A stretch of 64,000 bases of DNA from Candidatus Omnitrophota bacterium (GTDB lineage: Bacteria; Omnitrophota; Gorgyraeia; Zapsychrales; Zapsychraceae). Position numbers and translations under genes: made by a program. The stretch covers positions 5,275 through 69,274 of the forward strand of contig JAJDCA010000068.1 of assembly GCA_029261055.1 (NCBI GenBank), read 5' to 3'. The notes beneath the pieces were generated by a model. That model was not told the DNA's origin. It did not search any database and saw only the letters and a list, made by a program, of their open reading frames with translations. Below, piece by piece: positions 1 to 64,000 of the stretch (positions within the stretch are counted from its first letter, which is position 1; each line of letters opens with the position of its first letter).

Positions 1-913
1 TTTTTTCAACGATAGGGACGCGTTCTAAAACCTGCGCCCGATGGGCACGCGTCATCACAATAATAAGATCAGCCTTTTTAAGCAAAACAGTACTCACCGA
101 CTGCGAAACATGCTCCTCAGCATCAATCCCTCTTTCTCCTAATACAGAAATTGTTTCAGCACTTGCTTTAGACCTCAAAAAAACACTCGTACCAGCCGAT
201 ATGACCTCAACATCATCACGCTCTTTAATTTGATCCCGCAAAAGATATTCTGCCATGACAGAACGACAACTATTACCCGTACATACAAAGAGGACCGTCT
301 TTCTTCGTGTCATAGCTTCCACATCAGACTCCGTAATGACACCTTCCCGCAACACAATCGGTTTTTGATTGGTTAAATCTACCACCGAAGAACTACTCCC
401 GATTTTTGATGTCCCTCCATCAATCGCAACTTCTACCAAACCATCTAAATCCTTTAAAGCCTCATCACAAGTAGTCGGCGGATTTTTTCCTCCTACATTT
501 GCCGAAGGAGCCGCAATGGTACATTGTGATTCTTGCACCAATCGTAAAGCAATCGGATGATCCGGCATACGCACCCCGATGGTCTTTCCCTCTTCTTTAG
601 CAGGGACAACCACCGTTAAAGGCCCCGGCCAGTAGGCATCAATAAATTTGTACAAAAGAGGATCGGCCATTGAGGTGTAATTAGAGATGAGCCCTCGTTG
701 TGAAACTAAAATCGCAAAAGGCTTATCGGCTGCTCTTTTTTTAACAGCACGCAATCGACCCATAGCTTGAGGGTTAGAGAAATCTGCGGCAATACCGTAC
801 ACCGTCTCTGTAGGAAAAATAACTAATCCGCCCTTACGTATGACCTTGGCACAATACGCAATTTCTTTTAAGTCAGGAAATTCAGGATGAGTTTGAATAA
901 TTTTAGTTTTCAC
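1..913 (-). CDS. tsaC: Fusion protein: L-threonylcarbamoyladenylate synthase (TsaC/YrdC domain) + C-terminal low-molecular-weight protein tyrosine/arginine phosphatase domain; 3' end runs off the window
   Basis: Hand translation of the minus strand from GTG at 913-911, which overlaps the purE stop as GTGA. N-terminal ~195 aa: VKTKIIQTHPEF...KGGLVIFPTETVYGIAADFSNPQAMGRLRAVKKR...YWPGPLTVVVPA...CTIAAPSANVGGKNPPT (YrdC/Sua5 core motifs). Then from aa ~205: KTVLFVCTGNSCRSVMAEYLL...ISAGTS...ADLIIVMTRAHR (LMW-PTP CX5R P-loop, similar to B. subtilis YwlE). Absent from the ORF track because there is no stop codon inside the window. Confidence 0.75.
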   Translation of the reverse strand, partial: MKTKIIQTHPEFPDLKEIAYCAKVIRKGGLVIFPTETVYGIAADFSNPQAMGRLRAVKKRAADKPFAILVSQRGLISNYTSMADPLLYKFIDAYWPGPLTVVVPAKEEGKTIGVRMPDHPIALRLVQESQCTIAAPSANVGGKNPPTTCDEALKDLDGLVEVAIDGGTSKIGSSSSVVDLTNQKPIVLREGVITESDVEAMTRRKTVLFVCTGNSCRSVMAEYLLRDQIKERDDVEVISAGTSVFLRSKASAETISVLGERGIDAEEHVSQSVSTVLLKKADLIIVMTRAHRAQVLERVPIVEK

Positions 914-1386
914 AACTTAATATTTAGAATTTTCTGTTTTTGCTCTTCTCGAAATTTTTCTAATTTCTCTGCAATCGCTGCGTCCTCAACACCAAAAATG
1001 CGTAATGCTAACAAAGCCGCATTCTTAGCGCCGGGCTTACCAATAGCAACGGAACCCACCGGCACTCCAGGTGGCATTTGTACAGTAGAAAGAAGGGCAT
1101 CCATCCCATTAAGCGAAGTAGCATCAATCGGCACACCGATCACCGGAAGCGTCGTATGTGCTGCGACTACTCCAGACAAAGCGGCCGAGGCCCCAGCCCC
1201 ACAAATAACAACCTTTACGCCACGTTCGCGTAAACCTTCAGCATATTCTGCCGTTTCCTTTGGTGTGCGATGTGCTGAAAGAACTCTTATTTCATAAGCA
1301 ACATCAAAGTCTTTTAAAACATTAGCTGCTTCTTCCATAACTGGAAGATCAGATTTACTCCCCATCATAATGGCAATCTTTGTCAT
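910..1386 (-). CDS. purE: N5-carboxyaminoimidazole ribonucleotide mutase (PurE)
   Basis: ORF 910..1425 contains MTKIAIMMGSKSDLPVMEEA...VICGAGASAALSGVVAAHTTLPVIGVP, which is classic PurE. The likely start is the internal MTKIAIMMGS Met at 1386. Confidence 0.9.
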   Translation of the reverse strand: MTKIAIMMGSKSDLPVMEEAANVLKDFDVAYEIRVLSAHRTPKETAEYAEGLRERGVKVVICGAGASAALSGVVAAHTTLPVIGVPIDATSLNGMDALLSTVQMPPGVPVGSVAIGKPGAKNAALLALRIFGVEDAAIAEKLEKFREEQKQKILNIKL

Positions 1387-1425
1387 AGTTAAAAATCCTC
1401 GCTTTGCTCGATGATTTTTAGTCAT

Positions 1426-1504
1426 CAGATGTCAGTCTTCAGCCATCAGTATCTTATTTTTTTACTGACGTCTGATAGCTGATGTCTGATGACTAACATT
1501 TAAA
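1426..1504. repeat. Palindromic intergenic element (gtcatcagatgtcag ... ctgacgtctgatagctgatgtctgatgac); same repeat family as 43006-43119
   Basis: Long imperfect inverted repeat between purE and purD. It shares the motifs GATGTCTGATGA, CAGCTATCAGAC (as reverse complement) and TCTTCAG(C/T)C with the fcl/wbaP intergenic element. Confidence 0.6.
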
Positions 1505-2782
1505 TTACGTCTTCGCCAATGCTTTAGCGCCAATATCTCGGCGGAAAAAGCAATGATCAAACTTTATTTTTTCCACATTTTCATAAGCCCGCTCGACGGC
1601 CTTGTCTAACCCATGTGCTAAACTCGTCACACCTAAAACACGTCCACCGGAAGTCACAATTTTATTTTCTTCTTTTTTAGTTCCCGCATGAAAAACAATT
1701 GTATTCACTTCCTTTTCATCAATCTGTTCCAACCCGGTAATTTCCATACCTGTTTCATATTCTCCTGGATATCCCCCAGAACTCATCACGACACAAACAC
1801 ACGCCCTCTGATCCCAAAGCGGTTTTATTTTCTTTATCCGTCCATCACAACTGGCCAACATAATATCCACAATGTCATTTTTCATTCGTGGTAGTATCGC
1901 TTGCACTTCCGGATCACCAAAACGCACATTGTATTCTAAGACCATCGGTCCTTGAGAAGTAATCATCAAGCCTGCGTACAAAACACCTTTAAACGGCATC
2001 CCCTCTTGCTTCATCCCTTTAATAGTCGGATCAATAATAGACTGTTCAATATGTTGACGTAAGACATCGGTAATAATAGGCGCGGGTGAATAGGCTCCCA
2101 TACCTCCCGTATTGGGCCCCAAATCATCGTCAAAGATCCGTTTGTGATCTTGTGAAGAATCTAACATGATGAAATCATTGCCATCACTAACGGCTAAAAT
2201 GGAAACTTCTTCCCCTTGGAGACATTCCTCAATCACCACCTTGTTTCCCGCCTCTTGGAAAACCTTCTGTCCCATAATTTGATCAAGAGCTTGTTGCCCC
2301 TCTTCTAAATTTGCGCAAATAATAACACCTTTTCCAGCGGCAAGCCCGTCAGCCTTAATCACCAAAGGAAAAGTAACCTTCTCTAAAAACCCTTTGGCCT
2401 CCATAATATCGCCAAATGTCTGAAACGGAGCTGTTGGAATATTGTGCTTATGCATGAATTCTTTTGAAAAAACTTTACTGCCTTCCAATTGAGCGGCGGC
2501 CTTACTTGGGCCAAAAACCTTAAGACCATTTTTCACAAAATCATCGACAATACCATCGGCCAAAGGAACTTCGGGACCGATGACGGTGAGATCAACCTTT
2601 TTATCTTTAGCAAATTTGAGTAAATAATCTCTATCAGCCACCTTAATATCAAAACATTGCGCCACCTCGGACATTCCACCATTACCCGGAGCACAATAAA
2701 TTTCCTGAACTAAAGGACTTTGTTTAATTTTCCAAGCAAGGGCATGTTCTCTTCCACCGGAACCAATAATGAGGATGTTCAT
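1505..2782 (-). CDS. purD: Phosphoribosylamine--glycine ligase (GAR synthetase)
   Basis: 425-aa ORF, MNILIIGSGGREHALAWK..., ATP-grasp PurD signature. Overlaps purM by 4 nt. Confidence 0.92.
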   Translation of the reverse strand: MNILIIGSGGREHALAWKIKQSPLVQEIYCAPGNGGMSEVAQCFDIKVADRDYLLKFAKDKKVDLTVIGPEVPLADGIVDDFVKNGLKVFGPSKAAAQLEGSKVFSKEFMHKHNIPTAPFQTFGDIMEAKGFLEKVTFPLVIKADGLAAGKGVIICANLEEGQQALDQIMGQKVFQEAGNKVVIEECLQGEEVSILAVSDGNDFIMLDSSQDHKRIFDDDLGPNTGGMGAYSPAPIITDVLRQHIEQSIIDPTIKGMKQEGMPFKGVLYAGLMITSQGPMVLEYNVRFGDPEVQAILPRMKNDIVDIMLASCDGRIKKIKPLWDQRACVCVVMSSGGYPGEYETGMEITGLEQIDEKEVNTIVFHAGTKKEENKIVTSGGRVLGVTSLAHGLDKAVERAYENVEKIKFDHCFFRRDIGAKALAKT

Positions 2783-3777
2783 AATATGATTTTCCTTTTG
2801 TTGTCTTTTACAACTTTTCCAATCTCATAAAACTTAATATTTTTCTTTTTCAAAAATGTACTAATCCCATTAATATCTTTTTGACTAACAACCACAGCAT
2901 ACCCAATCCCCATGTTAAACGTTCTGTACATTTCTGAATCAGCTATTCTACCTTTTTTTTGAAGAAGTGGAAATATTTTTGGCGGCACCCAGCTCGCCTT
3001 GTCAATGGCAAAACATAACCCCTTTGGAAGAACCTTTGTAAGCTTGTCATAAAAAGCCCCTCCGGTCACATGCGCCATACCCTTTACCGAAAACTTACTT
3101 AAAATAGCCTGAACCTCATCCACATAAATCTTTGTCGGCGCCAACAATTCTTTTGCATGCTTTTTTAATTCCGCTCGCGACAAAACCTTCCTCACTAATG
3201 AAAATCCGTTAGAATGCAATCCGCTTGACGGTAATCCAATCACACGATCTCCCGCCTTAATTTTTCTGCCATCAATAATACCGCTTTTCTCGACAATACC
3301 TACGGCAAACCCGGCCAAATCATATTCATTAGGTTTGTACATGCCCGGCATTTCGGCTGTCTCTCCACCGATCAAACTACATCCAGACTGACGACAACCA
3401 TTCGCGATACCTTTAACTACATCTTTTAAAACTTTAGGATCCAATCGACCACAAGCAATGTAATCTAAGAAAAATAGAGGCTGGGCTCCGACACACAAAA
3501 TATCATTGACGTTCATCGCCACAAGATCAATACCAACGGTGTCATGAACACCCATACTTTGGGCTAACAAAAGTTTAGTCCCTACCCCATCCGTTGACGA
3601 AACAAGAACAGGATTCTTGTACTTCTTATTGTCGAGTGCAAAAAGCCCACCAAAAGCACCTTCACGATGCAGTACAGCGGCAGACTGTGTTTTTTTCACA
3701 TCCGCCCCGATGGCCTTTACAAAAATATTCGCCTTAGCAATGTCGACTCCACTAGTTTTGTAGGTAAATTTTTTCAT
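2779..3777 (-). CDS. purM: Phosphoribosylformylglycinamidine cyclo-ligase (AIR synthetase)
   Basis: 332-aa ORF with the PurM/AIRS N- and C-domain motifs (GGLFALD..., DLAGFAVGIVEK...). Confidence 0.92.
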   Translation of the reverse strand: MKKFTYKTSGVDIAKANIFVKAIGADVKKTQSAAVLHREGAFGGLFALDNKKYKNPVLVSSTDGVGTKLLLAQSMGVHDTVGIDLVAMNVNDILCVGAQPLFFLDYIACGRLDPKVLKDVVKGIANGCRQSGCSLIGGETAEMPGMYKPNEYDLAGFAVGIVEKSGIIDGRKIKAGDRVIGLPSSGLHSNGFSLVRKVLSRAELKKHAKELLAPTKIYVDEVQAILSKFSVKGMAHVTGGAFYDKLTKVLPKGLCFAIDKASWVPPKIFPLLQKKGRIADSEMYRTFNMGIGYAVVVSQKDINGISTFLKKKNIKFYEIGKVVKDNKRKIIL

Positions 3778-4169
3778 ATCTTTTTTCCATATTTCATAAT
3801 ATGCTGATCAATAACTTCTAAAAATTCTTTCGCATCACCCCAACATTCCTGAGCATCCGCATATTCCACAAAATACATGGCATCATAATCAGCTTTAACT
3901 CGATTATCTTGCTCCATATTAAATATTTTCCCATATTTCACATCAATCTTTCCTGTTTTAATAATATGTTGGCCAAAAAGTCTGCGTACAGCCCTATGTG
4001 AACTGGTGCTTATCCCTTCCAAAATTAAAACCGCCTTGGCTGCATGAAGAACGGCATAATATGATCGCGAAATAGCATCCTCATAATAATCATTATCTAA
4101 TAAAAGTTTTGCCGAATTTAAAGTCTTTTTAGCTCGACTTAATTCGCTATTCACTTCCTCCATACTCAT
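3774..4169 (-). CDS. HEPN-domain protein (putative toxin of a HEPN/MNT pair)
   Basis: 131 aa with an Rx4-6H HEPN motif (HRAVRRLFGQH). 4-nt overlaps with both the MNT gene upstream and purM downstream. Confidence 0.7.
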   Translation of the reverse strand: MSMEEVNSELSRAKKTLNSAKLLLDNDYYEDAISRSYYAVLHAAKAVLILEGISTSSHRAVRRLFGQHIIKTGKIDVKYGKIFNMEQDNRVKADYDAMYFVEYADAQECWGDAKEFLEVIDQHIMKYGKKI

Positions 4170-4495
4170 AGCGCAATAGCCTCATTTTCAACATTTTTAA
4201 TGAATTGCGTCTGAATACCCTTAAGGTAATTTAAATATTTTTTGGAAAAAATCTGAATAGAAAAAATAAGATCGTGCTGTATTTCTAAATCATATCCCGC
4301 GCATCTAATTTCCCTGGCAAGCTTTCTGTCATCTGAAGCTGTGACAATAAGAATATCAATATCCGAGTCCTTATGCGCATCTCCCCGAGCTTTTGAACCA
4401 AAAACTAAAACTTCAAGAATTTCTGATGCATGCTTTTTTTTAAGATTTTGCTTAAAAATTCCAAGAATTTTTTTTTCTTCCAGCGTTAACCCCAT
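4166..4495 (-). CDS. Minimal nucleotidyltransferase (MNT) domain protein (putative antitoxin)
   Basis: 109 aa; LVFGSKARGDAHKDSDIDILIV is a GS-x9-DxD nucleotidyltransferase motif. Sits immediately upstream of the HEPN gene, the usual MNT-HEPN order. Confidence 0.75.
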   Translation of the reverse strand: MGLTLEEKKILGIFKQNLKKKHASEILEVLVFGSKARGDAHKDSDIDILIVTASDDRKLAREIRCAGYDLEIQHDLIFSIQIFSKKYLNYLKGIQTQFIKNVENEAIAL

Positions 4496-4510
4496 AGCGA
4501 TTCCTCTCTA

Positions 4511-5332
4511 TTATTTAATCAACCTATTCTTAACGTACTTCACGCCATTCTCAAAAATCTTTGCCCCTTGACCAAATTTTTTATCACGCCCACTTTTTAA
4601 CCTCGTCCAATATGGATGATGCGTAAAAAGAAAATAACGCTCAGGATGAGGCATTAAACCTAAAATGCGGCCTGTTGAATCCGTAATACCGGCAATATCA
4701 TCTGTAGAACCATTTGGATTTTCAGGATAACCTGGTTTGGCACCTTCGGCTGTACAATAACGAAAAGCTACCTGACCATTTTTTACTAACGCCTTTAACA
4801 CGGACGGATCTTTCGTCACAAACTTTCCTTCAGCATGGGCGACCGGATAATACACGACATCTTCTAAGCCTTCCGTCCACACAGATTGTCCACTGACTTT
4901 TAAATGAGCCCAACGCGCTTCAAACTTTGCAGAGTCATTAGATATCAACGTGGCCTTCTGGGAAGAATCGTGATTCTTTTTTTCTTTGGCATTTAGAGCC
5001 CCAGGCAAAATACCTGACTTAACCAAAATCTGAAACCCATTACAAATTCCAATGATCAATTTACCCTCCCCAATAAAACGGCACAAATCTTCCCCTAAAT
5101 GCAAACGTAATTCATTGGCTAAAATACGCCCCGATTCAATATCGTCACCATACGTAAACCCTCCGGGAAGAGCTAAGATGTGGTAATCATGCAAAGAAAC
5201 TGTGCCTTTTAAAAGTTTATTAATATGCACAAGATCTGCTTTTGCGCCAAAACTCTTAAAAGCAAAAGCTGTTTCTTCATCACAATTTGTACCGGCGGTA
5301 CGTAAGACTATTACTTTTACTGAATTCTTCAT
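4511..5332 (-). CDS. purQ: Phosphoribosylformylglycinamidine synthase glutaminase subunit (PurQ)
   Basis: 273 aa; class I glutamine amidotransferase with LALPGGFTYGDD and the catalytic IGICNGFQIL. Confidence 0.88.
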   Translation of the reverse strand: MKNSVKVIVLRTAGTNCDEETAFAFKSFGAKADLVHINKLLKGTVSLHDYHILALPGGFTYGDDIESGRILANELRLHLGEDLCRFIGEGKLIIGICNGFQILVKSGILPGALNAKEKKNHDSSQKATLISNDSAKFEARWAHLKVSGQSVWTEGLEDVVYYPVAHAEGKFVTKDPSVLKALVKNGQVAFRYCTAEGAKPGYPENPNGSTDDIAGITDSTGRILGLMPHPERYFLFTHHPYWTRLKSGRDKKFGQGAKIFENGVKYVKNRLIK

Positions 5333-5465
5333 ATTTTCTTACTTAGAAGTAAAGACGTAGAGAAACAAGATGCAGAGAAAAAAACCTTTTACTACTTTGC
5401 TTCTCTACATCTCTATTTCTTACATCTTTTATCTCTACCTCTTGCTTCTTACACCTCTGTTTCTT

Positions 5466-6131
5466 TTACAGATTTTTCTCAGCCGCGTAAAATGCCTTGA
5501 TCTTTTTTACCACATCCTCGGGCGTATCGACAATACGAAAAAGATCCATATCGGCTGGATCAATGTTTTTTTCTTTCAGCACCGTATTTTTAATCCACTT
5601 AATCAACGGCCCCCAAAATTCTTTACCATAAAGAACAACTGGAAATTTTTCCATACGCCGCGTCTGGATGAGTGTTAAACTTTCAAACAATTCATCCAGC
5701 GTTCCAAACCCTCCAGGGAAAATTACAAAAGCCTTGGCATATTTAACAAACATAACTTTTCGACAGAAAAAATAATGAAAATTAATCGGATGATTAACAA
5801 AATGATTTGTTTTCTGCTCAAAAGGAAGATCAATATTTAATCCGATGGATCGCCCTTTTGCTTTTAACGCCCCTTTATTACCTGCCTCCATTATGCCGGG
5901 ACCACCGCCGGTGATGACAGCATAACCATCTTTGACTAAAAGCTTGGAAGTCTCAACCGCCTCTTTGTACCATTTATGATTTGTCTTCGTTCGGGCTGAT
6001 CCAAAAATACTGACGGCTGGGCCAATTTCTGAAAGTGAATGAAACCCTTCGACAAACTCCGCCATAATCCGAAATACCCGCCAAGGATCTTCTAATTTTA
6101 AATCTTCCACTGCTTCATTGTTTAAGCTCAT
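5466..6131 (-). CDS. LOG family protein (TIGR00730; cytokinin riboside 5'-monophosphate phosphoribohydrolase / nucleotide 5'-monophosphate nucleosidase-like)
   Basis: Contains the TGGGPGIMEAGNKGA and PGGFGTLDELFE LOG signatures. The ORF begins at 6197, but the upstream 22 codons lie in a GC-rich palindrome; the likely start is MSLNNEA at 6131. Confidence 0.75.
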   Translation of the reverse strand: MSLNNEAVEDLKLEDPWRVFRIMAEFVEGFHSLSEIGPAVSIFGSARTKTNHKWYKEAVETSKLLVKDGYAVITGGGPGIMEAGNKGALKAKGRSIGLNIDLPFEQKTNHFVNHPINFHYFFCRKVMFVKYAKAFVIFPGGFGTLDELFESLTLIQTRRMEKFPVVLYGKEFWGPLIKWIKNTVLKEKNIDPADMDLFRIVDTPEDVVKKIKAFYAAEKNL

Positions 6132-6213
6132 GTTGTATCCTTTTTCGTGACGCGTCGCTCGTGGCGCGTGACTCGTTTCTTGCGAGCGACGCGTCACAAG
6201 TCACGAGCGACAA
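6132..6213. repeat. GC-rich compound palindrome / stem-loop between purL and the LOG gene
   Basis: cgtgacgcgtcgctcg...cgagcgacgcgtcac is a perfect 15-bp inverted repeat. A second, overlapping pair is gtcgctcgtg/cacgagcgac. It stands out in an AT-rich background. Confidence 0.7.
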
Positions 6214-9156
6214 TTAAAATTTTAATGGTTCTTGCCATGCAGTTTTCAAATCATTAATATCCGCACAGACACACACCTCTTGTTTTAATCCATAAACGAC
6301 AAATTCCGATGTTTCTTCAACTCGTCCCACCAAACCAAAAGGAACACCTTTCAAAATCCTTTCAAAATTCTTTTGGTCTTGAGGTTCAATCTCAACAATA
6401 AAACGTGAATTAGATTCTGAAAACAAAACCGTGTCATTTCGGTCTATGCCCTTTTTAAATGGCACATTATCTAAACGTGCCGTAACGCCAAAACCTCCAC
6501 TAAAAGCCATCTCAGCAAGCGCTACACCAATACCACCTTCTGAACAATCATGCATAGATCGAATAAAACCTTTTTGCACGGCATTTTTTAAAGCTGTAAA
6601 TGTCTTACGTCCTTGCGGCATATTCAGTTTGGGTACAGAACTTCCTAGAAAACCACATGTATCCCAATAGATAGATCCACCAAGCTCGTCAAATGTTTCA
6701 CCGATACAATACACAAGATTACCATCCTTTTTAAAATCCATCGTCACTGTTTTAGTAACATCATCCACAATCCCAATCGCAGAAATAAGAAGCGTCCCGG
6801 GAATCGCAATAGATTTTTTTCCCTCGGTGTATTCATTGTACAAACTATCTTTTCCAGAAATAAAAGGCACCTGATATCCAATAGCCGTCTTGTAACACCC
6901 TTCGGCTGCCCGCACTAAACTCCCCAAACGGTCGGGTTTGTCCGGATTCCCCCAACAAAAATTATCTAAAATCGCAATACGTTCAAAATCACCGCCCACC
7001 GCCACAATTTGCCGAACCGCCTCATCAATACACGAAGCCGCCATCCAAAATGGATCAATCATACCGTAACGCACATTAATCCCATTGGACACGGCAATGC
7101 CTTTTTTACTGCCGAGCTTAGGCGTGATGACACTCGCATCCGACGGCCCATCTCCATGAACACCAACAAAAGGCTTAATAACGCTTCCCCCCTGCACTTC
7201 ATGATCATACTGACGTACCACCCATTCTTTCGAACACACATTGTAATGCCCAAGGGCCTCAGACAATTTTTTCGTCAAATTAATAGGCGCGTCAATTTTA
7301 GGATTTTTAACTACTGATGTACGCCAATGCGCTTTGCGACTAATTTTTGGAGGACCTCCATGAATAAAATCCATTTCCAAATTACACACAGCCTGGCCAT
7401 CATAAAAAAGTTCCAAATGTTTATTCCCGGTAAATTCACCAATCACTGTAGCCTCAACATTTTCATCAGAAAATATTTTTAAAAACGCATTAATTTTCTT
7501 AGCCGGCACAGACATCACCATTCTTTCTTGCGCTTCGGAAATCCAAACTTCCATGTAGCTTAAACCCTTGTACTTCAAAGGAATCTTTTCCAAATCCACA
7601 CGCACACCCAACTCTTCGCCCATTTCCCCGGCGGCACTCGATAATCCACCAGCGCCACAATCTGTAATCGCCGTGTACAAATTTTTATCGCGTGCTTGAA
7701 TAAGAGCATCCAAAACTTTTTTCTCTTGAATCGGATCACCAATCTGAACAGCCCCTGAAGAAACTGTTTCCGATTCATCTGTCAATTCACCCGAAGAAAA
7801 CGTCGCACCATGAATACCATCTCGTCCTGTCCGTCCACCAACCACAACAACCAAATCTCCCCGACAAACTTTTTTCTTCACCTTGTCTTTGGGCATAATA
7901 CCGACACTCCCGCAATACACTAAAGGATTGCCGACAAATTTTTCATCAAAAATAATAGAACCGTTAATCGTAGGGATACCCATTTTATTTCCATAATCAC
8001 GAACCCCTGACACGACACCTTTCATGACTCTTTTAGGATGCAATGTTCCCGGCGGTAAATCTTTGAACGATGTATCTGGCGGCGCAAAACAAAAAACATC
8101 CGTCGAACACACTGGCTTAGCCCCCAACCCTGTCCCGAGAATATCGCGTATTACACCGCCGATGCCGGTATTAGCCCCACCAAAAGGCTCCAAGGCTGAT
8201 GGATGATTGTGTGTCTCAACCTTAAAACAAACGTTTGAATCTTTGTCAAATTTAATCACACCAGCATTGTCATAAAACACGGAAACGCACCAGGATTTAT
8301 TAATTTCGTTCGTTGCCTTAACAATCGTCGATTTCAAAAGATTGCGCACCATCTTCGTTTTTGTCTTCCCGTTCTCTGAACATTGGTATTCAATATTCCC
8401 TCGAAATGTTTTGTGGTAGCAATGTTCACTCCACGTCTGCGCAATGGTTTCTAATTCACAGTCTGTAGGATTTTGTTTTCTCTTTTGAAAATGTCGCTGA
8501 ATAGCTTTCATTTCGTTAAGGTTCAAAAACAACTGCCCCTTACGACTGATCTGCATCAACTTACGATCGGAAGCATCAATCAAACTGACAATAATAGGAA
8601 TGGATTTTTTATTCACCGCGAGGGCTGGCCTAGCCCCTTCGCCTACAACATCCGCTACAACATGCTGAAGTACTTTGTTCGACAAAATTTTCTCAACGAC
8701 CGTATTCAACTCTCGCTTTGCAATATTGCCGTACAATAGATATTTCTTTGCTGTATGGACAGACTGAACTGTTTCAATCCCCAGGAGACTGTTCGAGGAT
8801 ATAAGTTTCGAACAGTCTCTTAGGTCACGAATCCCTTTAATTGTGGAATGCTCCACAGGATCCATCACACCGGGATTGTAGGCAATCTCAACACAATGAA
8901 GATTCTTTTTAGAATATTTTGGAGAAGACGTCTGATCTGCGGAAGCAGTGTACGTCTGGGTGATTTTATCAACAAGCAACTCTTTACAGATCATCCGAAC
9001 TTGCTTTTCCGTAAGGTCACCTGCAATATTGTAAATATGATGAACTTGGACTTTCGAAACAGACACAATACCCAAGTCGACGATATTTTTTTGAATACCT
9101 TCGCCTAAAGAGTCGAAAACACCTGCTTTATGTTTTATTTCAATGCGCCAGAGCAT
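6214..9156 (-). CDS. purL: Phosphoribosylformylglycinamidine synthase: fusion of two N-terminal PurS-like domains with the synthetase subunit PurL
   Basis: N-terminus MLWRIEIKHKAGVFDSLGEGIQKNIVDLGI... is PurS-like. A second PurS-like stretch follows (VMDPVEHSTIKGIRDL...KYLLYG), then the canonical PurL start (...AQTWSEHCYHKTF) and tandem AIRS-like domains. The ORF extends to a TTG at 9165; the ATG at 9156 is the more likely start. Confidence 0.85.
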   Translation of the reverse strand: MLWRIEIKHKAGVFDSLGEGIQKNIVDLGIVSVSKVQVHHIYNIAGDLTEKQVRMICKELLVDKITQTYTASADQTSSPKYSKKNLHCVEIAYNPGVMDPVEHSTIKGIRDLRDCSKLISSNSLLGIETVQSVHTAKKYLLYGNIAKRELNTVVEKILSNKVLQHVVADVVGEGARPALAVNKKSIPIIVSLIDASDRKLMQISRKGQLFLNLNEMKAIQRHFQKRKQNPTDCELETIAQTWSEHCYHKTFRGNIEYQCSENGKTKTKMVRNLLKSTIVKATNEINKSWCVSVFYDNAGVIKFDKDSNVCFKVETHNHPSALEPFGGANTGIGGVIRDILGTGLGAKPVCSTDVFCFAPPDTSFKDLPPGTLHPKRVMKGVVSGVRDYGNKMGIPTINGSIIFDEKFVGNPLVYCGSVGIMPKDKVKKKVCRGDLVVVVGGRTGRDGIHGATFSSGELTDESETVSSGAVQIGDPIQEKKVLDALIQARDKNLYTAITDCGAGGLSSAAGEMGEELGVRVDLEKIPLKYKGLSYMEVWISEAQERMVMSVPAKKINAFLKIFSDENVEATVIGEFTGNKHLELFYDGQAVCNLEMDFIHGGPPKISRKAHWRTSVVKNPKIDAPINLTKKLSEALGHYNVCSKEWVVRQYDHEVQGGSVIKPFVGVHGDGPSDASVITPKLGSKKGIAVSNGINVRYGMIDPFWMAASCIDEAVRQIVAVGGDFERIAILDNFCWGNPDKPDRLGSLVRAAEGCYKTAIGYQVPFISGKDSLYNEYTEGKKSIAIPGTLLISAIGIVDDVTKTVTMDFKKDGNLVYCIGETFDELGGSIYWDTCGFLGSSVPKLNMPQGRKTFTALKNAVQKGFIRSMHDCSEGGIGVALAEMAFSGGFGVTARLDNVPFKKGIDRNDTVLFSESNSRFIVEIEPQDQKNFERILKGVPFGLVGRVEETSEFVVYGLKQEVCVCADINDLKTAWQEPLKF

Positions 9157-9204
9157 GTTGGCCAAATAGGTGAAGGATATTATTAGGGGTTAATAAGAGT
9201 TAGG

Positions 9205-9229
9205 AATTGTCCAAATTCTTTGGACAATT
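9205..9229. promoter_or_regulatory. Perfect palindrome AATTGTCCAAA-TTC-TTTGGACAATT in the purC-purL intergenic region (possible operator or RNA hairpin)
   Basis: 11-bp arms with a 3-nt spacer, ~25 nt upstream of the purS/L start codon. Confidence 0.4.
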
Positions 9230-9231
9230 TC

Positions 9232-9936
9232 TTACTTACTTACTCTATTCAAAACTTCTTGGTAGGCCTCTTCGATATCGCCCATATCATGTCGAAAACG
9301 GTCTTTATCCAATTTCTTGCCTGTCCCAGCTTCCCAGATGCGACAAGTATCCGGTGAAATTTCATCTGCTAAAATAATCTCACCCTTACATCGTCCAAAT
9401 TCTATTTTAAAATCAACCAAATCCAAATTCAATTTAGCAAAAAACTGCTTCATCAATGCGTTAATTTTAAACGTGTAATTCTTAATAACTTCAAGTTCTT
9501 CCGGGGTGGCTAAATTAAGAACCTGAATGTGATATTCATTCATCAAAGGGTCATTAAATTCATCACATTTGTAACAATATTCCAAAACCGGTGAAGAAAG
9601 CTCAACACCTTGTTCAGCTCCATAATTCCTACAAAAAGATCCCGCGGCTTTATTACGAATAATGACTTCAATCGGAACAATTTCCACCTTCTTAACAAGC
9701 ATCTCACGATCACTTAAATGCTTTTCAAAATGGGAAGGCACGCCCTCACTTTTAAGATACTCAAAAATTTTAGTAGAAATTTTATTGTTGAATACCCCTT
9801 TATTCTCGATCGTCCCTTTTTTGGCAGCATTAAAAGCCGTCGCGTCATCTTTAAAATACTGGATGACAAAATCAGGATCATTTGTGTTGTAAAGAATCTT
9901 TGCTTTTCCTTCGTAAATTTGGCCTTTTTTTTCCAT
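9232..9936 (-). CDS. purC: Phosphoribosylaminoimidazole-succinocarboxamide synthase (SAICAR synthetase)
   Basis: 234-aa ORF; MEKKGQIYEGKAKILY... is the PurC signature. Confidence 0.9.
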   Translation of the reverse strand: MEKKGQIYEGKAKILYNTNDPDFVIQYFKDDATAFNAAKKGTIENKGVFNNKISTKIFEYLKSEGVPSHFEKHLSDREMLVKKVEIVPIEVIIRNKAAGSFCRNYGAEQGVELSSPVLEYCYKCDEFNDPLMNEYHIQVLNLATPEELEVIKNYTFKINALMKQFFAKLNLDLVDFKIEFGRCKGEIILADEISPDTCRIWEAGTGKKLDKDRFRHDMGDIEEAYQEVLNRVSK

Positions 9937-11231
9937 TATTTTAATCCTATTTTTTTGAAAACTTTTTCCACATGACGCGTGTAATAGCGAATGTCAAAAC
10001 AAGCGTCGATTTCATTAGGTTTAAGATATTTTCTCACTTTTCTATCTCTGTAGAGAATATCTTTAAAATCTGACGTTTCTTGCCAAACCTGCATAGCACA
10101 ACGCTGAATAATATCATACGCAGCCTCACGAGCAACACCTTTTTTCATCAATTCTAAAAGGACTCTTTGCGAATAAATCAGCCCCTTAGTCCTGCTGAGA
10201 TTAGTGATCATATTTTTAGGATAAACCAAAAGCCCGTCCATGATGGATGTCATTTTGTGAAACATGTAATCGAGGGCAATCGCACTATCCGGCAAAATAA
10301 TCCTTTCTACTGAAGAGTGACTAATATCTCTTTCATGCCACAAAGTCATATTTTCAAATGCGGCCTGCGCATTAGCTCTTAACAAACGTGACATCCCGGT
10401 AACACGCTCACAAACAACAGGGTTGCGCTTATGCGGCATAGCTGAAGAACCGATTTGTCCTTTAAAAAATGGCTCTTCCACTTCTAAAACTTCTGTCTTT
10501 TGTAAAAGACGAATTTCCGTAGCAATTTTAGTAAGGCTGCCACCAATAAGGGCAAGTGTCGTTACAAACTGACAATGATGATCTCTTTGAATAATTTGCG
10601 TGGCAATATTAATCGGCTTCAACTCTAATTTTTCACACACATATTCCTCTACAGAAGGATCAATATTGGCAAACGTGCCGACAGCACCGGATAATTTACC
10701 GAAACGCATCATTTCTTTGGCCTGCTCCAAGCGTTCAGCATTACGTTTCATTTCATCATACCAAACACCTATTTTTAAACCAAATGTGGTGGGTTCTGCA
10801 TGCACACCATGTGTACGGGCGATACAGGTCGTATCTTTGTACTTTTTTGCTTTTTGTTTCAGAACCTGTAGAAATTTTTTAATATCGGCGAGAAGAAGAT
10901 CACTTGCTTCAACACATTGAACGGAAAGAGATGTATCCAAAAGATCCGAAGATGTTAGCCCCATATGTAGATATCTGGCCTCTGGCCCCAAATATTGACC
11001 AACATTATTAATAAACGCAACGATGTCGTGTTTTGTTTTCTCTTCTATTTTTTTAACTTCATCAATGTCAAATTTGGCATTCTTTTTAATTTTCTCCATC
11101 GCCTTTTTAGGAATAACGCCTAACTTGCACATAGCTTCACAAGCCAAAACCTCAATCTTGAGCATAATTTCCATCCTATGCTTCTCAGACCACACATCGC
11201 CCATTTTCGATAAAGTGTAACGATCAATCAT
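9936..11231 (-). CDS. purB: Adenylosuccinate lyase
   Basis: 431 aa; fumarate-lyase family with the ...GSSAMPHKRNP... signature. First gene of the minus-strand pur operon. Confidence 0.92.
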   Translation of the reverse strand: MIDRYTLSKMGDVWSEKHRMEIMLKIEVLACEAMCKLGVIPKKAMEKIKKNAKFDIDEVKKIEEKTKHDIVAFINNVGQYLGPEARYLHMGLTSSDLLDTSLSVQCVEASDLLLADIKKFLQVLKQKAKKYKDTTCIARTHGVHAEPTTFGLKIGVWYDEMKRNAERLEQAKEMMRFGKLSGAVGTFANIDPSVEEYVCEKLELKPINIATQIIQRDHHCQFVTTLALIGGSLTKIATEIRLLQKTEVLEVEEPFFKGQIGSSAMPHKRNPVVCERVTGMSRLLRANAQAAFENMTLWHERDISHSSVERIILPDSAIALDYMFHKMTSIMDGLLVYPKNMITNLSRTKGLIYSQRVLLELMKKGVAREAAYDIIQRCAMQVWQETSDFKDILYRDRKVRKYLKPNEIDACFDIRYYTRHVEKVFKKIGLK

Positions 11232-11280
11232 ATTATTGACTCCTCGCGTGAAAGATTAAAAAAATAAGTGAAACGCGGAT

Positions 11281-11309
11281 AATATATCAGAAAAGATTTA
11301 TGCGGTCAA
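11281..11309 (-). promoter_or_regulatory. Sigma70-like promoter upstream of purB (TTGACC-N17-TATATT)
   Basis: On the minus strand, ttgaccgcataaatcttttctgatatatt. The -35 is at 11309-11304 and the -10 at 11286-11281. A GAGGAG RBS sits 6 nt before the purB ATG. Confidence 0.5.
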
Positions 11310-11411
11310 TGGAAATTAACGTAATTACAGCAATTTTCTCAGAAAAATGAATATAACCTATTGTTAATACTTAGGATACATTCTTAAAAAATTTATTCTA
11401 CCTAATGAATT

Positions 11412-11476
11412 CAAGCAAAGCTGGGGGGAGTTGGGCGGGGGTGATGTAGATTTTAACTAAATAGAATACCATTTTT
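11412..11476. repeat. Copy R4 (partial) of the giant-gene 3'-terminal repeat
   Basis: caagcaaagctggggggagttgggcgggggtgatg matches the core of 13437-13490. It is followed by atagaataccattttt, the tail motif shared with 11973-11990 and 12722-12738. Confidence 0.8.
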
Positions 11477-11687
11477 CAATAGTAATCTTCTTTCCTAAAA
11501 TAAGTTCAATTTCATGAAGCATCATTTTTAATTGTGGAACGGAATATTCATGATTGGAAGGAATCGCGAGACGATACCCTTGCTTCACCATAAAATGGTG
11601 ACGCGTGCCAGCAAAAGGCCCGTCAAATCCAAGCTTGCGTAAACGGCGAAGGAAATCTTTTCTCTTACACGGAGACCATCGAGTCAC
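11457..11687 (-). CDS. hicA: HicA-family mRNA interferase toxin
   Basis: 76 aa; KRKDFLRRLRKLGFDGPFAGTRHHFMVK...SVPQLKMMLHEIEL fits the HicA pattern. Confidence 0.65.
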   Translation of the reverse strand: MTRWSPCKRKDFLRRLRKLGFDGPFAGTRHHFMVKQGYRLAIPSNHEYSVPQLKMMLHEIELILGKKITIEKWYSI

Positions 11688-11931
11688 GACGCGGCTTTCT
11701 ATTAAGATTAAGTTTATTTAAGACAGGCAACTTGTGCCCTAATTTAAGACCGACAATAATCCAATCTTCTAGGATAGATCGTAATTCAGCTTCACATTGC
11801 GTCAACGATTTAGCAAAAGCAATCACACCTTTACATTTTGGTATGCGCCCCACAAATGAATTATCTTCCAGCTTATCATATTCAGCACGCGCTAATGCAT
11901 GCTGAATGTAATTAGTTAACATAAATTTCAT
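11665..11931 (-). CDS. hicB: HicB-family antitoxin (UPF0150)
   Basis: EDNSFVGRIPKCKGVIAFAKSLTQCEAELRSILEDWI matches the HicB/UPF0150 core. The likely start is MKFMLTNY (11931), inside the 11961 ORF. Confidence 0.6.
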   Translation of the reverse strand: MKFMLTNYIQHALARAEYDKLEDNSFVGRIPKCKGVIAFAKSLTQCEAELRSILEDWIIVGLKLGHKLPVLNKLNLNRKPRRDSMVSV

Positions 11932-11967
11932 ATGCCCCCCTTTTTTTCTAAACCATACCATGTTATC

Positions 11968-12080
11968 TATTTTAAGAATACCATTTTTTTCTCTACTTCG
12001 CTATATTTTCTATTTCTTCGACAAGGTCAATTGAAGCAAAGCCGGGGGGAGCTGGGCGGGGGTGATATTGAGGATGACGG
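11968..12080. repeat. Copy R3 of the giant-gene 3'-terminal repeat (tail + stop codon + core)
   Basis: ttcttcgacaaggtcaattgaagcaaagccggggggagctgggcgggggtgatattgaggatgacgg. On the minus strand it encodes ...SVILNITPAQLPPALLQLTLSKK*. Confidence 0.85.
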
Positions 12081-12095
12081 AATCAATATAATTTT

Positions 12096-12338
12096 TTAAC
12101 GATTTATTTTCTCATACAAAGTTTCCGGGGCAATATCAACACCATTAGGCCATGTAATTGTACCACCGTCGATAACCGCCTGCTTAAAAAAACGTAAATC
12201 ACGCAATGCCTCAAAAACAGGGCCCTTCTCTAAATATGCAGAAAAATCCACCTCTCCCTCTGACCCATCATCAAATACAATACGAAAAACATAATCCTTT
12301 TCATACTGTATTTTTTTTACCTCATTCATATTCCACAT
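12096..12338 (-). CDS. DUF2442 domain protein (partner of DUF4160; TA-like pair)
   Basis: 80 aa; [18 protein letters not shown] is a DUF2442-type C-terminus. Confidence 0.6.
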
Positions 12339-12346
12339 AATTCACC

Positions 12347-12607
12347 TCATGTTAATGGCTCAATTTTCTTAAGTTCTTTACCTGCCCTCGCAAATTCCCA
12401 ATCTTCAATAAGCTCTTTCTGATGGAGGTCTATCCACTCTCTAATTAATTTCCTCGCTGTTTTTGAATCTATACTTCCCCTCGTTACGTTCCCATTAAAA
12501 TCAAAAACTGCTTTATCATCTTGGTACTCAGCATGTAAATGCGGAGGATTGTGTTCATCGTAATACATTCTTATCAAAATTCCAAAAAACCTAGATACGA
12601 TTGGCAT
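12347..12607 (-). CDS. DUF4160 domain protein
   Basis: MPIVSRFFGILIRMYYDEHNPPHLHAEYQ is a DUF4160 hallmark. The start is at the internal Met, preceded by an AAAGGA RBS. Confidence 0.65.
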   Translation of the reverse strand: MPIVSRFFGILIRMYYDEHNPPHLHAEYQDDKAVFDFNGNVTRGSIDSKTARKLIREWIDLHQKELIEDWEFARAGKELKKIEPLT

Positions 12608-12712
12608 TAAAATTCCTTTCTTTAGTAATTTATAGTATTCGCAAATTAAATTCGTTAATTTTGAAATAGCCATCAGTGTCGATTCAAGGTGACCTAAAAA
12701 TCTACGTATTTG

Positions 12713-12871
12713 TTTTGCGAATACTATATTTAAAGAATACCATTTTTTTCCTCATCGCGCTATATTTTCTATTTCTTCAACAAGGTCAATTGAAGCAAAG
12801 CCGGGGGGAGTTGGGCGGGGGTGATGTTGAGGATGACGGAGACAAGGCCAGGGAAGTTGCCGGTTTGGATG
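12713..12871. repeat. Copy R2 of the giant-gene 3'-terminal repeat (tail + stop + ~114-nt core)
   Basis: About 90% identical to 13425-13540. On the minus strand it encodes ...IQTGNFPGLVSVILNITPAQLPPALLQLTLLKK*, in frame directly after the DUF2442 stop codon. Confidence 0.9.
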
Positions 12872-13105
12872 TCAGGTATTTGCGGCTTTGTAAAGACCAT
12901 CAATGGATAAGTCCTCATCCACATCCGGCCAATGAATGCCGTATCCTGACGGGCTTACACAATAATTTTGTTTCTGCGCTAAACTTGCGGTGGTTAGTCT
13001 TTTTGAAACCTGAGAAATATCAATAGCATATTCTTTACCATCAATTTGCAACATCATGATATTTTCTTTAAAAAAAACATTTTTGACATTATGCATCTTA
13101 TTCAT
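12872..13105 (-). CDS. DUF2442 domain protein
   Basis: GYGIHWPDVDEDLSIDGLY is a DUF2442 motif. Start uncertain (MNKMHNV... or MHNV...); the full ORF runs to 13159. Confidence 0.6.
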   Translation of the reverse strand: MNKMHNVKNVFFKENIMMLQIDGKEYAIDISQVSKRLTTASLAQKQNYCVSPSGYGIHWPDVDEDLSIDGLYKAANT

Positions 13106-13355
13106 CTTTTCCTCCCATAAATTCATCCCACTGAGCCACAATGTAATCAAAATGATCAAATATAATTTTCCTAATACTTCTTTTATCTTGTGGACTCATA
13201 TTGTATCCATAGGCTTCACGAATTTCATAAATATCAACATCAAGCCAATACTTACACTCAGACTCTGCTTTTTTACAATGAATGTGTATCGGCTCATTAC
13301 CCTCATTAGAATAAAAATAAAGCCGCCACCCCATTATGACTAAAATTGTCGGCAT
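13098..13355 (-). CDS. DUF4160 domain protein
   Basis: MPTILVIMGWRLYFYSNEGNEPIHIHCKK. Internal Met start with an AGGAGA RBS. Confidence 0.65.
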   Translation of the reverse strand: MPTILVIMGWRLYFYSNEGNEPIHIHCKKAESECKYWLDVDIYEIREAYGYNMSPQDKRSIRKIIFDHFDYIVAQWDEFMGGKDE

Positions 13356-13424
13356 GTGCATTTCTCCTTTCGCTAAAAAGGATGCCATATTTTTACATAT
13401 TGGTCAAGGAGGATTTGCATGTGC

Positions 13425-13540
13425 TTATTTCTTCGACAAGGTCAATTGAAGCAAAGCCGGGGGGAGTTGGGCGGGGGTGATGTTGAGGATGACAGGGACG
13501 AGGCCGGGGAAGTTACCGGTTTGAATGTCACGCATCTGTT
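13425..13540. repeat. R1: the 3' terminus of the giant gene, the master copy of repeats R2-R5
   Basis: Encodes ...MRDIQTGNFPGLVPVILNITPAQLPPALLQLTLSKK*. Near-identical copies lie at 12758-12871, 12011-12080 and 11412-11448; a diverged copy lies at 37321-37385. Confidence 0.9.
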
Positions 13541-16500
13541 GCTGCAGCATGGCTGGGTCCAGGTTTAGCTCTAAACCTTGCCCCTGAATCTGCATGTCCA
13601 TGCCTTGCGGGTCCAAGTTGATTCCACCGAGAGATGCCTTCGTCTTTTGATTCAGCATGGCGTTGTCTACATTTTTTAATTTTTCTTCCAAGCGCGATAA
13701 TGTCGCTTCATAATCTACTATTGATGAATTAGCTTCCATTCTAGCATCTTTACTCTTTATTGACCCATCATCTGGCATTGCTTTAAAATAATCCTTATTT
13801 TCTTGAAGCACCTTTTTAATTCCCTCAATTTCCGCCATAATTCTTTGTTTCTCCTCAAGACTTTTAAGCACTTTTTGTACAGCGGCTATCCTTGCGTCCT
13901 TTTCTACCGAAGATGCTCCTACTTCTTTTAAAGCCTTTGATTCTAATAGTTTATCTAACTTAGAATCATCGGTTAACATCGTTCGAAGAATTTTTATTTG
14001 CTCATCAATATTTTCATCCATTATTGTATCTTTTGGCAATTGCCCTTTAAGAACACCTATGGATGAATCTAAAATCAGCGTTCTCATAGATGAACGCGTG
14101 TCAATACTCACAGTTCCTCCATCGAGAGTCTTTCCTGTTACCATATCTTTTATTGTCTTCAGCACTTTTATGCTAACAATCGTTTCTGCTGTTTCTTGAT
14201 CAATAACTGACGTCTTTTGATTTTGCGTATTGTAATTTTCCTTATCGACAACTTTACTGTCTGACGCTTCCCGCCTTTTGCGCAGATCCTCCGACAATGT
14301 AGCGATGGCTTGATCCAATGTCGCAATTTCCTGATCCAGTTTCACGGACTCTGTAAGGTCGTCCTTCGCAGCAACCCGAGTCTTTCGCTTCTCTATCCGC
14401 TCCTCCATCGCCTGAACCCATTGTTTGGACAGATCAGATATTTCATCATCAACACCCTTCGAAACTTCTAATTGCTTATCTAACTCTATAGGATCCGCCC
14501 CTTGAGCTTTTAATGCCGCAAGCTCTGCTGTCCAATCATGAATATCTTTATTGGCCATGGCTTTCTTGGTTACTACAGCCAACTCACCCACTGTCAATGT
14601 ATACCCATCCCTTTCTTTTATTTTTGACTTAATTTTTGTCTCAAGTTCTTTTATTTTAAGCGTGCCGGCTTGTGTATTTGGCGCATCTTTTTGGTTCGAG
14701 GCCTTCGCCTCAAACGCGGCCTTTTCTTGCGCCAGCAACCCATCGATCTCCTTTTCTCTCTGATTCCATTCATCCTCAATCTCCATCCATTGGGCCGTCT
14801 CTTTTTTAAGGGCCTCGATTTTGACGGGGCGGTCGTTGTCCACCACGTCATCGCCGCCATCTAACGGCTCTGCGATTTGGCGTATATGGGCGTATTTGAC
14901 CTTGCCGTTTTCATCTTTATACATCTCTGCTGCCTCCAGACGATCCGGAGAAAACTCAAGGTCATAAGCTTTTATCTTAGTGTTTTTCTTAAATGAATTG
15001 TCAATTAATGTATGCACACTATTGCTAACTTCCTCGACTCCCCTTCCATCACCTTTTATAAACCCCACCCTTACACCTGCATTTATAATATGATGGCTAT
15101 TGGGTAAAAATTTTGCCACCTGACCATCCGCTGTCTCAAGGATGTCAATTTTCTTCCAATCGTTATCTCCAACCTTATCCTCCCATACAGTTCTATTAAA
15201 AGATGTCGTCACAATAATCATCTTCCCATCTTGGGACAACTCCAAATTCTTTACCTCTCTATTACCGGAATCAAATCCTTTATTATCAATAACGTTTCCA
15301 TCTTTGTCATGAAAATTAACGAATCCACTTTCCATGCCTGTTAAAATAAATTCACCATCTTTTGTAAACCTTGTAAAACTTGCATTGCCGCTTAAAAACT
15401 TACCTTTACCCGTAGTCATATCAAATAGATATTGCTTACCTTTTTCCGTCAATAGCACTACCTTGGTCGAATCTGAATTAATGTCGATGCTTTCGACTTT
15501 TTCTTCTAACCTCTTCCCGTTCACTTTAAATTCCTTTATCTCTTTGCTTTCATCCACAGGCACAATGCCTTGAAAATTGTCCGCAATAATCACTGACTTT
15601 TCACCATCCGGCGCGTCAACAATAAAACTTTTTTCGGGGTTAATTTGAATAGCGTTTGTAAATAATGGACGAGAACCCACATCATCTGGCAAAACATCAA
15701 CCCACTGCATAGAAGATTCACCACCAATCCATAAAATACGGCCATCCCCGGATAATTTCACCACAACATTTTCTACTCCGGCAGGAAAACTTAATAACTC
15801 TTCATCGGCTCCTTTAGCCGTATCGCGCACACGCCAATGTGGCGGCTTCCCCTGCCTATCCTCTCGCGTCAAAACAATCCTTCGCTTGACCGGAGGAGCC
15901 CCCTTCTTGCTACCATCCATCAGCCACGCAACCTGCACAATTTCCTCGTTATCTGGGGCCGTATACGGCTGAATCACCGTCATATCCTTCGCCGCTAAAA
16001 CCTTGACGGCGCGGGGTTGGCCGGTGGACATAAACTTAGCCACAGGCCAGACGGTTAAACCGCTCTTCATATGCGCCATGACGCGCAGAGGACCTTCGGT
16101 TGAAAATTCCAGTTTGGGCACGACATCTTTATCCACATTTTTCAAAGCATCTGGCGCCGGTAGCTCTATGCGCTGTTTTGTATCCATATTCTCCAGCCAA
16201 TATTTACCTTTACCATCCACGACAGCTAAATAAATCCCATCCGAAGACAACGCCAACGCCTTAACACCATCTTCAAACGGATCTGCTTCTCCTTTAAAAT
16301 CTCCTGTTTGCGCATACCACCAGCGCACAATGCCATCTTTTTTACTTACTGTCGCCACCCTGGTGCTGTCTAGCGAGTAGACCGGCCCTACATTCGCACT
16401 TGTATTTTTTTCTAACTCCTTCAAAGGTCTTTCATTATTAACATCCCACAACTTCGAAACCCCACCATCCTTATCCAAAATAACTATCCATTTATTATTC

Positions 16501-19500
16501 GGAGAAATTCTGGGCTGGACTTCGATTTTCAAACCTGTTTCTAACTTGGCTAACTGTAATAACGATATCTTTATCTTATCCACCGTTTGTTCGATTATAA
16601 CATCCCACACACTCACACCACCCTCCATATCAGTGGCTACTATTTTCTTAGATTCATATGCTCCAATATCTGGATATAATATCGGGTTAACAGGAACAAG
16701 CTTACTATCAGACCATTTTTTTGTAATATCATACACTTCAATTGCTTGACTAAAATATGTTATGATCACTTGATTGCTATCAGAAGAAAACCTTGCCTGT
16801 GATGGATTATCTGCCCCTAAATCTATGCTCGATTCAATATCGTTAAAATTCCACAACATCACACCAAAATCATGACCTGCCAACATTTTGGTTTCATCGT
16901 CAGAAATTTCAATCCATCTTACTTTAGAATACAATAATCTATCCAACAGGACTAATTCTCCATTACTTTCCACATCACGTATGTGCACCTTCCAAGTATC
17001 CTTGTCCATGATATTTGGATTGCCAGCACTTGGTTTCCCCGCGATAAATTCCTGCGTCACTACCTTACGTCCTTTCCAAAGATAAGCAATAACCTCCTCC
17101 CCCTCTGGCGGCGTATAATTCACAGGCATCCTCCTGTCTATCGCCCCTTTCTGCAAACCCTCTGCCTTTTGAGCATCCACCTCCGCCTGCACGGCAGCTT
17201 CGCTTTCTTCTTGTTTGCTCAAAGCCCGCTCACCTTCAACCAAAGATTCTTTTTTCTTTGTGAGGAAATCTTTTCGTGCCTCCCAATATTCACGCTCATA
17301 TTTTTGCAGCATGGCAGAATCTTGTTTTCTTAACTCTTCCTCTAATTTTTTCCTTTCTAACTCAAAAACTCTTTTTGTATCTCTTGAACCTTCACGTAAT
17401 TTCTCAAGACGTTCTATTTCACTTAAACTTGCTGAAGTTGCAATTTTTGCCAGTTTTGTTTCAAAATTCTCAACATTCCTCTGCTGTTCTGCAATTAATC
17501 CCTCAAGTTCCAAAATCCTTTTTCGAAGCCAATCCTTATTAGAAATATTACTATCAACCACGTCCTCTTCAGATTCATCTATCCCCAACATTTTATTAGC
17601 TTTTTCCAGCTCCGGATCCACCTCACTCACACCCTTTTTATAATCTGCCCTCGTCCTTCTCTGCACCCCTCTCAACTTTCGTAAGCCTGCTTCCAAATTA
17701 GTAATTTTTTTATCTATTTCCTCCTTCTCTTGATCCAGCTCCTCAACTAAAGCAGGTTTATTCCCCACGACCGCCCGGACCTTTACATTCCCTATCCGCT
17801 CTTTGATCGCCTGCACCAATTGTTTGGACAAGGACAGCATCTTTTTAAAGTTCTTGTCTTTGCCTTCCGGAATTTTTACTGGCTGATCTAAATCATTTGG
17901 ATTAAGACTTTCAATTTTGCCGACGCTAAACACCTGCTGTTTGCTTCCTTCTTTATTCCGCACCATTACCTGAAGCCTATCTGGATAAAACTGAATTTCT
18001 TCCGGATTAAATTTTATGTAACTCCAATTTGCTACTTCCCCTGTTTTAAAATTCCTCATGATAATAAGCGTAGTCGCACTGGGCGTATGGCTGCCAATAC
18101 TCAAAAAATGTTCATTGTCCGGCAAAAAATACCCGAACTTATTAACCATGTGCTTAAACTCTTCCCACGCCTTGGAATCTTGTTTTATCTTTTCACCTGT
18201 TTGCGCATCCCGTAATACCAATTTTCCATTTTCGTCTATGATTAGTAAAGTATCTTCGTCTGGGGATAAATCTGTGAACTTTGCTTCTTCCCATATGCCA
18301 AATCTACTTGGTTCTGCACCATTAATATTCCGTATCCACACCGGATACCCATCATCAGATTTACTTTTTTTAATGCTAATCACATTATTCCCGTCAGAAG
18401 ATAGCCTGGCTAAAGCAATCCCCTCCCTTCGAAAATCAGTTAATTCAATCCCTATTTCTGCTTCCATATTCCATACCCTTTGGGTATTCGATTCATCTAA
18501 CGTTAAAAGTGTTTTGTTATCTGAAGAAAGCTGTTTGTAGCGTATTTTGCCTTCTTGAGAAATTTGTGAAAATTTAGGACTTCCACTTTTTTCCCAGTGC
18601 CATGTTGTGACAATGCTTTTTTCTGTTTGACTACCTATGGGGCCCTTCCTTGATCCAATGACAATTTCTTTTCCATCGGATGAAAATGACAAGGAGGAAA
18701 TAAAACCGGTAACCTCAGTACTGTTTACAAAGGTACGCTTGGTATCATCTTCAACACTCCATACATCAACCTTATGATTTGTTGTTGATCCGGATTTTAA
18801 CGCTATTTTTGTTCCATCAGGGGACAACCGAACAACATTTTTTTCTAAAGTATCAAATTTGGGAAAAAGCTCTTTATTATCTTTCGTATCTCGAACCCTC
18901 CACTCATAAGCCTTAATAATATCTTGTGTATTAAGATCAGCTAGCTCAATTTCTTTCCACGTCAAAGCCCTCTCGCTCTCTGGCCAATAATCCACAATCG
19001 TCTCTCCGGGTGGCGCTTCATAGGCGGGGTTGATGGGAGACAGTTTAGGCGTGCCGTCCGGTTGATCTTGTTCATTTTGTTCAGCTGCTTGAACTTTTAA
19101 CGCCTCAAGTTCTTTTATTTTAGCAAGTGTGTTCGCGTCTCCCTGCGTCTCTTCCTCGGCTGATTCTTTAGGCGCCTCGCGATCAACCTTCTTTTGTATT
19201 TTCACTAATTCTGCGTCAATTCCTTTCGCCCGCGCATTTAATTCAATCTCCATCAACCGCCTTTGTTTTTCCTCTTCTTCAAGGGCCTTGATTTGGGCGG
19301 GGAGGTTATTGTCCGAGGGAGGCGCATCATCGTCAGTCGACTCTGCGATTTGGCGAATGAACACATGTTTTATTTCTCCATTTTCTGTGTATGTCTCGGC
19401 TTGTTCGAGATTGTCAGGAGAAAAAACAATGTCATCTTGAATTATTTCTCTCTTCTCATCCTTATCCTTTTTATATTCCTCCTCGAAAGGATAATCAACA

Positions 19501-22500
19501 AAACCAACATCACTTTTCCCCTCATATGTACCTATTGTAGGCATCGTCCGTTTTGATCCAGAAAGAATATTTTCCCCCACCATAACGGTTTTTCCATCTG
19601 GCAAAATTTTCTGATTCCCATGCAAATAGTTTTCCTCTGGAATCCAATCTTTAATATTTTCATCCCACTTCCATAATTTCCACCTACCATCCATTTTTAC
19701 ATTCACCTTGTGCATAATTTTTCCATCCCAAACAACATCCAAATCCTGTACAGGCTCATTGCCAGCGTTAATGCTTTTAAATTTTTCTTCTGTTTTGACA
19801 TCTTCAAAATCTACTGTTTTGGCATCTTCAAAAAGAACAAATCCGTTGTTCGTTCCTCTCAAAGAAACCTGACCATCTTCTGTAAATTTTGAAAAGACAA
19901 CATTAGCGTGATATTGAAGATGCGATCCTGTATTCATATCAAATTTATAACTATTATCATGATTCGTTAAAACTGCTGCGTATTGCGAATCCGAAGAAAT
20001 CTTCACATTTAGTACTTTGAGTCCCCCCTTAGCGAACGGTTCTTCCCCGAGAGCATCTTTAAATTCCTTCTCGTCTTGCCCATCTAAATGCACAATACCC
20101 TGAAAATTATCTGCAATAATGACAACTTTATTGCCGTCTAAGGCATCCTCGACTTTATGAATACGCCCTAAATTTTTACGAATCTCCTTCCAATCATCTT
20201 GAATCAAACTCGATGAAACAAAAAGCTTTCCATTTTTTTCTGCGTCAAATAATTTCTTACCATCTTTGGAAAATTGAAGAGTTCCTGTTGACATAACTGG
20301 CCTTAATAAATTTTCATCATTTTCATTCTTTCGTGCAATATCCCGCACTTTCCATACTTGCAGCTTATTTAACGTCAAAACAACCCTTCGAGTGACCGGC
20401 TCAGGCCCCGTATCATCTTCCACCCACGCATGCTGTACAATTACCTCCCCCTCCGGCGCGGTGTACGACTCTTTCACCTTCATTTGATCGGCTGGTAAGA
20501 CTTTGACTTTACTGACATCGGACGTATCATTTTTAGACATAATATTACGAATCGTCACATATTTTCCACGTCCATCATGGTTATAAATTTCCATCTGCGC
20601 AAGCTGGCCATGAATCAATTGAATATCGGCTAACTCAAGTATTTCAAGATCAGAATTAAGAGGCGCATCCATTTTATAGGTGCGCAAACCATCTGTAAGA
20701 TACAAACCAGCTGTTGCATTTCCCTCTGGAGCGTCTCTGAAAAACATAATATGCTTGCTATCCGGTAAAAACTTGGCTCTAATTGCATTCTCGAGTGAAT
20801 AATTCTCGTCTAGCGTCCATTCTCCAGAAATCGCATCTTTTTTCCATACAGTTATTTTGCCAAACTTTGCCTTAACAATTAATTTATTTTTATCCAAAGA
20901 TCTTTCCAAATATTCTATGGAATCATTTCCTGGCAAATTAAAAACATCTTTGGTCTCTTCTCCAGTATGGGAATCGCGAAATGAAATACCCCCACCTATT
21001 TTTCCAATTAAAACTACTTCATCATCTAAAGAAAATTTAGCAAAATTTATATTTGAATATTGCGATCTATAGATCCGTTCTCCATTTTCAATATTAATAA
21101 GATACACATTATAGTCAAACATCACGAAAGCAGCGAGTTTCCCATCTTTTGAAATTTCAATACTTTTCATATTCCCTTGCATATCTTTTAAAGGAATATC
21201 TTTACCTCCATTTAAACTTACAACACCTTGAAAATTCTTGGACATAACAAGAATACCCTTCTTAACTTTCTTAAGCTCAATCCCTCTCACAAGATCTAAA
21301 TTTTTATTTATTTTTATCCAATCATCCTCCTCTTTATTTACATATTTATAGCTAACCCCCTCTGACGTTGCCATCATCAGAATTCCCTCTTTAGATAATG
21401 TAAAACCATCATACTGACCAAGCGTTTCTTCTACTTTTGGAGTCCCCTCAATCATAGCTTGACCTTCAAAATTGCGCATTTCTCCCCAAACCCGCCATAC
21501 CACTTTCTTTTCACCATTATTTTCGATATCTTCACGCGTTACCACATACCAGAAGCCAGAATAATTTAATTCCACAAATTCGACAACACTTTCATTTTCC
21601 GAAATCCCCCAAGATTCAATATTTTCTTTTATTTTCTCCACAGGCAAAATTTCATCCTTACTGCCTTGTGTTGTCTGAGCATTCTCTGGCTCCAACTCCG
21701 CTTTCGCTTGTGCCACTTTCTTCTTATTAACCAACGCCTGCTTGCCTTGAACTCGGGAGTCTATTCTCTCTGTAAGCAAAGCTCTTCGAGCCTCTAAGTG
21801 TTTGCGTTCGTGCTTTTGCATACCAGAAGAAACTTGTTTTTTAAGAAAATCCCTTAATTGATTAATTTCACCTTCAAAAATTTCTTTTAATTCTATTTCA
21901 TGTTTAATTGAGTTTTTAAGATTTTGTAGTGTCAGGCCATTTCCAGAAGCATCCTTTATTTCTTCGGCTTTGATCGCTTCCTTTAATTTTTTAATTTTTT
22001 CTTCCTGTTTCGCAATTAAAGCTTCTTTTTCCTTAATAATATTTCTAAGCTGCTCCTGATCATTTGAAACACCACTAATCCTCTGTCCCAACATCACATC
22101 AACTTTCTCTAATTCCACTCTATCCGCCGCAAGCTCCCCATCATAATCGTCTTCCGTCATATCAATAACACCGGAGAGAGGTTGTTTTAATTCCTGTATC
22201 TTCTTCTCAACATGCTCAAGCATATCTTTGAAAAGATCTTTGTATGTTTCATTACGCAACAGGGGTGGAACCTTTTCCAAAGACGAAAGTTTATCTTCTT
22301 TTAGCTTATTGATTTGTTTAAAAAATTGATCTTTTAGATCCTTAACAGCACTTTTCTTCCCTTGCCCCATAGCTATCCGCCCAATTAAATCTCTTATGGA
22401 TAGCATGGCAGCGTCTTTTTTTCCCGAATTCAGCACTTCTCCACCACCTCCTCTGACAACAAAAGGCTGCAATTGAGTTCTATCTTCATTAAAAATAACG

Positions 22501-25500
22501 GCTTGATTTTGGTGGGGAAAGAATTTGGCTTCCCTCTGAGAAAATTTATTCTCCATTAATTTTCCATATATTTCACCTGTACGCGCATTCACAATTCCAA
22601 TATTATTAGATTTCCCAATGCCGAAGAAATGTTCATTATCCAAAAATACCGCCCCCAAGTTAAGCAGCGTTATTGAAAGATTTATCCAGGCAGGTGACGC
22701 AGGCATTATTCTTTCACCCGTCATAACATCCCACACGTGCAGCTTGCCTTCTTTATTCCTGGTCAACAAAGTTTTCCCATTGGGAGACAATTCCAGGTCA
22801 ACAATTTCCCCTGCGGCAGAAACAAGTATGGGAGGGGAATTTATCCCAGTATTAAGATCTCGTAAAATGACATTTTTTCCCTGAACAAACATTAAATATT
22901 TTGAACCTCTAGAGAATTTGGCGAAGGATACAGAATGTTCTTGCTGAATCTCTGATTTTGTGTCCATATTCCTAAAAGCCAACGTCCCAATTCCAATCTT
23001 ACCCTTTAGGCTCATAAACAACCACCGATTATTATCAGAAAGTTTACTGACCACCGAGATGCCGGCATTACCTAACGATAATAGATCTGATTCATCATCG
23101 ATTGCCCAATTCCATACGATCGTTTTCTTATCATTATGATCCTTTGTATTCTTTTCCATAATAATTCGTGAACCATCCTCTGAAAAAGAAAAATCATCAA
23201 ATTCACCTTCTTTACTTGTCGCCAACGGCTTACCCTTATCGATCTTGCGTACCTCCCATAATTCAATTTTCCTTTGTGATGGTTTATCCTTCCAAACCTC
23301 CTTGGCAACCTTAGTACCATCCGGCGAAAGATGGGCTGAATTTGTCACTAAAAGGTCAAAAGAATTTACTTCATCTCCCCCCTTCCTCACATCGCGCACA
23401 ATCCAATGATTTTTCCCATTCGCACGAACTATATTATCCTCCGTCAAAACCAGGCCACTTTGCGGCGAATAGTCGACAATGGTCTCACCCGGTGGGGCCG
23501 TGTACACATCCAACGCTTCCAAAACTATCTTGCCGCTACCGACTTTATTTTTCAAATCATTTGCGGCGGCAAGCTCCGCATTTTTTTTCTCCAGCGCCAA
23601 CTGCTCATCAAAAGATTGCTCCTGCTTCAGATACTTAGCCTTCTGCGCCGCCCATTTCTTTTTTTCCTTTTTAAAGGCTTCAATTTTGTCGGACAAATCA
23701 CTACCTGAAAAAGCTGATCCTCCTCCAACGTCTTTCGCAATCTCGTGGATGAGTACATGTTTTGTTTGGTCCCCTTCCTGCCATGTGGTGGCTTGTTCGA
23801 GATTATCAGGGGAAATATTTAAACCTTTAACTTGCATATTTTCTACATTTTTTAATTTACCTAAATCATTTATACGATGCACAGGTCCGTTCCCGCTTAT
23901 TACACCTAAGGCAGGTTTACCCTTATCTAAAACTCCTGCCGTCATAATTTGACCATCGGGTAAAAATTTTGATTCTTCGACCACCACTGAACTCAAGGGA
24001 TCCCATTTTCTAGCGTCTGGCTTCCATTCATACCTTGCCTTAAATCCTTTTGTTGCCACAATTAATTCCTTCTTATTAAAAGATAACTCTATATCCTGAA
24101 CAGCATCGCTTACCTGAAGCCCTTCTATTTTTAGAGCCCCTGTATGGGGACTTTTAATACTGACTCTTCCATCTTCCGAGCCTGTTAATATAAACTGGCC
24201 ATCCCTTGAAAATTTTGCAAAACTAACGCTATCCCCTTGAAGCATGAAGCCTTCCCCCGTCTCCATATTAAACAAATACAGAGCTTTCGACTTTGTCAAA
24301 ACAAGCGCCTTGCTCGAATCCGAATCGGGAGAAATGTCGATACTTTCGACTTCTCCCTCTAATTCTTCCCCGTTAACTTTAAATTCCTGCGTCTCCTTAC
24401 TCCGTCCATCCAAATACGCAATGCCTTTAAAATTTTCGGCGATCACTACCACTTTATTACTGTCTGAAGAATCTTCAAATTGCTCGATTTTTCCAAATTC
24501 ATATCGCACTCCACCCCTTGGCTCGCCCTCCAAATTTTCTCGAAAAACCCCATCAGGAGTTGCAAACAAGAATCTATTACCATCCTTAGATATCTTAGAT
24601 TTTTCCTCCTTACTTACCGTATCTTCTCGTAATGGATCTACACTCTCTTCTTGCTCAATATCGCGCACTCTCATTACCTTCGAATTAGGATCGTCAGCTT
24701 CCGCCTCAGTCAAAACAACCCTTCTCTTTACCGGCACATCCCCGTTACCATCCATCTCCCACGCCACCTGCATAATCTCTTCCCCATCCGGCGCAGTGTA
24801 CGTCTGAATCACCTTCATATCCTTCGCTGGCAGGACTTTAATGTCACCTTGTACAGTGTTCTTATCCTGCCCTGCTCCTGCCTCTGGATGTGCATCATCA
24901 ATAAGCCATTTATGGGAAACACGATCATAAACATTTTCGGAACTAATCTTTTCTCCCGTTTTTACATCAATAATTTCTCCATCTCGATGATGCTGCATCA
25001 AAACTTTTGTCCCACCAGGTGAAAGTTCAACATACGCTTTCGGCCATTCAAACACACGTAATTCTTTTCCACCTTTTACGTAACGCACATGCCATCGGTA
25101 ATGCTTTACCATTTTCGTATACGCATATTCTTTTTCTACTGTTAATACCCTCAACCCATCCTCTGAATATGAATGAACCTCCTCTGCGTCCTTAGGCTTA
25201 AAGGCGGGGGCACTGCTCATAAAATCAGCCACAGGCCAGACGTTTAACCCGCCTTTAACATGGGCTTTGACGTGGTGCTCTCCATCACGTGAAAATTCTA
25301 ATTCCGGCACCTCATCTTTCTCAAGCTTTTGTAAAGCATCCAATGCCGGCAGCTCTGTCCGCTCATTACCTTTTTTTTCTAAATCCTGCAACCAATATTT
25401 GCCCTCACCATCCACGACGGCTAAATAACGGCCATCATGAGAAAGGGCCACGGCTTTAACACCTTTTTTATGTTGCTTGGTTGCTTTTATTAATGCACCT

Positions 25501-28500
25501 TTTTCCGCATCCCATACACGCACTACCCCCATTTTACTAACTGTGGCTACCCTAGTGCTGTCCCGGGAAAAAACAGGCTCTAATGCGGCTTTAGTATTTT
25601 TTTCCAAATCAAGCACCCGCTTTTCTTTCTCAACATCCCACAACTTCGAAACCCCTCCATCTTTATCTAAAATAACCATCCTCTTATTATCCGGAGATAT
25701 TGTGGGTTGGACCTGAATTTTTAAACCTGTCTCTAACCCGAATCTGTACCCACTTTTAATATCCTTTACCCTCACCATGCCCTCTTCATCAGTCGCTATA
25801 ACCTTGGTTCCATCAGGAGAAATATCCGGATGCAACATTGGATCGTTAGGTAAACTCGATGATGTGGGGGATGTCGTGTCTATAGTATCAAATAGATCAT
25901 ATCTTCCACTATTCGTTGTCCTAAACACATGATTACCATCCGGCAAAAGTTTTGCAAAAGGATAATTACCTAAGTCAATACTTTCATCCTCACCTTTTAA
26001 GTCCCACCACACGAATTTTCCATTATCATCCTTTGTCAGTATTTTTGTTTCATCATCAGAAACACCTACCACTTTCGCATCAAATCTATGACCCCTATTC
26101 CATGTGACTAACTCAATATTTTTCATATCACGTATGCGCACGTTACGAGAAGCACTCGATGCGCCAATCTCCTTCTCCTGCGTCACCACCTTGCGGCCGT
26201 TCCAAAGAAACCCAATAACTTCCTCCCCTGGCAGTGGTTCATAATTTATAATCCCTTCCGTGTCCACCGCTCCTTGCTGCAATGCCTCTGCTTTCTGAGC
26301 CTCCACAGCCTTCGCCTCTTCTGCTTCTGCCGCTATTTCCTTAATCAACGCCTGTTTACCGTTAACCACCGCTATCAGTTTCTTTGTAAGAAGTTCCTCT
26401 TGTTTGTTTGGCCCCTGAACTTGAAGCTCGAGTTCTTTTATTTCTGCTTCTAATTCCTTTTCCCTTGTTCTATCTGGGAGAGCAACACCAGTTTCTAAAG
26501 TAATATCGCTTATATGTTGCTCTTTCACTAATTCCTTCTTAAGCCCTTCTATATTTCCAACCCCTTTTGACGGCTTACGAATTTTTATTAATTCTTTTTT
26601 CACTTCACTCTCAACCTTTTCGTAATCCTTCAGCGTTCTCTCGATATCTACAGGGCGGGATTGTTTTAATTCCTGTATCTTCTTCTCAACATGCTCAAAT
26701 ATATCTTTAAAAAGATCTTTGTGTGTTTTCCTGCTCAACAAAATTTGAACCTTTTCTAGAGGCTCAAGCTTATCTTTTTTCAAATCGGTGATCTTTTCAC
26801 GCAATTCCTTTTTTAGCTTACTAACAGCCTCCTCATCATTTTTCTGAAAATCTATCCACCAAATTAATTCTCCTATGGATAGCATGGAAAAATCTAACTC
26901 ATCCAATCCTTTCGTAAATTCAGGATCATAGGAATCTTCGATTTCCTTCATTGTTTGGTCAAAGAATGCGGCCGACCAATCGCGTTGAATACCCAAATTC
27001 TTAATAAGATCTTTCGTTGCATTCATTCTGTTCTTATTTCCCTCTTTATGTTGTTCCCATGTTTCGCCTTTACTTCGATAATTTAAAATAAAATCAATTT
27101 GATCCATAACCTTCTTCATCATAATCATTCGACTGCGTTGTTCCTCGAATTTCTTTAGTTCTTTCCATGATTTTTCGCTCAATAACTCTGCGATAATTTC
27201 ATTAAGATTTTCAATATTTTGCTCTGTTTGGCTTTCAAATGTATTGGTCCATAAGAGCTGGAGAATACGGTCTAATTCCGGATGACCTGTATCCGGCTCT
27301 TTGCCTTCTTCAATTTTCAAATTCTGAATAATGACACTTTCTTTATCAAGAAAATCAGAAATGGCATCAACGTCAGGATCATCACTAAACAATCCTTTTT
27401 CACCGGCCACATCTAAAATATTATTCTCGACCGGTGAAGTTTGATCAAAGTCACCCTCTATTTTAAAGGCCTTCATAAATTGTTCATGGATAATACGTTC
27501 TGAAATTTTTGTTTTGGCTCTCTTTTTAAAAGACTCACTCTTTTCTGTCCCTGTCTTTGCAATTTTTTGCAATCCATCAGCCCTCAAATAATTAAACCGA
27601 TCCACTAAAAACTTCACGTCTTTCACCAAAACACGCACACTGATTTCACGACGTTTAGGCAGAGTGGTACCGTCCAAAGATTGCCGATAATTTAACTCCT
27701 GCGCCATACCGATAATGCCGTCATATTTGACGCTTCCGTCAGGATAAGTTTCGTACTCTACATCGCTTACTTCTTGCTCCGACTTAGGAATCGGCATTCC
27801 GATAAGACGCGGATTAAGCCGCACCACTTCGCCGGTTGAATCTAGCTGTTTGGTTGAAACTTTACTTAAAAGTTTAAACATCAAGTGCGGCGGTAAAGGA
27901 TCAAATTGAATGGCAGGAAGACGTGCCAATAAATCTGCGGGAAGGCCCTTGATACCAGACGTAGAACCCGGGGTATTGCTTAAAGCAATCAATCCAAAAT
28001 TATCTGCCCCCTTACGCTTTTTATCCTTTTTCGTCGGATCAGGAGTCTCATCATATACAATCACATCATTCAAAGCACTAAGCACTTTATCTCTGGACTG
28101 CGCAATTTCTTCAACGATCAACACATTGCCTTCTCCATGCTCATCTTCCATAGCTAGCGGTAAGGCATTGATAGTTATCTTTGAATTACCACCCACCATC
28201 CCCTCCTGAAACGTAATCTGATCGAGCCGTGTTTGTGCTGTCATCTCAATCGTATGTTCTCCCGGTTTATTGCGCAGACGTACAATGGCCTTTGCTAACG
28301 TACTCTTTCCGCCCCCCGGGCCACCCACAAAATGAACTTTAATCTTCAATGCCTGCAATTGCAGCGTTAAATAAAGTTTCCCTACATTGGCTTTCAAATA
28401 CGTATTGACTTCATTTACATCCTTGGCCACATCAGCAAATTCAATCCAGTCAATAATCTCTTGCGGCAGGCCGGCATAATGAAAAGAAGCTTTAGAATGA

Positions 28501-31500
28501 ATAGGCAGCCTTATTTCATCCCAGAATTCTGTATTTTTTGGTGTAATAATGATTTCTTTGCCGGAAGGAGAAAGCTTAAAAGAATCTTTTGTTAATTCTA
28601 AATCCGGCACATTCAATTCATCCGGGCGCCAGGATGAAAAGTGCGTAATATTGCCGGCATACGTATCATTACTATCAATTTCCGCATGAAAATTAAAATA
28701 ATTTTTGATGGTGGTGAATGGACGGTACAACCAGTCTTTTTCATATTTAATTAAATGTTGAATCATAAAGGCCGTTAGCCGTGGATCCGGTGCACGTGTA
28801 AGCCGCTCCCCCTTAGAGTTGTCCGGACCATTTTCAAAAAGATCCCTGATCTTGGAGTCCCATCGCATTTGCGTGGCCAGATAACGTGGATCTAAAAGCT
28901 CCCAATCCTCAAAAATCGCGGCTTGTTGTTCGGGGCTGTATCCAAAAAAAGTCAAACGCAACTCATTGGAAATACGCACTAAATCCGTAATGTCTTGGGT
29001 AATTTTTTGTTCAAACTCCTCCCATCGATCATCATAGGTGCCTACATGTCTAGCAAATTTCAGGGCATCGGCCAATTGCCATTCAGCTTCTTCTTCGGTA
29101 GACTGCCAATGATATAAAATATTTTCATCCCGTTCCTGCATTGCCGTATTATTGGTGGTCCAATTTCCTGTAATGTTAGGCCACGGCGGATTTTCTGTGG
29201 TAATAATCCTGGACATCGGATGATCGCGCATCGTTTCAAATGTAACCATACCATCCCGCTCAACTTTCCACTCATGCGTCTTGGCGGGAATATGTGATTT
29301 GATGCCATCCCAAACACCCGGCTCATATTTATGTCGTTCATTCTCTATAATCCATCCCCCCACATGCTTCACATAATTTAATAAAGACGGTTTAAACCCG
29401 GTTGTCCCATTTTGCAAGGTCCGTGTCCCACGCGCAAGCCCTTCATCGGTTGCATCTTCATTACCGGTTTCTGAATACGTCGGCATATTAATTAACCGGG
29501 CTGCCGCAGACGGCATTTTGGTTTTGGCTAAACCCGGGCCTCCGGACAAAGTAACGGTCTGCCCTTCCCATGAGTCGGACATGCTATCCTGACTAACGGT
29601 TAAATCATACAACACCTGCCATGAACTTTTTTCCCGTTCAATAATCAAAACCCTTTTTTCCTGCCGGTTAAACGCCAAAATACGATTTGAATCTTGTTCA
29701 TAAAAATACCATTGCGTCAAATCCAAACCTTTCAAATCACCTAAACCTTGAAAATCACCATTCTCCTGACTGAGTAAAACCTTTTCTGAACTCTGTTCTA
29801 GTTTCACCTGTAACTTCTGAGTGTTTTCATACACCCCTTGATTTTCAACCATATGATCTGCGGAATCAAAAGCATGCAGGAATTTTAAATATCCATCCTC
29901 TTTATTTTCTTCCATCACCTCCAATTTTCCATCCTCAATACCATGAATAAAATATTTACCATCGGTGGAATAATCTGTGGGTGACCGTTGATCCGGCCGA
30001 TGTGTCGCCAAAAGAATATTAATTATTTTATCTTCATTAGCCTCTGTATCTTTAATCACTGTTGTCGGCACACCCATGCCACCCGGTCCCATTGGAAAAT
30101 ACAATGGATCCACACCTTCCCGTTGAAACATGAGCTTTTCTTGACCATTCACTTTTTTATTAAAAAAGTGACGATACTCTTCGGTTGTATTCAACTCTGA
30201 ATCTTCAACCACCATGGAAGCATCTTTTAATTGCAAATATTTTTGCCAATCACTGTCTGAAACAAACCCACTCTTTTCAATGGCCGTAAAAATGGCATCA
30301 CCCACTCTGGAAGGAAGCCCTGTGAAAGGAAACGGCTCAATCACCCGCTGCAACTGCCCCTTGGGTTGTTGATGCAACACTTTAGTATCCTCAACCTGCT
30401 TGGCCGTACCCATAGGGATAATAAACACATTAATGCCATGCTCTCTGGCCTTATTAATCAGCCCAAGAATTCTGGATTTTTGATTAGGATCAACATCTTC
30501 ATCCGTTAAAATAAATAAAATTTGCACGCCTTTTTTTTCGCTTCGCTCGGCCGCTGCAATCTGACTTGTAATATATTTCTCTAGATTATCGGCATAATGC
30601 GTGCCACCTCCTGCCTCCAAATTGGTCCACGCCCCATGCAATACCTTTTCTCGTTTAACATTGGGCTCTCGGATAGTCTCGCGTAATAATTGCAGATCTT
30701 TATCATCATCGGAAAAATAACCAACCTCATACCCAAGATCATCATCCACGATTACCTTGCGCATTTCATAATGTTGAAAAATAGAATCGGTCAAGACAAA
30801 GGATATGATACGTGCCATTTCAATCGGCAAATAATTGCTATTTTTTCTATCTTTCTCCCCCATGCTATAACTGCGATCAACCAATAAAGTAATATCCAAG
30901 GGTAATGGATCTTTTTTAATCGGATTATTATATCCCTGCGCACCCAGAAAAACATTAAGCGGCTGGGTCATAATCGCTCCATTGTCCAATAATTGACTTA
31001 ACTTAAAGCCGGTTGTTGCGATCAACAAGGCCTTAAACTGACGGGTTAGGCGCTTAACAAGCGTTCTAATCGTCACAACTGGTTTTCTTTTTAAAATATT
31101 TATAATGCTTAAAATTTTATTTAATGTTTTATTTTTATCGTCATATTCTGAAAATTTCTCTCTAAATTCTTTTTCATTAAAATTTTTACTAATTTGATGA
31201 TTCTCAAGAAATCCTTCTATTTCCATTTTCTCAATTAATTCTTCCCCATCAATATCCAAATCTCGAAAATGCTCCACTTGAAGAGTTCTGCCTTCGGATA
31301 TTTGCTTTTTATACCATGTTTGTAATTCGCGATGCTGCGTCTTATCCAACCCGCTTGTGGCTTCAATCTGTGCTTCTTCACGCAACTTGGCTGCCTTTAA
31401 ATCAAATTCTTTAGGTTTAATCGGTTTAATATCTGATGGCGGCAATGCTTCTTGTTTCTTTCCAGTCTCTCCTAAAGGTTTTACATCAGGCAGATTAATG

Positions 31501-34500
31501 GTATCGGGCATTTTTTGATAATTCTTTGACCTATCTTTTGCACCCTTTTGGGTTTCTCCTGCTTTAGCCGGTTCACTTTTGCTGCCTGAAGACTTATTCA
31601 TATCTTGAGATGCCTGTGAAGAAGATGTTTCCTGCTTGCCTTGCCCATCTTCTCCTCCTTTGTTATTTTTATTATCCTCGCCTTTCTTATTTTCTTTCTT
31701 CCCTGGCTCGCCTTTATCTTTTGATCCACTTAACGATTGTTGAATACCTTGAATAGATTTTTCTAATTGATGAAGGTTACGTAATACATCCCTATTGGCT
31801 CCTTGGGTTTGATCTACGCCTTTGTTAACATTATTTAAGGCCTTATTTAATTTTTCTGTTTCATCTGTAATTTGAGGCACATCCGGGGAAGGGGCATGCG
31901 TTTGCTTGACTAAGTTATCGGCAATGTGCTTAAGTTTGTTGGCCTTATCTTTCAAATTCTGTAACTTCTCTAATTGTTCCTGTGATTTTTTATCTACCCC
32001 GTTAGATAACTTTTTAGCCTCATTAGCTAACTCTGGAGAAGGCAAACCTTGTTGTATTTGAGAAACTTTTTCATTTTGCGCACTTCCCTCCCCCGCGGCC
32101 AAACGCCCTTTATTTAAAAGGTCTTGGGATTTGTCCTGAATGCCTTTTGCCTGCTGTTGAATTTCTTTTGATAATTTCTTTGAAGTATTTTTATCAGACT
32201 CACTCATTTTTCCCGGAGTAACATCCCCAGATTTCTTTTTAATATCGTCTAATTTTTTAGCAATAGTATTCGTGTTACTTGCTATAGCGTTTAATTGTTG
32301 TTCAAAATCCTTAAGCGCATTTTCAATATCATCCGTACTTTTAGGGGTAGCACCGGGTGATACCTGCCCTTGGCCCGAACCTTGAGATGAACCCTGACCT
32401 GACGATGCGGCAGATGTCTTTTGTGATGAGCCGCTACCCCCACCGGGTTGTGATAAATTTTCAAAACTCTTTTTTCCTTGTTCCATATCTTCACGAACGG
32501 CATCTTCAATGACTTTCTGAATTTCTTGCGGTAGGTTTTTACCATACTCATCAAGTTCTTTACGCTCTTCTTCTGTCAACTCTTCATAGACTTTACGAAC
32601 GATCTCTTTGGCTATTTCTTTAATCCCTTGCTTCAACTGTTCCTCTCGTCTATCTTGCTCTTCTTTCTTTTTGCGTTCATGTAGTCGTCGACGTTTCTTC
32701 TCCTTAAAAGCCTCTGCATACAATTCCAAATAAACCGGCCCGACCTTCTCATTGATAATCCTGATAATGTCCCCTTGTTTAAGTGATTCCGGTCTGTACA
32801 TCAGCTTAATCCACCCATCATCATTTACATCCTTCCCCATACTACGAACCAGCGCATCTTCCACCTGAGGATTTTTATTACGTGGATCTTTCATATTGCC
32901 TTGTTGATTTTCTTTGTAATGATATCGCAGATAAAGAAGGGAATCTAAATAACGTAAATGTAAATCGTAGGTGTTGTATTGTGCCTCCTCAATCAAAGGA
33001 TTGCCGATGTCATAACGATCCTGAAGAATCCGGCTCATCCATTTCCTGGAACCATCAAACTTTTGTTCAAAAGCTCTATGTTTAATATTCTCTGCATTCA
33101 CATCATGCCCAATGCCAGAAACCTTCGGAAAAAGAAGGGTATCCCACATCAGCAATGCATCGGGATGTTTTTTGATATCTTCATTCAAATCATCAATCAA
33201 ACCGCGTAAACCAAATTTAACACGGGAAATAGCAAGAAAGACCTGCCCCAGAGTACGGTCGCGTGCAGCCTGAAGCTTACCCTTTAAATCGTCTTTATTC
33301 TCTCCGTCATACGTTCGTGGATAACGATCTGTTTTTACATAATGCATTTGTCCCACCGAGGAATCCAACGACTTATACGTCCAAAAACCATAGGGGGCCG
33401 GTATAAATTCAACTTCCTGTTTGGCGGCTAAACGCTTGGCATATTCTTGCCATTCCTGATCGATTTTCTCTAACTCGCTAGCTAATTGAGGATTATCTTT
33501 TGTTGGATCCCCATAACGTTCATACAACACATCAAGAAAATCTTTAAACAAACGTAGGGGGTTGACGTCTTTTTGATTTTCCGACATACCCATCATAATC
33601 CCGCCCACCAAAAATCCCATCGCACGCTTTCTGGTGTATTCATCATTCAGTGCATCCTTTCGTAACCCTTTTGCTTCATAGACTTTTTCTACTTCCATCT
33701 CCAAATAATCCATCACAAAATAACCAGCCCGACGGTCTGATGTTCCAGGATGAATCATAAACCCGGTTTGTCCACTCAATCCCATTTCCTTACCTCGCTG
33801 ATACAACTCGCTAACCGCGGGTTCACCGAATTTATCAACGTCATGCGGAAGTTTTTCTTCCCCTTCTTTTAAATTCTTCCCCGCGTGCTGCACATATTCC
33901 ATCACGGATATCGCAAAGGTGATTTGCTCCCATTCAGGTGGCATTTTCAAAATTTTGTGCCCTATTTCATGAGGCAAGACAAGCCGCATCATCAGTTCAT
34001 CTTCAATTGGGCTTATGAGCACATTTCCCGTGTCCGGCGCGAATGCCCCTTTGGATTGACCAAAAGCTACGGGCATCTGCACAATAGCCGCCGCAATTTT
34101 CTTACGGCCTTCCAGATCTTTAAAACTTTCTCTCCAAAAATGCTCCGGAAGATAACTGTCAAAATTGTAGGGTTTAATGGTTTCATCTAACATTTTCATA
34201 ATTGCTTTTTCTTCAGCTGGATTATCAGATAATGCACTGGCCATTTCTTTTTGAATAGTATCAATGTGTTGTTGCGTTTTAAAAAGATGCTCCTTCTGCC
34301 CCACTCGCCGAAGCTCTTCCTTTAATACATTCATATCAAGGCCAACACCCTTTCCAGGAATATGCATTCCTACTAGCAAAGGATCGGCTATTTTACGATC
34401 AATCACATCCTCTTTAATCAAACGAAGCAAATTATCATCCGACATTTTCTTTACCGCCTGACTTAAAGGTTCCACAACTCCAATCCTGCGTTCTTGAGCC

Positions 34501-35855
34501 GCTTCAAATGCTTCGAGATTATTCTGATCTAACGCCATTAACATCTCTTGTTTTAAGGCATAATATCCCACGATCGATTCTTCCGGTGTTTTTACCTGCT
34601 CTAACATAGCATCGTCCGTTTTCACAATATCCCGTTCGAAATTCTTCAAGACACTTTCCGCTCTCACAAGACCTCGTTCATTGATCGCCTGATAATTGAC
34701 GGCCACCATGGCCTGATCTTCGAAACTTAATTGAGCAAAGTTAGTGATTTTTTGATACGCTTGATCAATCTGGTTTTCAAATTCAAACCCACCGGCAAAG
34801 TATTTGCGGGGAATAATGGTTTCGGTGGCGGCATCGTATTCTTCGCGGATGTAGTCGTAGACGCCTTTTTGGAAGGCTTCGAGGTATTGTTGGTAGATTT
34901 TTTCTTTGTTGATGTCTTCGGACTTGTCGACGCCGGCGGTCTTGCTTTGATTGACATACGCCTGTCCTAATAGTCCGTCTTTGAGTGTTCGTTTGTACCA
35001 CGTGGCGAGAATCATGGCATGGACGATTTGGCGGAGAGGCGCGAAGTGCTGACCTTCGTTAACTTCGCGTTCGATTTCGGGGAGAAGGATTTCACGGATA
35101 ATGGATGTGGTAATATTTGAATTCGTAGGGGCATGATTTATCATGCCCTTGTCTTGGGTTTGATGAATCAAACCCCTACGATCCGCGCCTTCCCTAAACA
35201 AATAATCCTCTTCCAACATCACCTTCAACCGCGACTCCACCACCCACGCGGTGCTTCCTTCTTCGTAAACAATCGCCTTCTCCGGTACGATCCAAACCTT
35301 GTTAAAGGTATTCACCGGGATATCGGTGACACCGTACTCTTCGTACGCCTTTTGATAAATTCGTTCCCAGAATTCTTCCCCCAGATCATCTTCCGGATAC
35401 ATGAGGGTGGATGTCAGTTGTTTGAGCAGATAATCCTGCGCCAGTAAATCCATACCCATTTGTGTTTGCGCTAAATCATCGGCAATAATACGGTCTTTTT
35501 CGTAAGGAGATAAATTGACCCAAAGGTGATCATCGGGAATAGTGAGGGCGGCCAGGAAATATTTGAGCAATTTGCCATATTCTTCTGTCTGGGCTTTCTT
35601 CGCAAGCACATCTTCGCCCTGATCTATCAGAAAATCCATCTGTAACGGATTCTGCAGATCCAGCTCAACCCCCATCAAAAGAGGCGGTGCATAGGCAGAC
35701 GGGCTTAAAGGCACCATCGCCCCAGGCACAGGCATGGCCGGTAATATTTGTGCAAGTCCGCTTAGAGGCATCGTCATAGTAAATATAATGACCATACCTA
35801 CAACTACACAGCGAAACGGCACACCGAATCGTTTTTTATGAATTATTCTTAACAT
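13425..35855 (-). CDS. Giant multidomain protein (~7,480 aa). Order: N-terminal signal/TM segment, HExxH motif, coiled-coil/low-complexity region, vWA domain, P-loop AAA ATPase, then three large mosaic modules of WD40/PD40-like beta-propeller repeats with coiled-coil linkers, then a hydrophobic C-terminal peptide
   Basis: Single uninterrupted 22.4-kb ORF. The ORF begins at a TTG (35873); the first ATG (35855) is preceded by an AGGA RBS. Motifs were read from the translation: HEIGH (aa 635-639), DRSYSMG...ILFILTDED (vWA MIDAS), GGPGGGKST + VLIVEE (Walker A/B), and many (I/F/L)SPDG/FSRDG/FSKDG repeats. Confidence 0.85.
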   Translation of the reverse strand: MLRIIHKKRFGVPFRCVVVGMVIIFTMTMPLSGLAQILPAMPVPGAMVPLSPSAYAPPLLMGVELDLQNPLQMDFLIDQGEDVLAKKAQTEEYGKLLKYFLAALTIPDDHLWVNLSPYEKDRIIADDLAQTQMGMDLLAQDYLLKQLTSTLMYPEDDLGEEFWERIYQKAYEEYGVTDIPVNTFNKVWIVPEKAIVYEEGSTAWVVESRLKVMLEEDYLFREGADRRGLIHQTQDKGMINHAPTNSNITTSIIREILLPEIEREVNEGQHFAPLRQIVHAMILATWYKRTLKDGLLGQAYVNQSKTAGVDKSEDINKEKIYQQYLEAFQKGVYDYIREEYDAATETIIPRKYFAGGFEFENQIDQAYQKITNFAQLSFEDQAMVAVNYQAINERGLVRAESVLKNFERDIVKTDDAMLEQVKTPEESIVGYYALKQEMLMALDQNNLEAFEAAQERRIGVVEPLSQAVKKMSDDNLLRLIKEDVIDRKIADPLLVGMHIPGKGVGLDMNVLKEELRRVGQKEHLFKTQQHIDTIQKEMASALSDNPAEEKAIMKMLDETIKPYNFDSYLPEHFWRESFKDLEGRKKIAAAIVQMPVAFGQSKGAFAPDTGNVLISPIEDELMMRLVLPHEIGHKILKMPPEWEQITFAISVMEYVQHAGKNLKEGEEKLPHDVDKFGEPAVSELYQRGKEMGLSGQTGFMIHPGTSDRRAGYFVMDYLEMEVEKVYEAKGLRKDALNDEYTRKRAMGFLVGGIMMGMSENQKDVNPLRLFKDFLDVLYERYGDPTKDNPQLASELEKIDQEWQEYAKRLAAKQEVEFIPAPYGFWTYKSLDSSVGQMHYVKTDRYPRTYDGENKDDLKGKLQAARDRTLGQVFLAISRVKFGLRGLIDDLNEDIKKHPDALLMWDTLLFPKVSGIGHDVNAENIKHRAFEQKFDGSRKWMSRILQDRYDIGNPLIEEAQYNTYDLHLRYLDSLLYLRYHYKENQQGNMKDPRNKNPQVEDALVRSMGKDVNDDGWIKLMYRPESLKQGDIIRIINEKVGPVYLELYAEAFKEKKRRRLHERKKKEEQDRREEQLKQGIKEIAKEIVRKVYEELTEEERKELDEYGKNLPQEIQKVIEDAVREDMEQGKKSFENLSQPGGGSGSSQKTSAASSGQGSSQGSGQGQVSPGATPKSTDDIENALKDFEQQLNAIASNTNTIAKKLDDIKKKSGDVTPGKMSESDKNTSKKLSKEIQQQAKGIQDKSQDLLNKGRLAAGEGSAQNEKVSQIQQGLPSPELANEAKKLSNGVDKKSQEQLEKLQNLKDKANKLKHIADNLVKQTHAPSPDVPQITDETEKLNKALNNVNKGVDQTQGANRDVLRNLHQLEKSIQGIQQSLSGSKDKGEPGKKENKKGEDNKNNKGGEDGQGKQETSSSQASQDMNKSSGSKSEPAKAGETQKGAKDRSKNYQKMPDTINLPDVKPLGETGKKQEALPPSDIKPIKPKEFDLKAAKLREEAQIEATSGLDKTQHRELQTWYKKQISEGRTLQVEHFRDLDIDGEELIEKMEIEGFLENHQISKNFNEKEFREKFSEYDDKNKTLNKILSIINILKRKPVVTIRTLVKRLTRQFKALLIATTGFKLSQLLDNGAIMTQPLNVFLGAQGYNNPIKKDPLPLDITLLVDRSYSMGEKDRKNSNYLPIEMARIISFVLTDSIFQHYEMRKVIVDDDLGYEVGYFSDDDKDLQLLRETIREPNVKREKVLHGAWTNLEAGGGTHYADNLEKYITSQIAAAERSEKKGVQILFILTDEDVDPNQKSRILGLINKAREHGINVFIIPMGTAKQVEDTKVLHQQPKGQLQRVIEPFPFTGLPSRVGDAIFTAIEKSGFVSDSDWQKYLQLKDASMVVEDSELNTTEEYRHFFNKKVNGQEKLMFQREGVDPLYFPMGPGGMGVPTTVIKDTEANEDKIINILLATHRPDQRSPTDYSTDGKYFIHGIEDGKLEVMEENKEDGYLKFLHAFDSADHMVENQGVYENTQKLQVKLEQSSEKVLLSQENGDFQGLGDLKGLDLTQWYFYEQDSNRILAFNRQEKRVLIIEREKSSWQVLYDLTVSQDSMSDSWEGQTVTLSGGPGLAKTKMPSAAARLINMPTYSETGNEDATDEGLARGTRTLQNGTTGFKPSLLNYVKHVGGWIIENERHKYEPGVWDGIKSHIPAKTHEWKVERDGMVTFETMRDHPMSRIITTENPPWPNITGNWTTNNTAMQERDENILYHWQSTEEEAEWQLADALKFARHVGTYDDRWEEFEQKITQDITDLVRISNELRLTFFGYSPEQQAAIFEDWELLDPRYLATQMRWDSKIRDLFENGPDNSKGERLTRAPDPRLTAFMIQHLIKYEKDWLYRPFTTIKNYFNFHAEIDSNDTYAGNITHFSSWRPDELNVPDLELTKDSFKLSPSGKEIIITPKNTEFWDEIRLPIHSKASFHYAGLPQEIIDWIEFADVAKDVNEVNTYLKANVGKLYLTLQLQALKIKVHFVGGPGGGKSTLAKAIVRLRNKPGEHTIEMTAQTRLDQITFQEGMVGGNSKITINALPLAMEDEHGEGNVLIVEEIAQSRDKVLSALNDVIVYDETPDPTKKDKKRKGADNFGLIALSNTPGSTSGIKGLPADLLARLPAIQFDPLPPHLMFKLLSKVSTKQLDSTGEVVRLNPRLIGMPIPKSEQEVSDVEYETYPDGSVKYDGIIGMAQELNYRQSLDGTTLPKRREISVRVLVKDVKFLVDRFNYLRADGLQKIAKTGTEKSESFKKRAKTKISERIIHEQFMKAFKIEGDFDQTSPVENNILDVAGEKGLFSDDPDVDAISDFLDKESVIIQNLKIEEGKEPDTGHPELDRILQLLWTNTFESQTEQNIENLNEIIAELLSEKSWKELKKFEEQRSRMIMMKKVMDQIDFILNYRSKGETWEQHKEGNKNRMNATKDLIKNLGIQRDWSAAFFDQTMKEIEDSYDPEFTKGLDELDFSMLSIGELIWWIDFQKNDEEAVSKLKKELREKITDLKKDKLEPLEKVQILLSRKTHKDLFKDIFEHVEKKIQELKQSRPVDIERTLKDYEKVESEVKKELIKIRKPSKGVGNIEGLKKELVKEQHISDITLETGVALPDRTREKELEAEIKELELQVQGPNKQEELLTKKLIAVVNGKQALIKEIAAEAEEAKAVEAQKAEALQQGAVDTEGIINYEPLPGEEVIGFLWNGRKVVTQEKEIGASSASRNVRIRDMKNIELVTWNRGHRFDAKVVGVSDDETKILTKDDNGKFVWWDLKGEDESIDLGNYPFAKLLPDGNHVFRTTNSGRYDLFDTIDTTSPTSSSLPNDPMLHPDISPDGTKVIATDEEGMVRVKDIKSGYRFGLETGLKIQVQPTISPDNKRMVILDKDGGVSKLWDVEKEKRVLDLEKNTKAALEPVFSRDSTRVATVSKMGVVRVWDAEKGALIKATKQHKKGVKAVALSHDGRYLAVVDGEGKYWLQDLEKKGNERTELPALDALQKLEKDEVPELEFSRDGEHHVKAHVKGGLNVWPVADFMSSAPAFKPKDAEEVHSYSEDGLRVLTVEKEYAYTKMVKHYRWHVRYVKGGKELRVFEWPKAYVELSPGGTKVLMQHHRDGEIIDVKTGEKISSENVYDRVSHKWLIDDAHPEAGAGQDKNTVQGDIKVLPAKDMKVIQTYTAPDGEEIMQVAWEMDGNGDVPVKRRVVLTEAEADDPNSKVMRVRDIEQEESVDPLREDTVSKEEKSKISKDGNRFLFATPDGVFRENLEGEPRGGVRYEFGKIEQFEDSSDSNKVVVIAENFKGIAYLDGRSKETQEFKVNGEELEGEVESIDISPDSDSSKALVLTKSKALYLFNMETGEGFMLQGDSVSFAKFSRDGQFILTGSEDGRVSIKSPHTGALKIEGLQVSDAVQDIELSFNKKELIVATKGFKARYEWKPDARKWDPLSSVVVEESKFLPDGQIMTAGVLDKGKPALGVISGNGPVHRINDLGKLKNVENMQVKGLNISPDNLEQATTWQEGDQTKHVLIHEIAKDVGGGSAFSGSDLSDKIEAFKKEKKKWAAQKAKYLKQEQSFDEQLALEKKNAELAAANDLKNKVGSGKIVLEALDVYTAPPGETIVDYSPQSGLVLTEDNIVRANGKNHWIVRDVRKGGDEVNSFDLLVTNSAHLSPDGTKVAKEVWKDKPSQRKIELWEVRKIDKGKPLATSKEGEFDDFSFSEDGSRIIMEKNTKDHNDKKTIVWNWAIDDESDLLSLGNAGISVVSKLSDNNRWLFMSLKGKIGIGTLAFRNMDTKSEIQQEHSVSFAKFSRGSKYLMFVQGKNVILRDLNTGINSPPILVSAAGEIVDLELSPNGKTLLTRNKEGKLHVWDVMTGERIMPASPAWINLSITLLNLGAVFLDNEHFFGIGKSNNIGIVNARTGEIYGKLMENKFSQREAKFFPHQNQAVIFNEDRTQLQPFVVRGGGGEVLNSGKKDAAMLSIRDLIGRIAMGQGKKSAVKDLKDQFFKQINKLKEDKLSSLEKVPPLLRNETYKDLFKDMLEHVEKKIQELKQPLSGVIDMTEDDYDGELAADRVELEKVDVMLGQRISGVSNDQEQLRNIIKEKEALIAKQEEKIKKLKEAIKAEEIKDASGNGLTLQNLKNSIKHEIELKEIFEGEINQLRDFLKKQVSSGMQKHERKHLEARRALLTERIDSRVQGKQALVNKKKVAQAKAELEPENAQTTQGSKDEILPVEKIKENIESWGISENESVVEFVELNYSGFWYVVTREDIENNGEKKVVWRVWGEMRNFEGQAMIEGTPKVEETLGQYDGFTLSKEGILMMATSEGVSYKYVNKEEDDWIKINKNLDLVRGIELKKVKKGILVMSKNFQGVVSLNGGKDIPLKDMQGNMKSIEISKDGKLAAFVMFDYNVYLINIENGERIYRSQYSNINFAKFSLDDEVVLIGKIGGGISFRDSHTGEETKDVFNLPGNDSIEYLERSLDKNKLIVKAKFGKITVWKKDAISGEWTLDENYSLENAIRAKFLPDSKHIMFFRDAPEGNATAGLYLTDGLRTYKMDAPLNSDLEILELADIQLIHGQLAQMEIYNHDGRGKYVTIRNIMSKNDTSDVSKVKVLPADQMKVKESYTAPEGEVIVQHAWVEDDTGPEPVTRRVVLTLNKLQVWKVRDIARKNENDENLLRPVMSTGTLQFSKDGKKLFDAEKNGKLFVSSSLIQDDWKEIRKNLGRIHKVEDALDGNKVVIIADNFQGIVHLDGQDEKEFKDALGEEPFAKGGLKVLNVKISSDSQYAAVLTNHDNSYKFDMNTGSHLQYHANVVFSKFTEDGQVSLRGTNNGFVLFEDAKTVDFEDVKTEEKFKSINAGNEPVQDLDVVWDGKIMHKVNVKMDGRWKLWKWDENIKDWIPEENYLHGNQKILPDGKTVMVGENILSGSKRTMPTIGTYEGKSDVGFVDYPFEEEYKKDKDEKREIIQDDIVFSPDNLEQAETYTENGEIKHVFIRQIAESTDDDAPPSDNNLPAQIKALEEEEKQRRLMEIELNARAKGIDAELVKIQKKVDREAPKESAEEETQGDANTLAKIKELEALKVQAAEQNEQDQPDGTPKLSPINPAYEAPPGETIVDYWPESERALTWKEIELADLNTQDIIKAYEWRVRDTKDNKELFPKFDTLEKNVVRLSPDGTKIALKSGSTTNHKVDVWSVEDDTKRTFVNSTEVTGFISSLSFSSDGKEIVIGSRKGPIGSQTEKSIVTTWHWEKSGSPKFSQISQEGKIRYKQLSSDNKTLLTLDESNTQRVWNMEAEIGIELTDFRREGIALARLSSDGNNVISIKKSKSDDGYPVWIRNINGAEPSRFGIWEEAKFTDLSPDEDTLLIIDENGKLVLRDAQTGEKIKQDSKAWEEFKHMVNKFGYFLPDNEHFLSIGSHTPSATTLIIMRNFKTGEVANWSYIKFNPEEIQFYPDRLQVMVRNKEGSKQQVFSVGKIESLNPNDLDQPVKIPEGKDKNFKKMLSLSKQLVQAIKERIGNVKVRAVVGNKPALVEELDQEKEEIDKKITNLEAGLRKLRGVQRRTRADYKKGVSEVDPELEKANKMLGIDESEEDVVDSNISNKDWLRKRILELEGLIAEQQRNVENFETKLAKIATSASLSEIERLEKLREGSRDTKRVFELERKKLEEELRKQDSAMLQKYEREYWEARKDFLTKKKESLVEGERALSKQEESEAAVQAEVDAQKAEGLQKGAIDRRMPVNYTPPEGEEVIAYLWKGRKVVTQEFIAGKPSAGNPNIMDKDTWKVHIRDVESNGELVLLDRLLYSKVRWIEISDDETKMLAGHDFGVMLWNFNDIESSIDLGADNPSQARFSSDSNQVIITYFSQAIEVYDITKKWSDSKLVPVNPILYPDIGAYESKKIVATDMEGGVSVWDVIIEQTVDKIKISLLQLAKLETGLKIEVQPRISPNNKWIVILDKDGGVSKLWDVNNERPLKELEKNTSANVGPVYSLDSTRVATVSKKDGIVRWWYAQTGDFKGEADPFEDGVKALALSSDGIYLAVVDGKGKYWLENMDTKQRIELPAPDALKNVDKDVVPKLEFSTEGPLRVMAHMKSGLTVWPVAKFMSTGQPRAVKVLAAKDMTVIQPYTAPDNEEIVQVAWLMDGSKKGAPPVKRRIVLTREDRQGKPPHWRVRDTAKGADEELLSFPAGVENVVVKLSGDGRILWIGGESSMQWVDVLPDDVGSRPLFTNAIQINPEKSFIVDAPDGEKSVIIADNFQGIVPVDESKEIKEFKVNGKRLEEKVESIDINSDSTKVVLLTEKGKQYLFDMTTGKGKFLSGNASFTRFTKDGEFILTGMESGFVNFHDKDGNVIDNKGFDSGNREVKNLELSQDGKMIIVTTSFNRTVWEDKVGDNDWKKIDILETADGQVAKFLPNSHHIINAGVRVGFIKGDGRGVEEVSNSVHTLIDNSFKKNTKIKAYDLEFSPDRLEAAEMYKDENGKVKYAHIRQIAEPLDGGDDVVDNDRPVKIEALKKETAQWMEIEDEWNQREKEIDGLLAQEKAAFEAKASNQKDAPNTQAGTLKIKELETKIKSKIKERDGYTLTVGELAVVTKKAMANKDIHDWTAELAALKAQGADPIELDKQLEVSKGVDDEISDLSKQWVQAMEERIEKRKTRVAAKDDLTESVKLDQEIATLDQAIATLSEDLRKRREASDSKVVDKENYNTQNQKTSVIDQETAETIVSIKVLKTIKDMVTGKTLDGGTVSIDTRSSMRTLILDSSIGVLKGQLPKDTIMDENIDEQIKILRTMLTDDSKLDKLLESKALKEVGASSVEKDARIAAVQKVLKSLEEKQRIMAEIEGIKKVLQENKDYFKAMPDDGSIKSKDARMEANSSIVDYEATLSRLEEKLKNVDNAMLNQKTKASLGGINLDPQGMDMQIQGQGLELNLDPAMLQQQMRDIQTGNFPGLVPVILNITPAQLPPALLQLTLSKK
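14844..26846. repeat. Three large degenerate tandem modules inside the giant ORF (about 22344-26846, 17784-22346, 14844-17786)
   Basis: Recurrent protein blocks include KDLFKD(I/M)(F/L)EHVEKKIQELKQ, Y(T/E)(A/P)P.GE..., FQGIV.LDG... and (I/F)SPDNLEQA.... Near-identical DNA stretches occur at 26661-26720 vs 22182-22244 and at 25632-25736 vs 16440-16544. Confidence 0.8.
27954..28406 (-). other. AAA+ ATPase domain within the giant protein (Walker A GGPGGGKST at 28299-28325)
   Basis: VHFVGGPGGGKSTLAKAIV ... GNVLIVEEIAQ (Walker B-like). Confidence 0.7.
30384..30896 (-). other. von Willebrand factor A (vWA) domain within the giant protein (MIDAS DxSxS at 30867-30881)
   Basis: LLVDRSYSMGEKD ... ILFILTDEDVDPNQKSRILGLINKAREHGINVFIIPMGT. 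Confidence 0.7.
33957..33971 (-). other. HExxH (HEIGH) zinc-metallopeptidase-like motif in the N-terminal region of the giant protein
   Basis: RC of gtgccctatttcatg gives HEIGH in the context RLVLPHEIGHKIL. Confidence 0.4.
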
Positions 35856-35988
35856 ATTGGTCCTATTTAGCAAATAAAGAAGGATATGTTAAGTGTGCCA
35901 TATTTTTCAGCGCAATGCCAAAAAATGTTTTGGGTAGGATTTTAGAAAGGGAAAAAAAGTGATAGCCACTTTTTTTGTCACTATTTCT

Positions 35989-37209
35989 TTATAAAGCAAG
36001 CCATGGAACGGCATAAATATTTGTCGCAATCGGAAACACTTTTGTTCCTGAATACACAATGATACCTTTTTGTGCTTCCGGGTGGAGTTTTAAGAATTTG
36101 CGCATAGATTTAGTATCCTTAAAAGTAACTTGAGATGATGATTTCACTTCTATTCCCATAATCTTTGTTCCGGAACGGATTACAAAATCAACTTCACTCT
36201 CCCCTTGCCTTGGTTTCCAATAGTAAATTTCAGGCTCAACAGACATCGTGGACACCCATGAGTTGATCTGTTGAAAGATATAATTTTCAAAATACCGCCC
36301 CTTTAAATTTTTATTCTTTAATTCTTTCTCTGATACAATTCCGGCCAAAAAACACGCAGCTCCCGAGTCAAACCAAAAATATTTAGCTTGTTTATAGGCA
36401 CGTTCATTTTTGGTTGTATAACCTCTTAACTCATGCAATAAAGCCGTATCCTGTAATAAACTCATATACCGGCTGACATTTGTACGTGTTTCTGAACATA
36501 ATTTAGATAATTCATTCTGAACGCTTTCCCATCCCGTGGCCTGAGCCAAAGCTTCCATCAGACGGCGAAAATTCTGAGGATGTCTTATTTTCACTAAATC
36601 TTGAATATCCCGGTGGATATAAGTATCAATGTAGCTGCTCCCTCTCTCCCAAGCGACTTTGTCGCTTGAAGCCAACACAACTCCAGGCAAACCTCCCCGC
36701 CAAACAATTGTTGTTAAATTATTAGATGCTTTTACGGATTTTGGTTTAATTTCTTTACCTGCCCAAGCCTGCTCTAGAATTCCTTCGTGTGACAACCCAT
36801 GCAATTCCCTATGACTCAAGCCCGTTAAGTGCAGATATTTGGCTCTGCCCGCTAAAGTTTCCCTTGGGCGTTGGCGTAGTGAAATATTTCCAGATCCAGA
36901 TAAGATAAAACGTCGTCTCCGCTTACTTTTATCAACGAAATACTTAACCGTTAATAATAATTCCGAACATCTTTGGACCTCATCAATAATCGTCGGTTTG
37001 TCTTCCCAAAGAAGTCCTTTAGGGTCTTCTTGAGCCTGTTCCAATACTTCTGGATCATCTAAAGTTAAATATCGCCAGTTTTTTAAAAACCGAGCGTTTT
37101 CCAAAAGAGTACTTTTGCCCACCTGTCGTGGTCCTGTCAAAATGACCACGGGGTGAACCTCAAAAGACGCCTCTATTCTTTGTTCCATCCACCGTTTTAT
37201 ATATTTCAT
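35989..37209 (-). CDS. AAA-family ATPase with a C-terminal DUF4143 domain
   Basis: VVILTGPRQVGKSTLLEN (Walker A) is typical of the AAA/DUF4143 ATP-binding protein family. Likely start MKYIKRW. Confidence 0.7.
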   Translation of the reverse strand: MKYIKRWMEQRIEASFEVHPVVILTGPRQVGKSTLLENARFLKNWRYLTLDDPEVLEQAQEDPKGLLWEDKPTIIDEVQRCSELLLTVKYFVDKSKRRRRFILSGSGNISLRQRPRETLAGRAKYLHLTGLSHRELHGLSHEGILEQAWAGKEIKPKSVKASNNLTTIVWRGGLPGVVLASSDKVAWERGSSYIDTYIHRDIQDLVKIRHPQNFRRLMEALAQATGWESVQNELSKLCSETRTNVSRYMSLLQDTALLHELRGYTTKNERAYKQAKYFWFDSGAACFLAGIVSEKELKNKNLKGRYFENYIFQQINSWVSTMSVEPEIYYWKPRQGESEVDFVIRSGTKIMGIEVKSSSQVTFKDTKSMRKFLKLHPEAQKGIIVYSGTKVFPIATNIYAVPWLAL

Positions 37210-37320
37210 GGCTATTCTCCTTCTGCCAATAAGCATACCACTCAATTATGCACAGATCAACATATATTTGTGCACAAATATACATAATATTTTGCACATA
37301 TTTACATGGTTCAAGAAAAA

Positions 37321-37385
37321 TAGTGACAGGGGTAATTGGGCGAGGTAATGTGGAGGATGACTGGGACAAGGCCGGGGAAACTACA
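37321..37385. repeat. R5: diverged (~75-80% identical) copy of the giant-gene 3' repeat core, immediately 3' of vapC
   Basis: caggggtaattgggcgaggtaatgtggaggatgactgggacaaggccggggaaactacattacagg aligned against 13455-13520. Confidence 0.7.
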
Positions 37386-37796
37386 TTACAGGATTTTTAT
37401 CCCTATTTTCCGACATACGGCATTTAATTTTTTATCGAAAGATGCCATATCTAAATTTTTCCTTAAGGCGAGCTCTATATAAGAAGCATCATAAACTGTT
37501 ATTTTATGCTCTCGACTGATAGCTAAAATATCTTTTGTAATGTTATCGTAACTATTATTTTCCACAAAAAGCGACAAATCTTTTAAACTACTAATAAAAG
37601 AAACAGAATCTGCTTCCTTTATGCGTCCATTTTTCTCTGCAATAAATAACGCATTCGACAATTCATATGGCCATAATGAAGGGACATAGGCATTTTGCTT
37701 AAGAAGCTTGTTCAATAACTCTTGAGATTTTTTAGTGTTTTCGTCTTTAAACACCCAACTTAAAATGACGGAATTATCTACGACAAAATCTTTCAA
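37386..37796 (-). CDS. vapC: PIN-domain toxin (VapC-like)
   Basis: 136 aa: an N-terminal D (VVDNSVIL), a D in VYDASYIELAL, and PIN-like overall size and architecture. Confidence 0.65.
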   Translation of the reverse strand: MKDFVVDNSVILSWVFKDENTKKSQELLNKLLKQNAYVPSLWPYELSNALFIAEKNGRIKEADSVSFISSLKDLSLFVENNSYDNITKDILAISREHKITVYDASYIELALRKNLDMASFDKKLNAVCRKIGIKIL

Positions 37797-38032
37797 TACC
37801 GCCTCCCTTTTTTAATAAGTTTCTGAATTTCCTTTTGAGGCAGCTTATATTTTTGGCGTATTTCTAGAATCCGTGCTATCGCCTCTTCGGCTTTCTTTTG
37901 ATTATTTTCTGGGGGCAATATTCTTGCAACTGGTTTTCCATTTTTTGTAATTAAATACGTTTCTCCGCTAAATGCCTTTTGAACGATTTCTGCAAAATGT
38001 GTTTTTGCTTCGAAAGAGCCTATCTCAACCAT
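37793..38032 (-). CDS. Phd/YefM-type antitoxin
   Basis: MVEIGSFEAKTHFAEIVQKAFSGETYLITKNGKPVARILP matches the Phd/YefM N-terminal pattern. 4-nt overlap with vapC. Confidence 0.6.
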   Translation of the reverse strand: MVEIGSFEAKTHFAEIVQKAFSGETYLITKNGKPVARILPPENNQKKAEEAIARILEIRQKYKLPQKEIQKLIKKGRRY

Positions 38033-38129
38033 AATACCCTCCTTTAAACTAGTCTGTTTAACTAGTTTAAGTTTAACACAAAAAAAACTATCTGGCAAGG
38101 TTCTAAGAAATCCTTACGTATTATCTATT

Positions 38130-38507
38130 TTATTTTTCCCCAACAGGAATTCCTAAAGGTTCAGGGGTTGGTTCCGTTTGGACAGATTTTTCTTCCAAAG
38201 TTTCCGAAACTTCCTGCACAGGGGCTTCCTGGGATGTTGGAACATCGGCTGGAAGGCTGACTTTATTCGACATCAAAGATTCTTCTTTTTTGGATGAAAT
38301 AAAGGCTAGGCTTAGGCAGGTGATAAGAAAAAGGCTAGCAAAAACGGTTGTGGCTTTTACCATAAAATCATTGGTTTTGGCGCCAAGCATGGATTCGGCT
38401 GATGAAAATCCTTCAGTGAGACCGCCCCCGCGGCCGGATTGCATAAGAATGATGACGGCAAGTAATATGCAGACACCAGCATGTAAGATTGTAAAAATAA
38501 TAGTCAT
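38130..38507 (-). CDS. secG: Preprotein translocase subunit SecG
   Basis: MTIIFTILHAGVCILLAVIILMQSGRGGGL... is the SecG signature; 125 aa. Confidence 0.8.
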   Translation of the reverse strand: MTIIFTILHAGVCILLAVIILMQSGRGGGLTEGFSSAESMLGAKTNDFMVKATTVFASLFLITCLSLAFISSKKEESLMSNKVSLPADVPTSQEAPVQEVSETLEEKSVQTEPTPEPLGIPVGEK

Positions 38508-38582
38508 AATTTTTCTCCGATATTATACCAAATCTATTAAATAACCCCCTTTTAATGGTCATTATTTAATGGAATGGTATTA

Positions 38583-39368
38583 TTATTTATTTACCGTACA
38601 GCAATTTTTAATAATAGCCGCAAATGCTTCGCTTTTTAGGCTGGCACCTCCGACAAGGGCGCCGTCAATATCCGGCTGGGACATCAACTCAGCTGTATTT
38701 TCAGGTTTGACGCTTCCACCATATTGAATACGCACCGTTTGTGCCATGTCTTCGCTGTGTAGCTTCATTATTTGATCACGAATAAATTTATGTACTTCCT
38801 GGGCTTGCTCCGGTGAAGCCGTTTTTCCGGTACCAATAGCCCAGACAGGTTCATAAGCAATAATCATTTTCTGAACTTCTTCACTTGAAAACCCAGCTAA
38901 AGATTCTGTGCATTGAGTTTGAATAACGTCAAAAGCTTTACCAGCTTCTCTCTCTTCCAGAAGCTCTCCGACACAAACAATAGGCGTTAAATTATGGTTT
39001 AACGCAGCTCTGATGCGCTTATTAACAGTCGCATTGGTTTCACCAAAAAATTGACGCCTTTCGGAATGGCCAATAATAACATACTCAACTCCAAGATCTT
39101 TTAATAATGGTCCGGATACTTCTCCGGTAAAGGCGCCGGCATCTTCCCAATAAATATTTTGAGCGCCAAGCTTAACATTGCTTTCCATGACAACATCCTG
39201 GACGACTGACAGAGCAGTAAACACAGGACAAATCACAACATCCACATCCATGACATCAGAAACTTCGCGCTTTAGTTCCGTTGCAAGATTAGCTGCCTCG
39301 GCAGATGTTTTATTTAATTTCCAATTTCCTGCAATAATAAGTTTTCTCATCTTTTTTATTCCTTTCAC
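38583..39368 (-). CDS. tpiA: Triose-phosphate isomerase
   Basis: AGNWKLNKT ... IIGHSERR ... [14 protein letters not shown]. The start is either 39368 (ATGA overlap with pgk) or the MRKLII Met at 39350. Confidence 0.92.
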
Positions 39369-40558
39369 GATACTTTTTCTTTGTCCGTCAAAGCCGCTAT
39401 TCCCGGTAATTCTTTTCCTTCTAACAGTTCAAGTGAAGCACCGCCACCTGTAGAAATATGTGTCATGGCATCGGCTACACCAAATTTACTTGCGGCAGCT
39501 GCAGAATCTCCGCCACCCACGATAGTGGTCACGCCTTTTAGCCCGGCTAAATGCTGCGCGATGGCTTTGGTACCTTCGGCGTAAGCATCTTTTTCAAAAA
39601 CCCCCAAAGGCCCATTCCAAACGACGGTCTTAGCTTCCGAAAGAATTTTCTTAAACCGCGTTATGGTTTCGGGACCAATATCAAGGCTTTCCCATCCATC
39701 CTCAATATCTTGAACAATTTTGCTATCTTCTGGTTTGTCAAATTCTTGAATCACTAGAAAGTCACTAGTAAGTTCAATGTTCACATTAGCTGCTTTGGCT
39801 TTTTCCAAAAGCGCTTTTGCGATTCCAACCTTATCTTCCTCTAATAAAGATTTTCCAATATTCTTTCCCTGGGCTTTAAGAAATGTGTAGGCCATACCGC
39901 CACCGATAATAATCGTGTCTGCTTTGGAAAGTAAATTTTCAATAAGAAGAATTTTATCAGAAACCTTTGCTCCACCTAAAATCACAACAAACGGTTTTTC
40001 AGGATTGTGAATGGCTCGCCCCAAAAAGGTAATTTCTTTTTCTAAAAGAAATCCGGCCGCAGAAGGTAAATATTTCGTCACACCTTCAGTTGAAGCATGG
40101 GCCCGATGGGCTGTGCCAAAGGCATCATTGACATAAACATCGGCTAATGAAGCTAATTGTTTGGCAAATTCAGGCTCATTTTTGGTCTCTTCTTTGTGAA
40201 AACGCAAATTTTCTAACAAAATAACCCGAGCATCACTTCCTTCTATGGCCGATTGAACCGCCTCACCGATGCACTCATCTAACTGCAAAACGGCTTCGCC
40301 AAGTAATTCTCCAAGCCGCTTTGCGGCGGGAGCAAGACTCATCGCCGCAACAATTTCTCCTTTAGGACGCCCTAAATGACTCATTAAAATAACTTTAGCA
40401 GGACTTTGCTCAAGAATGTACTTAATCGTCGGCAGGGCTGCCTGAATACGCATGTCATCCGTAATATTTTGCTGATCATCCAAAGGGACATTAAAATCAA
40501 CGCGGACAATAACCTTTTTCCCCTTTAAATCAAGATCTTTCACATTTATTTTTTCCAT
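39365..40558 (-). CDS. pgk: Phosphoglycerate kinase
   Basis: 397 aa; [10 protein letters not shown] ... SHLGRPKG ... [12 protein letters not shown]. Confidence 0.93.
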
Positions 40559-40663
40559 ATTATTACTCCTTTAAAAATAATTTGCTTATTATATCCAACA
40601 TTCTTATTTTGTCAACATGATGCCTTTTAAGAGATTACGCAACAATTAATTTTCGCGTAACTC

Positions 40664-42022
40664 CTAATCAGATTCTTTTAAATATATTTTTTGACACGCA
40701 ACAATAAGCCCCATGATTAACCACATAAGTGTGGTCAATTGAATAGCATAAAAATTAGTATCAAAAGCTCCGTGAATTAAAAACGCTAAAAGACCGGTCA
40801 AAGATCCAACAATAACAGAACGTCCAAATTTACTCTTAATTCGATCCAAAAATTTAAACGACATTCCATACAAAGAAATAATTACCCATAAAAAACCACC
40901 TAAACCAACAAGACCTATTTCCGCAATCATTTGCAAATAACAATTATGAACATAGTAGCTGCTCCAGTCTTTTCCATATTGGGGTGCTGTCAAAGAATAT
41001 GTATTAAGCCCTGTCCCCCACACAGGAGAAACACGGATGACCGTCATCGCTTCTTGCCAGAATTTATTCCTTCCGCTGCCCCCCAAACCCTTTAAAATAT
41101 TTCTTACTTTATCCCCCCAAACAATAGGGGTATTTCCTTCTAACTTCGACTGTTCTACATTATCCTGAACAAAAAAAACATCCCTCGACTTCATCATCAT
41201 AGGGGCAAACACCATAAGAAAAATGATGCAAATAGCCAAAGGCAAATACCATTTCTTTTTTTGATAACAAGCCACAAATAATAACGCCGTAAAAAAACCC
41301 AACCATGCCCCACGAGAATAGGTTAACCCCAAACAAATCATAGACAAAAGAAACAATAAAAAACAGCTCATACGTGCTTTCATCGATTTGGCGCCCTCTT
41401 TGACAATATTGAACAAAAGCAATGTCGTAACAATGAGATAAGCGGCAAAATCATTGGAATGCTTAAAAGAAGAGCTAACTCTTCCTGCCATAAGCAAAAA
41501 ACCACGGGTAAACCCACGTCCGTTAAAATACTGGACCAACCCATTGACCGTCACAAGCAGAACAGAAGCAAAAAAAGTAATAAGAAAAGCCTTTAACCTT
41601 TTAGGTGTATCCATACATTCCAAGAACACAAAATAAACCCCCCAGCCTTGAATAAGCTTACAAATAAAAGCCTTCACACTGACTGCTGGGTACTGACTAA
41701 AAAAGAGCACGATAAAATTAATAAAAATATAAATACCCAACGATTTATTTAAAAAATTAGGCTTTGGTTGAAAAATTTTTAAAAATAACTTTCCTCTTTG
41801 ACTTAAGGGAACACCCCCTTGCCCTGAAGCTACGTCTTTTAAATCAAAATTAAAAACAAATAATCTTTTTATAAAAAGGACAAACACAGCTACGCCTATC
41901 CAACTCTCAATAAGAGCGGTTGAAATAGGTAAAAAATAAATCAAAGCACACATGGAAAATACCATGATTTGATCAAAACGTTTTAATATTTTATCTCTAT
42001 TCATAACGATTTTAAAGGGCAT
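40664..42022 (-). CDS. O-antigen ligase/polymerase family (Wzy_C) polytopic membrane protein
   Basis: Multiple TM segments; YSRGAWLGFF and HNCYLQMIAEIGLVGLGGFL resemble the Wzy_C motif. Confidence 0.6.
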   Translation of the reverse strand: MPFKIVMNRDKILKRFDQIMVFSMCALIYFLPISTALIESWIGVAVFVLFIKRLFVFNFDLKDVASGQGGVPLSQRGKLFLKIFQPKPNFLNKSLGIYIFINFIVLFFSQYPAVSVKAFICKLIQGWGVYFVFLECMDTPKRLKAFLITFFASVLLVTVNGLVQYFNGRGFTRGFLLMAGRVSSSFKHSNDFAAYLIVTTLLLFNIVKEGAKSMKARMSCFLLFLLSMICLGLTYSRGAWLGFFTALLFVACYQKKKWYLPLAICIIFLMVFAPMMMKSRDVFFVQDNVEQSKLEGNTPIVWGDKVRNILKGLGGSGRNKFWQEAMTVIRVSPVWGTGLNTYSLTAPQYGKDWSSYYVHNCYLQMIAEIGLVGLGGFLWVIISLYGMSFKFLDRIKSKFGRSVIVGSLTGLLAFLIHGAFDTNFYAIQLTTLMWLIMGLIVACQKIYLKESD

Positions 42023-42036
42023 GATAAATCATGCCC

Positions 42037-43119
<1,083 letters not shown>

Positions 43120-44544
43120 TTAATAAGCTCCACTTCCTTTAAAAACAACAGGTATGGTTTGCCAAAGAATGTTGACATCCAACCAAAAGGACCAATTGTT
43201 AATATACCAAGTATCCCATTTAACTAATCTTTTAAACGAAATATCACTACGCCCCCGAATTTGCCATAACCCTGTAATGCCCGGCCGAACCTCGAGCCGC
43301 TTCAATTGTTTAAAATCTTCCCTCTCCACCTGATGCAAAGGTAACGGGCGGGGCCCAACCAGGCTCATGTTTCCAGCCATAACATTCATTATTTGAGGTA
43401 ATTCATCTAGACTGTATTTTCTTAAAAACTTTCCTATTTTTGTAACCCGCGGATCCTTTTTCATTTTAAATATCGGACCATCTACTTCATTTTTATCCTG
43501 CATTTTCTTCAAAGCCTCATCAGCATCTCTCACCATACTTCTAAACTTCAACATATTAAACTTCTTTCCCCCTCGACCATATCGATGAGAAAGATAAAAA
43601 ATAGGACCAGAACTATCTAACTTAATAGAAATCATAAGAAGTAAAAATACCGGAAAAAGTACAACCATTAAAATTGAAGCCGCAATAAAATCAAATATCC
43701 TTTTCCCAATTTGCACCCGAAAAGGAGCCGCATCACAATATTCCAAAATAGGAATAAATCCAATATTATATTTACAAAATTCGCCAGGCATTAATTCAAA
43801 ACCTTGAGGAACCACACGAACAGCAATACCCAATTTCTTGGCCTGCCCAAGTAACTTTAGAAATACACGACTGTCGTGATGGGTTGTAATAAAAACTTTA
43901 TCTATAAATTCCCTACGTACGATACTGGAAAAATCATTAATTTTCCCTAATACACTCAAGCTATTATTTTCCAAAGGCGTATCTTTAAAATCATCCAAAT
44001 AACCAACAACCTTAATACCTAATCCCGGCTTTTTCTTAATTTCGTCAGCCAAGGCTGTGCCAACACGTCCAGCTCCAATAATCAAAGCATTAAAATTGTT
44101 ATACCCTTGCCTGACTAAATAATCGACAAAAAATCTCTTAAAAATTCTCCATATGGAAAAGAATGCGGCTAAAAAAATAGTGACCATCAACAAAATAGAT
44201 CTTGGAAAATCTTCTATCTTAAGAAGATATATGGCAACAATTACAATTAAAGCAGATAAAAGAGTAGACTTAACGACCTGCCATATTTCGATGGTTTCAA
44301 AAATTTCACGTTTGGTTTGATAAAGACCATAGGAATTATTTAAAAAAACTGTTACTAAGGCCCAAAAAAAGAATACTGGTCGGTAAGGATTGACTGTGGT
44401 TAAAAAAAAGTTATGCCATGTCACTTGAAAAGGTAATGTTGACTCTCTGACCCAACAAACAAAAAATAAGGCAAGGCCAAAAAAAACAACATCAATAAAC
44501 ATGTAAAAACATTTGATACAAAGATAACGCGTAAATTTAATCAT
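43120..44544 (-). CDS. Polyprenyl-phosphate glycosyl-1-phosphate transferase (WbaP/bacterial sugar transferase family), polysaccharide initiating enzyme
   Basis: C-terminal domain RIFDFIAASILMVVLFPVFLL...DELPQIMNVMAGNMSLVGPRP; N-terminal TM region. Confidence 0.8.
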   Translation of the reverse strand: MIKFTRYLCIKCFYMFIDVVFFGLALFFVCWVRESTLPFQVTWHNFFLTTVNPYRPVFFFWALVTVFLNNSYGLYQTKREIFETIEIWQVVKSTLLSALIVIVAIYLLKIEDFPRSILLMVTIFLAAFFSIWRIFKRFFVDYLVRQGYNNFNALIIGAGRVGTALADEIKKKPGLGIKVVGYLDDFKDTPLENNSLSVLGKINDFSSIVRREFIDKVFITTHHDSRVFLKLLGQAKKLGIAVRVVPQGFELMPGEFCKYNIGFIPILEYCDAAPFRVQIGKRIFDFIAASILMVVLFPVFLLLMISIKLDSSGPIFYLSHRYGRGGKKFNMLKFRSMVRDADEALKKMQDKNEVDGPIFKMKKDPRVTKIGKFLRKYSLDELPQIMNVMAGNMSLVGPRPLPLHQVEREDFKQLKRLEVRPGITGLWQIRGRSDISFKRLVKWDTWYINNWSFWLDVNILWQTIPVVFKGSGAY

Positions 44545-44629
44545 AAAAATAAACTACCTCGGAGCAAGCCTCGGGGAATTAAACCCGCTTTGGAGATTGG
44601 CAGAATAATTTTTTTGGCCAATCTCTTAA

Positions 44630-45439
44630 TTAACTATCGCCTGACGACTGCCGTCTTAATAATAAATCCTTAACCACCCAATACACAAACTGTGTATTAC
44701 CAATAAGATATCTTTTCCACAGGCGCCTGGGTTCACTGCAAAGACGAAAAAACCATTCCAATCCGCTTCGCTGTACCCAGCGTGGCGCTTGCTTTTTTAC
44801 TCCTGCCAAAAAATCAAATGCGGCGCCTACTCCAATCATCACAGGAACATCCAATTTCTCCCGGTGCTGAGACATCCAATAATCCTGCTTGGGAGAACCT
44901 AACCCAACCCATAAAACATCCGGTGCCGCCTGATTAATTTTTTCAAGAACACCTTCATCTTCCCATTCTTTTATTCCACGAAACGGCGGCGCATAACTAC
45001 CAACAATTTGAGAATGAGGATATTGCTCTTTAAGCTTCTTGGACAATAAATTATTTGTCTCTTGTGTCCCCCCATAAAAAAAATGTTTATGCCCTTTATC
45101 TTGACCAAAATCACACATGGCTTGCATAAGATCTGGCCCGTATGTACGGTTAATTGTCTTCTTCCCTTTGAATTTCCCGACCCAGACCAATGGCATACCA
45201 TCCGGCGTCGTCATTCCGGATCCATTAATAATTTCACGGTATTGAGCATCTTTTTGGCAATCAACAAGAGTGGCTACGGGAGCAATACATACATACGTTT
45301 TCCGCCCCTCCTTAATCCAGCCCTCTATCGATAGACACGCCTGCTGAAGATTAGTAACAGCAACCTTGACACCCAGCAAGTCAAAACTCTCAACCACAGA
45401 ACCTATCTCCTCATACCTGATATGCTGCGCCCATTGCAA
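44630..45439 (-). CDS. WecB/TagA/CpsF family glycosyltransferase
   Basis: 269 aa with TagA-family features (GSGMTTPDGMPLVW..., YGGTQETNNLL). Confidence 0.7.
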   Translation of the reverse strand: MQWAQHIRYEEIGSVVESFDLLGVKVAVTNLQQACLSIEGWIKEGRKTYVCIAPVATLVDCQKDAQYREIINGSGMTTPDGMPLVWVGKFKGKKTINRTYGPDLMQAMCDFGQDKGHKHFFYGGTQETNNLLSKKLKEQYPHSQIVGSYAPPFRGIKEWEDEGVLEKINQAAPDVLWVGLGSPKQDYWMSQHREKLDVPVMIGVGAAFDFLAGVKKQAPRWVQRSGLEWFFRLCSEPRRLWKRYLIGNTQFVYWVVKDLLLRRQSSGDS

Positions 45440-45526
45440 TAAAAATTAAGAAGTTATTCTACTATAAAAAATAAAATTATCCATAAGAATTCCTTTCCGT
45501 AAGCATAAATAAAGTAACCCATCTCC

Positions 45527-46624
45527 TTAACAATTCTTACCAATCTTTCGCCAGGTAAATGTTGAGCTAACGGCATAATTCCATACAAAACCTATAATGG
45601 CCCCTAAAACACCTGCCATCCACCATGGAATATTTGTATTATAAAGAGAGGTTGCAATATAAATATTCGCAACTGCGCCTACACTGCACGCAATATAAAA
45701 CGAGCCTATTCCTCGAAGAAAATGCCATCCTTTTAACTGCAAATCATTAGAAGTAAAAATATTATTCAACAAAAAATTAGCCGTTATAGCCATAATAGCC
45801 GTTAATAATTGCGCTGTTTGAAAATTAAAACCAATATTTTTCAAAAGAAATCCCAACACTCCAATATGAACAACGGCTCCCCCTAATGCAATGAAAACAA
45901 ACATCACAAAATTGACAGGAATAAAACGCCCGATTAATTTATCCGCAATTAAAATAAAATATTCCCACATAACCAGCATATCTAGTTTACTTTCTCCACT
46001 ATGTCGTTTGCGAAAGCTAAAAGGCAGCTCCTTAAAACTAACCTTCCCAGGAGCAGACGCAAAAATATCTGCCAATATCTTAAACCCTCTCCCGTTAAAC
46101 CTATAAACGACTTTCTCAAAAAGACTCCTCTTTAACATAAAAAACCCACTCATTGGATCACTAACTTCTGCCTTTAAGAAAAATTTTGCTAAAAATGTAG
46201 CTAATCGGCTAGCCTTAAAGCGCGCCTTATTTAAACCATCTGCTCCGCCTCCTTCAATATATCTACTGCCAATAACAATACTGACACTTTCTGACTTTAA
46301 AACCTTGAGCATTTTTGGTAATAACGATTCATCATGTTGCAAATCGGCATCCATCACGGCTAAATAAGGAGCTGAACTTGCCAGTATTCCTTCAATACAT
46401 GCAGACGATAACCCACGTCGACCGATCCTTTGCAAACAACGCACACGGCTGTCATGCAAAGCTATTTCCCTAACCAACTTATTTGTTCCATCACGAGAAT
46501 CATCATCAACAAAAATAGCCTCCCAAGAAACGCCGTCCAATACTTGCCCTATTTTCTTAAGAAGAAGACGAATATTATCCCGCTCATTATATGTTGGAAT
46601 AATAACCGATAGTTCTGCCCCCAT
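45527..46624 (-). CDS. GT2 polyprenyl-phosphate sugar synthase (Dpm1-like) fused to a GtrA-like C-terminal membrane domain
   Basis: LSVIIPTYNERDNI...VDDDSRDGT...AVMDADLQHD, plus C-terminal TM helices. Confidence 0.7.
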   Translation of the reverse strand: MGAELSVIIPTYNERDNIRLLLKKIGQVLDGVSWEAIFVDDDSRDGTNKLVREIALHDSRVRCLQRIGRRGLSSACIEGILASSAPYLAVMDADLQHDESLLPKMLKVLKSESVSIVIGSRYIEGGGADGLNKARFKASRLATFLAKFFLKAEVSDPMSGFFMLKRSLFEKVVYRFNGRGFKILADIFASAPGKVSFKELPFSFRKRHSGESKLDMLVMWEYFILIADKLIGRFIPVNFVMFVFIALGGAVVHIGVLGFLLKNIGFNFQTAQLLTAIMAITANFLLNNIFTSNDLQLKGWHFLRGIGSFYIACSVGAVANIYIATSLYNTNIPWWMAGVLGAIIGFVWNYAVSSTFTWRKIGKNC

Positions 46625-46903
46625 ACCCTTTATATCCTTTCCCTAAAAAAAATTATTTGCATTTTTTAATAACACTGATCCGATGATTTTTCATAATTTA
46701 GCATAATATCTTAAAATAAAAAGTATTTTAATCCATAAGAACGCCTCCATCCTAATAAGGCTTATCTCCAAGTAAATCAAAGTTCTCCATCACGACACCA
46801 CCTAATCTTACTATGTAAAATGATTTACATCACATTGTTCTATTGTTAAAATAATTTTTTATTCTACTACAAAAAAATAAATTATCCATAAATAGGAGCC
46901 CGC

Positions 46904-49183
46904 ATGTTTGCCATCTTCCCTTTATTATGTTTCATTTTTTCCTGGCTTTCCTTTCAAAAAAAACAAGGGACAATTCTCGGATGGCGAGGTTCCTTTCTTT
47001 CAGCTGCACTGATTTGGGGGCTCTTAGTCGTTGTCAGCACAGAAGTTTTAAGCCTGCTTCACGCTATCTCCTTCGCTCCTATCCTTATTTTCTGGATAAT
47101 CGCAGCCAGCATTGCTGCCGCCTGCTTTTTTTTAGATTCAAAAAGTAAACCACTTATAATCACATGGCCTAATCCAAAACTGTCTCTTTTTGAAATTTTG
47201 CTTTTATCCTGCCTAGGTTTGATCATCCTAATAATCGGGCTTATTGCCTTTACGGCCCCGCCAAACACATGGGATTCCATGACTTACCATATGAGCCGCG
47301 TCATGCATTGGATACAAAATCATAGCATTATAAATTATCCCACGCATATCCTGCGTCAGCTTTGGCTAGGACCCTATGCCGAATTTTCTATTCTACATTT
47401 ACACATTTTAAGCGGCAGCGATCGGTTGGCCAACCTGGTCCAATGGTTCAGCATGGTAGGAAGTGTTTGCGGAGTATCCTTCCTCGCTAAACAACTCAAT
47501 GCTAACCGACATGGCCAAATTCTCTCATCTATTGTTGCAGCCACCATCCCCATGGGCATTCTGCAAGCTTCTAGCACGCAAAACGATTACGTGGTAACTT
47601 TTTGGTTGATTTGTTTTACCTGCTTCTTTTTTCTATTCAAGAAACAAACAAAATGGATCTATACCCTCCCCATGGCATTGAGCCTGGGATTGGCACTATT
47701 AACCAAGGGCACAGCTTACATCTACGCTTTCCCATTTATGGTCTGGTGGTTTTTGGCAAACCTAAAGACATGCCGCCGTCAGATATGGAAACCTTTGCTA
47801 ACTGTCTTCCTATGTATTTTCATCCTTAATGGTGGGCAGTATTATCGTAATTTTAATCTCGGGGGGCACATCATTTCGCCTACGAATCTTAGTAAGAATG
47901 TATCTAACAAAACTTTTGGTATCCGTCCTCTGGCCATCAATGTCATCCGTAACGCGGCTATGCATTGTACGACCTCATTTCCTCGACTTAACAAAACAAT
48001 AGAAAAAACGGTCCTTCGTCTGCACGACACCTTAGGCATAGCACCAGACGACCCCAGACTAACCTATGGCGGCAAATTTCTCATCCCCAGGCTCCGAACC
48101 CACGAAGATCATGCAGGCAATCCTGTTCACATAATGTTTATTCTCATTTGTATAATTCTTTTTTGCCTGCGTTATCGCCGAGAATCTTCCAACTTAAAGA
48201 AATATTTCTTTTCTATTTTAGGCTGTTTTCTTTTATTTTGCCTTTATATTAAATGGCAACCCTGGCACAGCCGTTTACATCTACCCATGTTTATTCTCTA
48301 CGCGCCATTCATCGGAATAGTTGTATCTCAAACTTCAAAATTTCAATTAGCAAATATAATAACTATTTTCTTCCTTTTCTCAGCAAAACCTTATTTGCTC
48401 CATAACGCTTCCCGCCCATTATTTTCTGTCCATAACACCATATTTAGTATTTCCAGAACAAATCAATATTTTACAAACCGGCCTGACCTGCAACAATCTT
48501 ATCTTAATACAAGTCAATACATCCAATCCATTGAATGCTCCGATATTGGAATTATGATCGGCACAGATTCCTGGGAATACCCTTTGTGGCCTCTAATCAA
48601 AAAAAATAATACAAAAAACTACCGGTTGGAACATATTGAAGTAAATAACCTCTCGCTAAAGAAAACTGAAAACTACCCTTTAAGTAATTTTCTTCCCTGT
48701 GCTATTGTCAAAGCTGACGGCGACAATACAAAAATACAATTCGATGAGAACACATTCATAAAGACACGAAAATTCCACAATATGAATATTTTCCTAAAGG
48801 ACACATCCGGCCGCCTCGTCAAAGAAAATCTAATCTACCACTTCAACAGAAGTTTTAAACTGACTCAAATGGCAAATGAACTCATGAAAAAGAATAAAAA
48901 CAATGGTTCTTTAGATAAAAAAAATACATTAAGATTAATTCATATCCGACGGGAAGAATTAAACGAAGCTAAAACTGTGGATACTGAAGAGTTAAACAAT
49001 ATTTACCCAAACTTTGGCAACCTCTTTAAAGAACATTTTGTAAAAGGCTTAGAATTACGTCTAGCCGGGCTCGGAACATCTAACCCATCTAAATACAAAC
49101 ACGGGGAAATGCTCATTGCCAAATTCAATCTATGGATGAATCAAAATAAAGTCGGTATTGCACAAGGATTTAAAACATATTAG
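46904..49183 (+). CDS. Large polytopic membrane protein, putative GT-C-fold glycosyltransferase (the only plus-strand gene)
   Basis: 759 aa with ~12 predicted TM helices in the first 500 aa and a soluble C-terminal domain. Transcribed divergently from the Dpm1-like gene; assignment is by context only. Confidence 0.35.
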   Translation: MFAIFPLLCFIFSWLSFQKKQGTILGWRGSFLSAALIWGLLVVVSTEVLSLLHAISFAPILIFWIIAASIAAACFFLDSKSKPLIITWPNPKLSLFEILLLSCLGLIILIIGLIAFTAPPNTWDSMTYHMSRVMHWIQNHSIINYPTHILRQLWLGPYAEFSILHLHILSGSDRLANLVQWFSMVGSVCGVSFLAKQLNANRHGQILSSIVAATIPMGILQASSTQNDYVVTFWLICFTCFFFLFKKQTKWIYTLPMALSLGLALLTKGTAYIYAFPFMVWWFLANLKTCRRQIWKPLLTVFLCIFILNGGQYYRNFNLGGHIISPTNLSKNVSNKTFGIRPLAINVIRNAAMHCTTSFPRLNKTIEKTVLRLHDTLGIAPDDPRLTYGGKFLIPRLRTHEDHAGNPVHIMFILICIILFCLRYRRESSNLKKYFFSILGCFLLFCLYIKWQPWHSRLHLPMFILYAPFIGIVVSQTSKFQLANIITIFFLFSAKPYLLHNASRPLFSVHNTIFSISRTNQYFTNRPDLQQSYLNTSQYIQSIECSDIGIMIGTDSWEYPLWPLIKKNNTKNYRLEHIEVNNLSLKKTENYPLSNFLPCAIVKADGDNTKIQFDENTFIKTRKFHNMNIFLKDTSGRLVKENLIYHFNRSFKLTQMANELMKKNKNNGSLDKKNTLRLIHIRREELNEAKTVDTEELNNIYPNFGNLFKEHFVKGLELRLAGLGTSNPSKYKHGEMLIAKFNLWMNQNKVGIAQGFKTY

Positions 49184-49187
49184 ACAT

Positions 49188-50591
49188 TTAAGCTGTTTTT
49201 CCTGCAGGGTTCATGAGTATCCAATGATAGAATCGGCGCATTAAAAACTGAAAATGCCTAAAAGATTTAATCGCCATTATATTAATAAAGAATACCTTAG
49301 GATTAAAATAAAAAGACAGAAAAGCCTTTCGTTTCAACGACAACAATTCTTTCCGTGAAATCCCCTGCGGAGTGTACGGGGCTGTCATAAACAAAAAATT
49401 ATTCCAGTCTACTTTTTCAATTTCTCCCGAAGCCACTAACTCATTATAACTCTCCGTCCCTGGAAGCGGCAGATAGGTAAAGAAATTGGCTCGAATCACT
49501 CCTAATTCTTTGGAAAGTCGGATCGTTGCGTTCATTTCTTCTCGAGTTTCTCCGGGATATCCCAAAATAAAAAAAGCGGCAACCGAGAACCCATGTTTTT
49601 TTATAAGAGCTACATTCTGACGCATTTTTTCTACTGTTGTCGCTTTTTTCATTTTCTTTAAAATACGGTCAGAGCCAGACTCAATGGCGACCGTCACAAG
49701 ATACTGACCAGCCTCCTTCATCAACTCTAATATCTCATCATCCAAACGGTCCATACGAATACCATTAGGCGTAGCCAAACTAATATCTAACTTAAGATCA
49801 ATAATCCCTCGCAAGACCGATTTACAATAATCCATATCAAATGTAAAATTATCATCAACAATATGAAACTCGCGCACCCCTCGTTCATAAAGCATAGTAA
49901 TATGTTTTTGAATATATTCTACACTGTGATGCCGTAGCTGCTTTCCCGACATTCTCGGAGCTGAACAAAATTTACATGAATAAGGACAACCCCGCGTTGT
50001 CATAATCGGAGCAATAGGAAATTTCTCATAAAAAGCACCATGCTGCGATTCAGGATACGTTTCCGGTGGCATCAAATCCCATGCAGGAAACCCCAAGGCA
50101 TCCAAATCCTGAACAAAGGCTGGAGGGTTTTGCACAATCTTCCCCTCTTGGTTTTTCCATATGAGCCCTTCAATGCCATCAAAAACTTTTTCTTTGCTCT
50201 CCAATGCCGATAAAAACTTTGGAAACCCAATCTCGCTTTCACTATTAAAAGCATAATCTACATAAGGATGAAACTGTTCAAAAGATTCGGAAGGAATGGA
50301 AGAAATGTGCGCGCCACCAACGACTGTTATTTTCTCAGGAAAAGCTTCTTTAATAATCTTTAACATCCTGAAAACTTTAGGCGTGTCAAAAGTATAACAT
50401 TGCACCCCAATCAAATCAGGATCGTGCTTAGCAACAACATCCTTCATCTCTTCATTAGACGTATTTTCTTTAATACAATCATAGATAACAACATCATGAT
50501 CTTTTCTAATCTGTGTCGCCAGATATCCCAAACCTAGGGAGGGCTGGATATGATCTGCTAAATTATTTGGTTTTACGAGAAGTACTTTCAT
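49188..50591 (-). CDS. B12-binding radical SAM protein
   Basis: N-terminal B12-binding domain (MKVLLVKPNN..., ITVVGGAHISS) and CPYSCKFC (a CxxxCxxC motif). Confidence 0.75.
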   Translation of the reverse strand: MKVLLVKPNNLADHIQPSLGLGYLATQIRKDHDVVIYDCIKENTSNEEMKDVVAKHDPDLIGVQCYTFDTPKVFRMLKIIKEAFPEKITVVGGAHISSIPSESFEQFHPYVDYAFNSESEIGFPKFLSALESKEKVFDGIEGLIWKNQEGKIVQNPPAFVQDLDALGFPAWDLMPPETYPESQHGAFYEKFPIAPIMTTRGCPYSCKFCSAPRMSGKQLRHHSVEYIQKHITMLYERGVREFHIVDDNFTFDMDYCKSVLRGIIDLKLDISLATPNGIRMDRLDDEILELMKEAGQYLVTVAIESGSDRILKKMKKATTVEKMRQNVALIKKHGFSVAAFFILGYPGETREEMNATIRLSKELGVIRANFFTYLPLPGTESYNELVASGEIEKVDWNNFLFMTAPYTPQGISRKELLSLKRKAFLSFYFNPKVFFINIMAIKSFRHFQFLMRRFYHWILMNPAGKTA

Positions 50592-50593
50592 AT

Positions 50594-51226
50594 TTAATTC
50601 ATCTCCTTTTGTGCTGCAACCCAAATATTCAAAAATACTTCAAAATAGCCTATCCGCATATTTTTACGCGTAAATCCTGCCTTTTCATAAAGACGAGTAA
50701 TTTTACAAGGGGTATAGGCATCTTTATGTTCGGCAAACTCAACAGGACTGACCAAACGAAACTTAGCCATAACCCTAAGGAGCGCATCTGTCCATGCGGC
50801 AGGCGTTGTCATAATAAAGGTTCCCGAAGGTTTTAAAATTCGACGAATTTCTTCCAGTTGTTTAATTAACATTTCTGGTTCAATGTGCTCAAAAACAGCC
50901 AACATTGTAACCACATCAAAATAATTATCTTCGAATGGCATTTCCACATCTTTTTCCAAATTATATCTTTTAAAAAAAATATTTTCTTTTTCCCAGCGTT
51001 GATGAGAATCATTTTCTACAACCTGATCTAATCCATATTTTTTATCAAATGGTGTATTTAACAAAAAAAGAGGATATGTCCCGCAACCGATATCCAGAAT
51101 TTTTCCTTTTCTTAATTCAGGTTTGATTAAACTATTTGCCTTTTTACACCTGAGTTGCGATAAAAGCTTGTCTAAAAACCCCGTGTCTCTTAAAATTTCT
51201 ATTTTTTCTTCTTTAGTTGTCATCAT
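50594..51226 (-). CDS. Class I SAM-dependent methyltransferase
   Basis: ILDIGCGTYP motif I ... VVTMLAVFEHI. Confidence 0.7.
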   Translation of the reverse strand: MMTTKEEKIEILRDTGFLDKLLSQLRCKKANSLIKPELRKGKILDIGCGTYPLFLLNTPFDKKYGLDQVVENDSHQRWEKENIFFKRYNLEKDVEMPFEDNYFDVVTMLAVFEHIEPEMLIKQLEEIRRILKPSGTFIMTTPAAWTDALLRVMAKFRLVSPVEFAEHKDAYTPCKITRLYEKAGFTRKNMRIGYFEVFLNIWVAAQKEMN

Positions 51227-51942
51227 TTTTTAACAGAGTCATCAACGACCCAAAATTTTAATATCGTTAAAATAGCCTTAACACCATCCACCCAATTAAT
51301 TTTCTTTCCTTCAGCGTACGTCCTTCCAGAATAACTAATCCCTACTTCAAAAATTCGACACTCTCTCTTAGCAATCTTTGCCGTTATTTCTGGTTCGAAA
51401 CCAAACCTTTTCGACCGAATAGGAATAGATTTGATAAGGTCGGCCCGAAAGGCTTTATAACATGTTTCCATATCTGTAAAATTTAAATTCGTGAGCATAT
51501 TACTCAACAGAGTAAGAAATTTATTTCCTAAAGAATGCCAATAAAAAAGGACACGTTTTTTCTGTGAACCAATAAAACGCGATCCATAAACACAATCTGC
51601 TTCATTCTTAATAATAGGCTCTAAAATCAATTCATATTCAGCTGGATCATACTCCAAATCTCCGTCCTGAATAATACACAAATCCCCTGTCATATGACTA
51701 ATAGCTTTTTGAAGCGCCGCCCCTTTGCCTGAATTGGTTGATTGATAATAAGGAAAAATTATATCCGGAAACTCTCCTCTTAACTTCTCAATAACTTTTT
51801 TTGTTCCATCCGTTGAACCGTCATCCACCATAACAAGTTCCATAGCTGAAATTCCTGGAATTTTTTGCTTAATCACACGGCCCACAATCTTGTTCAACCA
51901 TTTTTCTTCGTTGTATACAGGCATCAAAACACTAAGTTTCAT
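51223..51942 (-). CDS. Family 2 glycosyltransferase
   Basis: LSVLMPVYNEE...VDDGSTDGT...IQDGDLEY. Confidence 0.8.
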   Translation of the reverse strand: MKLSVLMPVYNEEKWLNKIVGRVIKQKIPGISAMELVMVDDGSTDGTKKVIEKLRGEFPDIIFPYYQSTNSGKGAALQKAISHMTGDLCIIQDGDLEYDPAEYELILEPIIKNEADCVYGSRFIGSQKKRVLFYWHSLGNKFLTLLSNMLTNLNFTDMETCYKAFRADLIKSIPIRSKRFGFEPEITAKIAKRECRIFEVGISYSGRTYAEGKKINWVDGVKAILTILKFWVVDDSVKK

Positions 51943-51954
51943 TTTTCATTGACC

Positions 51955-53655
51955 TTAATAAGCAATAATAAACGGTAATGATTCTCTATTAACATTGACG
52001 GGAAATTGAGCAAATGTAACGTCTCCAAATGGAAGGTCAATGGAATCTTGTCTCTTTTGCTGAATATATTCTTTACTTTGAACAAAAAGATTTAAATCTT
52101 TTTTACGCAATATTTTCTCTTTTGATATACCAAAATCTGTTTTGTGTGCCCGATAAATCGATAAAGTATTCAACATTAACGAAAAAACGAGAGCCCCCAT
52201 TAATATTTTTGAAGGCTTATCAAGAATTCCTGCAATTAAAACAAACATCAAAGCAACAGGAATGTAAAGAAATCTTGTTTGATGTGATCCTGCCCACCAA
52301 GTAAGCCAATAGATCATAATAAAAAATGCTAAAATCGTAAACTGTTTTTTTGTAAATGAAATTATGGAATAATAAATAAACAAACCTAAAAAAAGGAGAT
52401 ATGGCAACCCTAACGGATAATCATATTTATTATTTACTCCTTTTTCTGGTATAGCAATAATCCATAAATGTTTTAGGAAATCTGAAAAAGAGCGACCATA
52501 TCCATAAAGATCTTTTTTATCTATGTAAGAATCTGCCGAATCAACAATTGATTGCCACTTCCTTGTCCCGTTATCAATATTTTTACTTACCTTGATTAAA
52601 CCAGTGCCAAATGGAAAAACCGGCGCCCCTGTATAATACAACGATTTAAATACAAAAGGGCCGCCAATGAGAGCGCTTAATAAAATAAACCTTAAGCATA
52701 ATTTAAAAAAATTTGGTTTTAGAAAAGAAACTTGCGCATTTTGTCTATCACTAATATTAAAACCCCATTGAATATCTCTGAACCCTATTTTCTTGAATAT
52801 CCAAAACAAAATAAACAAAGCTAGCATAAGTAACACCATTTGAAATGGAATAAATGATTTTGACCAAAATAGAAATGCAAATTCCGTAAGGCTCAAAAAA
52901 ATAGATCCTCTTAAAAAACTATCCAAAGCAGCAAGAAACAAATAACACATAACAATATCTAACATTGCCGTTCCCATTTGAATCCCAAAACCATGCGACC
53001 CCATAATGGCAAAAACAACAAGACTGGTACTCATTAATTTATTATGACTGAATCTTCCTGCCAGCCTTGCGGCTACAAGAATCTCCCCAACTAAGAAAAT
53101 AAACTGGGGTGATTTATTAGGAAGTTGCGTCACAAACCAATAGGGCGCAAGAGAAAAATTTAGTGGCAAAGGAAACAAATCTGCTGAAGACCATGGGATA
53201 TGCGCAAATGAATTTAAAATCAAATGCTGACGAGGAATCGTGTAATGATAATTTAATACATCATATTCTTGCATCAAATGGGGGGGATGGAGTGACGCAA
53301 AAAAAGCACACGTTAATATCAAAAAAACAAAACTACAGCCAAGAATGAAATAGATTCTTGTTGTTAAAGTAGAATCTAAAAACTCAGACTTCAACTCTTT
53401 GATCGTTAAAAAAAAATTCTCTTTATTTAAAAAAATAAGCACGACCGAAAAAAGAAAAAACAAAACAGAAGCTAACGGTGAGGTCATGCCGTTTTTTGTG
53501 TCAAAAAAAAATAATTCGATCCAATAAATACCATACCCAATTACTAACATGAATGTTGGTAAATGGGTCCATTCTAAACTTAACGTTTTAAAAATACGAT
53601 TGCTCTGCATACAATATAGCCTATGACGACAATAAGATAATACGCATCCCCCCAT
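51955..53655 (-). CDS. Polytopic integral membrane protein of unknown function (possible polymerase or GT-C-like)
   Basis: 566 aa and highly hydrophobic, with no diagnostic motif. Start uncertain. Confidence 0.4.
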   Translation of the reverse strand: MGGCVLSYCRHRLYCMQSNRIFKTLSLEWTHLPTFMLVIGYGIYWIELFFFDTKNGMTSPLASVLFFLFSVVLIFLNKENFFLTIKELKSEFLDSTLTTRIYFILGCSFVFLILTCAFFASLHPPHLMQEYDVLNYHYTIPRQHLILNSFAHIPWSSADLFPLPLNFSLAPYWFVTQLPNKSPQFIFLVGEILVAARLAGRFSHNKLMSTSLVVFAIMGSHGFGIQMGTAMLDIVMCYLFLAALDSFLRGSIFLSLTEFAFLFWSKSFIPFQMVLLMLALFILFWIFKKIGFRDIQWGFNISDRQNAQVSFLKPNFFKLCLRFILLSALIGGPFVFKSLYYTGAPVFPFGTGLIKVSKNIDNGTRKWQSIVDSADSYIDKKDLYGYGRSFSDFLKHLWIIAIPEKGVNNKYDYPLGLPYLLFLGLFIYYSIISFTKKQFTILAFFIMIYWLTWWAGSHQTRFLYIPVALMFVLIAGILDKPSKILMGALVFSLMLNTLSIYRAHKTDFGISKEKILRKKDLNLFVQSKEYIQQKRQDSIDLPFGDVTFAQFPVNVNRESLPFIIAY

Positions 53656-53731
53656 GGGACCCTGCTTAATTTAAACTTCCTTGTATCCCGTGACTTTTGT
53701 TCCATTTTTCTACTTTAATAGTGGGATTACC

Positions 53732-54853
53732 TCATTGCAATTCAAATTGTGCAATTTGCTCAAAAGAATGTATCATCCTGTGGCCATATGCAGATGGGGT
53801 AAATATTTTGAGAAACCGTTCCCGGTTTTCCCCCCCCATTTTCTTCCGTAATGTTTCATCATGAGACAATGTCAAAATTTTATCAGCCAATTGCGTTTCA
53901 TCACCTTTTGGAAATAAAATTCCGCCTTTGCCATCTTCGATAATTTCCGGAATTGTCCCCTCAATGGAAGCTACAATCGGAAGGCTTTCCGCCATCGCAT
54001 GCAAAAGGACCAGCCCAAAAACATCCCGATGCGTCGGAAAAATAAAAATATCGGCATTCCTCATAAGTTCCGTTCTTTTTTCATCACTTTCCACATACCC
54101 CAAAAATTTTACATACGGCTTCAAATTATTACTCTCAACGAATTCTTCGATTTCCGCTTTGAGTTCATTTGATTCAAACGGCCCTCCAAATATAAATCGA
54201 ATATTAGCATTTTTCTGAATAACTTTTGGAATCGCGTGTATCGCGGTTAAGACACCCTTTGTCCGACTAAGAAATGAAAAATAAAGTACTTCAACACAAC
54301 CATTTTTTTTCTCTTCCCTCTTTCCTTTATCATAAAAATCTGTCACACATCCTGGAACAGCCACTAATGTCGAAGAATCCATAAACCCTTCATATTTACC
54401 CTTCGTCCCCTCCCCCAAAACAATACTTGCTGTGGCCATCTCACAAAACTTCCTCACTAACCATTTATAAAAATTACTACTACTATCATACAACTCTCTC
54501 ACATACTGCCCCATATCATGAATAACAATACGACACCCTAATACCTTTCCAATTCCACAAAAAATAAAATCCTTCAAAAAAGGCATTTTATCAAAGCTCA
54601 TATTATAAAGAACATATTGTGGGCGCTTAGAAAGGATTAAATAAATATACTGAAAAAGATAACGAACCATTTTAAATATCTTTCTAAACGTTACTTTTTT
54701 ATGTGTGTCGTACGACCAAAAGTGCATATTTAAAAAGGTTATCTGAAAATGATCGACAAATTTTGACTCCATAAGCATTTTATACATCATGCTATGGCCA
54801 AAATAAGGAGGGGGCAGGGTTCCGCAAATAAGAATACGTGTTTTATTCTTCAT
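53732..54853 (-). CDS. GT4-family (RfaB-like) glycosyltransferase
   Basis: C-terminal ...IFIFPTHRDVFGLVLLHAMAESLPIVASIEGTIPEII... is the GT4 motif. Confidence 0.8.
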   Translation of the reverse strand: MKNKTRILICGTLPPPYFGHSMMYKMLMESKFVDHFQITFLNMHFWSYDTHKKVTFRKIFKMVRYLFQYIYLILSKRPQYVLYNMSFDKMPFLKDFIFCGIGKVLGCRIVIHDMGQYVRELYDSSSNFYKWLVRKFCEMATASIVLGEGTKGKYEGFMDSSTLVAVPGCVTDFYDKGKREEKKNGCVEVLYFSFLSRTKGVLTAIHAIPKVIQKNANIRFIFGGPFESNELKAEIEEFVESNNLKPYVKFLGYVESDEKRTELMRNADIFIFPTHRDVFGLVLLHAMAESLPIVASIEGTIPEIIEDGKGGILFPKGDETQLADKILTLSHDETLRKKMGGENRERFLKIFTPSAYGHRMIHSFEQIAQFELQ

Positions 54854-55152
54854 GAAAAAGATCTCACATGATCATAAACTGCCCGGCCTTAAACTTTTAA
54901 CTAATAGGCAGAATTTCACCGCCTATGAGCCATACGCAGACTGACAGTTTCCACTGTAAAAAATGTAAAACAATTTATAAAGATTTAAGAACTGCGGATT
55001 TAAATGTATCTATCGAACTAAATACTAGAGGATAGATTTTAAGTCTGTGATCTTTTCCAACACTCAATTCGCTGCAGTCGGAATTCCGACTGAGCGTAAG
55101 AGAACCTCGGAAAAGGTCATGAAAGTTTTTAGTATTGCTCTCTTAACTTCTC

Positions 55153-57225
55153 TTAAAACTTTCCATAATACATATGTTCCAAAGAAATAGCATTATCTTT
55201 TTTGCGCTTTAAAAGAGTAAGCCCTGTCAAAAGCCTGTTCGTTGTTCTTACCCAAACCGCATAGTAGGGACTGTCTGTCGGAGCTTTGGTTTCATTAATA
55301 ATATCGCCTAGCCAAAAATTACTTGCGCAATACGGACTGATCGTTCTGCGAGTAGTATAGTTTTTTCCGTCTGCAGTTACGACATCAATTTCAAAATAGC
55401 AGGATCTATCGTAATTCTTACCTGAAGAGAGATATATTATGCTAAACATCGTATCAAATCCATCAGGACCATCTAAGAATACCCCCCTTGAGAAAAGCTT
55501 TACGCTCTGGTGAGGGGTGCTTTTGAATTCTGTTGATCTAGGCAAGGTTTCTTCAAAACAAAAAGGTATGTTTGGTAATCCGCCTGCTCCAGCAGAGGTT
55601 GTCGTAAGATAAGGATTAAGTCTATGACTGAATCCTCCGTCTAGAGCTAAAGAGTAAGGAACATTCTGGCGGCCTTGCGGAATTGCACAAAATATCCCAC
55701 CTGATGAAATCTGAACATTATTATCTTTCAGATAGTTATTTAAATTCAAAATAGGATCCGTTTGATAATCGTATATCTTATCATTTTCATAAATTTTAAT
55801 TCCCTTATTATCAAAATATTGAAATGTAAATTCTTTGATCGGAAATTCGCTCTCGCCATGATAACCGAGAATAGAGTCTATTTTTTCATACTCTGGAAAT
55901 ATAGGATAGTGAAGTTGCCATGGATATATTCCGTATAGATCTAACTTTTCAAGTTCATCTTCTTTGTAAACATGTCCTTCCGCTGAATCCGGCCGATATG
56001 GATTGCCGCTTTTTTCTCCCCTGTAAGACGTTCCCGTTTGATGATAAGTATTCAGCCATGTGTTTTCAGGAATCGATTTTGTTGTATGATATAAATTTGG
56101 TCGATGCATACTTAAGTCTGATTTAATAAATAACCGTACGGCAGATACATTTTTTGATAATACATCGCTAAATAGTTCATTGATGTCCTGCATAACCATG
56201 TGCCCACGCTCAACTTTCTTCATGTCCCGTTCGTTTCTATGCTGCTCTCCATTTTGAAAGTATTCAAGTATTGCTTTTGGTTGTAACGGTTCCCGTTGAT
56301 TGTGGTTGAACATTGCAGCAACCAATCGATGACCTGGCTCATTATCCGGAAGAAATCCTCTAATAAAACAACAATCGGTACCAAATGTACCAAACCCTGA
56401 CTGATGATTACAAGCAATAGATTTGTCTCCCAGATAGTCAATGTAATATTGAAGAAAAGGACGAACTTTGCTTGTAATGCCTTCCGCTTCAAATTCGATT
56501 TCAATATATCCGCAAAAATCACCAAGATTCATTGTGCGAGAATCAATCACATATGTGCCCCCAGCAGGAATAAGAAATTGACCAGAATCAATTTGTCTTC
56601 CTTCAAAAGTTTTTAAACAAAATCGGAAATCAATAGGAAAAGGGTTCTCATATAAGCGGTCAAAATAATTATGTACTTGAATCACGGTTGCGGTGTTACC
56701 AGAAAAGAAATCTGAATAAGAATAATAAGGCGTGGCCTCCGATATAGAAATGCGCGTAACAATCTGATCGCCTTTGTTGTTGTCGTATAATATTTCATTC
56801 AAAGTATATGCAGCAACGTGATTAAAAGAAGCAACCAGCCACCCATCACAATCAGGAACTCCTGATTCGTAAGAAATAGGTTTAACCGTTTGCTTATTAA
56901 ATTTCTTACCAATGCAGCGTAAATCGTAAGAATAATAGCCTAAACATGAAGCTGGTTTAATATCAGGCACCTTTATATCTTTGGTAGTACAATCTACCAA
57001 TACAGCATATTTTTTTACACCAAATCGTTTAAAAATATTTACTAACGTTTCGGTGCTGCGCATCTGTGAGCGTTGATACATCCCGTCTGTAACGGAGGAA
57101 AATTGGGTTAAGATTGCTTTACCGGATTTTCTAATAACCTTATGCCGGGAAAGAAATCCTACCTTTGCGGATTTTTTTAAATTATTTTTACTTTTATCTA
57201 AAAAACTCTGTACATTTGATCCCAT
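55153..57225 (-). CDS. Hypothetical 690-aa protein, no recognisable domain (rich in aromatic residues, Gly and Cys)
   Basis: Long ORF in an operon-like arrangement. No signal peptide or known motif seen. Confidence 0.5.
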   Translation of the reverse strand: MGSNVQSFLDKSKNNLKKSAKVGFLSRHKVIRKSGKAILTQFSSVTDGMYQRSQMRSTETLVNIFKRFGVKKYAVLVDCTTKDIKVPDIKPASCLGYYSYDLRCIGKKFNKQTVKPISYESGVPDCDGWLVASFNHVAAYTLNEILYDNNKGDQIVTRISISEATPYYSYSDFFSGNTATVIQVHNYFDRLYENPFPIDFRFCLKTFEGRQIDSGQFLIPAGGTYVIDSRTMNLGDFCGYIEIEFEAEGITSKVRPFLQYYIDYLGDKSIACNHQSGFGTFGTDCCFIRGFLPDNEPGHRLVAAMFNHNQREPLQPKAILEYFQNGEQHRNERDMKKVERGHMVMQDINELFSDVLSKNVSAVRLFIKSDLSMHRPNLYHTTKSIPENTWLNTYHQTGTSYRGEKSGNPYRPDSAEGHVYKEDELEKLDLYGIYPWQLHYPIFPEYEKIDSILGYHGESEFPIKEFTFQYFDNKGIKIYENDKIYDYQTDPILNLNNYLKDNNVQISSGGIFCAIPQGRQNVPYSLALDGGFSHRLNPYLTTTSAGAGGLPNIPFCFEETLPRSTEFKSTPHQSVKLFSRGVFLDGPDGFDTMFSIIYLSSGKNYDRSCYFEIDVVTADGKNYTTRRTISPYCASNFWLGDIINETKAPTDSPYYAVWVRTTNRLLTGLTLLKRKKDNAISLEHMYYGKF

Positions 57226-57275
57226 TTTTAGCCTCCATTTTTCAGATTTGTATTTCTGTTATAGCACCGGTAAAC

Positions 57276-58502
57276 CTATTTAAGGGGCTCAAACCCATGA
57301 TTTTCGCAAGTTGATATAGCGATCCCGTCAATTTCAATTAACCATTCCGGCCTGCATACCGAACCATGAACAATCGTATAAGGAATGTTAATAGATTGTT
57401 GATTTAGAAAAGACCTAACAAGTAAAGAATCCGAAGGATCTCGAAGATAAACATTCATAAAAAACATGTTATCAAGCGACGCCCCGGCAGATTTCAACAG
57501 AGCCTCAATATTTTCAAGGGTTCTTTCTGCTTGGCCGATAACATCTTCCGGATATAAAACGTCTCCCTTTTTATCAATGCTTGCCGTCCCTGAGATATAA
57601 TAATGATTTCTGTCTCCGAATAAAACCTTAGTAGCTCTCTCAAAAGTTACACCGTAGTCACTGGTTGAATTTAAATATTCAAAAGCATTGATATACTCTA
57701 TTTGTTCTTTTTGAATGCCAAAAATTGACAGGGCGTCCATTGAAATGTGGGAATCTTTGAGTAAGGGCCTCCCCTCAATGCCAGTGCTTGCAATATAGTG
57801 TGTATCTTCCGTCATACCTTCTTCGGTGAAAATTTCTTTGCGTTTGCGTACCATTTGATCATAATTTTGATCTATGTCTCGGACATATATCCATGTACGG
57901 ATTGTGTTGCTTTCAAGAGTGGCGTTATTTTTTCTTAATAGGTCCCTCAATGATTTAAATATTTTATTCGTTTGATTAGTCACAGTTTCATTGTCATTAC
58001 TACTTTCAAACGCCTGATTGACTGTCCATAAAAATCCGTATCTATTTTGACGAACCAAAACAGCATTTGAATGAGGACCTCCATTAGAAAAAGAAACTTT
58101 CTTTTTTTGTAGGGGATTACCATCAGGCGTACTCATATGATAGGCATGCAAAATTACTTTTGTGCTTAGAAGGGGGGGTTGCTGCACGACTGAAACAGCC
58201 GTGTTTTTATTATCTGTATAAAGAAAACTTTTTGATAAAACATTAGACTGATTTGTAATATCGCTTACAAAAATTCTTCTGAATATGGCTGTGTCTAAAG
58301 ATAAATTTAAACTCTCAAGTGCATGCAAATAAAACCCTTCAATTTCCTTTAATTGCTGTTTAAACGAAAAAAGATTCTTATTTGGTGAGATAACTAGAGA
58401 GGTTTCTTGACATCCTTCCTCCGTCTGAAAAACACAGGCCTTAACACATCCTTCCGAAAATTGAAATGTTTTCATTCCATTCTGTACAACAGCATCAATC
58501 AT
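57276..58502 (-). CDS. Protein with tandem RidA/YjgF-like domains (possibly FkbO/Hyg5 chorismatase-like)
   Basis: The C-terminal GQAERTLENIEALLKSAGASLDNMFFMNVYL is a RidA/YjgF signature. A second, weaker copy lies mid-protein (TIRTWIYVRDI...). Confidence 0.45.
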   Translation of the reverse strand: MIDAVVQNGMKTFQFSEGCVKACVFQTEEGCQETSLVISPNKNLFSFKQQLKEIEGFYLHALESLNLSLDTAIFRRIFVSDITNQSNVLSKSFLYTDNKNTAVSVVQQPPLLSTKVILHAYHMSTPDGNPLQKKKVSFSNGGPHSNAVLVRQNRYGFLWTVNQAFESSNDNETVTNQTNKIFKSLRDLLRKNNATLESNTIRTWIYVRDIDQNYDQMVRKRKEIFTEEGMTEDTHYIASTGIEGRPLLKDSHISMDALSIFGIQKEQIEYINAFEYLNSTSDYGVTFERATKVLFGDRNHYYISGTASIDKKGDVLYPEDVIGQAERTLENIEALLKSAGASLDNMFFMNVYLRDPSDSLLVRSFLNQQSINIPYTIVHGSVCRPEWLIEIDGIAISTCENHGFEPLK

Positions 58503-58524
58503 TGAAGATCCCTTTCAATTTATA

Positions 58525-59430
58525 TCACCCGTAACCGACAGGTGTTTCACCTTTTTTATTAATGCCCAACAACCAATGATGATACTCCTTTAATATATTT
58601 TCTACTTTTGTTTTTGATTCCCAAATGAAAAACTTCTTCAATCGTTGAGAAACTACTTCCGAAAAAATAACTGGAGTATGATTCGAAAAATGAATAGTAG
58701 CATTCGATTGTGTTATTTGAATAATTTTTTTTGCTAACTCATCAAGACGAATTGTATTTGTTGAGCAAACGTTAAAAACCCCATCAACACCTCCAAGCTC
58801 TATGCATCTCTTAAATAATTGAATTATATCATTAACGCAAACAAACTGAAGCATTAATTTCTTTGGTGCAAATATATCCAAAGCCTCTCCACTCATAGCC
58901 TGTTTGAACAAAACAGGAATTACAGCTTTCTCCGCCTGACCTGGACCGGAAATATTTACCGAACGAAAAATACACAAATTTTTACCACGAAATTGCGTGC
59001 GACAAATTTTTTCAGCCTCAAGTTTACTTTTCGCGTACTCATCTGAAGGATCTAAAACTGCTTCTTCATCAATGGGCATCCCTGTAGTTTTATAAACTTT
59101 TGAGGTTGATAGAAAAATAAAATTTTTAATTCTTGAAGAATTGATAAGATTTTCTGTCCCTAAAACATTAACTCTTTGATATTGATCCGCCTGTGGTGAA
59201 CCTGCGTGCGTAAAATTATACGCCCCCAAGTGAAAAACATAGTCAAATTCGACATCCAACAAAAAAGGCACTCCTAAATCCTGACAAAAAAAACCCTTCA
59301 CATTTTGAGTTATGGAACCATCCAATGGTTTGATATCCAATGCATATACATGCGCATCAGTTTTAACTAACTCTCTAACCAAAGCCCTACCAATAAATCC
59401 TCCTGCTCCTGTAATAAGTATGTTGCACAT
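58525..59430 (-). CDS. NAD-dependent epimerase/dehydratase (SDR family)
   Basis: ILITGAGGFIGRALVREL Rossmann motif. Confidence 0.75.
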   Translation of the reverse strand: MCNILITGAGGFIGRALVRELVKTDAHVYALDIKPLDGSITQNVKGFFCQDLGVPFLLDVEFDYVFHLGAYNFTHAGSPQADQYQRVNVLGTENLINSSRIKNFIFLSTSKVYKTTGMPIDEEAVLDPSDEYAKSKLEAEKICRTQFRGKNLCIFRSVNISGPGQAEKAVIPVLFKQAMSGEALDIFAPKKLMLQFVCVNDIIQLFKRCIELGGVDGVFNVCSTNTIRLDELAKKIIQITQSNATIHFSNHTPVIFSEVVSQRLKKFFIWESKTKVENILKEYHHWLLGINKKGETPVGYG

Positions 59431-60170
59431 TATGTTTTCTTTTTTTGTTTATCTTCCATTTTCTTTATCAATACTGTAGCATTATAAAGTGATTCGAAAG
59501 AGCCTGCGTCAGTCCAATGAGATTTAAGCATGGAGTAGGATAGCTGCTGCAGCTTAACATAATGAGCAAGAATATCTGTTACTTCATATTCCCCGCGAGG
59601 ACTTTTTTTTAATTTTCTTAAAAAAGCAAACACCTCAGGTAAAAACATCCATAGCCCCGTATTCACATAATGAGAAGAAGGATTCTTTGGTTTCTCTACA
59701 ATATTAATAATTTTCTTATCTTTAAATTTGACCACACCATAATTCTGGGGATCCTTAACTTTCGCAACAAGAATTTTAGCTTTAAATAAATTTTTTTCCT
59801 TTCGAAACTCCTTCACAAATTTCCCTACATCTTCACTCACCACATTATCCCCTAAAATAACCATAAATTCCTCGTCCTGCACAAAATTTTCAGCCAAAAG
59901 AAGAGCCGCCCCTGTTCCCGTATTCCCTTCCTGAATCTCATAACTAAACCGAGCGCCCCATTCCTTTCCAGAACCGAGCAAACGAAAAAAATCTCCGACA
60001 AATTCCCCTCCGGTCACAATCAAAATATCTTTGATCCCCGCCTTAATAAGCGTTTCCAACGGATAATAAATCATCGGCTTCTTATAAACCGGCAAAAGAT
60101 GTTTATTGGTAACTTTCGTTAATGGACGTAATCGTTGTGCTGTTCCTCCGGCAAGCAAAACCCCTCTCAT
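59430..60170 (-). CDS. rmlA: Sugar-phosphate nucleotidyltransferase, RmlA-like (glucose-1-phosphate thymidylyltransferase family)
   Basis: VLLAGGTAQRLRPLTKVTNKHLLPVYKKPMIYYPL parallels ILAGGSGTRLYPIT..KQLLPIYDKPMIYYPL of RmlA. The start is the MRGVLLAGG Met, giving a 4-nt overlap with rmlB. Confidence 0.65.
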   Translation of the reverse strand: MRGVLLAGGTAQRLRPLTKVTNKHLLPVYKKPMIYYPLETLIKAGIKDILIVTGGEFVGDFFRLLGSGKEWGARFSYEIQEGNTGTGAALLLAENFVQDEEFMVILGDNVVSEDVGKFVKEFRKEKNLFKAKILVAKVKDPQNYGVVKFKDKKIINIVEKPKNPSSHYVNTGLWMFLPEVFAFLRKLKKSPRGEYEVTDILAHYVKLQQLSYSMLKSHWTDAGSFESLYNATVLIKKMEDKQKKKT

Positions 60171-61177
60171 TTTTTTGCCCCCCAAAATCCTGTTAAATAT
60201 CTCTTTTCCATTTTTTCCTTTAATGGTCGCCACCAATCTTCATGAGCCTGATACCATTCAACCGTTTCCTTTAACCCTTCTGGCAAATCATATTTCGATT
60301 GCCATCCAATAGATTTCAATTTTGAACAGTCCAAACTATAACGAAAATCATGCCCGGGCCTATCCTGAACAAAAGATATAAATGATTCGTCCTTATTCAT
60401 TAATTTCAAAATTCTCCGCGTTAGATCAATATTTGTATACTCCTGATCTGCCGCGATATTATATACTTCTCCATTAACCCCACGATCAATCAAATGATAA
60501 ATCGCACTACAATGATCTTCCACATGAAGCCAATCACGAATTTGTTTTCCCTCACCAAAAATGGGCACCTTATGACCGTCGATCAAATTGGTAATAAACA
60601 ACGGGATAACTTTTTCAGGATAAGCTTGAGGTCCATATGTGTTGGCCGCACGTGTTATAATCGCAGGCAGATGATACGTTGAAAAAAAACTGTATGCCAA
60701 ACGATCCCCACCTAATTTTGCGGCTGAATAAGGATTACGAGGCTTTAACTCCGAAGACTCCGTGAAGCTCCCCTCCATAATTTGTCCATAAACTTCATCC
60801 GTAGATACCTGAATAAATCTCTTTAACTTTTTCTGTTTTCGAGATTCTTCCAATAAAACATATGCACCAATCACATCTGTCTGTAAAAACCCATAAGAAC
60901 TCTCAATAGATCTATCCACCGCAGCCTCGGCAGCAAAATTAATTACGACATCAACACCACCCATAACTTTCTTAACAAGAGCTTGATCGCAAATGTCCCC
61001 CTTTATAAATTCAAAATTATCCCGCCCTTCAAATTCTTTCAAATTTTTAAGGTTAGAAGAATACGTCAACTTATCCAAAACTCGTATTTCTGCACCGTCC
61101 TCCCTCTCATAAAGATATCGCACAAAATGACTTCCTATAAAACCTGCCCCACCTGTGATTAAATATGTCTTTTTCAT
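60167..61177 (-). CDS. rmlB: dTDP-glucose 4,6-dehydratase
   Basis: ITGGAGFIGSHFVRYL..., extended SDR, 336 aa, adjacent to rmlA. Confidence 0.8.
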   Translation of the reverse strand: MKKTYLITGGAGFIGSHFVRYLYEREDGAEIRVLDKLTYSSNLKNLKEFEGRDNFEFIKGDICDQALVKKVMGGVDVVINFAAEAAVDRSIESSYGFLQTDVIGAYVLLEESRKQKKLKRFIQVSTDEVYGQIMEGSFTESSELKPRNPYSAAKLGGDRLAYSFFSTYHLPAIITRAANTYGPQAYPEKVIPLFITNLIDGHKVPIFGEGKQIRDWLHVEDHCSAIYHLIDRGVNGEVYNIAADQEYTNIDLTRRILKLMNKDESFISFVQDRPGHDFRYSLDCSKLKSIGWQSKYDLPEGLKETVEWYQAHEDWWRPLKEKMEKRYLTGFWGAKK

Positions 61178-62964
61178 TGCAATCCTCTTTCAGCATTTTT
61201 TGGTTTTAAACCACGGCAATAAGCCAACGTCATCCCATAGATTGTCCAGATTGGAATAGCTGTGTATGGCAGTTCAAAAATAAGTAAAAAATTTGCCGCA
61301 ACAAACCAATTAATAATAATGCCACAAAGAAGAATTCCCGTTACTGATTTTGCTTGAATAGATTGACGTACCATCCTTACTAATACCCATAAAATTATCA
61401 AAATAAACCCCAGCCCAACAACCCCCATCCGATAAATAATATGCAAATAAGAATTATGCGCCCCAACCCATCCATCGCGCCCCCACTCGCTTTCCCCCCA
61501 GTTAAGAATTTCTAAACTAATAGAACGAAGTGGTTTGCCAAAATCAAACCCAAAAATTGGCCTTTCTCGAAAAAATTCAACAAGCATATCTCTCCAAATC
61601 AAAAGTCGAAAAACAGAATTATTATTACCGACCCAGCCTTTTCCTTTTTTCCTCACCTGCATCTTTTCTATTTCTTCGTCAACAAAAACCGATTCAACCA
61701 ATTCAATAGAAATGTCTTCTATACCTTGAATGTCTAATTTAACAAGTGCCTCATGTATTTCATCCTTCGCCTGTTCAGCAGAAGCTTCCGAAACTTTATC
61801 TTCAACAAGAAATTTTCGTATTTTATTTCTCACATCCTCAACAGAAACTTCGGACACCTCCTTCTCAACAAAAACTTCCTCTACCTTATCGCTCATCTCC
61901 TCAACAAAAATTTCCGGAACTTCCTTCCCAATGAAAACCTCCTCTACTTTATCGCTCACCTGCTCAACAGGAAATCTCAGTTTCTCTTTCTCTCTTTTAA
62001 CAGATACTTGTTTTTTTTCTTCAATTTTCTTGCTAAGAACATCTTGCAGTTCTTTCTTAATCTGATCAACAACTTTTTTCTTTATCTCTTTATTTGCCCC
62101 TATATTAGGATTATACAATTCAACTTTTTTATACTCTTTCATTTTATAAAATTTTGCATCCGCCTGCACTTTTTTATCATAAAAACGAAACACCTCAGAC
62201 ATATTTTTAACATCGACAATAGATTTCAAAGAATTATGATCTGCAAAATAAAATATTCCAAGAACAACAAAAAAAACTCCCGCTAGTGCTAACAAACGTC
62301 TGATTTTTTTTGTAAAACCTAAAACCACAGGAAGAATTGTAACTAAATATACTCCTGATATAAAATTACTAACGATCATCATTCTAGCTGTCTGGAAAAA
62401 TGTCGTATAAGGAGCACAAATGACAATCAAAGAAAATATAATCCATCTTATTATTCCGGGAGGATAAGATTTAGCTAAAACACATCCTAAGGTCAACAAT
62501 GTTAATAAAAAATAAGCATTAAAAGCCCGCGTAACTAATAAAAAAATAATTGCCACCACCAAAAAAATGCATTCCTTTTTATCAAAAATCTCTCTTCGAT
62601 AAAAAGAAAACCCCAAAATAGCAAAAGCAGGATAATATAATAACGCTGCATTACGAAAAGCTAATGGTCCCCATTCTAAATATCCCCAAAAAGTCTTCCC
62701 AATGACAAAAATAAAATACCCAACCAATAAATATTGCGAAAAACGAAAAACCCATTGACTAGCGTTATTATATTTTATGAAAAACAATACCAAACACAAA
62801 AAAAGTAATAATTCACCAATAAAAATAGGAAAGTCTAAAAAAGGAAGCTGAATGTGTAGTTCTGCGAAAGGGCTAACCCATATAACATACCCTAAAGAAA
62901 TCAGGCCTATAAACATTAACCCAATATAATCTATAAATCGATTTTTATTTTTCAAGGTGTTCAT
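61174..62964 (-). CDS. O-antigen ligase/polymerase family (Wzy_C) membrane protein with an inserted acidic tandem-repeat region
   Basis: AHNSYLHIIYRMGVVGLGFIL (Wzy_C-like). Mid-protein repeats of DKVEEVF(I/V)(G/E)KEV(P/S)E(I/V)(F/S)VE(E/D). Confidence 0.55.
   Translation of the reverse strand: MNTLKNKNRFIDYIGLMFIGLISLGYVIWVSPFAELHIQLPFLDFPIFIGELLLFLCLVLFFIKYNNASQWVFRFSQYLLVGYFIFVIGKTFWGYLEWGPLAFRNAALLYYPAFAILGFSFYRREIFDKKECIFLVVAIIFLLVTRAFNAYFLLTLLTLGCVLAKSYPPGIIRWIIFSLIVICAPYTTFFQTARMMIVSNFISGVYLVTILPVVLGFTKKIRRLLALAGVFFVVLGIFYFADHNSLKSIVDVKNMSEVFRFYDKKVQADAKFYKMKEYKKVELYNPNIGANKEIKKKVVDQIKKELQDVLSKKIEEKKQVSVKREKEKLRFPVEQVSDKVEEVFIGKEVPEIFVEEMSDKVEEVFVEKEVSEVSVEDVRNKIRKFLVEDKVSEASAEQAKDEIHEALVKLDIQGIEDISIELVESVFVDEEIEKMQVRKKGKGWVGNNNSVFRLLIWRDMLVEFFRERPIFGFDFGKPLRSISLEILNWGESEWGRDGWVGAHNSYLHIIYRMGVVGLGFILIILWVLVRMVRQSIQAKSVTGILLCGIIINWFVAANFLLIFELPYTAIPIWTIYGMTLAYCRGLKPKNAERGLQ
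61690..62000. repeat. ~60-bp coding tandem repeat (about 2.5-4 units) inside the Wzy-like gene
   Basis: 61836-61895 and 61896-61955 are near-identical (ctcaacaaaaa(c/t)ttcc...ctttatcgctca(t/c)). Confidence 0.6.
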
Positions 62965-63153
62965 TTAGTAATATTTATACTCTAATTAGGTTATAAATTG
63001 GACATTTTTGAGATACAAGAGCCATAGTTTGTAACCTAAATCAAGGGAATGAACCCCAAGGTAAGCCCTGGACCCTATCAGCCATTGGGGTATTAAACCC
63101 GTTTGGAATTTCGTTAAAACATCGAAATTCCTAAATAAAGTATAATTGAAAAA

Positions 63154-63954
63154 TCAATCTATTCGGCCAACCAAACAGGACATCTGCTTTTTTATTTGAA
63201 TAGAATTAGGTATCATCTCTTTTATTTTGACCTCAATTTCCTTAATTTTATCATCGGAGAAACCTTTGGTACTTTGTCTCCAAAGCAATGTTGATTTATA
63301 ATATTCACTAAAACTTTCAATATCAGGAAAATTCATAACACTATCAATCTCTTCATATTCCACTAATTCTTTAGTAAATATTTTTTCAAATAAAGGTTTA
63401 AACTCATTAGCAATACGTTCAATACGTTTAATATGTTCTTCATCTGGATTTTTTCCTGTTAAAGAATAATTAAACTCATTAAGATCTTTGGTATTCTCAG
63501 GGCCAGGACCGATGACAATAAGAGCCCCTCCTGGAGCTAGTTGATTCTTGAGAACTTGCATCAACTTTAGACTATCTTCCGTATAATATAAAGAATAAAT
63601 AGAGAAAATCCATTTATAGGACATCCCTGTATCTGGAAGTGGATCATCAAAATCATGAATCATAAACTGAACATTCTTTTTTGGAAGCTCTTTATATTTT
63701 CCTTGGGCTTCCTTAATAAGGTCAGAGTTCTTATCCATTCCTAAAATGCTGCCGGAAGGTTTCACAAGCTCCCAGAAAAAACCTGTAAAATTCCCATTCC
63801 CGCATCCTAAATCCCATAATCTATCTCCCTCCTGGATTCTAAATCGCTCTTTTATCCACTCATGAAGATTAAAGTTGCTATACTTCGCATGCGCAGAAAT
63901 TCTTGAATTTAATGCCTGTTTTGGCTCTTCATAAGAGTACGCTTTGTTAACCAT
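63154..63954 (-). CDS. Class I SAM-dependent methyltransferase
   Basis: WDLGCGNGNFTGFF motif I ... LAPGGALIVIG. Confidence 0.7.
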   Translation of the reverse strand: MVNKAYSYEEPKQALNSRISAHAKYSNFNLHEWIKERFRIQEGDRLWDLGCGNGNFTGFFWELVKPSGSILGMDKNSDLIKEAQGKYKELPKKNVQFMIHDFDDPLPDTGMSYKWIFSIYSLYYTEDSLKLMQVLKNQLAPGGALIVIGPGPENTKDLNEFNYSLTGKNPDEEHIKRIERIANEFKPLFEKIFTKELVEYEEIDSVMNFPDIESFSEYYKSTLLWRQSTKGFSDDKIKEIEVKIKEMIPNSIQIKKQMSCLVGRID

Positions 63955-64000
63955 AATTTTTCTCCTTAAGTTTACTATTGCGAAAATCGTCATATCCAAC

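Follow-up and report, generated by a model that had tools for sequence, protein, structure and literature searches.

Tandem accretion of elements that lack an integrase of their own is known from the cis-mobilizable elements at the fda gene of Streptococcus thermophilus and from the island arrays at tRNA and tmRNA genes. Chromosomal integron arrays and CALIN hold small co-oriented cassettes, each followed by a related repeat, and toxin-antitoxin (TA) pairs are a typical cargo of chromosomal integrons. In Campbell-type insertion and in homology-facilitated illegitimate recombination a short homologous anchor leads to the insertion of foreign DNA. Rhs/CdiA orphan arrays comprise a very large gene followed by partial copies of a conserved segment amid small gene pairs, and the repeated piece there precedes a variable toxin domain in frame. 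The pdif (XerC/D-site) modules of Acinetobacter plasmids are small, have no recombinase of their own, frequently contain TA pairs and depend on the host, acting in trans, for their movement.

The locus described here lies in a 64-kb stretch of Omnitrophota DNA (the window) and centres on a giant gene. As in tandem accretion, direct repeats of the 3' end of the target gene bracket cassettes A-C, the gene end is intact and displaced partial ends pile up downstream in one orientation. Unlike in those arrays, the inserts are only 520-650 bp long and contain a TA pair and nothing else, no integrase is seen among the ORFs scanned in the 64 kb, the limits of homology vary from insert to insert and one copy, R5, sits upstream of the gene without a partner. 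The small co-oriented TA cassettes with a related repeat behind each recall integrons and CALIN, but the repeat here forms no hairpin, belongs to the coding sequence of a conserved module and varies in length by truncation on its 5' side, and neither intI nor attI is found nearby. The duplication of a carried homologous segment and the presence of one junction without a motif resemble Campbell-type or homology-facilitated events, which here, in contrast to the known cases, would have had to happen four times or more, always at the same kind of anchor and with TA cargo every time. The similarity to Rhs/CdiA arrays ends with the repeat itself, which represents the very 3' end of the gene and runs into a stop after 17-35 codons, the small genes forming separate operons. 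Unlike pdif modules, the locus has no 11-6-11 Xer-type site, its bracketing sites do not alternate in orientation and its repeats are all direct and without dyad symmetry. The features are as follows.

37793-38098, minus strand: Phd/YefM-type antitoxin gene (Pfam PhdYeFM_antitox, E 8e-10)
37386-37796, minus strand: vapC-like PIN toxin gene (Pfam PIN, E 5e-11)
37309-37389, minus strand: R5, decayed fifth repeat copy, pseudo 3' end of a C-module gene (nhmmer, alignment)
37232-37307, minus strand: spacer between R5 and the ATPase gene (repeat search, TGGYATNCT search)
35989-37245, minus strand: AAA_14-DUF4143 ATPase gene (Pfam DUF4143 E 2e-32, AAA_14 E 4e-25)
13425-35873, minus strand: giant gene, 7482 aa
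13383-13530, minus strand: R1, the last 103 nt of the giant gene with its stop codon (13425-13530) and a flank of about 45 nt
12872-13388, minus strand: cassette A, DUF4160 and DUF2442 pair (Pfam E 4e-17 and 5e-15)
12727-12874, minus strand: R2, nearly complete copy that begins at the stop codon of the cassette A DUF2442 gene
12096-12673, minus strand: cassette B, second, dissimilar DUF4160 and DUF2442 pair (Pfam E 2e-20 and 5e-19)
11968-12081, minus strand: R3, copy without the 5' third, 15 nt past the stop of the second DUF2442 gene
11457-11961, minus strand: cassette C, HicB-like gene (UPF0150, E 3e-27) and a 76-aa HicA-like gene
11398-11451, minus strand: R4, shortest copy, behind the HicA-like gene and followed by purB

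A fifth repeat copy behind vapC

The genes upstream of the giant gene had been described in an earlier note as an accessory islet with an AAA-DUF4143 ATPase and a Phd/VapC pair. Pfam matches identify all three genes, and the islet description fits the TA pair, the defence candidate and the low GC of phd and vapC. The antitoxin gene, with a likely start at 38032 (79 aa; gene call on the Logan contig L001), lies upstream of the 136-aa PIN gene (same contig) and overlaps it by 4 nt. Both Pfam matches are above cut-offs, and gene content and order assign the pair to the type II toxin-antitoxin family VapBC. The ATPase gene is called on the same contig as 415 aa from 37236 and matches the PADLOC profile PDC-S01 over its full length (E 2.6e-101; residues 11-418 align with positions 6-417 of the 422 in the profile). 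PDC-S01 has the rank of a candidate defence family.

The TAA stop of vapC (37386-37388) directly precedes R5, the clear similarity beginning at 37379 and thus within 7 nt. Searched with an nhmmer profile built from the copies, the 64 kb yields exactly five places, all on the minus strand, with R5 aligned at 37389-37309 (E 5e-18) and the next match at E 0.14. Local alignment of 37250-37420 to R1 gives 44 identities in 52 aligned columns with one gap and a score of 62, while 500 dinucleotide shuffles have a mean score of 17.3 (sd 2.5, maximum 31). The resulting z is 17.8 against R1 and 16.8 against R2, and 3.3 and 1.9 against the shorter copies R3 and R4. The copy that the earlier note had placed 3' of vapC is thus present, and it lies a few nucleotides after the stop codon of a TA module and in the same orientation as R2-R4. 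The 75-80% identity over about 65 nt given for it is borne out over the wide ungapped span, where the segments 37329-37384, 13461-13516, 12805-12860 and 12046-12101 form one repeat family and R5 is 77% identical to the reference copy; the core is 85-91% identical, with 90.6% over 32 nt to R1 by blastn-short, and the best-conserved block is 37329-37379. The R5 segment is short and skewed in composition, from which a chance or convergent C-rich resemblance might be argued, but no shuffle of the control that the note had suggested comes near the observed score, the 27-mer TTCCCCGGCCTYGTCCCWGTCATCCTC is matched at 37353-37379, 13485-13511 and 12829-12855 where none is expected, and the match preserves the reading frame of the protein motif, R5 translating in the module frame as FPGLVPVILHITSPNYP against FPGLVPVILNITPAQLP in the giant protein. 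The shuffle controls refute a chance resemblance, the probability of which we regard as practically nil. The stretch 35214-42039 is 100% identical in an independent Logan assembly (SRR15505515), so that R5 and its surroundings are no local assembly artefact.

R5 keeps the 5' part and the core of the repeat but has lost its 3' tail and stop codon and carries two indels. The core ACATCACCCCCGCCCAACTCCCCCC is not intact: in R5 a deletion, an insertion and several substitutions have turned it into ACATTA-CCTCGCCCAATTACCCC. The tail (GCTTTGCTT...stop) is unrecognisable, and in its place the spacer contains a tandem array of three 22-bp units (37245-37307), which have TGTGCA at their core and include a perfect 20-bp palindrome at 37263-37282. 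A TGGYATNCT flank within about 45 nt of the tail would be expected of a family member. Downstream of R1 the flank ends in TGGCATCCT; behind R5 TGGTATGCT is present after the tandem units at 37232-37240, about 70 nt further on. Upstream of phd neither a partner copy of the repeat nor one of the flank is found.

The repeat as coding DNA of a family C-terminal module

The giant protein is composed of an N-domain, an AAA_5 domain, many WD40 propellers and a C-terminal module encoded by R1. The N-domain, conserved over about 400 aa after the signal peptide, has 1339 homologues, and complete members of the family end in GGIDLN...GFVPVIINIxP...LLLG. Although a word-indexed protein search with the C-terminal 88 aa gave no match, an exhaustive HMMER search matches them to the extreme C-terminus of 104 representative proteins, and by sequence the giant protein is assigned to an N-domain/C-module family of Omnitrophota. 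What is newly recognised is that the repeat is the coding sequence of this conserved C-terminal module, GGIxL...G(F/L)VPVIxNIxP..., which together with the N-domain brackets highly variable cargo in more than 1000 Omnitrophota proteins. The earlier label of a giant-gene 3' repeat is therefore right as to homology and needs refining, since the sequence belongs to the C-module of a large family. Neither this family nor repeats of its gene ends are described in the literature found on Omnitrophota giant genes.

The copies differ from one another as coding sequences do. R1 and R2 are separated by five synonymous changes (counting TAA>TAG) and three non-synonymous ones, R1 and R3 by three and one, and three of the four changes between R1 and R5 in the first 12 codons are synonymous at third positions; these are small numbers. 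R2 and R4 keep their in-frame stops, R2 ending ...GNFPGLVSVILNITPAQLPPALLQLTLLKK and R4 ...ITPAQLPPALLEFIR. Differences of this type indicate that the copies descend from different functional alleles and not from the neutral decay of one local duplicate, and since the C-module is common to a large family R5 could come from another allele or from the end of another family gene.

In a distinctly unlikely alternative, a separate family gene would once have stood between secG and the ATPase gene, R5 would be what remains of it in place, and the event would be unconnected with the array beyond the giant gene. It agrees with the frequency of the C-module among family genes, with the lack of a partner copy, with the character of R5 as an independent allele (CTT as in R2, CCC as in R1) and with the TA pairs that adjoin family genes elsewhere without repeats. 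However, one end of the deletion would have to fall no more than 7 nt from the vapC stop, in the same geometry as at R2-R4, and no other trace of a family gene, be it the N-domain or the rest of the C-module, is found between secG and vapC. On this account nearly all of the family gene would have been deleted or overwritten at the arrival of phd-vapC.

The cassette array and possible mechanisms of its formation

Downstream of the giant gene, imperfect direct repeats flank cassettes A (105 nt), B (114 nt) and C (40 nt), and their limits are staggered. R2 is 93% identical to R1 over 105 nt and 91% identical to R3 over 114 nt (blastn-short), and R4 is 95% identical to R1 over 40 nt. The four non-genic copies, R2-R5, each start 0-15 nt past the stop of a two-gene TA or TA-like module, the 76-aa ORF of cassette C being without a Pfam match and termed HicA-like by position and size only. 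The copies begin 103 (R2), 84 (R5), 69 (R3) and 56 nt (R4) before the stop codon, and no motif is shared by the four cassette/repeat junctions, which fall at four different positions. The duplication that brackets an insert and leaves the gene intact is seen for cassettes A-C; phd-vapC has the right-hand copy only.

Such bracketing by gene-3'-end repeats would also be expected if a dedicated site-specific recombinase, with its gene elsewhere in the genome, used the copies as att-type sites and R5 were an inactivated site, a possibility that we hold to be doubtful. A 14-nt block, ATCACCCCCGCCCA, is invariant in R1-R4, the sequence common to R2 and R3 runs on for 44 nt past the stop codon in spite of their different cassettes, and all copies have a single orientation. 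Yet the homology ends on the left at a different point in each copy, the core lacks inverted-repeat arms, neither strand of any copy folds better than shuffled sequence, the core of R5 is broken by an indel and substitutions and a Pfam scan of 29 ORFs in the 64 kb (the genes of the islet and of the cassettes, together with 20 flanking ORFs that reach 109 aa or more, all outside 57276-63999) finds no recombinase. The inserts would then be integrase-less TA mini-cassettes added one after another at a gene 3' end, as at tRNA, tmRNA and fda.

The cassette size, the co-oriented array and the GCCCAAC in the core, which fits RYYYAAC, might be taken for attC sites of a CALIN whose cassettes are the TA pairs. 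GCCCAAC occurs only once, however, and has no paired GTTRRRY in inverted position; on the same strand there is no GTTRRRY downstream either, GTTGAAG in R2 ending in G and R1 and R3 reading GTCGAAG. As single-stranded DNA every copy folds no better than shuffles on both strands (z -0.3 to +1.5), the DNA encodes a conserved protein module, and neither intI nor any other recombinase is encoded by the 20 flanking ORFs. Copies without a hairpin are not integron attC sites, and this reading is very improbable.

Weak folding is on the other hand a property of Rho utilisation (rut) sites, which are C-rich, G-poor and unstructured as RNA. On the minus strand of the whole window the five 60-nt segments with the strongest skew of C over G are exactly the five copies, their sense strand is 35-45% C and 11-13% G, their structure does not exceed that of shuffles (z 0.07 to 1.15) and no intrinsic terminator is found between the cassettes. 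They might hence be kept as Rho loading sites that end transcription of each TA unit, which would explain their retention though not their origin. This is unlikely, as the composition follows from the codons of a motif rich in Pro, Leu and Thr, while the same motif is not C-rich in another family gene. At R5 such a site would shield a putative iteron-controlled promoter of the ATPase gene from vapBC read-through.

Two further candidates were rejected. There are no Rfam matches at gathering thresholds and no tRNA or tmRNA genes in the window that would mark a known RNA or tRNA target. As to a G-quadruplex hotspot on the G-rich strand, a marginal two-tetrad G4 is predicted for R1 and R2 only; R3-R5 have none and it is not conserved.

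Proposed origin and distribution

The reading that we prefer, to which we give an even chance, is that R5 is a non-coding and decaying leftover of the last 80 nt or so of a gene end and an insertion scar like R2-R4. For the route of recombination and the history of R5's location we infer the following. A small TA cassette would arrive attached to part of a homologous gene end, and this part would recombine with the resident gene end and its flank of about 45 nt, duplicating the 40-114 nt that the two share. The gene would retain an intact end, and a partial one would remain immediately after the last gene of the cassette. Homology-driven insertion is favoured, either as a Campbell-type single crossover of a small circle or by homology-facilitated illegitimate recombination of linear DNA; this organism is not known to have natural transformation or circular forms. 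By either route the joint between cassette and repeat would be an illegitimate junction made once for each cassette. Insertion through a carried homologous segment yields staggered direct repeats of the kind seen around cassettes A-C. The 14-nt invariant block and the 44 nt common to R2 and R3 would fit a dedicated att-like site equally well, and the agent may be either RecA-type homology or a site-specific recombinase acting in trans.

R5 would represent an older event that has since drifted, to judge from its 85% identity, its two indels, its lost tail and its detachment from the gene. Because no repeat lies upstream of phd, phd-vapC is unbracketed, contrary to the model, and an extra loss or rearrangement must be assumed: the parent gene end of R5 may have been lost, or the block may have been rearranged, and one or the other would account for its present place upstream of the giant gene, with vapC on one side and the ATPase gene on the other. 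Of the earlier proposal that one repeat family and one recombination mechanism unite the TA-rich material on both sides of the giant gene, the repeat family stands, whereas the identity of mechanism does not follow from a copy that is unbracketed, tailless and twice interrupted by indels. Since R5 shares family, orientation and position with R1-R4, a common type of event on both sides is nevertheless a reasonable inference. Also to be counted against the capture model is that no donor, circular form or cassette-less strain was seen in the collections searched, which did not include the source genome. Six other family loci (L008, L009, L014, whose contig ends before its 3' flank, L016/L017, L018/L019 and L020) likewise count against it, since no gene-end repeats are found there; a HicA pair lies directly downstream at one locus and an MNT-HepT pair directly upstream at another.

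If the model is true, the 3' end of a giant surface-protein gene has repeatedly captured TA cassettes in an uncultured, host-dependent phylum, and every capture left a datable scar. It would provide a simple and possibly recombinase-free route to integron-like cassette arrays, and a handle both on the gathering of accessory and defence genes around giant genes and on the question of whether addiction modules stabilise long genes against deletion. R5 alone is a modest scar and a small supporting detail. A more speculative extension, which we consider improbable, is that the C-module coding end and its promoter-like flank of about 45 nt serve as a docking site for an integrase-less, integron-like system that places TA and defence cassettes beside the giant genes of Omnitrophota. 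In its boldest version the 26.7-kb block from phd to R4 (38098-11391) would be one circularly permuted mobile island, phd-vapC-R5 would be the next cassette after R4 and the 22-kb gene, costly as it is, would be guarded against deletion by the TA pairs to either side of it. Comparison of the secG/phd and R4/purB junctions for an island-boundary repeat gives only the 8-mer TAGTTAAA (E 0.47), which is not significant.

The core pattern has no match in the GTDB species genomes and six in the JGI metagenomes, all chance matches in unrelated GC-rich DNA, the source genome being in neither collection, and two repeat patterns have no match in viral contigs. Exact look-ups of the second DUF2442 protein and the HicA-like protein of the cassettes, of PurB and of the nearest family member give no record. 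The relatives identified through PurB (86-87% identity) carry a different gene upstream of purB and so offer no empty-site comparison. They keep the pur operon, but the giant gene, the array of cassettes and the HEPN/MNT pair are all missing from them, which points to these three as lineage-specific additions.

Identity of the fifth repeat copy

R5 is a fifth, diverged copy of the repeat that forms the 3' end of the giant gene (R1) and recurs as three partial copies beyond the gene end (R2-R4). Every gene of the region lies on the - strand, and the reading order starts with pgk, tpiA and secG:

38130-38507, -, secG, after pgk and tpiA
37793-38098, -, Phd/YefM-type antitoxin gene (phd)
37386-37796, -, PIN toxin gene (vapC), then R5
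35989-37245, -, AAA_14-DUF4143 ATPase gene, after R5
13425-35873, -, giant gene, 7482 aa, whose last ~103 nt plus flank are R1
12872-13388, -, DUF4160+DUF2442 pair (cassette A) downstream of the giant gene, then R2
12096-12673, -, second DUF4160+DUF2442 pair, dissimilar to the first (cassette B), then R3
11457-11961, -, HicB-like gene (UPF0150) and 76-aa HicA-like gene (cassette C), then R4
after R4, -, purB and the remainder of the purine operon

The genes of the islet (phd, vapC, R5 and the ATPase gene) agree with the Phd/VapC pair and AAA-DUF4143 ATPase of the earlier note, and are annotated as a Phd/YefM antitoxin, a PIN toxin and an AAA_14-DUF4143 ATPase. That note had also read the sequence behind vapC as a copy of the giant-gene 3' repeat, which is confirmed. 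Local alignment of the R5 region with R1 gives a score of 62 (44 of 52 columns identical, one gap), against a mean of 17.3, a standard deviation of 2.5 and a maximum of 31 in 500 dinucleotide-preserving shuffles, and alignment with R2 gives a z-score of 16.8 against shuffles. A 27-mer common to R1 and R5 has three matches in the window where none is expected. The link to R1-R4 is also sound: a repeat search of the window groups 37329-37384 with 13461-13516, 12805-12860 and 12046-12101 in one family, and just five places of the 64 kb match a profile built from the copies, R5 among them (37389-37309, E 5e-18), while the next match has E 0.14. The independent Logan assembly of run SRR15505515 carries the identical sequence (100% over 6.8 kb).

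The vapC stop codon occupies 37386-37388 and clear R5 similarity runs from 37379. R5 retains the 5' part and core of the repeat (FPGLVPVILHITSPNYP) with two indels. In place of the 3' tail stand three tandem units of 22 bp, built on a TGTGCA core, that extend to the ATPase promoter region. R5 stands in the same frame as vapC, directly behind its TAA stop.

A family-wide C-terminal module

A search with residues 1-408 of the giant protein gives 1339 homologues, almost all in Candidatus Omnitrophota. In complete family members a signal peptide is followed by a conserved N-domain of ~400 aa and then by a highly variable middle, and the protein closes with a conserved C-module of the form GGIDLN...GFVPVIINIxPxxNxPLLLG, with which the end of the giant protein, LGGINLDPQG...GNFPGLVPVILNITPAQLPPALLQLTLSKK, aligns. 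An exhaustive HMMER search with the last 88 residues of the giant protein identified 104 representative proteins (66-3551 aa, 36-60% identity) that carry this module at their very C-terminus. The repeat is therefore more than the end of the giant gene: it is the DNA for the second half of a C-terminal module common to the family. Neither the N-domain nor the C-module has a Pfam model, and two published accounts of Omnitrophota giant genes do not mention the family. Among the family proteins examined (P0001-P0120, P0241-P0344 and the giant protein), the N-domain and the C-module (~65 aa) enclose cargo of about 100 aa to over 7000 aa, which in the giant protein consists of an AAA_5 domain and many WD40 propellers.

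The giant gene has a mean GC3 of 0.38, with values of 0.5-0.87 at its two conserved ends and the maximum in the last 30 codons. The raised ends span 13425-13700 and 34800-35740, and GC3 is 0.13-0.4 in the 21-kb middle; this pattern would fit shared ends that often recombine or undergo conversion, or ends with an origin of their own. The five copies are also the five most C-over-G-skewed 60-nt windows of the - strand in the whole window. The skew does not reflect a nucleotide constraint on the whole family, since in another family gene the codons for this motif are not C-rich. Single-stranded DNA folding of all copies on both strands was no better than in shuffles (z -0.3 to +1.5). It is conceivable, though improbable, that the copies are retained as Rho loading sites that would end each toxin-antitoxin (TA) transcript, as they are C-rich and unstructured and no intrinsic terminators lie between the cassettes; this would explain their retention and is compatible with any route of insertion.

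Anatomy and origin of the copies

R1 and R2 have 105 nt in common (93%), R1 and R3 68 nt (97%), and R2 and R3 114 nt (91%), of which 44 nt lie past the stop codon despite the different cassettes that follow. R4 keeps 40 nt at 95% and then runs into an in-frame tail of its own, ...ALLEFIR*. Counted in R1 coordinates, the starts of the copies lie 103 (R2), 84 (R5), 69 (R3) and 56 nt (R4) before the stop codon, and the small gene ahead of each copy ends 0-15 nt before that start. Imperfect direct repeats with staggered limits flank each of cassettes A, B and C, and the four cassette-repeat junctions have no common motif. Behind each copy lies a TGGYATNCT motif, in R5 about 70 nt further on; of the eight matches to it in the window, five lie at repeat units, with 3.05 expected overall.

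Between R1 and R2, five changes are synonymous (with TAA>TAG included) and three are not; between R1 and R3 the figures are three and one, and in the first 12 codons of R5 three of the four changes from R1 are third-position synonymous. In-frame stop codons are kept in R2 and R4. Small as these numbers are, they indicate that the copies derive from different functional alleles of the gene end and not from neutral decay of one local duplication. R2 (12769-12924) keeps an open frame with the full module tail ...GNFPGLVSVILNITPAQLPPALLQLTLLKK*, and R4 (11398-11451) has the alternative in-frame tail ...ITPAQLPPALLEFIR*.

The copies thus bracket the cassettes as imperfect direct repeats of 40-114 nt, with an intact gene end on one side, allele-like divergence and varied, motif-less junctions. 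The cassettes may have come attached to part of a homologous gene end, which would have recombined with the resident end and left the displaced partial end behind the cassette. None of 29 ORFs scanned against Pfam is a recombinase, and the copies show neither dyad symmetry nor a fixed junction. We therefore lean towards homology-driven insertion, either of a small circle by a Campbell-type crossover or by homology-facilitated illegitimate recombination. These same absences speak against a site-specific enzyme acting in trans, which is a less likely cause of the insertions even though a 14-nt block invariant in R1-R4 and the 114-nt unit common to R2 and R3 would suit it. A 14-mer of the post-stop flank, AAAAATGGTATTCT, lies behind R3 (11975-11988) and R2 (12734-12747) and again at 11463-11476, within the HicA-like gene at its 3' end; this last fragment of the flank therefore sits ahead of R4, on its 'wrong' side. 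The copies are not integron attC sites, as they fold no better than shuffles and have no RYYYAAC/GTTRRRY pair, and no integrase is among the ORFs scanned. G-quadruplexes are marginal at best in R1 and R2 and absent from R3-R5, and the window contains neither Rfam matches nor tRNA genes.

R5 fits an older scar of the same process, with equal geometry and more decay. The same mechanism, as suggested in the earlier note, is plausible but unproven. A profile search of the 64-kb window finds no partner copy upstream of phd, and the location of R5 upstream of the giant gene without such a partner needs an extra step: its gene end of origin may have been lost, the block may have been transferred from a donor with a longer array, or the island may be circularly permuted. 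The finding would then be one of displaced gene-end copies left by serial insertion, here of TA mini-cassettes without an integrase at the 3' end of a giant gene in Omnitrophota.

Related loci and the islet

The repeat core has no match in GTDB species genomes or viral contigs, and its only matches in JGI metagenomes lie in unrelated GC-rich DNA. The nearest relatives (PurB 86-87% identical) retain purB-purC-purSL-LOG-purQ-purM-purD-purE. Upstream of purB they lack both the giant gene and the cassettes, and their purQ and purM are not separated by a HEPN/MNT pair; the giant gene, the cassettes and this pair are therefore lineage-specific additions. The HEPN and nucleotidyltransferase (MNT) toxin-antitoxin pair lies within the purine operon at 3774-4495, between purM and purQ, has no adjoining repeat copy in the window and is missing from two relatives with the same operon order (L010, L012). 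Gene-end repeats occur at none of six other family loci, one of which (L014) ends at the contig edge before the 3' flank, and as far as this small sample shows the cassette array is not a general property of the family. Two of these loci, both free of gene-end repeats, have a TA pair directly beside the family gene: a 101-aa ORF and HicA just downstream (L009, 8030-8569), and MNT and HepT just upstream of a gene for >2252 aa (L014, 3841-4495).

Over its full length the islet ATPase (35989-37245) matches PDC-S01, a candidate defence gene of PADLOC (E 2.6e-101), and its C-terminal part is weakly similar to NERD and to profiles of CARF-associated PD-(D/E)XK nucleases. GC is 0.31 in vapC and 0.35 in phd, clearly lower than in secG (0.43), tpiA (0.42) and the ATPase gene (0.40), which fits separate acquisition. 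The spacer between R5 and the ATPase start (37232-37307) holds the 22-bp units, which include a perfect 20-bp palindrome, TATATTTGTGCACAAATATA, at 37263-37282; beyond them, TGGTATGCT lies about 22 nt before the likely ATPase start codon. This spacer looks like a putative operator or iteron array controlling the PDC-S01-like gene.

Follow-up and report, generated by a model that had tools for sequence, protein, structure and literature searches.

The question raised by this locus is which function should be attributed to a 690-aa protein encoded in the middle of a row of glycan genes. In the window (the whole stretch of DNA analysed, 64,000 nucleotides), the ORF list and the translation confirmed an open reading frame of 690 codons at 55153-57225, lying, as an earlier note on this DNA had described, between a GT4 glycosyltransferase gene and the gene of a protein with a C-terminal RidA domain. 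We refer to the 690-aa protein as the target and to the RidA-domain protein as the partner. The relevant features of this minus-strand row are the following:

53732-54853, minus strand: GT4 glycosyltransferase, downstream of the target (Pfam PF00534 and PF13692)
55153-57225, minus strand: target CDS, 690 aa plus stop codon (55153-55155), from the ORF list, the translation, and full-length homologues
57232-57236, minus strand: Shine-Dalgarno sequence GGAGG, six nucleotides 5' of the ATG at 57225, read from the sequence
57276-58502, minus strand: partner, 408 aa, with a C-terminal RidA domain, a far relative of FkbO/Hyg5 chorismatases (PF01042; TIGR04444 below cut-off; profile matches)
58525-59430, minus strand: SDR reductase/epimerase, upstream in the same row (Pfam)
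59430-60236, minus strand: RmlA-like nucleotidyltransferase, upstream in the same row (Pfam)
60167-61177, minus strand: dTDP-glucose 4,6-dehydratase (RmlB), upstream in the same row (Pfam; NCBIfam TIGR01181, 420 bits vs. a cut-off of 365)

No ulosonic-acid gene was found within reach of the target in the window. The target gene is genuine, since 690 open codons in DNA with 37% GC, together with full-length homologues of 27-43% identity, are far beyond chance. The composition had been described as rich in Tyr, Phe, Trp, and Gly, with several Cys and few Lys; tyrosine was indeed the highest among the 29 ORFs of the window (6.5%), but tryptophan was low (0.7%), phenylalanine, glycine, and cysteine were ordinary, and lysine was modestly low (6.7%) and lower still in the RidA-domain neighbour (5.6%). 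The GC content (0.368), GC3 (0.292), and codon-usage distance (0.238) of the target all fell inside the range of the neighbouring genes, so that it carries no compositional sign of foreign origin. Neither signal peptides nor membrane segments appeared in 24 members of the target family, and the protein is predicted to be soluble and cytoplasmic.

A gap of 300 bp had been reported before the ORF. The gap exists (299 bp) and is the widest of this row, but it is located 3' of the minus-strand ORF; the real upstream spacer is the 50 nt that separate the target from the end of the partner gene. Two features were recorded in this region:

54854-55152, no strand assigned: intergenic spacer of 299 nt between the 3' end of the target and the 5' end of the GT4 gene (gap table)
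55048-55119, no strand assigned: imperfect palindrome of 72 nt whose centre is the perfect 18-mer CAGTCGGAATTCCGACTG (blastn self-match, sequence, and fold)

The spacer was strongly structured on both strands (folding z-scores of -4.6 for the minus and -5.1 for the plus strand), and the palindrome begins 33 nt past the target stop codon and has no U-tract. No Rfam family matched the spacer, and neither the rest of the window nor the other target loci contained a repeat of it.

Known domains were absent from the target, in agreement with the earlier note. As a single sequence it matched no Pfam or NCBIfam family at the curated cut-offs, and 24 family members gave just four chance-level matches to these collections (E 0.09 or worse). 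Among PDB sequences, no match was obtained with the single-sequence query (phmmer, E up to 1) or with the 24-sequence profile (hmmsearch, E up to 10). The term "orphan" can nevertheless no longer be applied: a word-indexed search recovered eight relatives (the same eight proteins when repeated with the 24-sequence alignment), and an exhaustive HMM search of 1.84 billion cluster representatives recovered 64 that belong to the family (E 1e-3 or better), of which 36 had E 1e-30 or better and about 25 were full length. The hosts belong to Omnitrophota, Desulfobacterota, Thermodesulfobacteriota, and Acidobacteriota, with loci from at least four phyla, and one homologue (WP_092159348.1) comes from the cultured Maridesulfovibrio ferrireducens, for which nothing relevant was found in the literature. 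The family comprises four clades, the others being 28-34% identical to the window protein. Judged by sequence, the target is a member of a small, rare, and previously undescribed multi-phylum family.

No second copy of the target was found inside the window. Uncharacterised proteins of 526-560 aa are distant paralogues (hhalign E 9e-5 over 428 columns) that have in common with the target the motif "YF.R.Y..PFP...RF" and a C-terminal "EH.Y.G", and one of them adjoins the target homologue in an Omnitrophica locus (L001, 12103-13683). Unlike the target, these proteins have neither an N-terminal alpha/beta domain nor the HQSG and HRPN loops; no Pfam or NCBIfam family matched them, and they are unannotated.

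Structure prediction followed by Foldseek, as the earlier note had advised, yielded a confident model. The AlphaFold model from the 24-sequence alignment reached pLDDT 86 and pTM 0.86; a previous model from eight sequences had pLDDT 68 and generic Foldseek matches. The following parts were distinguished:

57061-57225, minus strand: basic helical N-terminal extension, residues 1-55 (11 Lys/Arg, 2 Asp/Glu), of low model confidence (alignment, model, and charge count)
56740-57054, minus strand: predicted small alpha/beta domain, residues 58-162, with invariant D78 and W129 (AF2, pLDDT above 90; invariant columns)
55156-56739, minus strand: four predicted beta-sandwich domains, residues 163-690 (AF2 model, invariant columns)

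The N-terminal extension was partly gapped in the aligned homologues of clade C. In the model, the sandwiches extend over residues of about 163-252, 253-385, 418-548, and 570-690; long conserved loops between them hold H274-Q275-x-G277, R375-x-N377, H395, and N552, and the final sandwich contains R674 and D677. Domains 4 and 5 were homologous (hhalign 91%, E 1e-6) and domains 3 and 5 gave a weak match; at least two of the sandwich domains are products of internal duplication.

About 25 residues were invariant in the family, mostly polar ones (His, Asp, Arg, Asn, and Gln), which suggests that the target is an enzyme. In the 24-sequence alignment the invariant polar positions, largely borne on loops, were D78, D172, Q216, H274, Q275, R375, N377, H395, N552, R674, and D677, with no invariant Cys. 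No catalytic motif or cofactor site was recognised in the target.

Foldseek searches of PDB and BFVD with the 24-sequence model returned nothing more specific than generic sandwich arrays, with TM-scores of 0.14 or less, and none of the solved or viral predicted structures matched globally (TM above about 0.5); the predicted fold is without known relative. The arrays in question (complement C3/C5, alpha-2-macroglobulin, transglutaminase C-terminal barrels, and GH2 sandwich domains) have in common with the target a string of beta-sandwiches, at an identity of 6-13%. Unlike them, the target has no signal peptide, invariant Cys, or glycoside-hydrolase catalytic domain, and is predicted to be compact and cytoplasmic. 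Ig-like sandwiches in tandem typically belong to binding or structural proteins more than to enzymes, an observation that speaks against an enzyme. Membership in the alpha-2-macroglobulin/complement C3 family was rejected (no signal peptide, Pfam A2M domain, or invariant Cys, and 690 vs. more than 1200 aa), as was a transglutaminase (no invariant Cys, no Transglut_core match, and a fold match with the barrel domains only).

The C-terminal domain of the partner scored 67.3 bits against PF01042 (cut-off 27.3), identifying it as a RidA domain, and it was the only one of three segments of ~130 residues recognisable as such. Against TIGR04444, the FkbO/Hyg5 model, the partner obtained 47.6 bits, below the cut-off of 325, and its M. 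ferrireducens orthologue (WP_092159346.1) 52.5 bits. The partner profile matched Hyg5 (5AG3, E 4.7e-12) and FkbO (4BPS, E 6.3e-10), aligning to residues 124-338 and 135-342, respectively, which are the two C-terminal domains. In Hyg5, E334 is the essential active-site Glu, preceded by C327-R328 (PMC7170507); the invariant E390 of the partner aligned with the former and an invariant Cys-Arg just before it with the latter. The alignments suggest that the partner combines the chorismatase active-site Glu with a multi-domain RidA-fold architecture. In addition, R384 aligned with the carboxylate-binding Arg of RidA and PH0854.

It is therefore the partner, and not the target, that aligns with the FkbO/Hyg5/XanB2 chorismatases, proteins of multi-domain RidA fold. 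The partner is about 60 residues longer and sits in glycan clusters of anaerobes, whereas chorismatases are encoded in polyketide or pigment clusters. To our knowledge, no reported partner of the known chorismatases resembles the 690-aa protein. With RidA/Rid imine deaminases, the partner shares the PF01042 C-terminal domain and the carboxylate-binding Arg. Fusions termed "3x-RidA" occur within these deaminases (Niehaus et al. 2015, PMC4433059), but the overall architecture of the partner is closer to that of chorismatases. Its kin are unannotated "Rid family hydrolases" of about 390 aa, with more than 5,600 clusters. As the partner family exceeds the target family ~100-fold in size and in most cases occurs without a target, the coupling of the two proteins is not obligatory; relatives without a target are sometimes accompanied by a 2OG-Fe(II) oxygenase instead. 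Small proteins adjoining the partner gene in aerobes were unrelated to the target.

A genome scan based on the eight-sequence alignment provided loci of target homologues. Of 14 informative locus groups, nine carried the Rid-like partner at a distance of 6 kb or less, in several phyla and in all four clades, and the other five had none within 10 kb (L009, L031, L032, L036, and L039). In the window, Omnitrophica, L014, and M. ferrireducens, the partner gene immediately precedes the target, with 20-50 nt between them; in L006 it follows the target after 9 nt, and target, partner, KdsB, and WaaA form a single same-strand row. This gene linkage is conserved, and the pairing with the RidA-domain neighbour is the main clue to the target.

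Occurrence in related glycan clusters, another check proposed previously, was borne out: in four divergent clades the contexts were always surface-glycan or ulosonic-acid genes, in clusters for Kdo, nonulosonic acids, DAHP-like acids, or dTDP-6-deoxy sugars. KdsB (187 bits vs. a cut-off of 155) and WaaA are the neighbours in clade C, where the synteny weighs less than the number of loci implies because much of it is shared by fairly close relatives (60-90% identity). NeuB-like, PseF-like, and PseC-like genes appeared near the homologues in L001, L014, and L048, and DAHP-synthase-family genes in L014 and L043; the one in the L014 target row scored 384 bits, above the cut-off of 335, whereas in M. 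ferrireducens the gene immediately preceding the partner reached 201 bits, which is under the cut-off. In the window itself, RmlA and RmlB provide the glycan context. Sugar O-methyltransferases and 6-deoxy-sugar genes were frequent neighbours. Beyond generic SDR dehydratases, no third universally conserved partner was found across the target loci.

Several candidates from these loci were discarded. A 386-aa "conserved neighbour" in L001 was probably an antisense artefact, as L002, a sister contig of that locus, carries a DDE transposase gene at this very position on the opposite strand and the translation is junk-like. The clade C neighbour of 357-393 aa and the 513-aa protein after the partner in L048, a NanM-like sugar O-methyltransferase, were unrelated to the target. 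A histidine kinase and sigma-54 activator pair lies upstream in clade C and hinted at sigma-54 control, but no -24/-12 element was found upstream of the target.

We propose, with a probability of about 0.5, that the target is an enzyme, or a catalytic or substrate-binding partner subunit, and that it acts together with the adjacent chorismatase-fold protein on a surface-glycan precursor. Enzyme status, cooperation of the two proteins, and the class of substrate are all three elements that we infer. The precursor, a keto-acid or keto-sugar, would be tailored by the two proteins and then enter a surface glycan such as LPS core, O-antigen, or capsule. In the Rid-like partner, the conserved R384 would grip the alpha-carboxylate and E390 would protonate an enol, enol-ether, or enamine carbon, as in chorismatases and RidA. 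In the target, the Tyr/Phe-rich sandwiches would bind the sugar or acid, and the long conserved loops would carry out the next step with their His, Asp, Arg, Asn, and Gln residues. The novel glycan-modifying enzyme suggested in the earlier note fits the lack of a known family or fold, the invariant polar residues, and the glycan contexts, and is kept here as a candidate rather than an established function. More tentatively, and with some doubt, target and neighbour may form a new two-component system of anaerobes, in which the beta-sandwich protein would be a new enzyme fold; the system would modify an acid derived from PEP, be it a sugar of Kdo or nonulosonic type or an acid that stems from chorismate, in a way not yet described, and supply a new LPS or surface-glycan building block.

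It is unlikely that the partner is a true chorismatase, making 3-/4-hydroxybenzoate or a dihydroxycyclohexadiene carboxylate, and that the target converts or attaches this acid to give an aryl- or alicyclic-decorated glycan or glycoside comparable to the mycobacterial p-hydroxybenzoate glycosides. Pathways that consume chorismate typically possess additional DAHP synthases, and genes of this family accompany the partner in M. ferrireducens and L014, but the family also takes in Kdo8P-type sugar-acid synthases. The profile matches to Hyg5/FkbO (E 1e-10 to 1e-12) and the kept catalytic Glu and Hyg5-type Cys-Arg would agree with such an activity, as would the sugar O-methyltransferase and 6-deoxy-sugar genes often nearby; however, the partner stays far from the cut-off of the FkbO/Hyg5 model, and the kept Glu and Arg are general RidA features too. 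Moreover, no locus contained a CoA ligase or an acyltransferase that would act on an aromatic acid, the clade C neighbours KdsB and WaaA are not connected to such acids, and the literature yielded nothing relevant that connects chorismatases with LPS or Kdo.

Less probable still is a non-enzymatic target acting as a cytoplasmic carbohydrate-binding protein, scaffold, or chaperone that organises or regulates glycan assembly and that its basic N-terminal helices might tether to the membrane. Four Ig-like sandwiches whose sole fold matches are binding or structural arrays, and a richness in Tyr and Phe like that of carbohydrate-binding modules, would suit this role, but the invariant polar loop residues and the high pTM (0.86) speak for a fixed pocket and not for flexible beads on a string; the basic helix is found at the clade A N-terminus, whereas the extension is gapped in the aligned homologues of clade C. 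Finally, a function unrelated to glycans, with the target as a hitch-hiker in often-exchanged glycan islands, is highly improbable: glycan clusters are known to exchange genes frequently, the distribution over four phyla is patchy, which fits older transfer of glycan-cluster modules, and transposases adjoin some copies (L002 and L033), but recent foreign acquisition, as a form of the horizontal transfer previously suggested, is unsupported by the ordinary GC content, GC3, and codon usage, no plasmid or phage homologues were found, and hitch-hiking does not account for a partner and a class of neighbours that come back in each of four clades, at ~30% identity and in varied gene orders.

The question is directly testable, because a homologous gene trio is present in the cultured M. 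ferrireducens. If the target is an enzyme, its catalytic architecture would be new, unrelated in sequence or fold to any characterised protein, and it would reveal an undescribed step of surface-glycan or LPS synthesis in poorly studied anaerobes (Omnitrophota, sulfate reducers, syntrophs, and Acidobacteriota). It would also provide a first functional handle on the "Rid family hydrolases" that keep chorismatase-like catalytic residues outside secondary-metabolite clusters.

The 690-aa protein and its immediate neighbours were arranged as follows.

53732-54853 (-), GT4 glycosyltransferase gene
54854-55152, spacer of 299 nt, the largest in this minus-strand gene row
55048-55119, imperfect palindrome of 72 nt inside the spacer, surrounding the perfect 18-mer CAGTCGGAATTCCGACTG
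55153-57225 (-), ORF of the 690-aa protein, 690 codons
57276-58502 (-), gene of a 408-aa protein with a C-terminal RidA domain (the partner)

The ATG of the 690-codon ORF was preceded by GGAGG at a six-nt distance, as read from the sequence, and lay 50 nt past the stop of the partner gene. Its Tyr content (6.5%) was the highest among the 29 ORFs of the window, in agreement with the earlier note, whereas the Trp richness also claimed there was not found (0.7%, a low value); Phe (6.2%), Gly (7.2%), and Cys (1.9%) were ordinary, and Lys was only modestly low (6.7%; 5.6% in the RidA-domain neighbour). GC (0.368), GC3 (0.292), and codon-usage distance (0.238) were typical of neighbouring genes, and nothing in the composition suggests a recent acquisition. 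The gap of about 300 bp described before the ORF does exist; however, with the gene on the minus strand, it is located 3' of the stop codon and 5' of the GT4 gene. The palindrome begins 33 nt beyond the stop, and on either strand the spacer folded far more stably than shuffled sequences (z -4.6 and -5.1). The spacer contained no U-tract and matched no Rfam family, and no further copies of it were found within the window. It may divide two sub-operons by acting in termination, in processing or as a site of protein binding.

As a single sequence, the protein gave no matches in Pfam, NCBIfam or PDB sequences. It is nevertheless a member of a rare family and not the orphan it had been considered. 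Eight relatives were retrieved from 5.8 billion proteins by a word-indexed search, the nearest (43% identity) being encoded in a metagenome-assembled Omnitrophica genome. When 1.84 billion cluster representatives were searched exhaustively with a profile, 64 matched at E <= 1e-3 (36 at <= 1e-30), about 25 of them full length (620-720 aa). No Pfam match was obtained for 24 family members or for more distant relatives of 526-660 aa, nor any PDB match for the family profile even at E = 10. Characterised proteins offer no sequence or fold relative. Genome and metagenome scans located the family in Omnitrophica, Terriglobia, Syntrophobacteraceae, Desulfovibrionaceae, and Thermodesulfobacteriota, including a cultured species, Maridesulfovibrio ferrireducens (WP_092159348.1, 669 aa, 30% identity, annotated as hypothetical). 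Four clades were distinguished: A (window and Omnitrophica), B (loci L013 and L014, and M. ferrireducens), C (Syntrophobacteraceae and Terriglobia), and D (locus L048 and most remaining representatives).

The Omnitrophica locus (L001) also encodes a divergent 526-aa paralogue (12103-13683, -; hhalign E 9e-5 over 428 columns), convergent with the family member there and lacking its N-terminal alpha/beta domain; similar proteins of 540-560 aa appeared among the weak matches of the exhaustive search. Omnitrophota, the phylum from which the closest homologue of the 690-aa protein comes, are known for giant genes, and the window carries one between purine-biosynthesis genes and the glycan region (13425-35873, -; 7,482 aa, TTG start, Cys 0.0%).

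Among the 14 locus groups with enough flanking DNA, nine, representing all four clades, had a partner homologue at <=6 kb from the family gene; in five informative groups the partner was absent within 10 kb. It was directly upstream, at 20-50 nt, in the window, Omnitrophica, L014, and M. ferrireducens. At locus L006 the single-strand order was family gene, partner (9 nt apart), KdsB, and WaaA, and at most clade C loci the family gene was convergent with an operon encoding the partner, KdsB, WaaA, and a 357-393-aa protein of unknown kind. Of 18 locus groups, 10, all of clade C, had a member of the latter family placed between the family gene and waaA; it had no Pfam or NCBIfam match, and is a further uncharacterised family tied to kdsB and waaA (L012 9983-11095, L005 12619-13800, L009 9976-11049, all on the minus strand, and relatives). 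The wider surroundings always consisted of surface-glycan genes.

Neighbours of the family gene
Clade C: KdsB (187 bits, cut-off 155) and a WaaA-like transferase
Omnitrophica (L001): two NeuB homologues, aminotransferases, acetyltransferases, ABC exporter
L014: NeuB-like, DAHP synthase (384 bits, cut-off 335), DapA-like aldolase
M. ferrireducens (L043): divergent DAHP-synthase-family gene immediately before the partner, GDP-mannose genes, sugar O-methyltransferases
L048: NeuB, PseF-like, PseC-like, 4,6-dehydratase, NanM-like methyltransferase
Window: RmlA-like, RmlB (420 bits, cut-off 365), SDR, glycosyltransferases, Wzy-like proteins

The recurrent theme was nucleotide-activated keto sugars, above all PEP-derived 3-deoxy-2-ulosonic acids; no ulosonic-acid gene was seen within reach in the window. 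At L014, a single row (70-2922) upstream of the pair of partner and family gene contains three different aldolase-type genes that depend on pyruvate or PEP: one DapA/KdgD-like, one NeuB-like, and one that scores as a bona fide DAHP synthase. Such a set is unusual in a glycan cluster. In the window, the RmlA-like gene (59430-60236, -) probably starts downstream of its listed TTG, since the latter gives a 70-nt overlap with the RmlB gene (60167-61177, -) and the Pfam match starts only at residue 25. An apparently multi-pass membrane protein of 566 aa, rich in Phe (11.3%) and encoded between a GT2 and a GT4 gene (51955-53655, -), had no match in Pfam or NCBIfam and is a candidate glycan polymerase, ligase or GT-C-type enzyme of an undescribed kind. 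The glycan gene row ends with a B12-binding radical-SAM protein (49188-50624, -), whose best matches, all below cut-off, were P-methyltransferase-like and HpnJ-like models; such genes also occurred near family members at L007 (3306-4727), together with GT2 and YdjC genes in an HpnI/J/K-like arrangement, and at L048 (1-717).

The partner family is large, with at least 5,686 clusters; the sources label these 'Rid family hydrolase' or 'enamine deaminase RidA'. A profile of 21 sequences matched solved chorismatases across their two C-terminal domains (5AG3, E 4.7e-12; 5A3K, 3.4e-10; 4BPS, FkbO, 6.3e-10). We take 5AG3 and 5A3K, both deposited as 'putative pteridine-dependent dioxygenase', to be Hyg5, as the numbering around E334 fits and 5A3K carries a Cys to Ser change at 327. 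C383-R384 of the partner aligned with C327-R328 of Hyg5, and its invariant E390 with E334, which protonates the enolpyruvyl methylene of chorismate (PMC7170507). However, the partner scored far below the cut-off of the curated chorismatase model (47.6 vs. 325 bits) and RidA proteins in general also have its Glu and Arg; we therefore term it chorismatase-like. In aerobic Proteobacteria and Bdellovibrionales, members of the partner family occurred not with the 690-aa family but with a 2OG-Fe(II) oxygenase and a small uncharacterised protein. Identity to the window partner was about equal for members linked to the 690-aa family (38-48%) and oxygenase-linked members (43-44%), which suggests that a single chemistry supplies different downstream enzymes. 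This second recurring module of the large, unannotated partner family, a chorismatase-like Rid protein of about 390 aa followed by the oxygenase (PF13640), was found at L044 (7001-9165), L046 (4954-7654), and L047 (6001-8527), with proteins without Pfam match directly after the oxygenase in L046 and L047 (205-241 aa) or about 260 nt further on in L044 (254 aa).

The reading with the best support, at a confidence of about 0.5, is that the 690-aa protein represents a new family and serves in the cytoplasm as an enzyme, or as a catalytic or substrate-binding subunit; together with its chorismatase-fold partner it would handle a surface-glycan precursor of the keto-acid or keto-sugar type. A more specific alternative is unlikely, namely that the partner is a true chorismatase fed by the neighbouring DAHP synthase, with the 690-aa protein processing or attaching an aromatic or alicyclic product: the KdsB/WaaA contexts count against it and a CoA ligase or acyltransferase is lacking.

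The AlphaFold model of the 690-aa protein was mediocre with an 8-sequence alignment (pLDDT 68) and confident with 24 sequences (pLDDT 85.9, pTM 0.86).

Residues 1-55, basic helices of low model confidence, partly gapped in aligned clade C homologues
Residues 58-162, small alpha/beta domain
Residues 163-252, 253-385, 418-548, and 570-690, four beta-sandwich domains, each closed by a strand-strand-strand-helix-strand pattern

Domains 4 and 5 were detectably homologous (hhalign, 91%, E 1e-6) and domains 3 and 5 matched weakly, indicating that the protein grew through duplication of its own domains. Signal peptides and membrane segments were absent from all 24 members. Sequences sharing only 24-43% identity with the window protein retained 26 invariant columns, none of them Cys and most polar (D78, D172, Q216, H274, Q275, R375, N377, H395, N552, R674, D677), several being located on three long loops that are conserved and connect strands or domains. 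Taken with the compactness of the model, this pattern by inference resembles a catalytic or ligand pocket more closely than a beads-on-a-string adhesin. A non-catalytic binding or scaffold protein would suit the Ig-like domains but is at odds with the invariant polar loops, and appears rather improbable. A hitch-hiker or recent transfer is very improbable, being contradicted by the composition and by the recurrence of the partnership in different gene orders.

Uncharacterised families are common in glycan clusters. No description of the two-gene module was found in the literature searched and the protein has no characterised relative, which sets it well apart from known kinds. With one host in culture and a clear partner gene, its function is open to experimental test.
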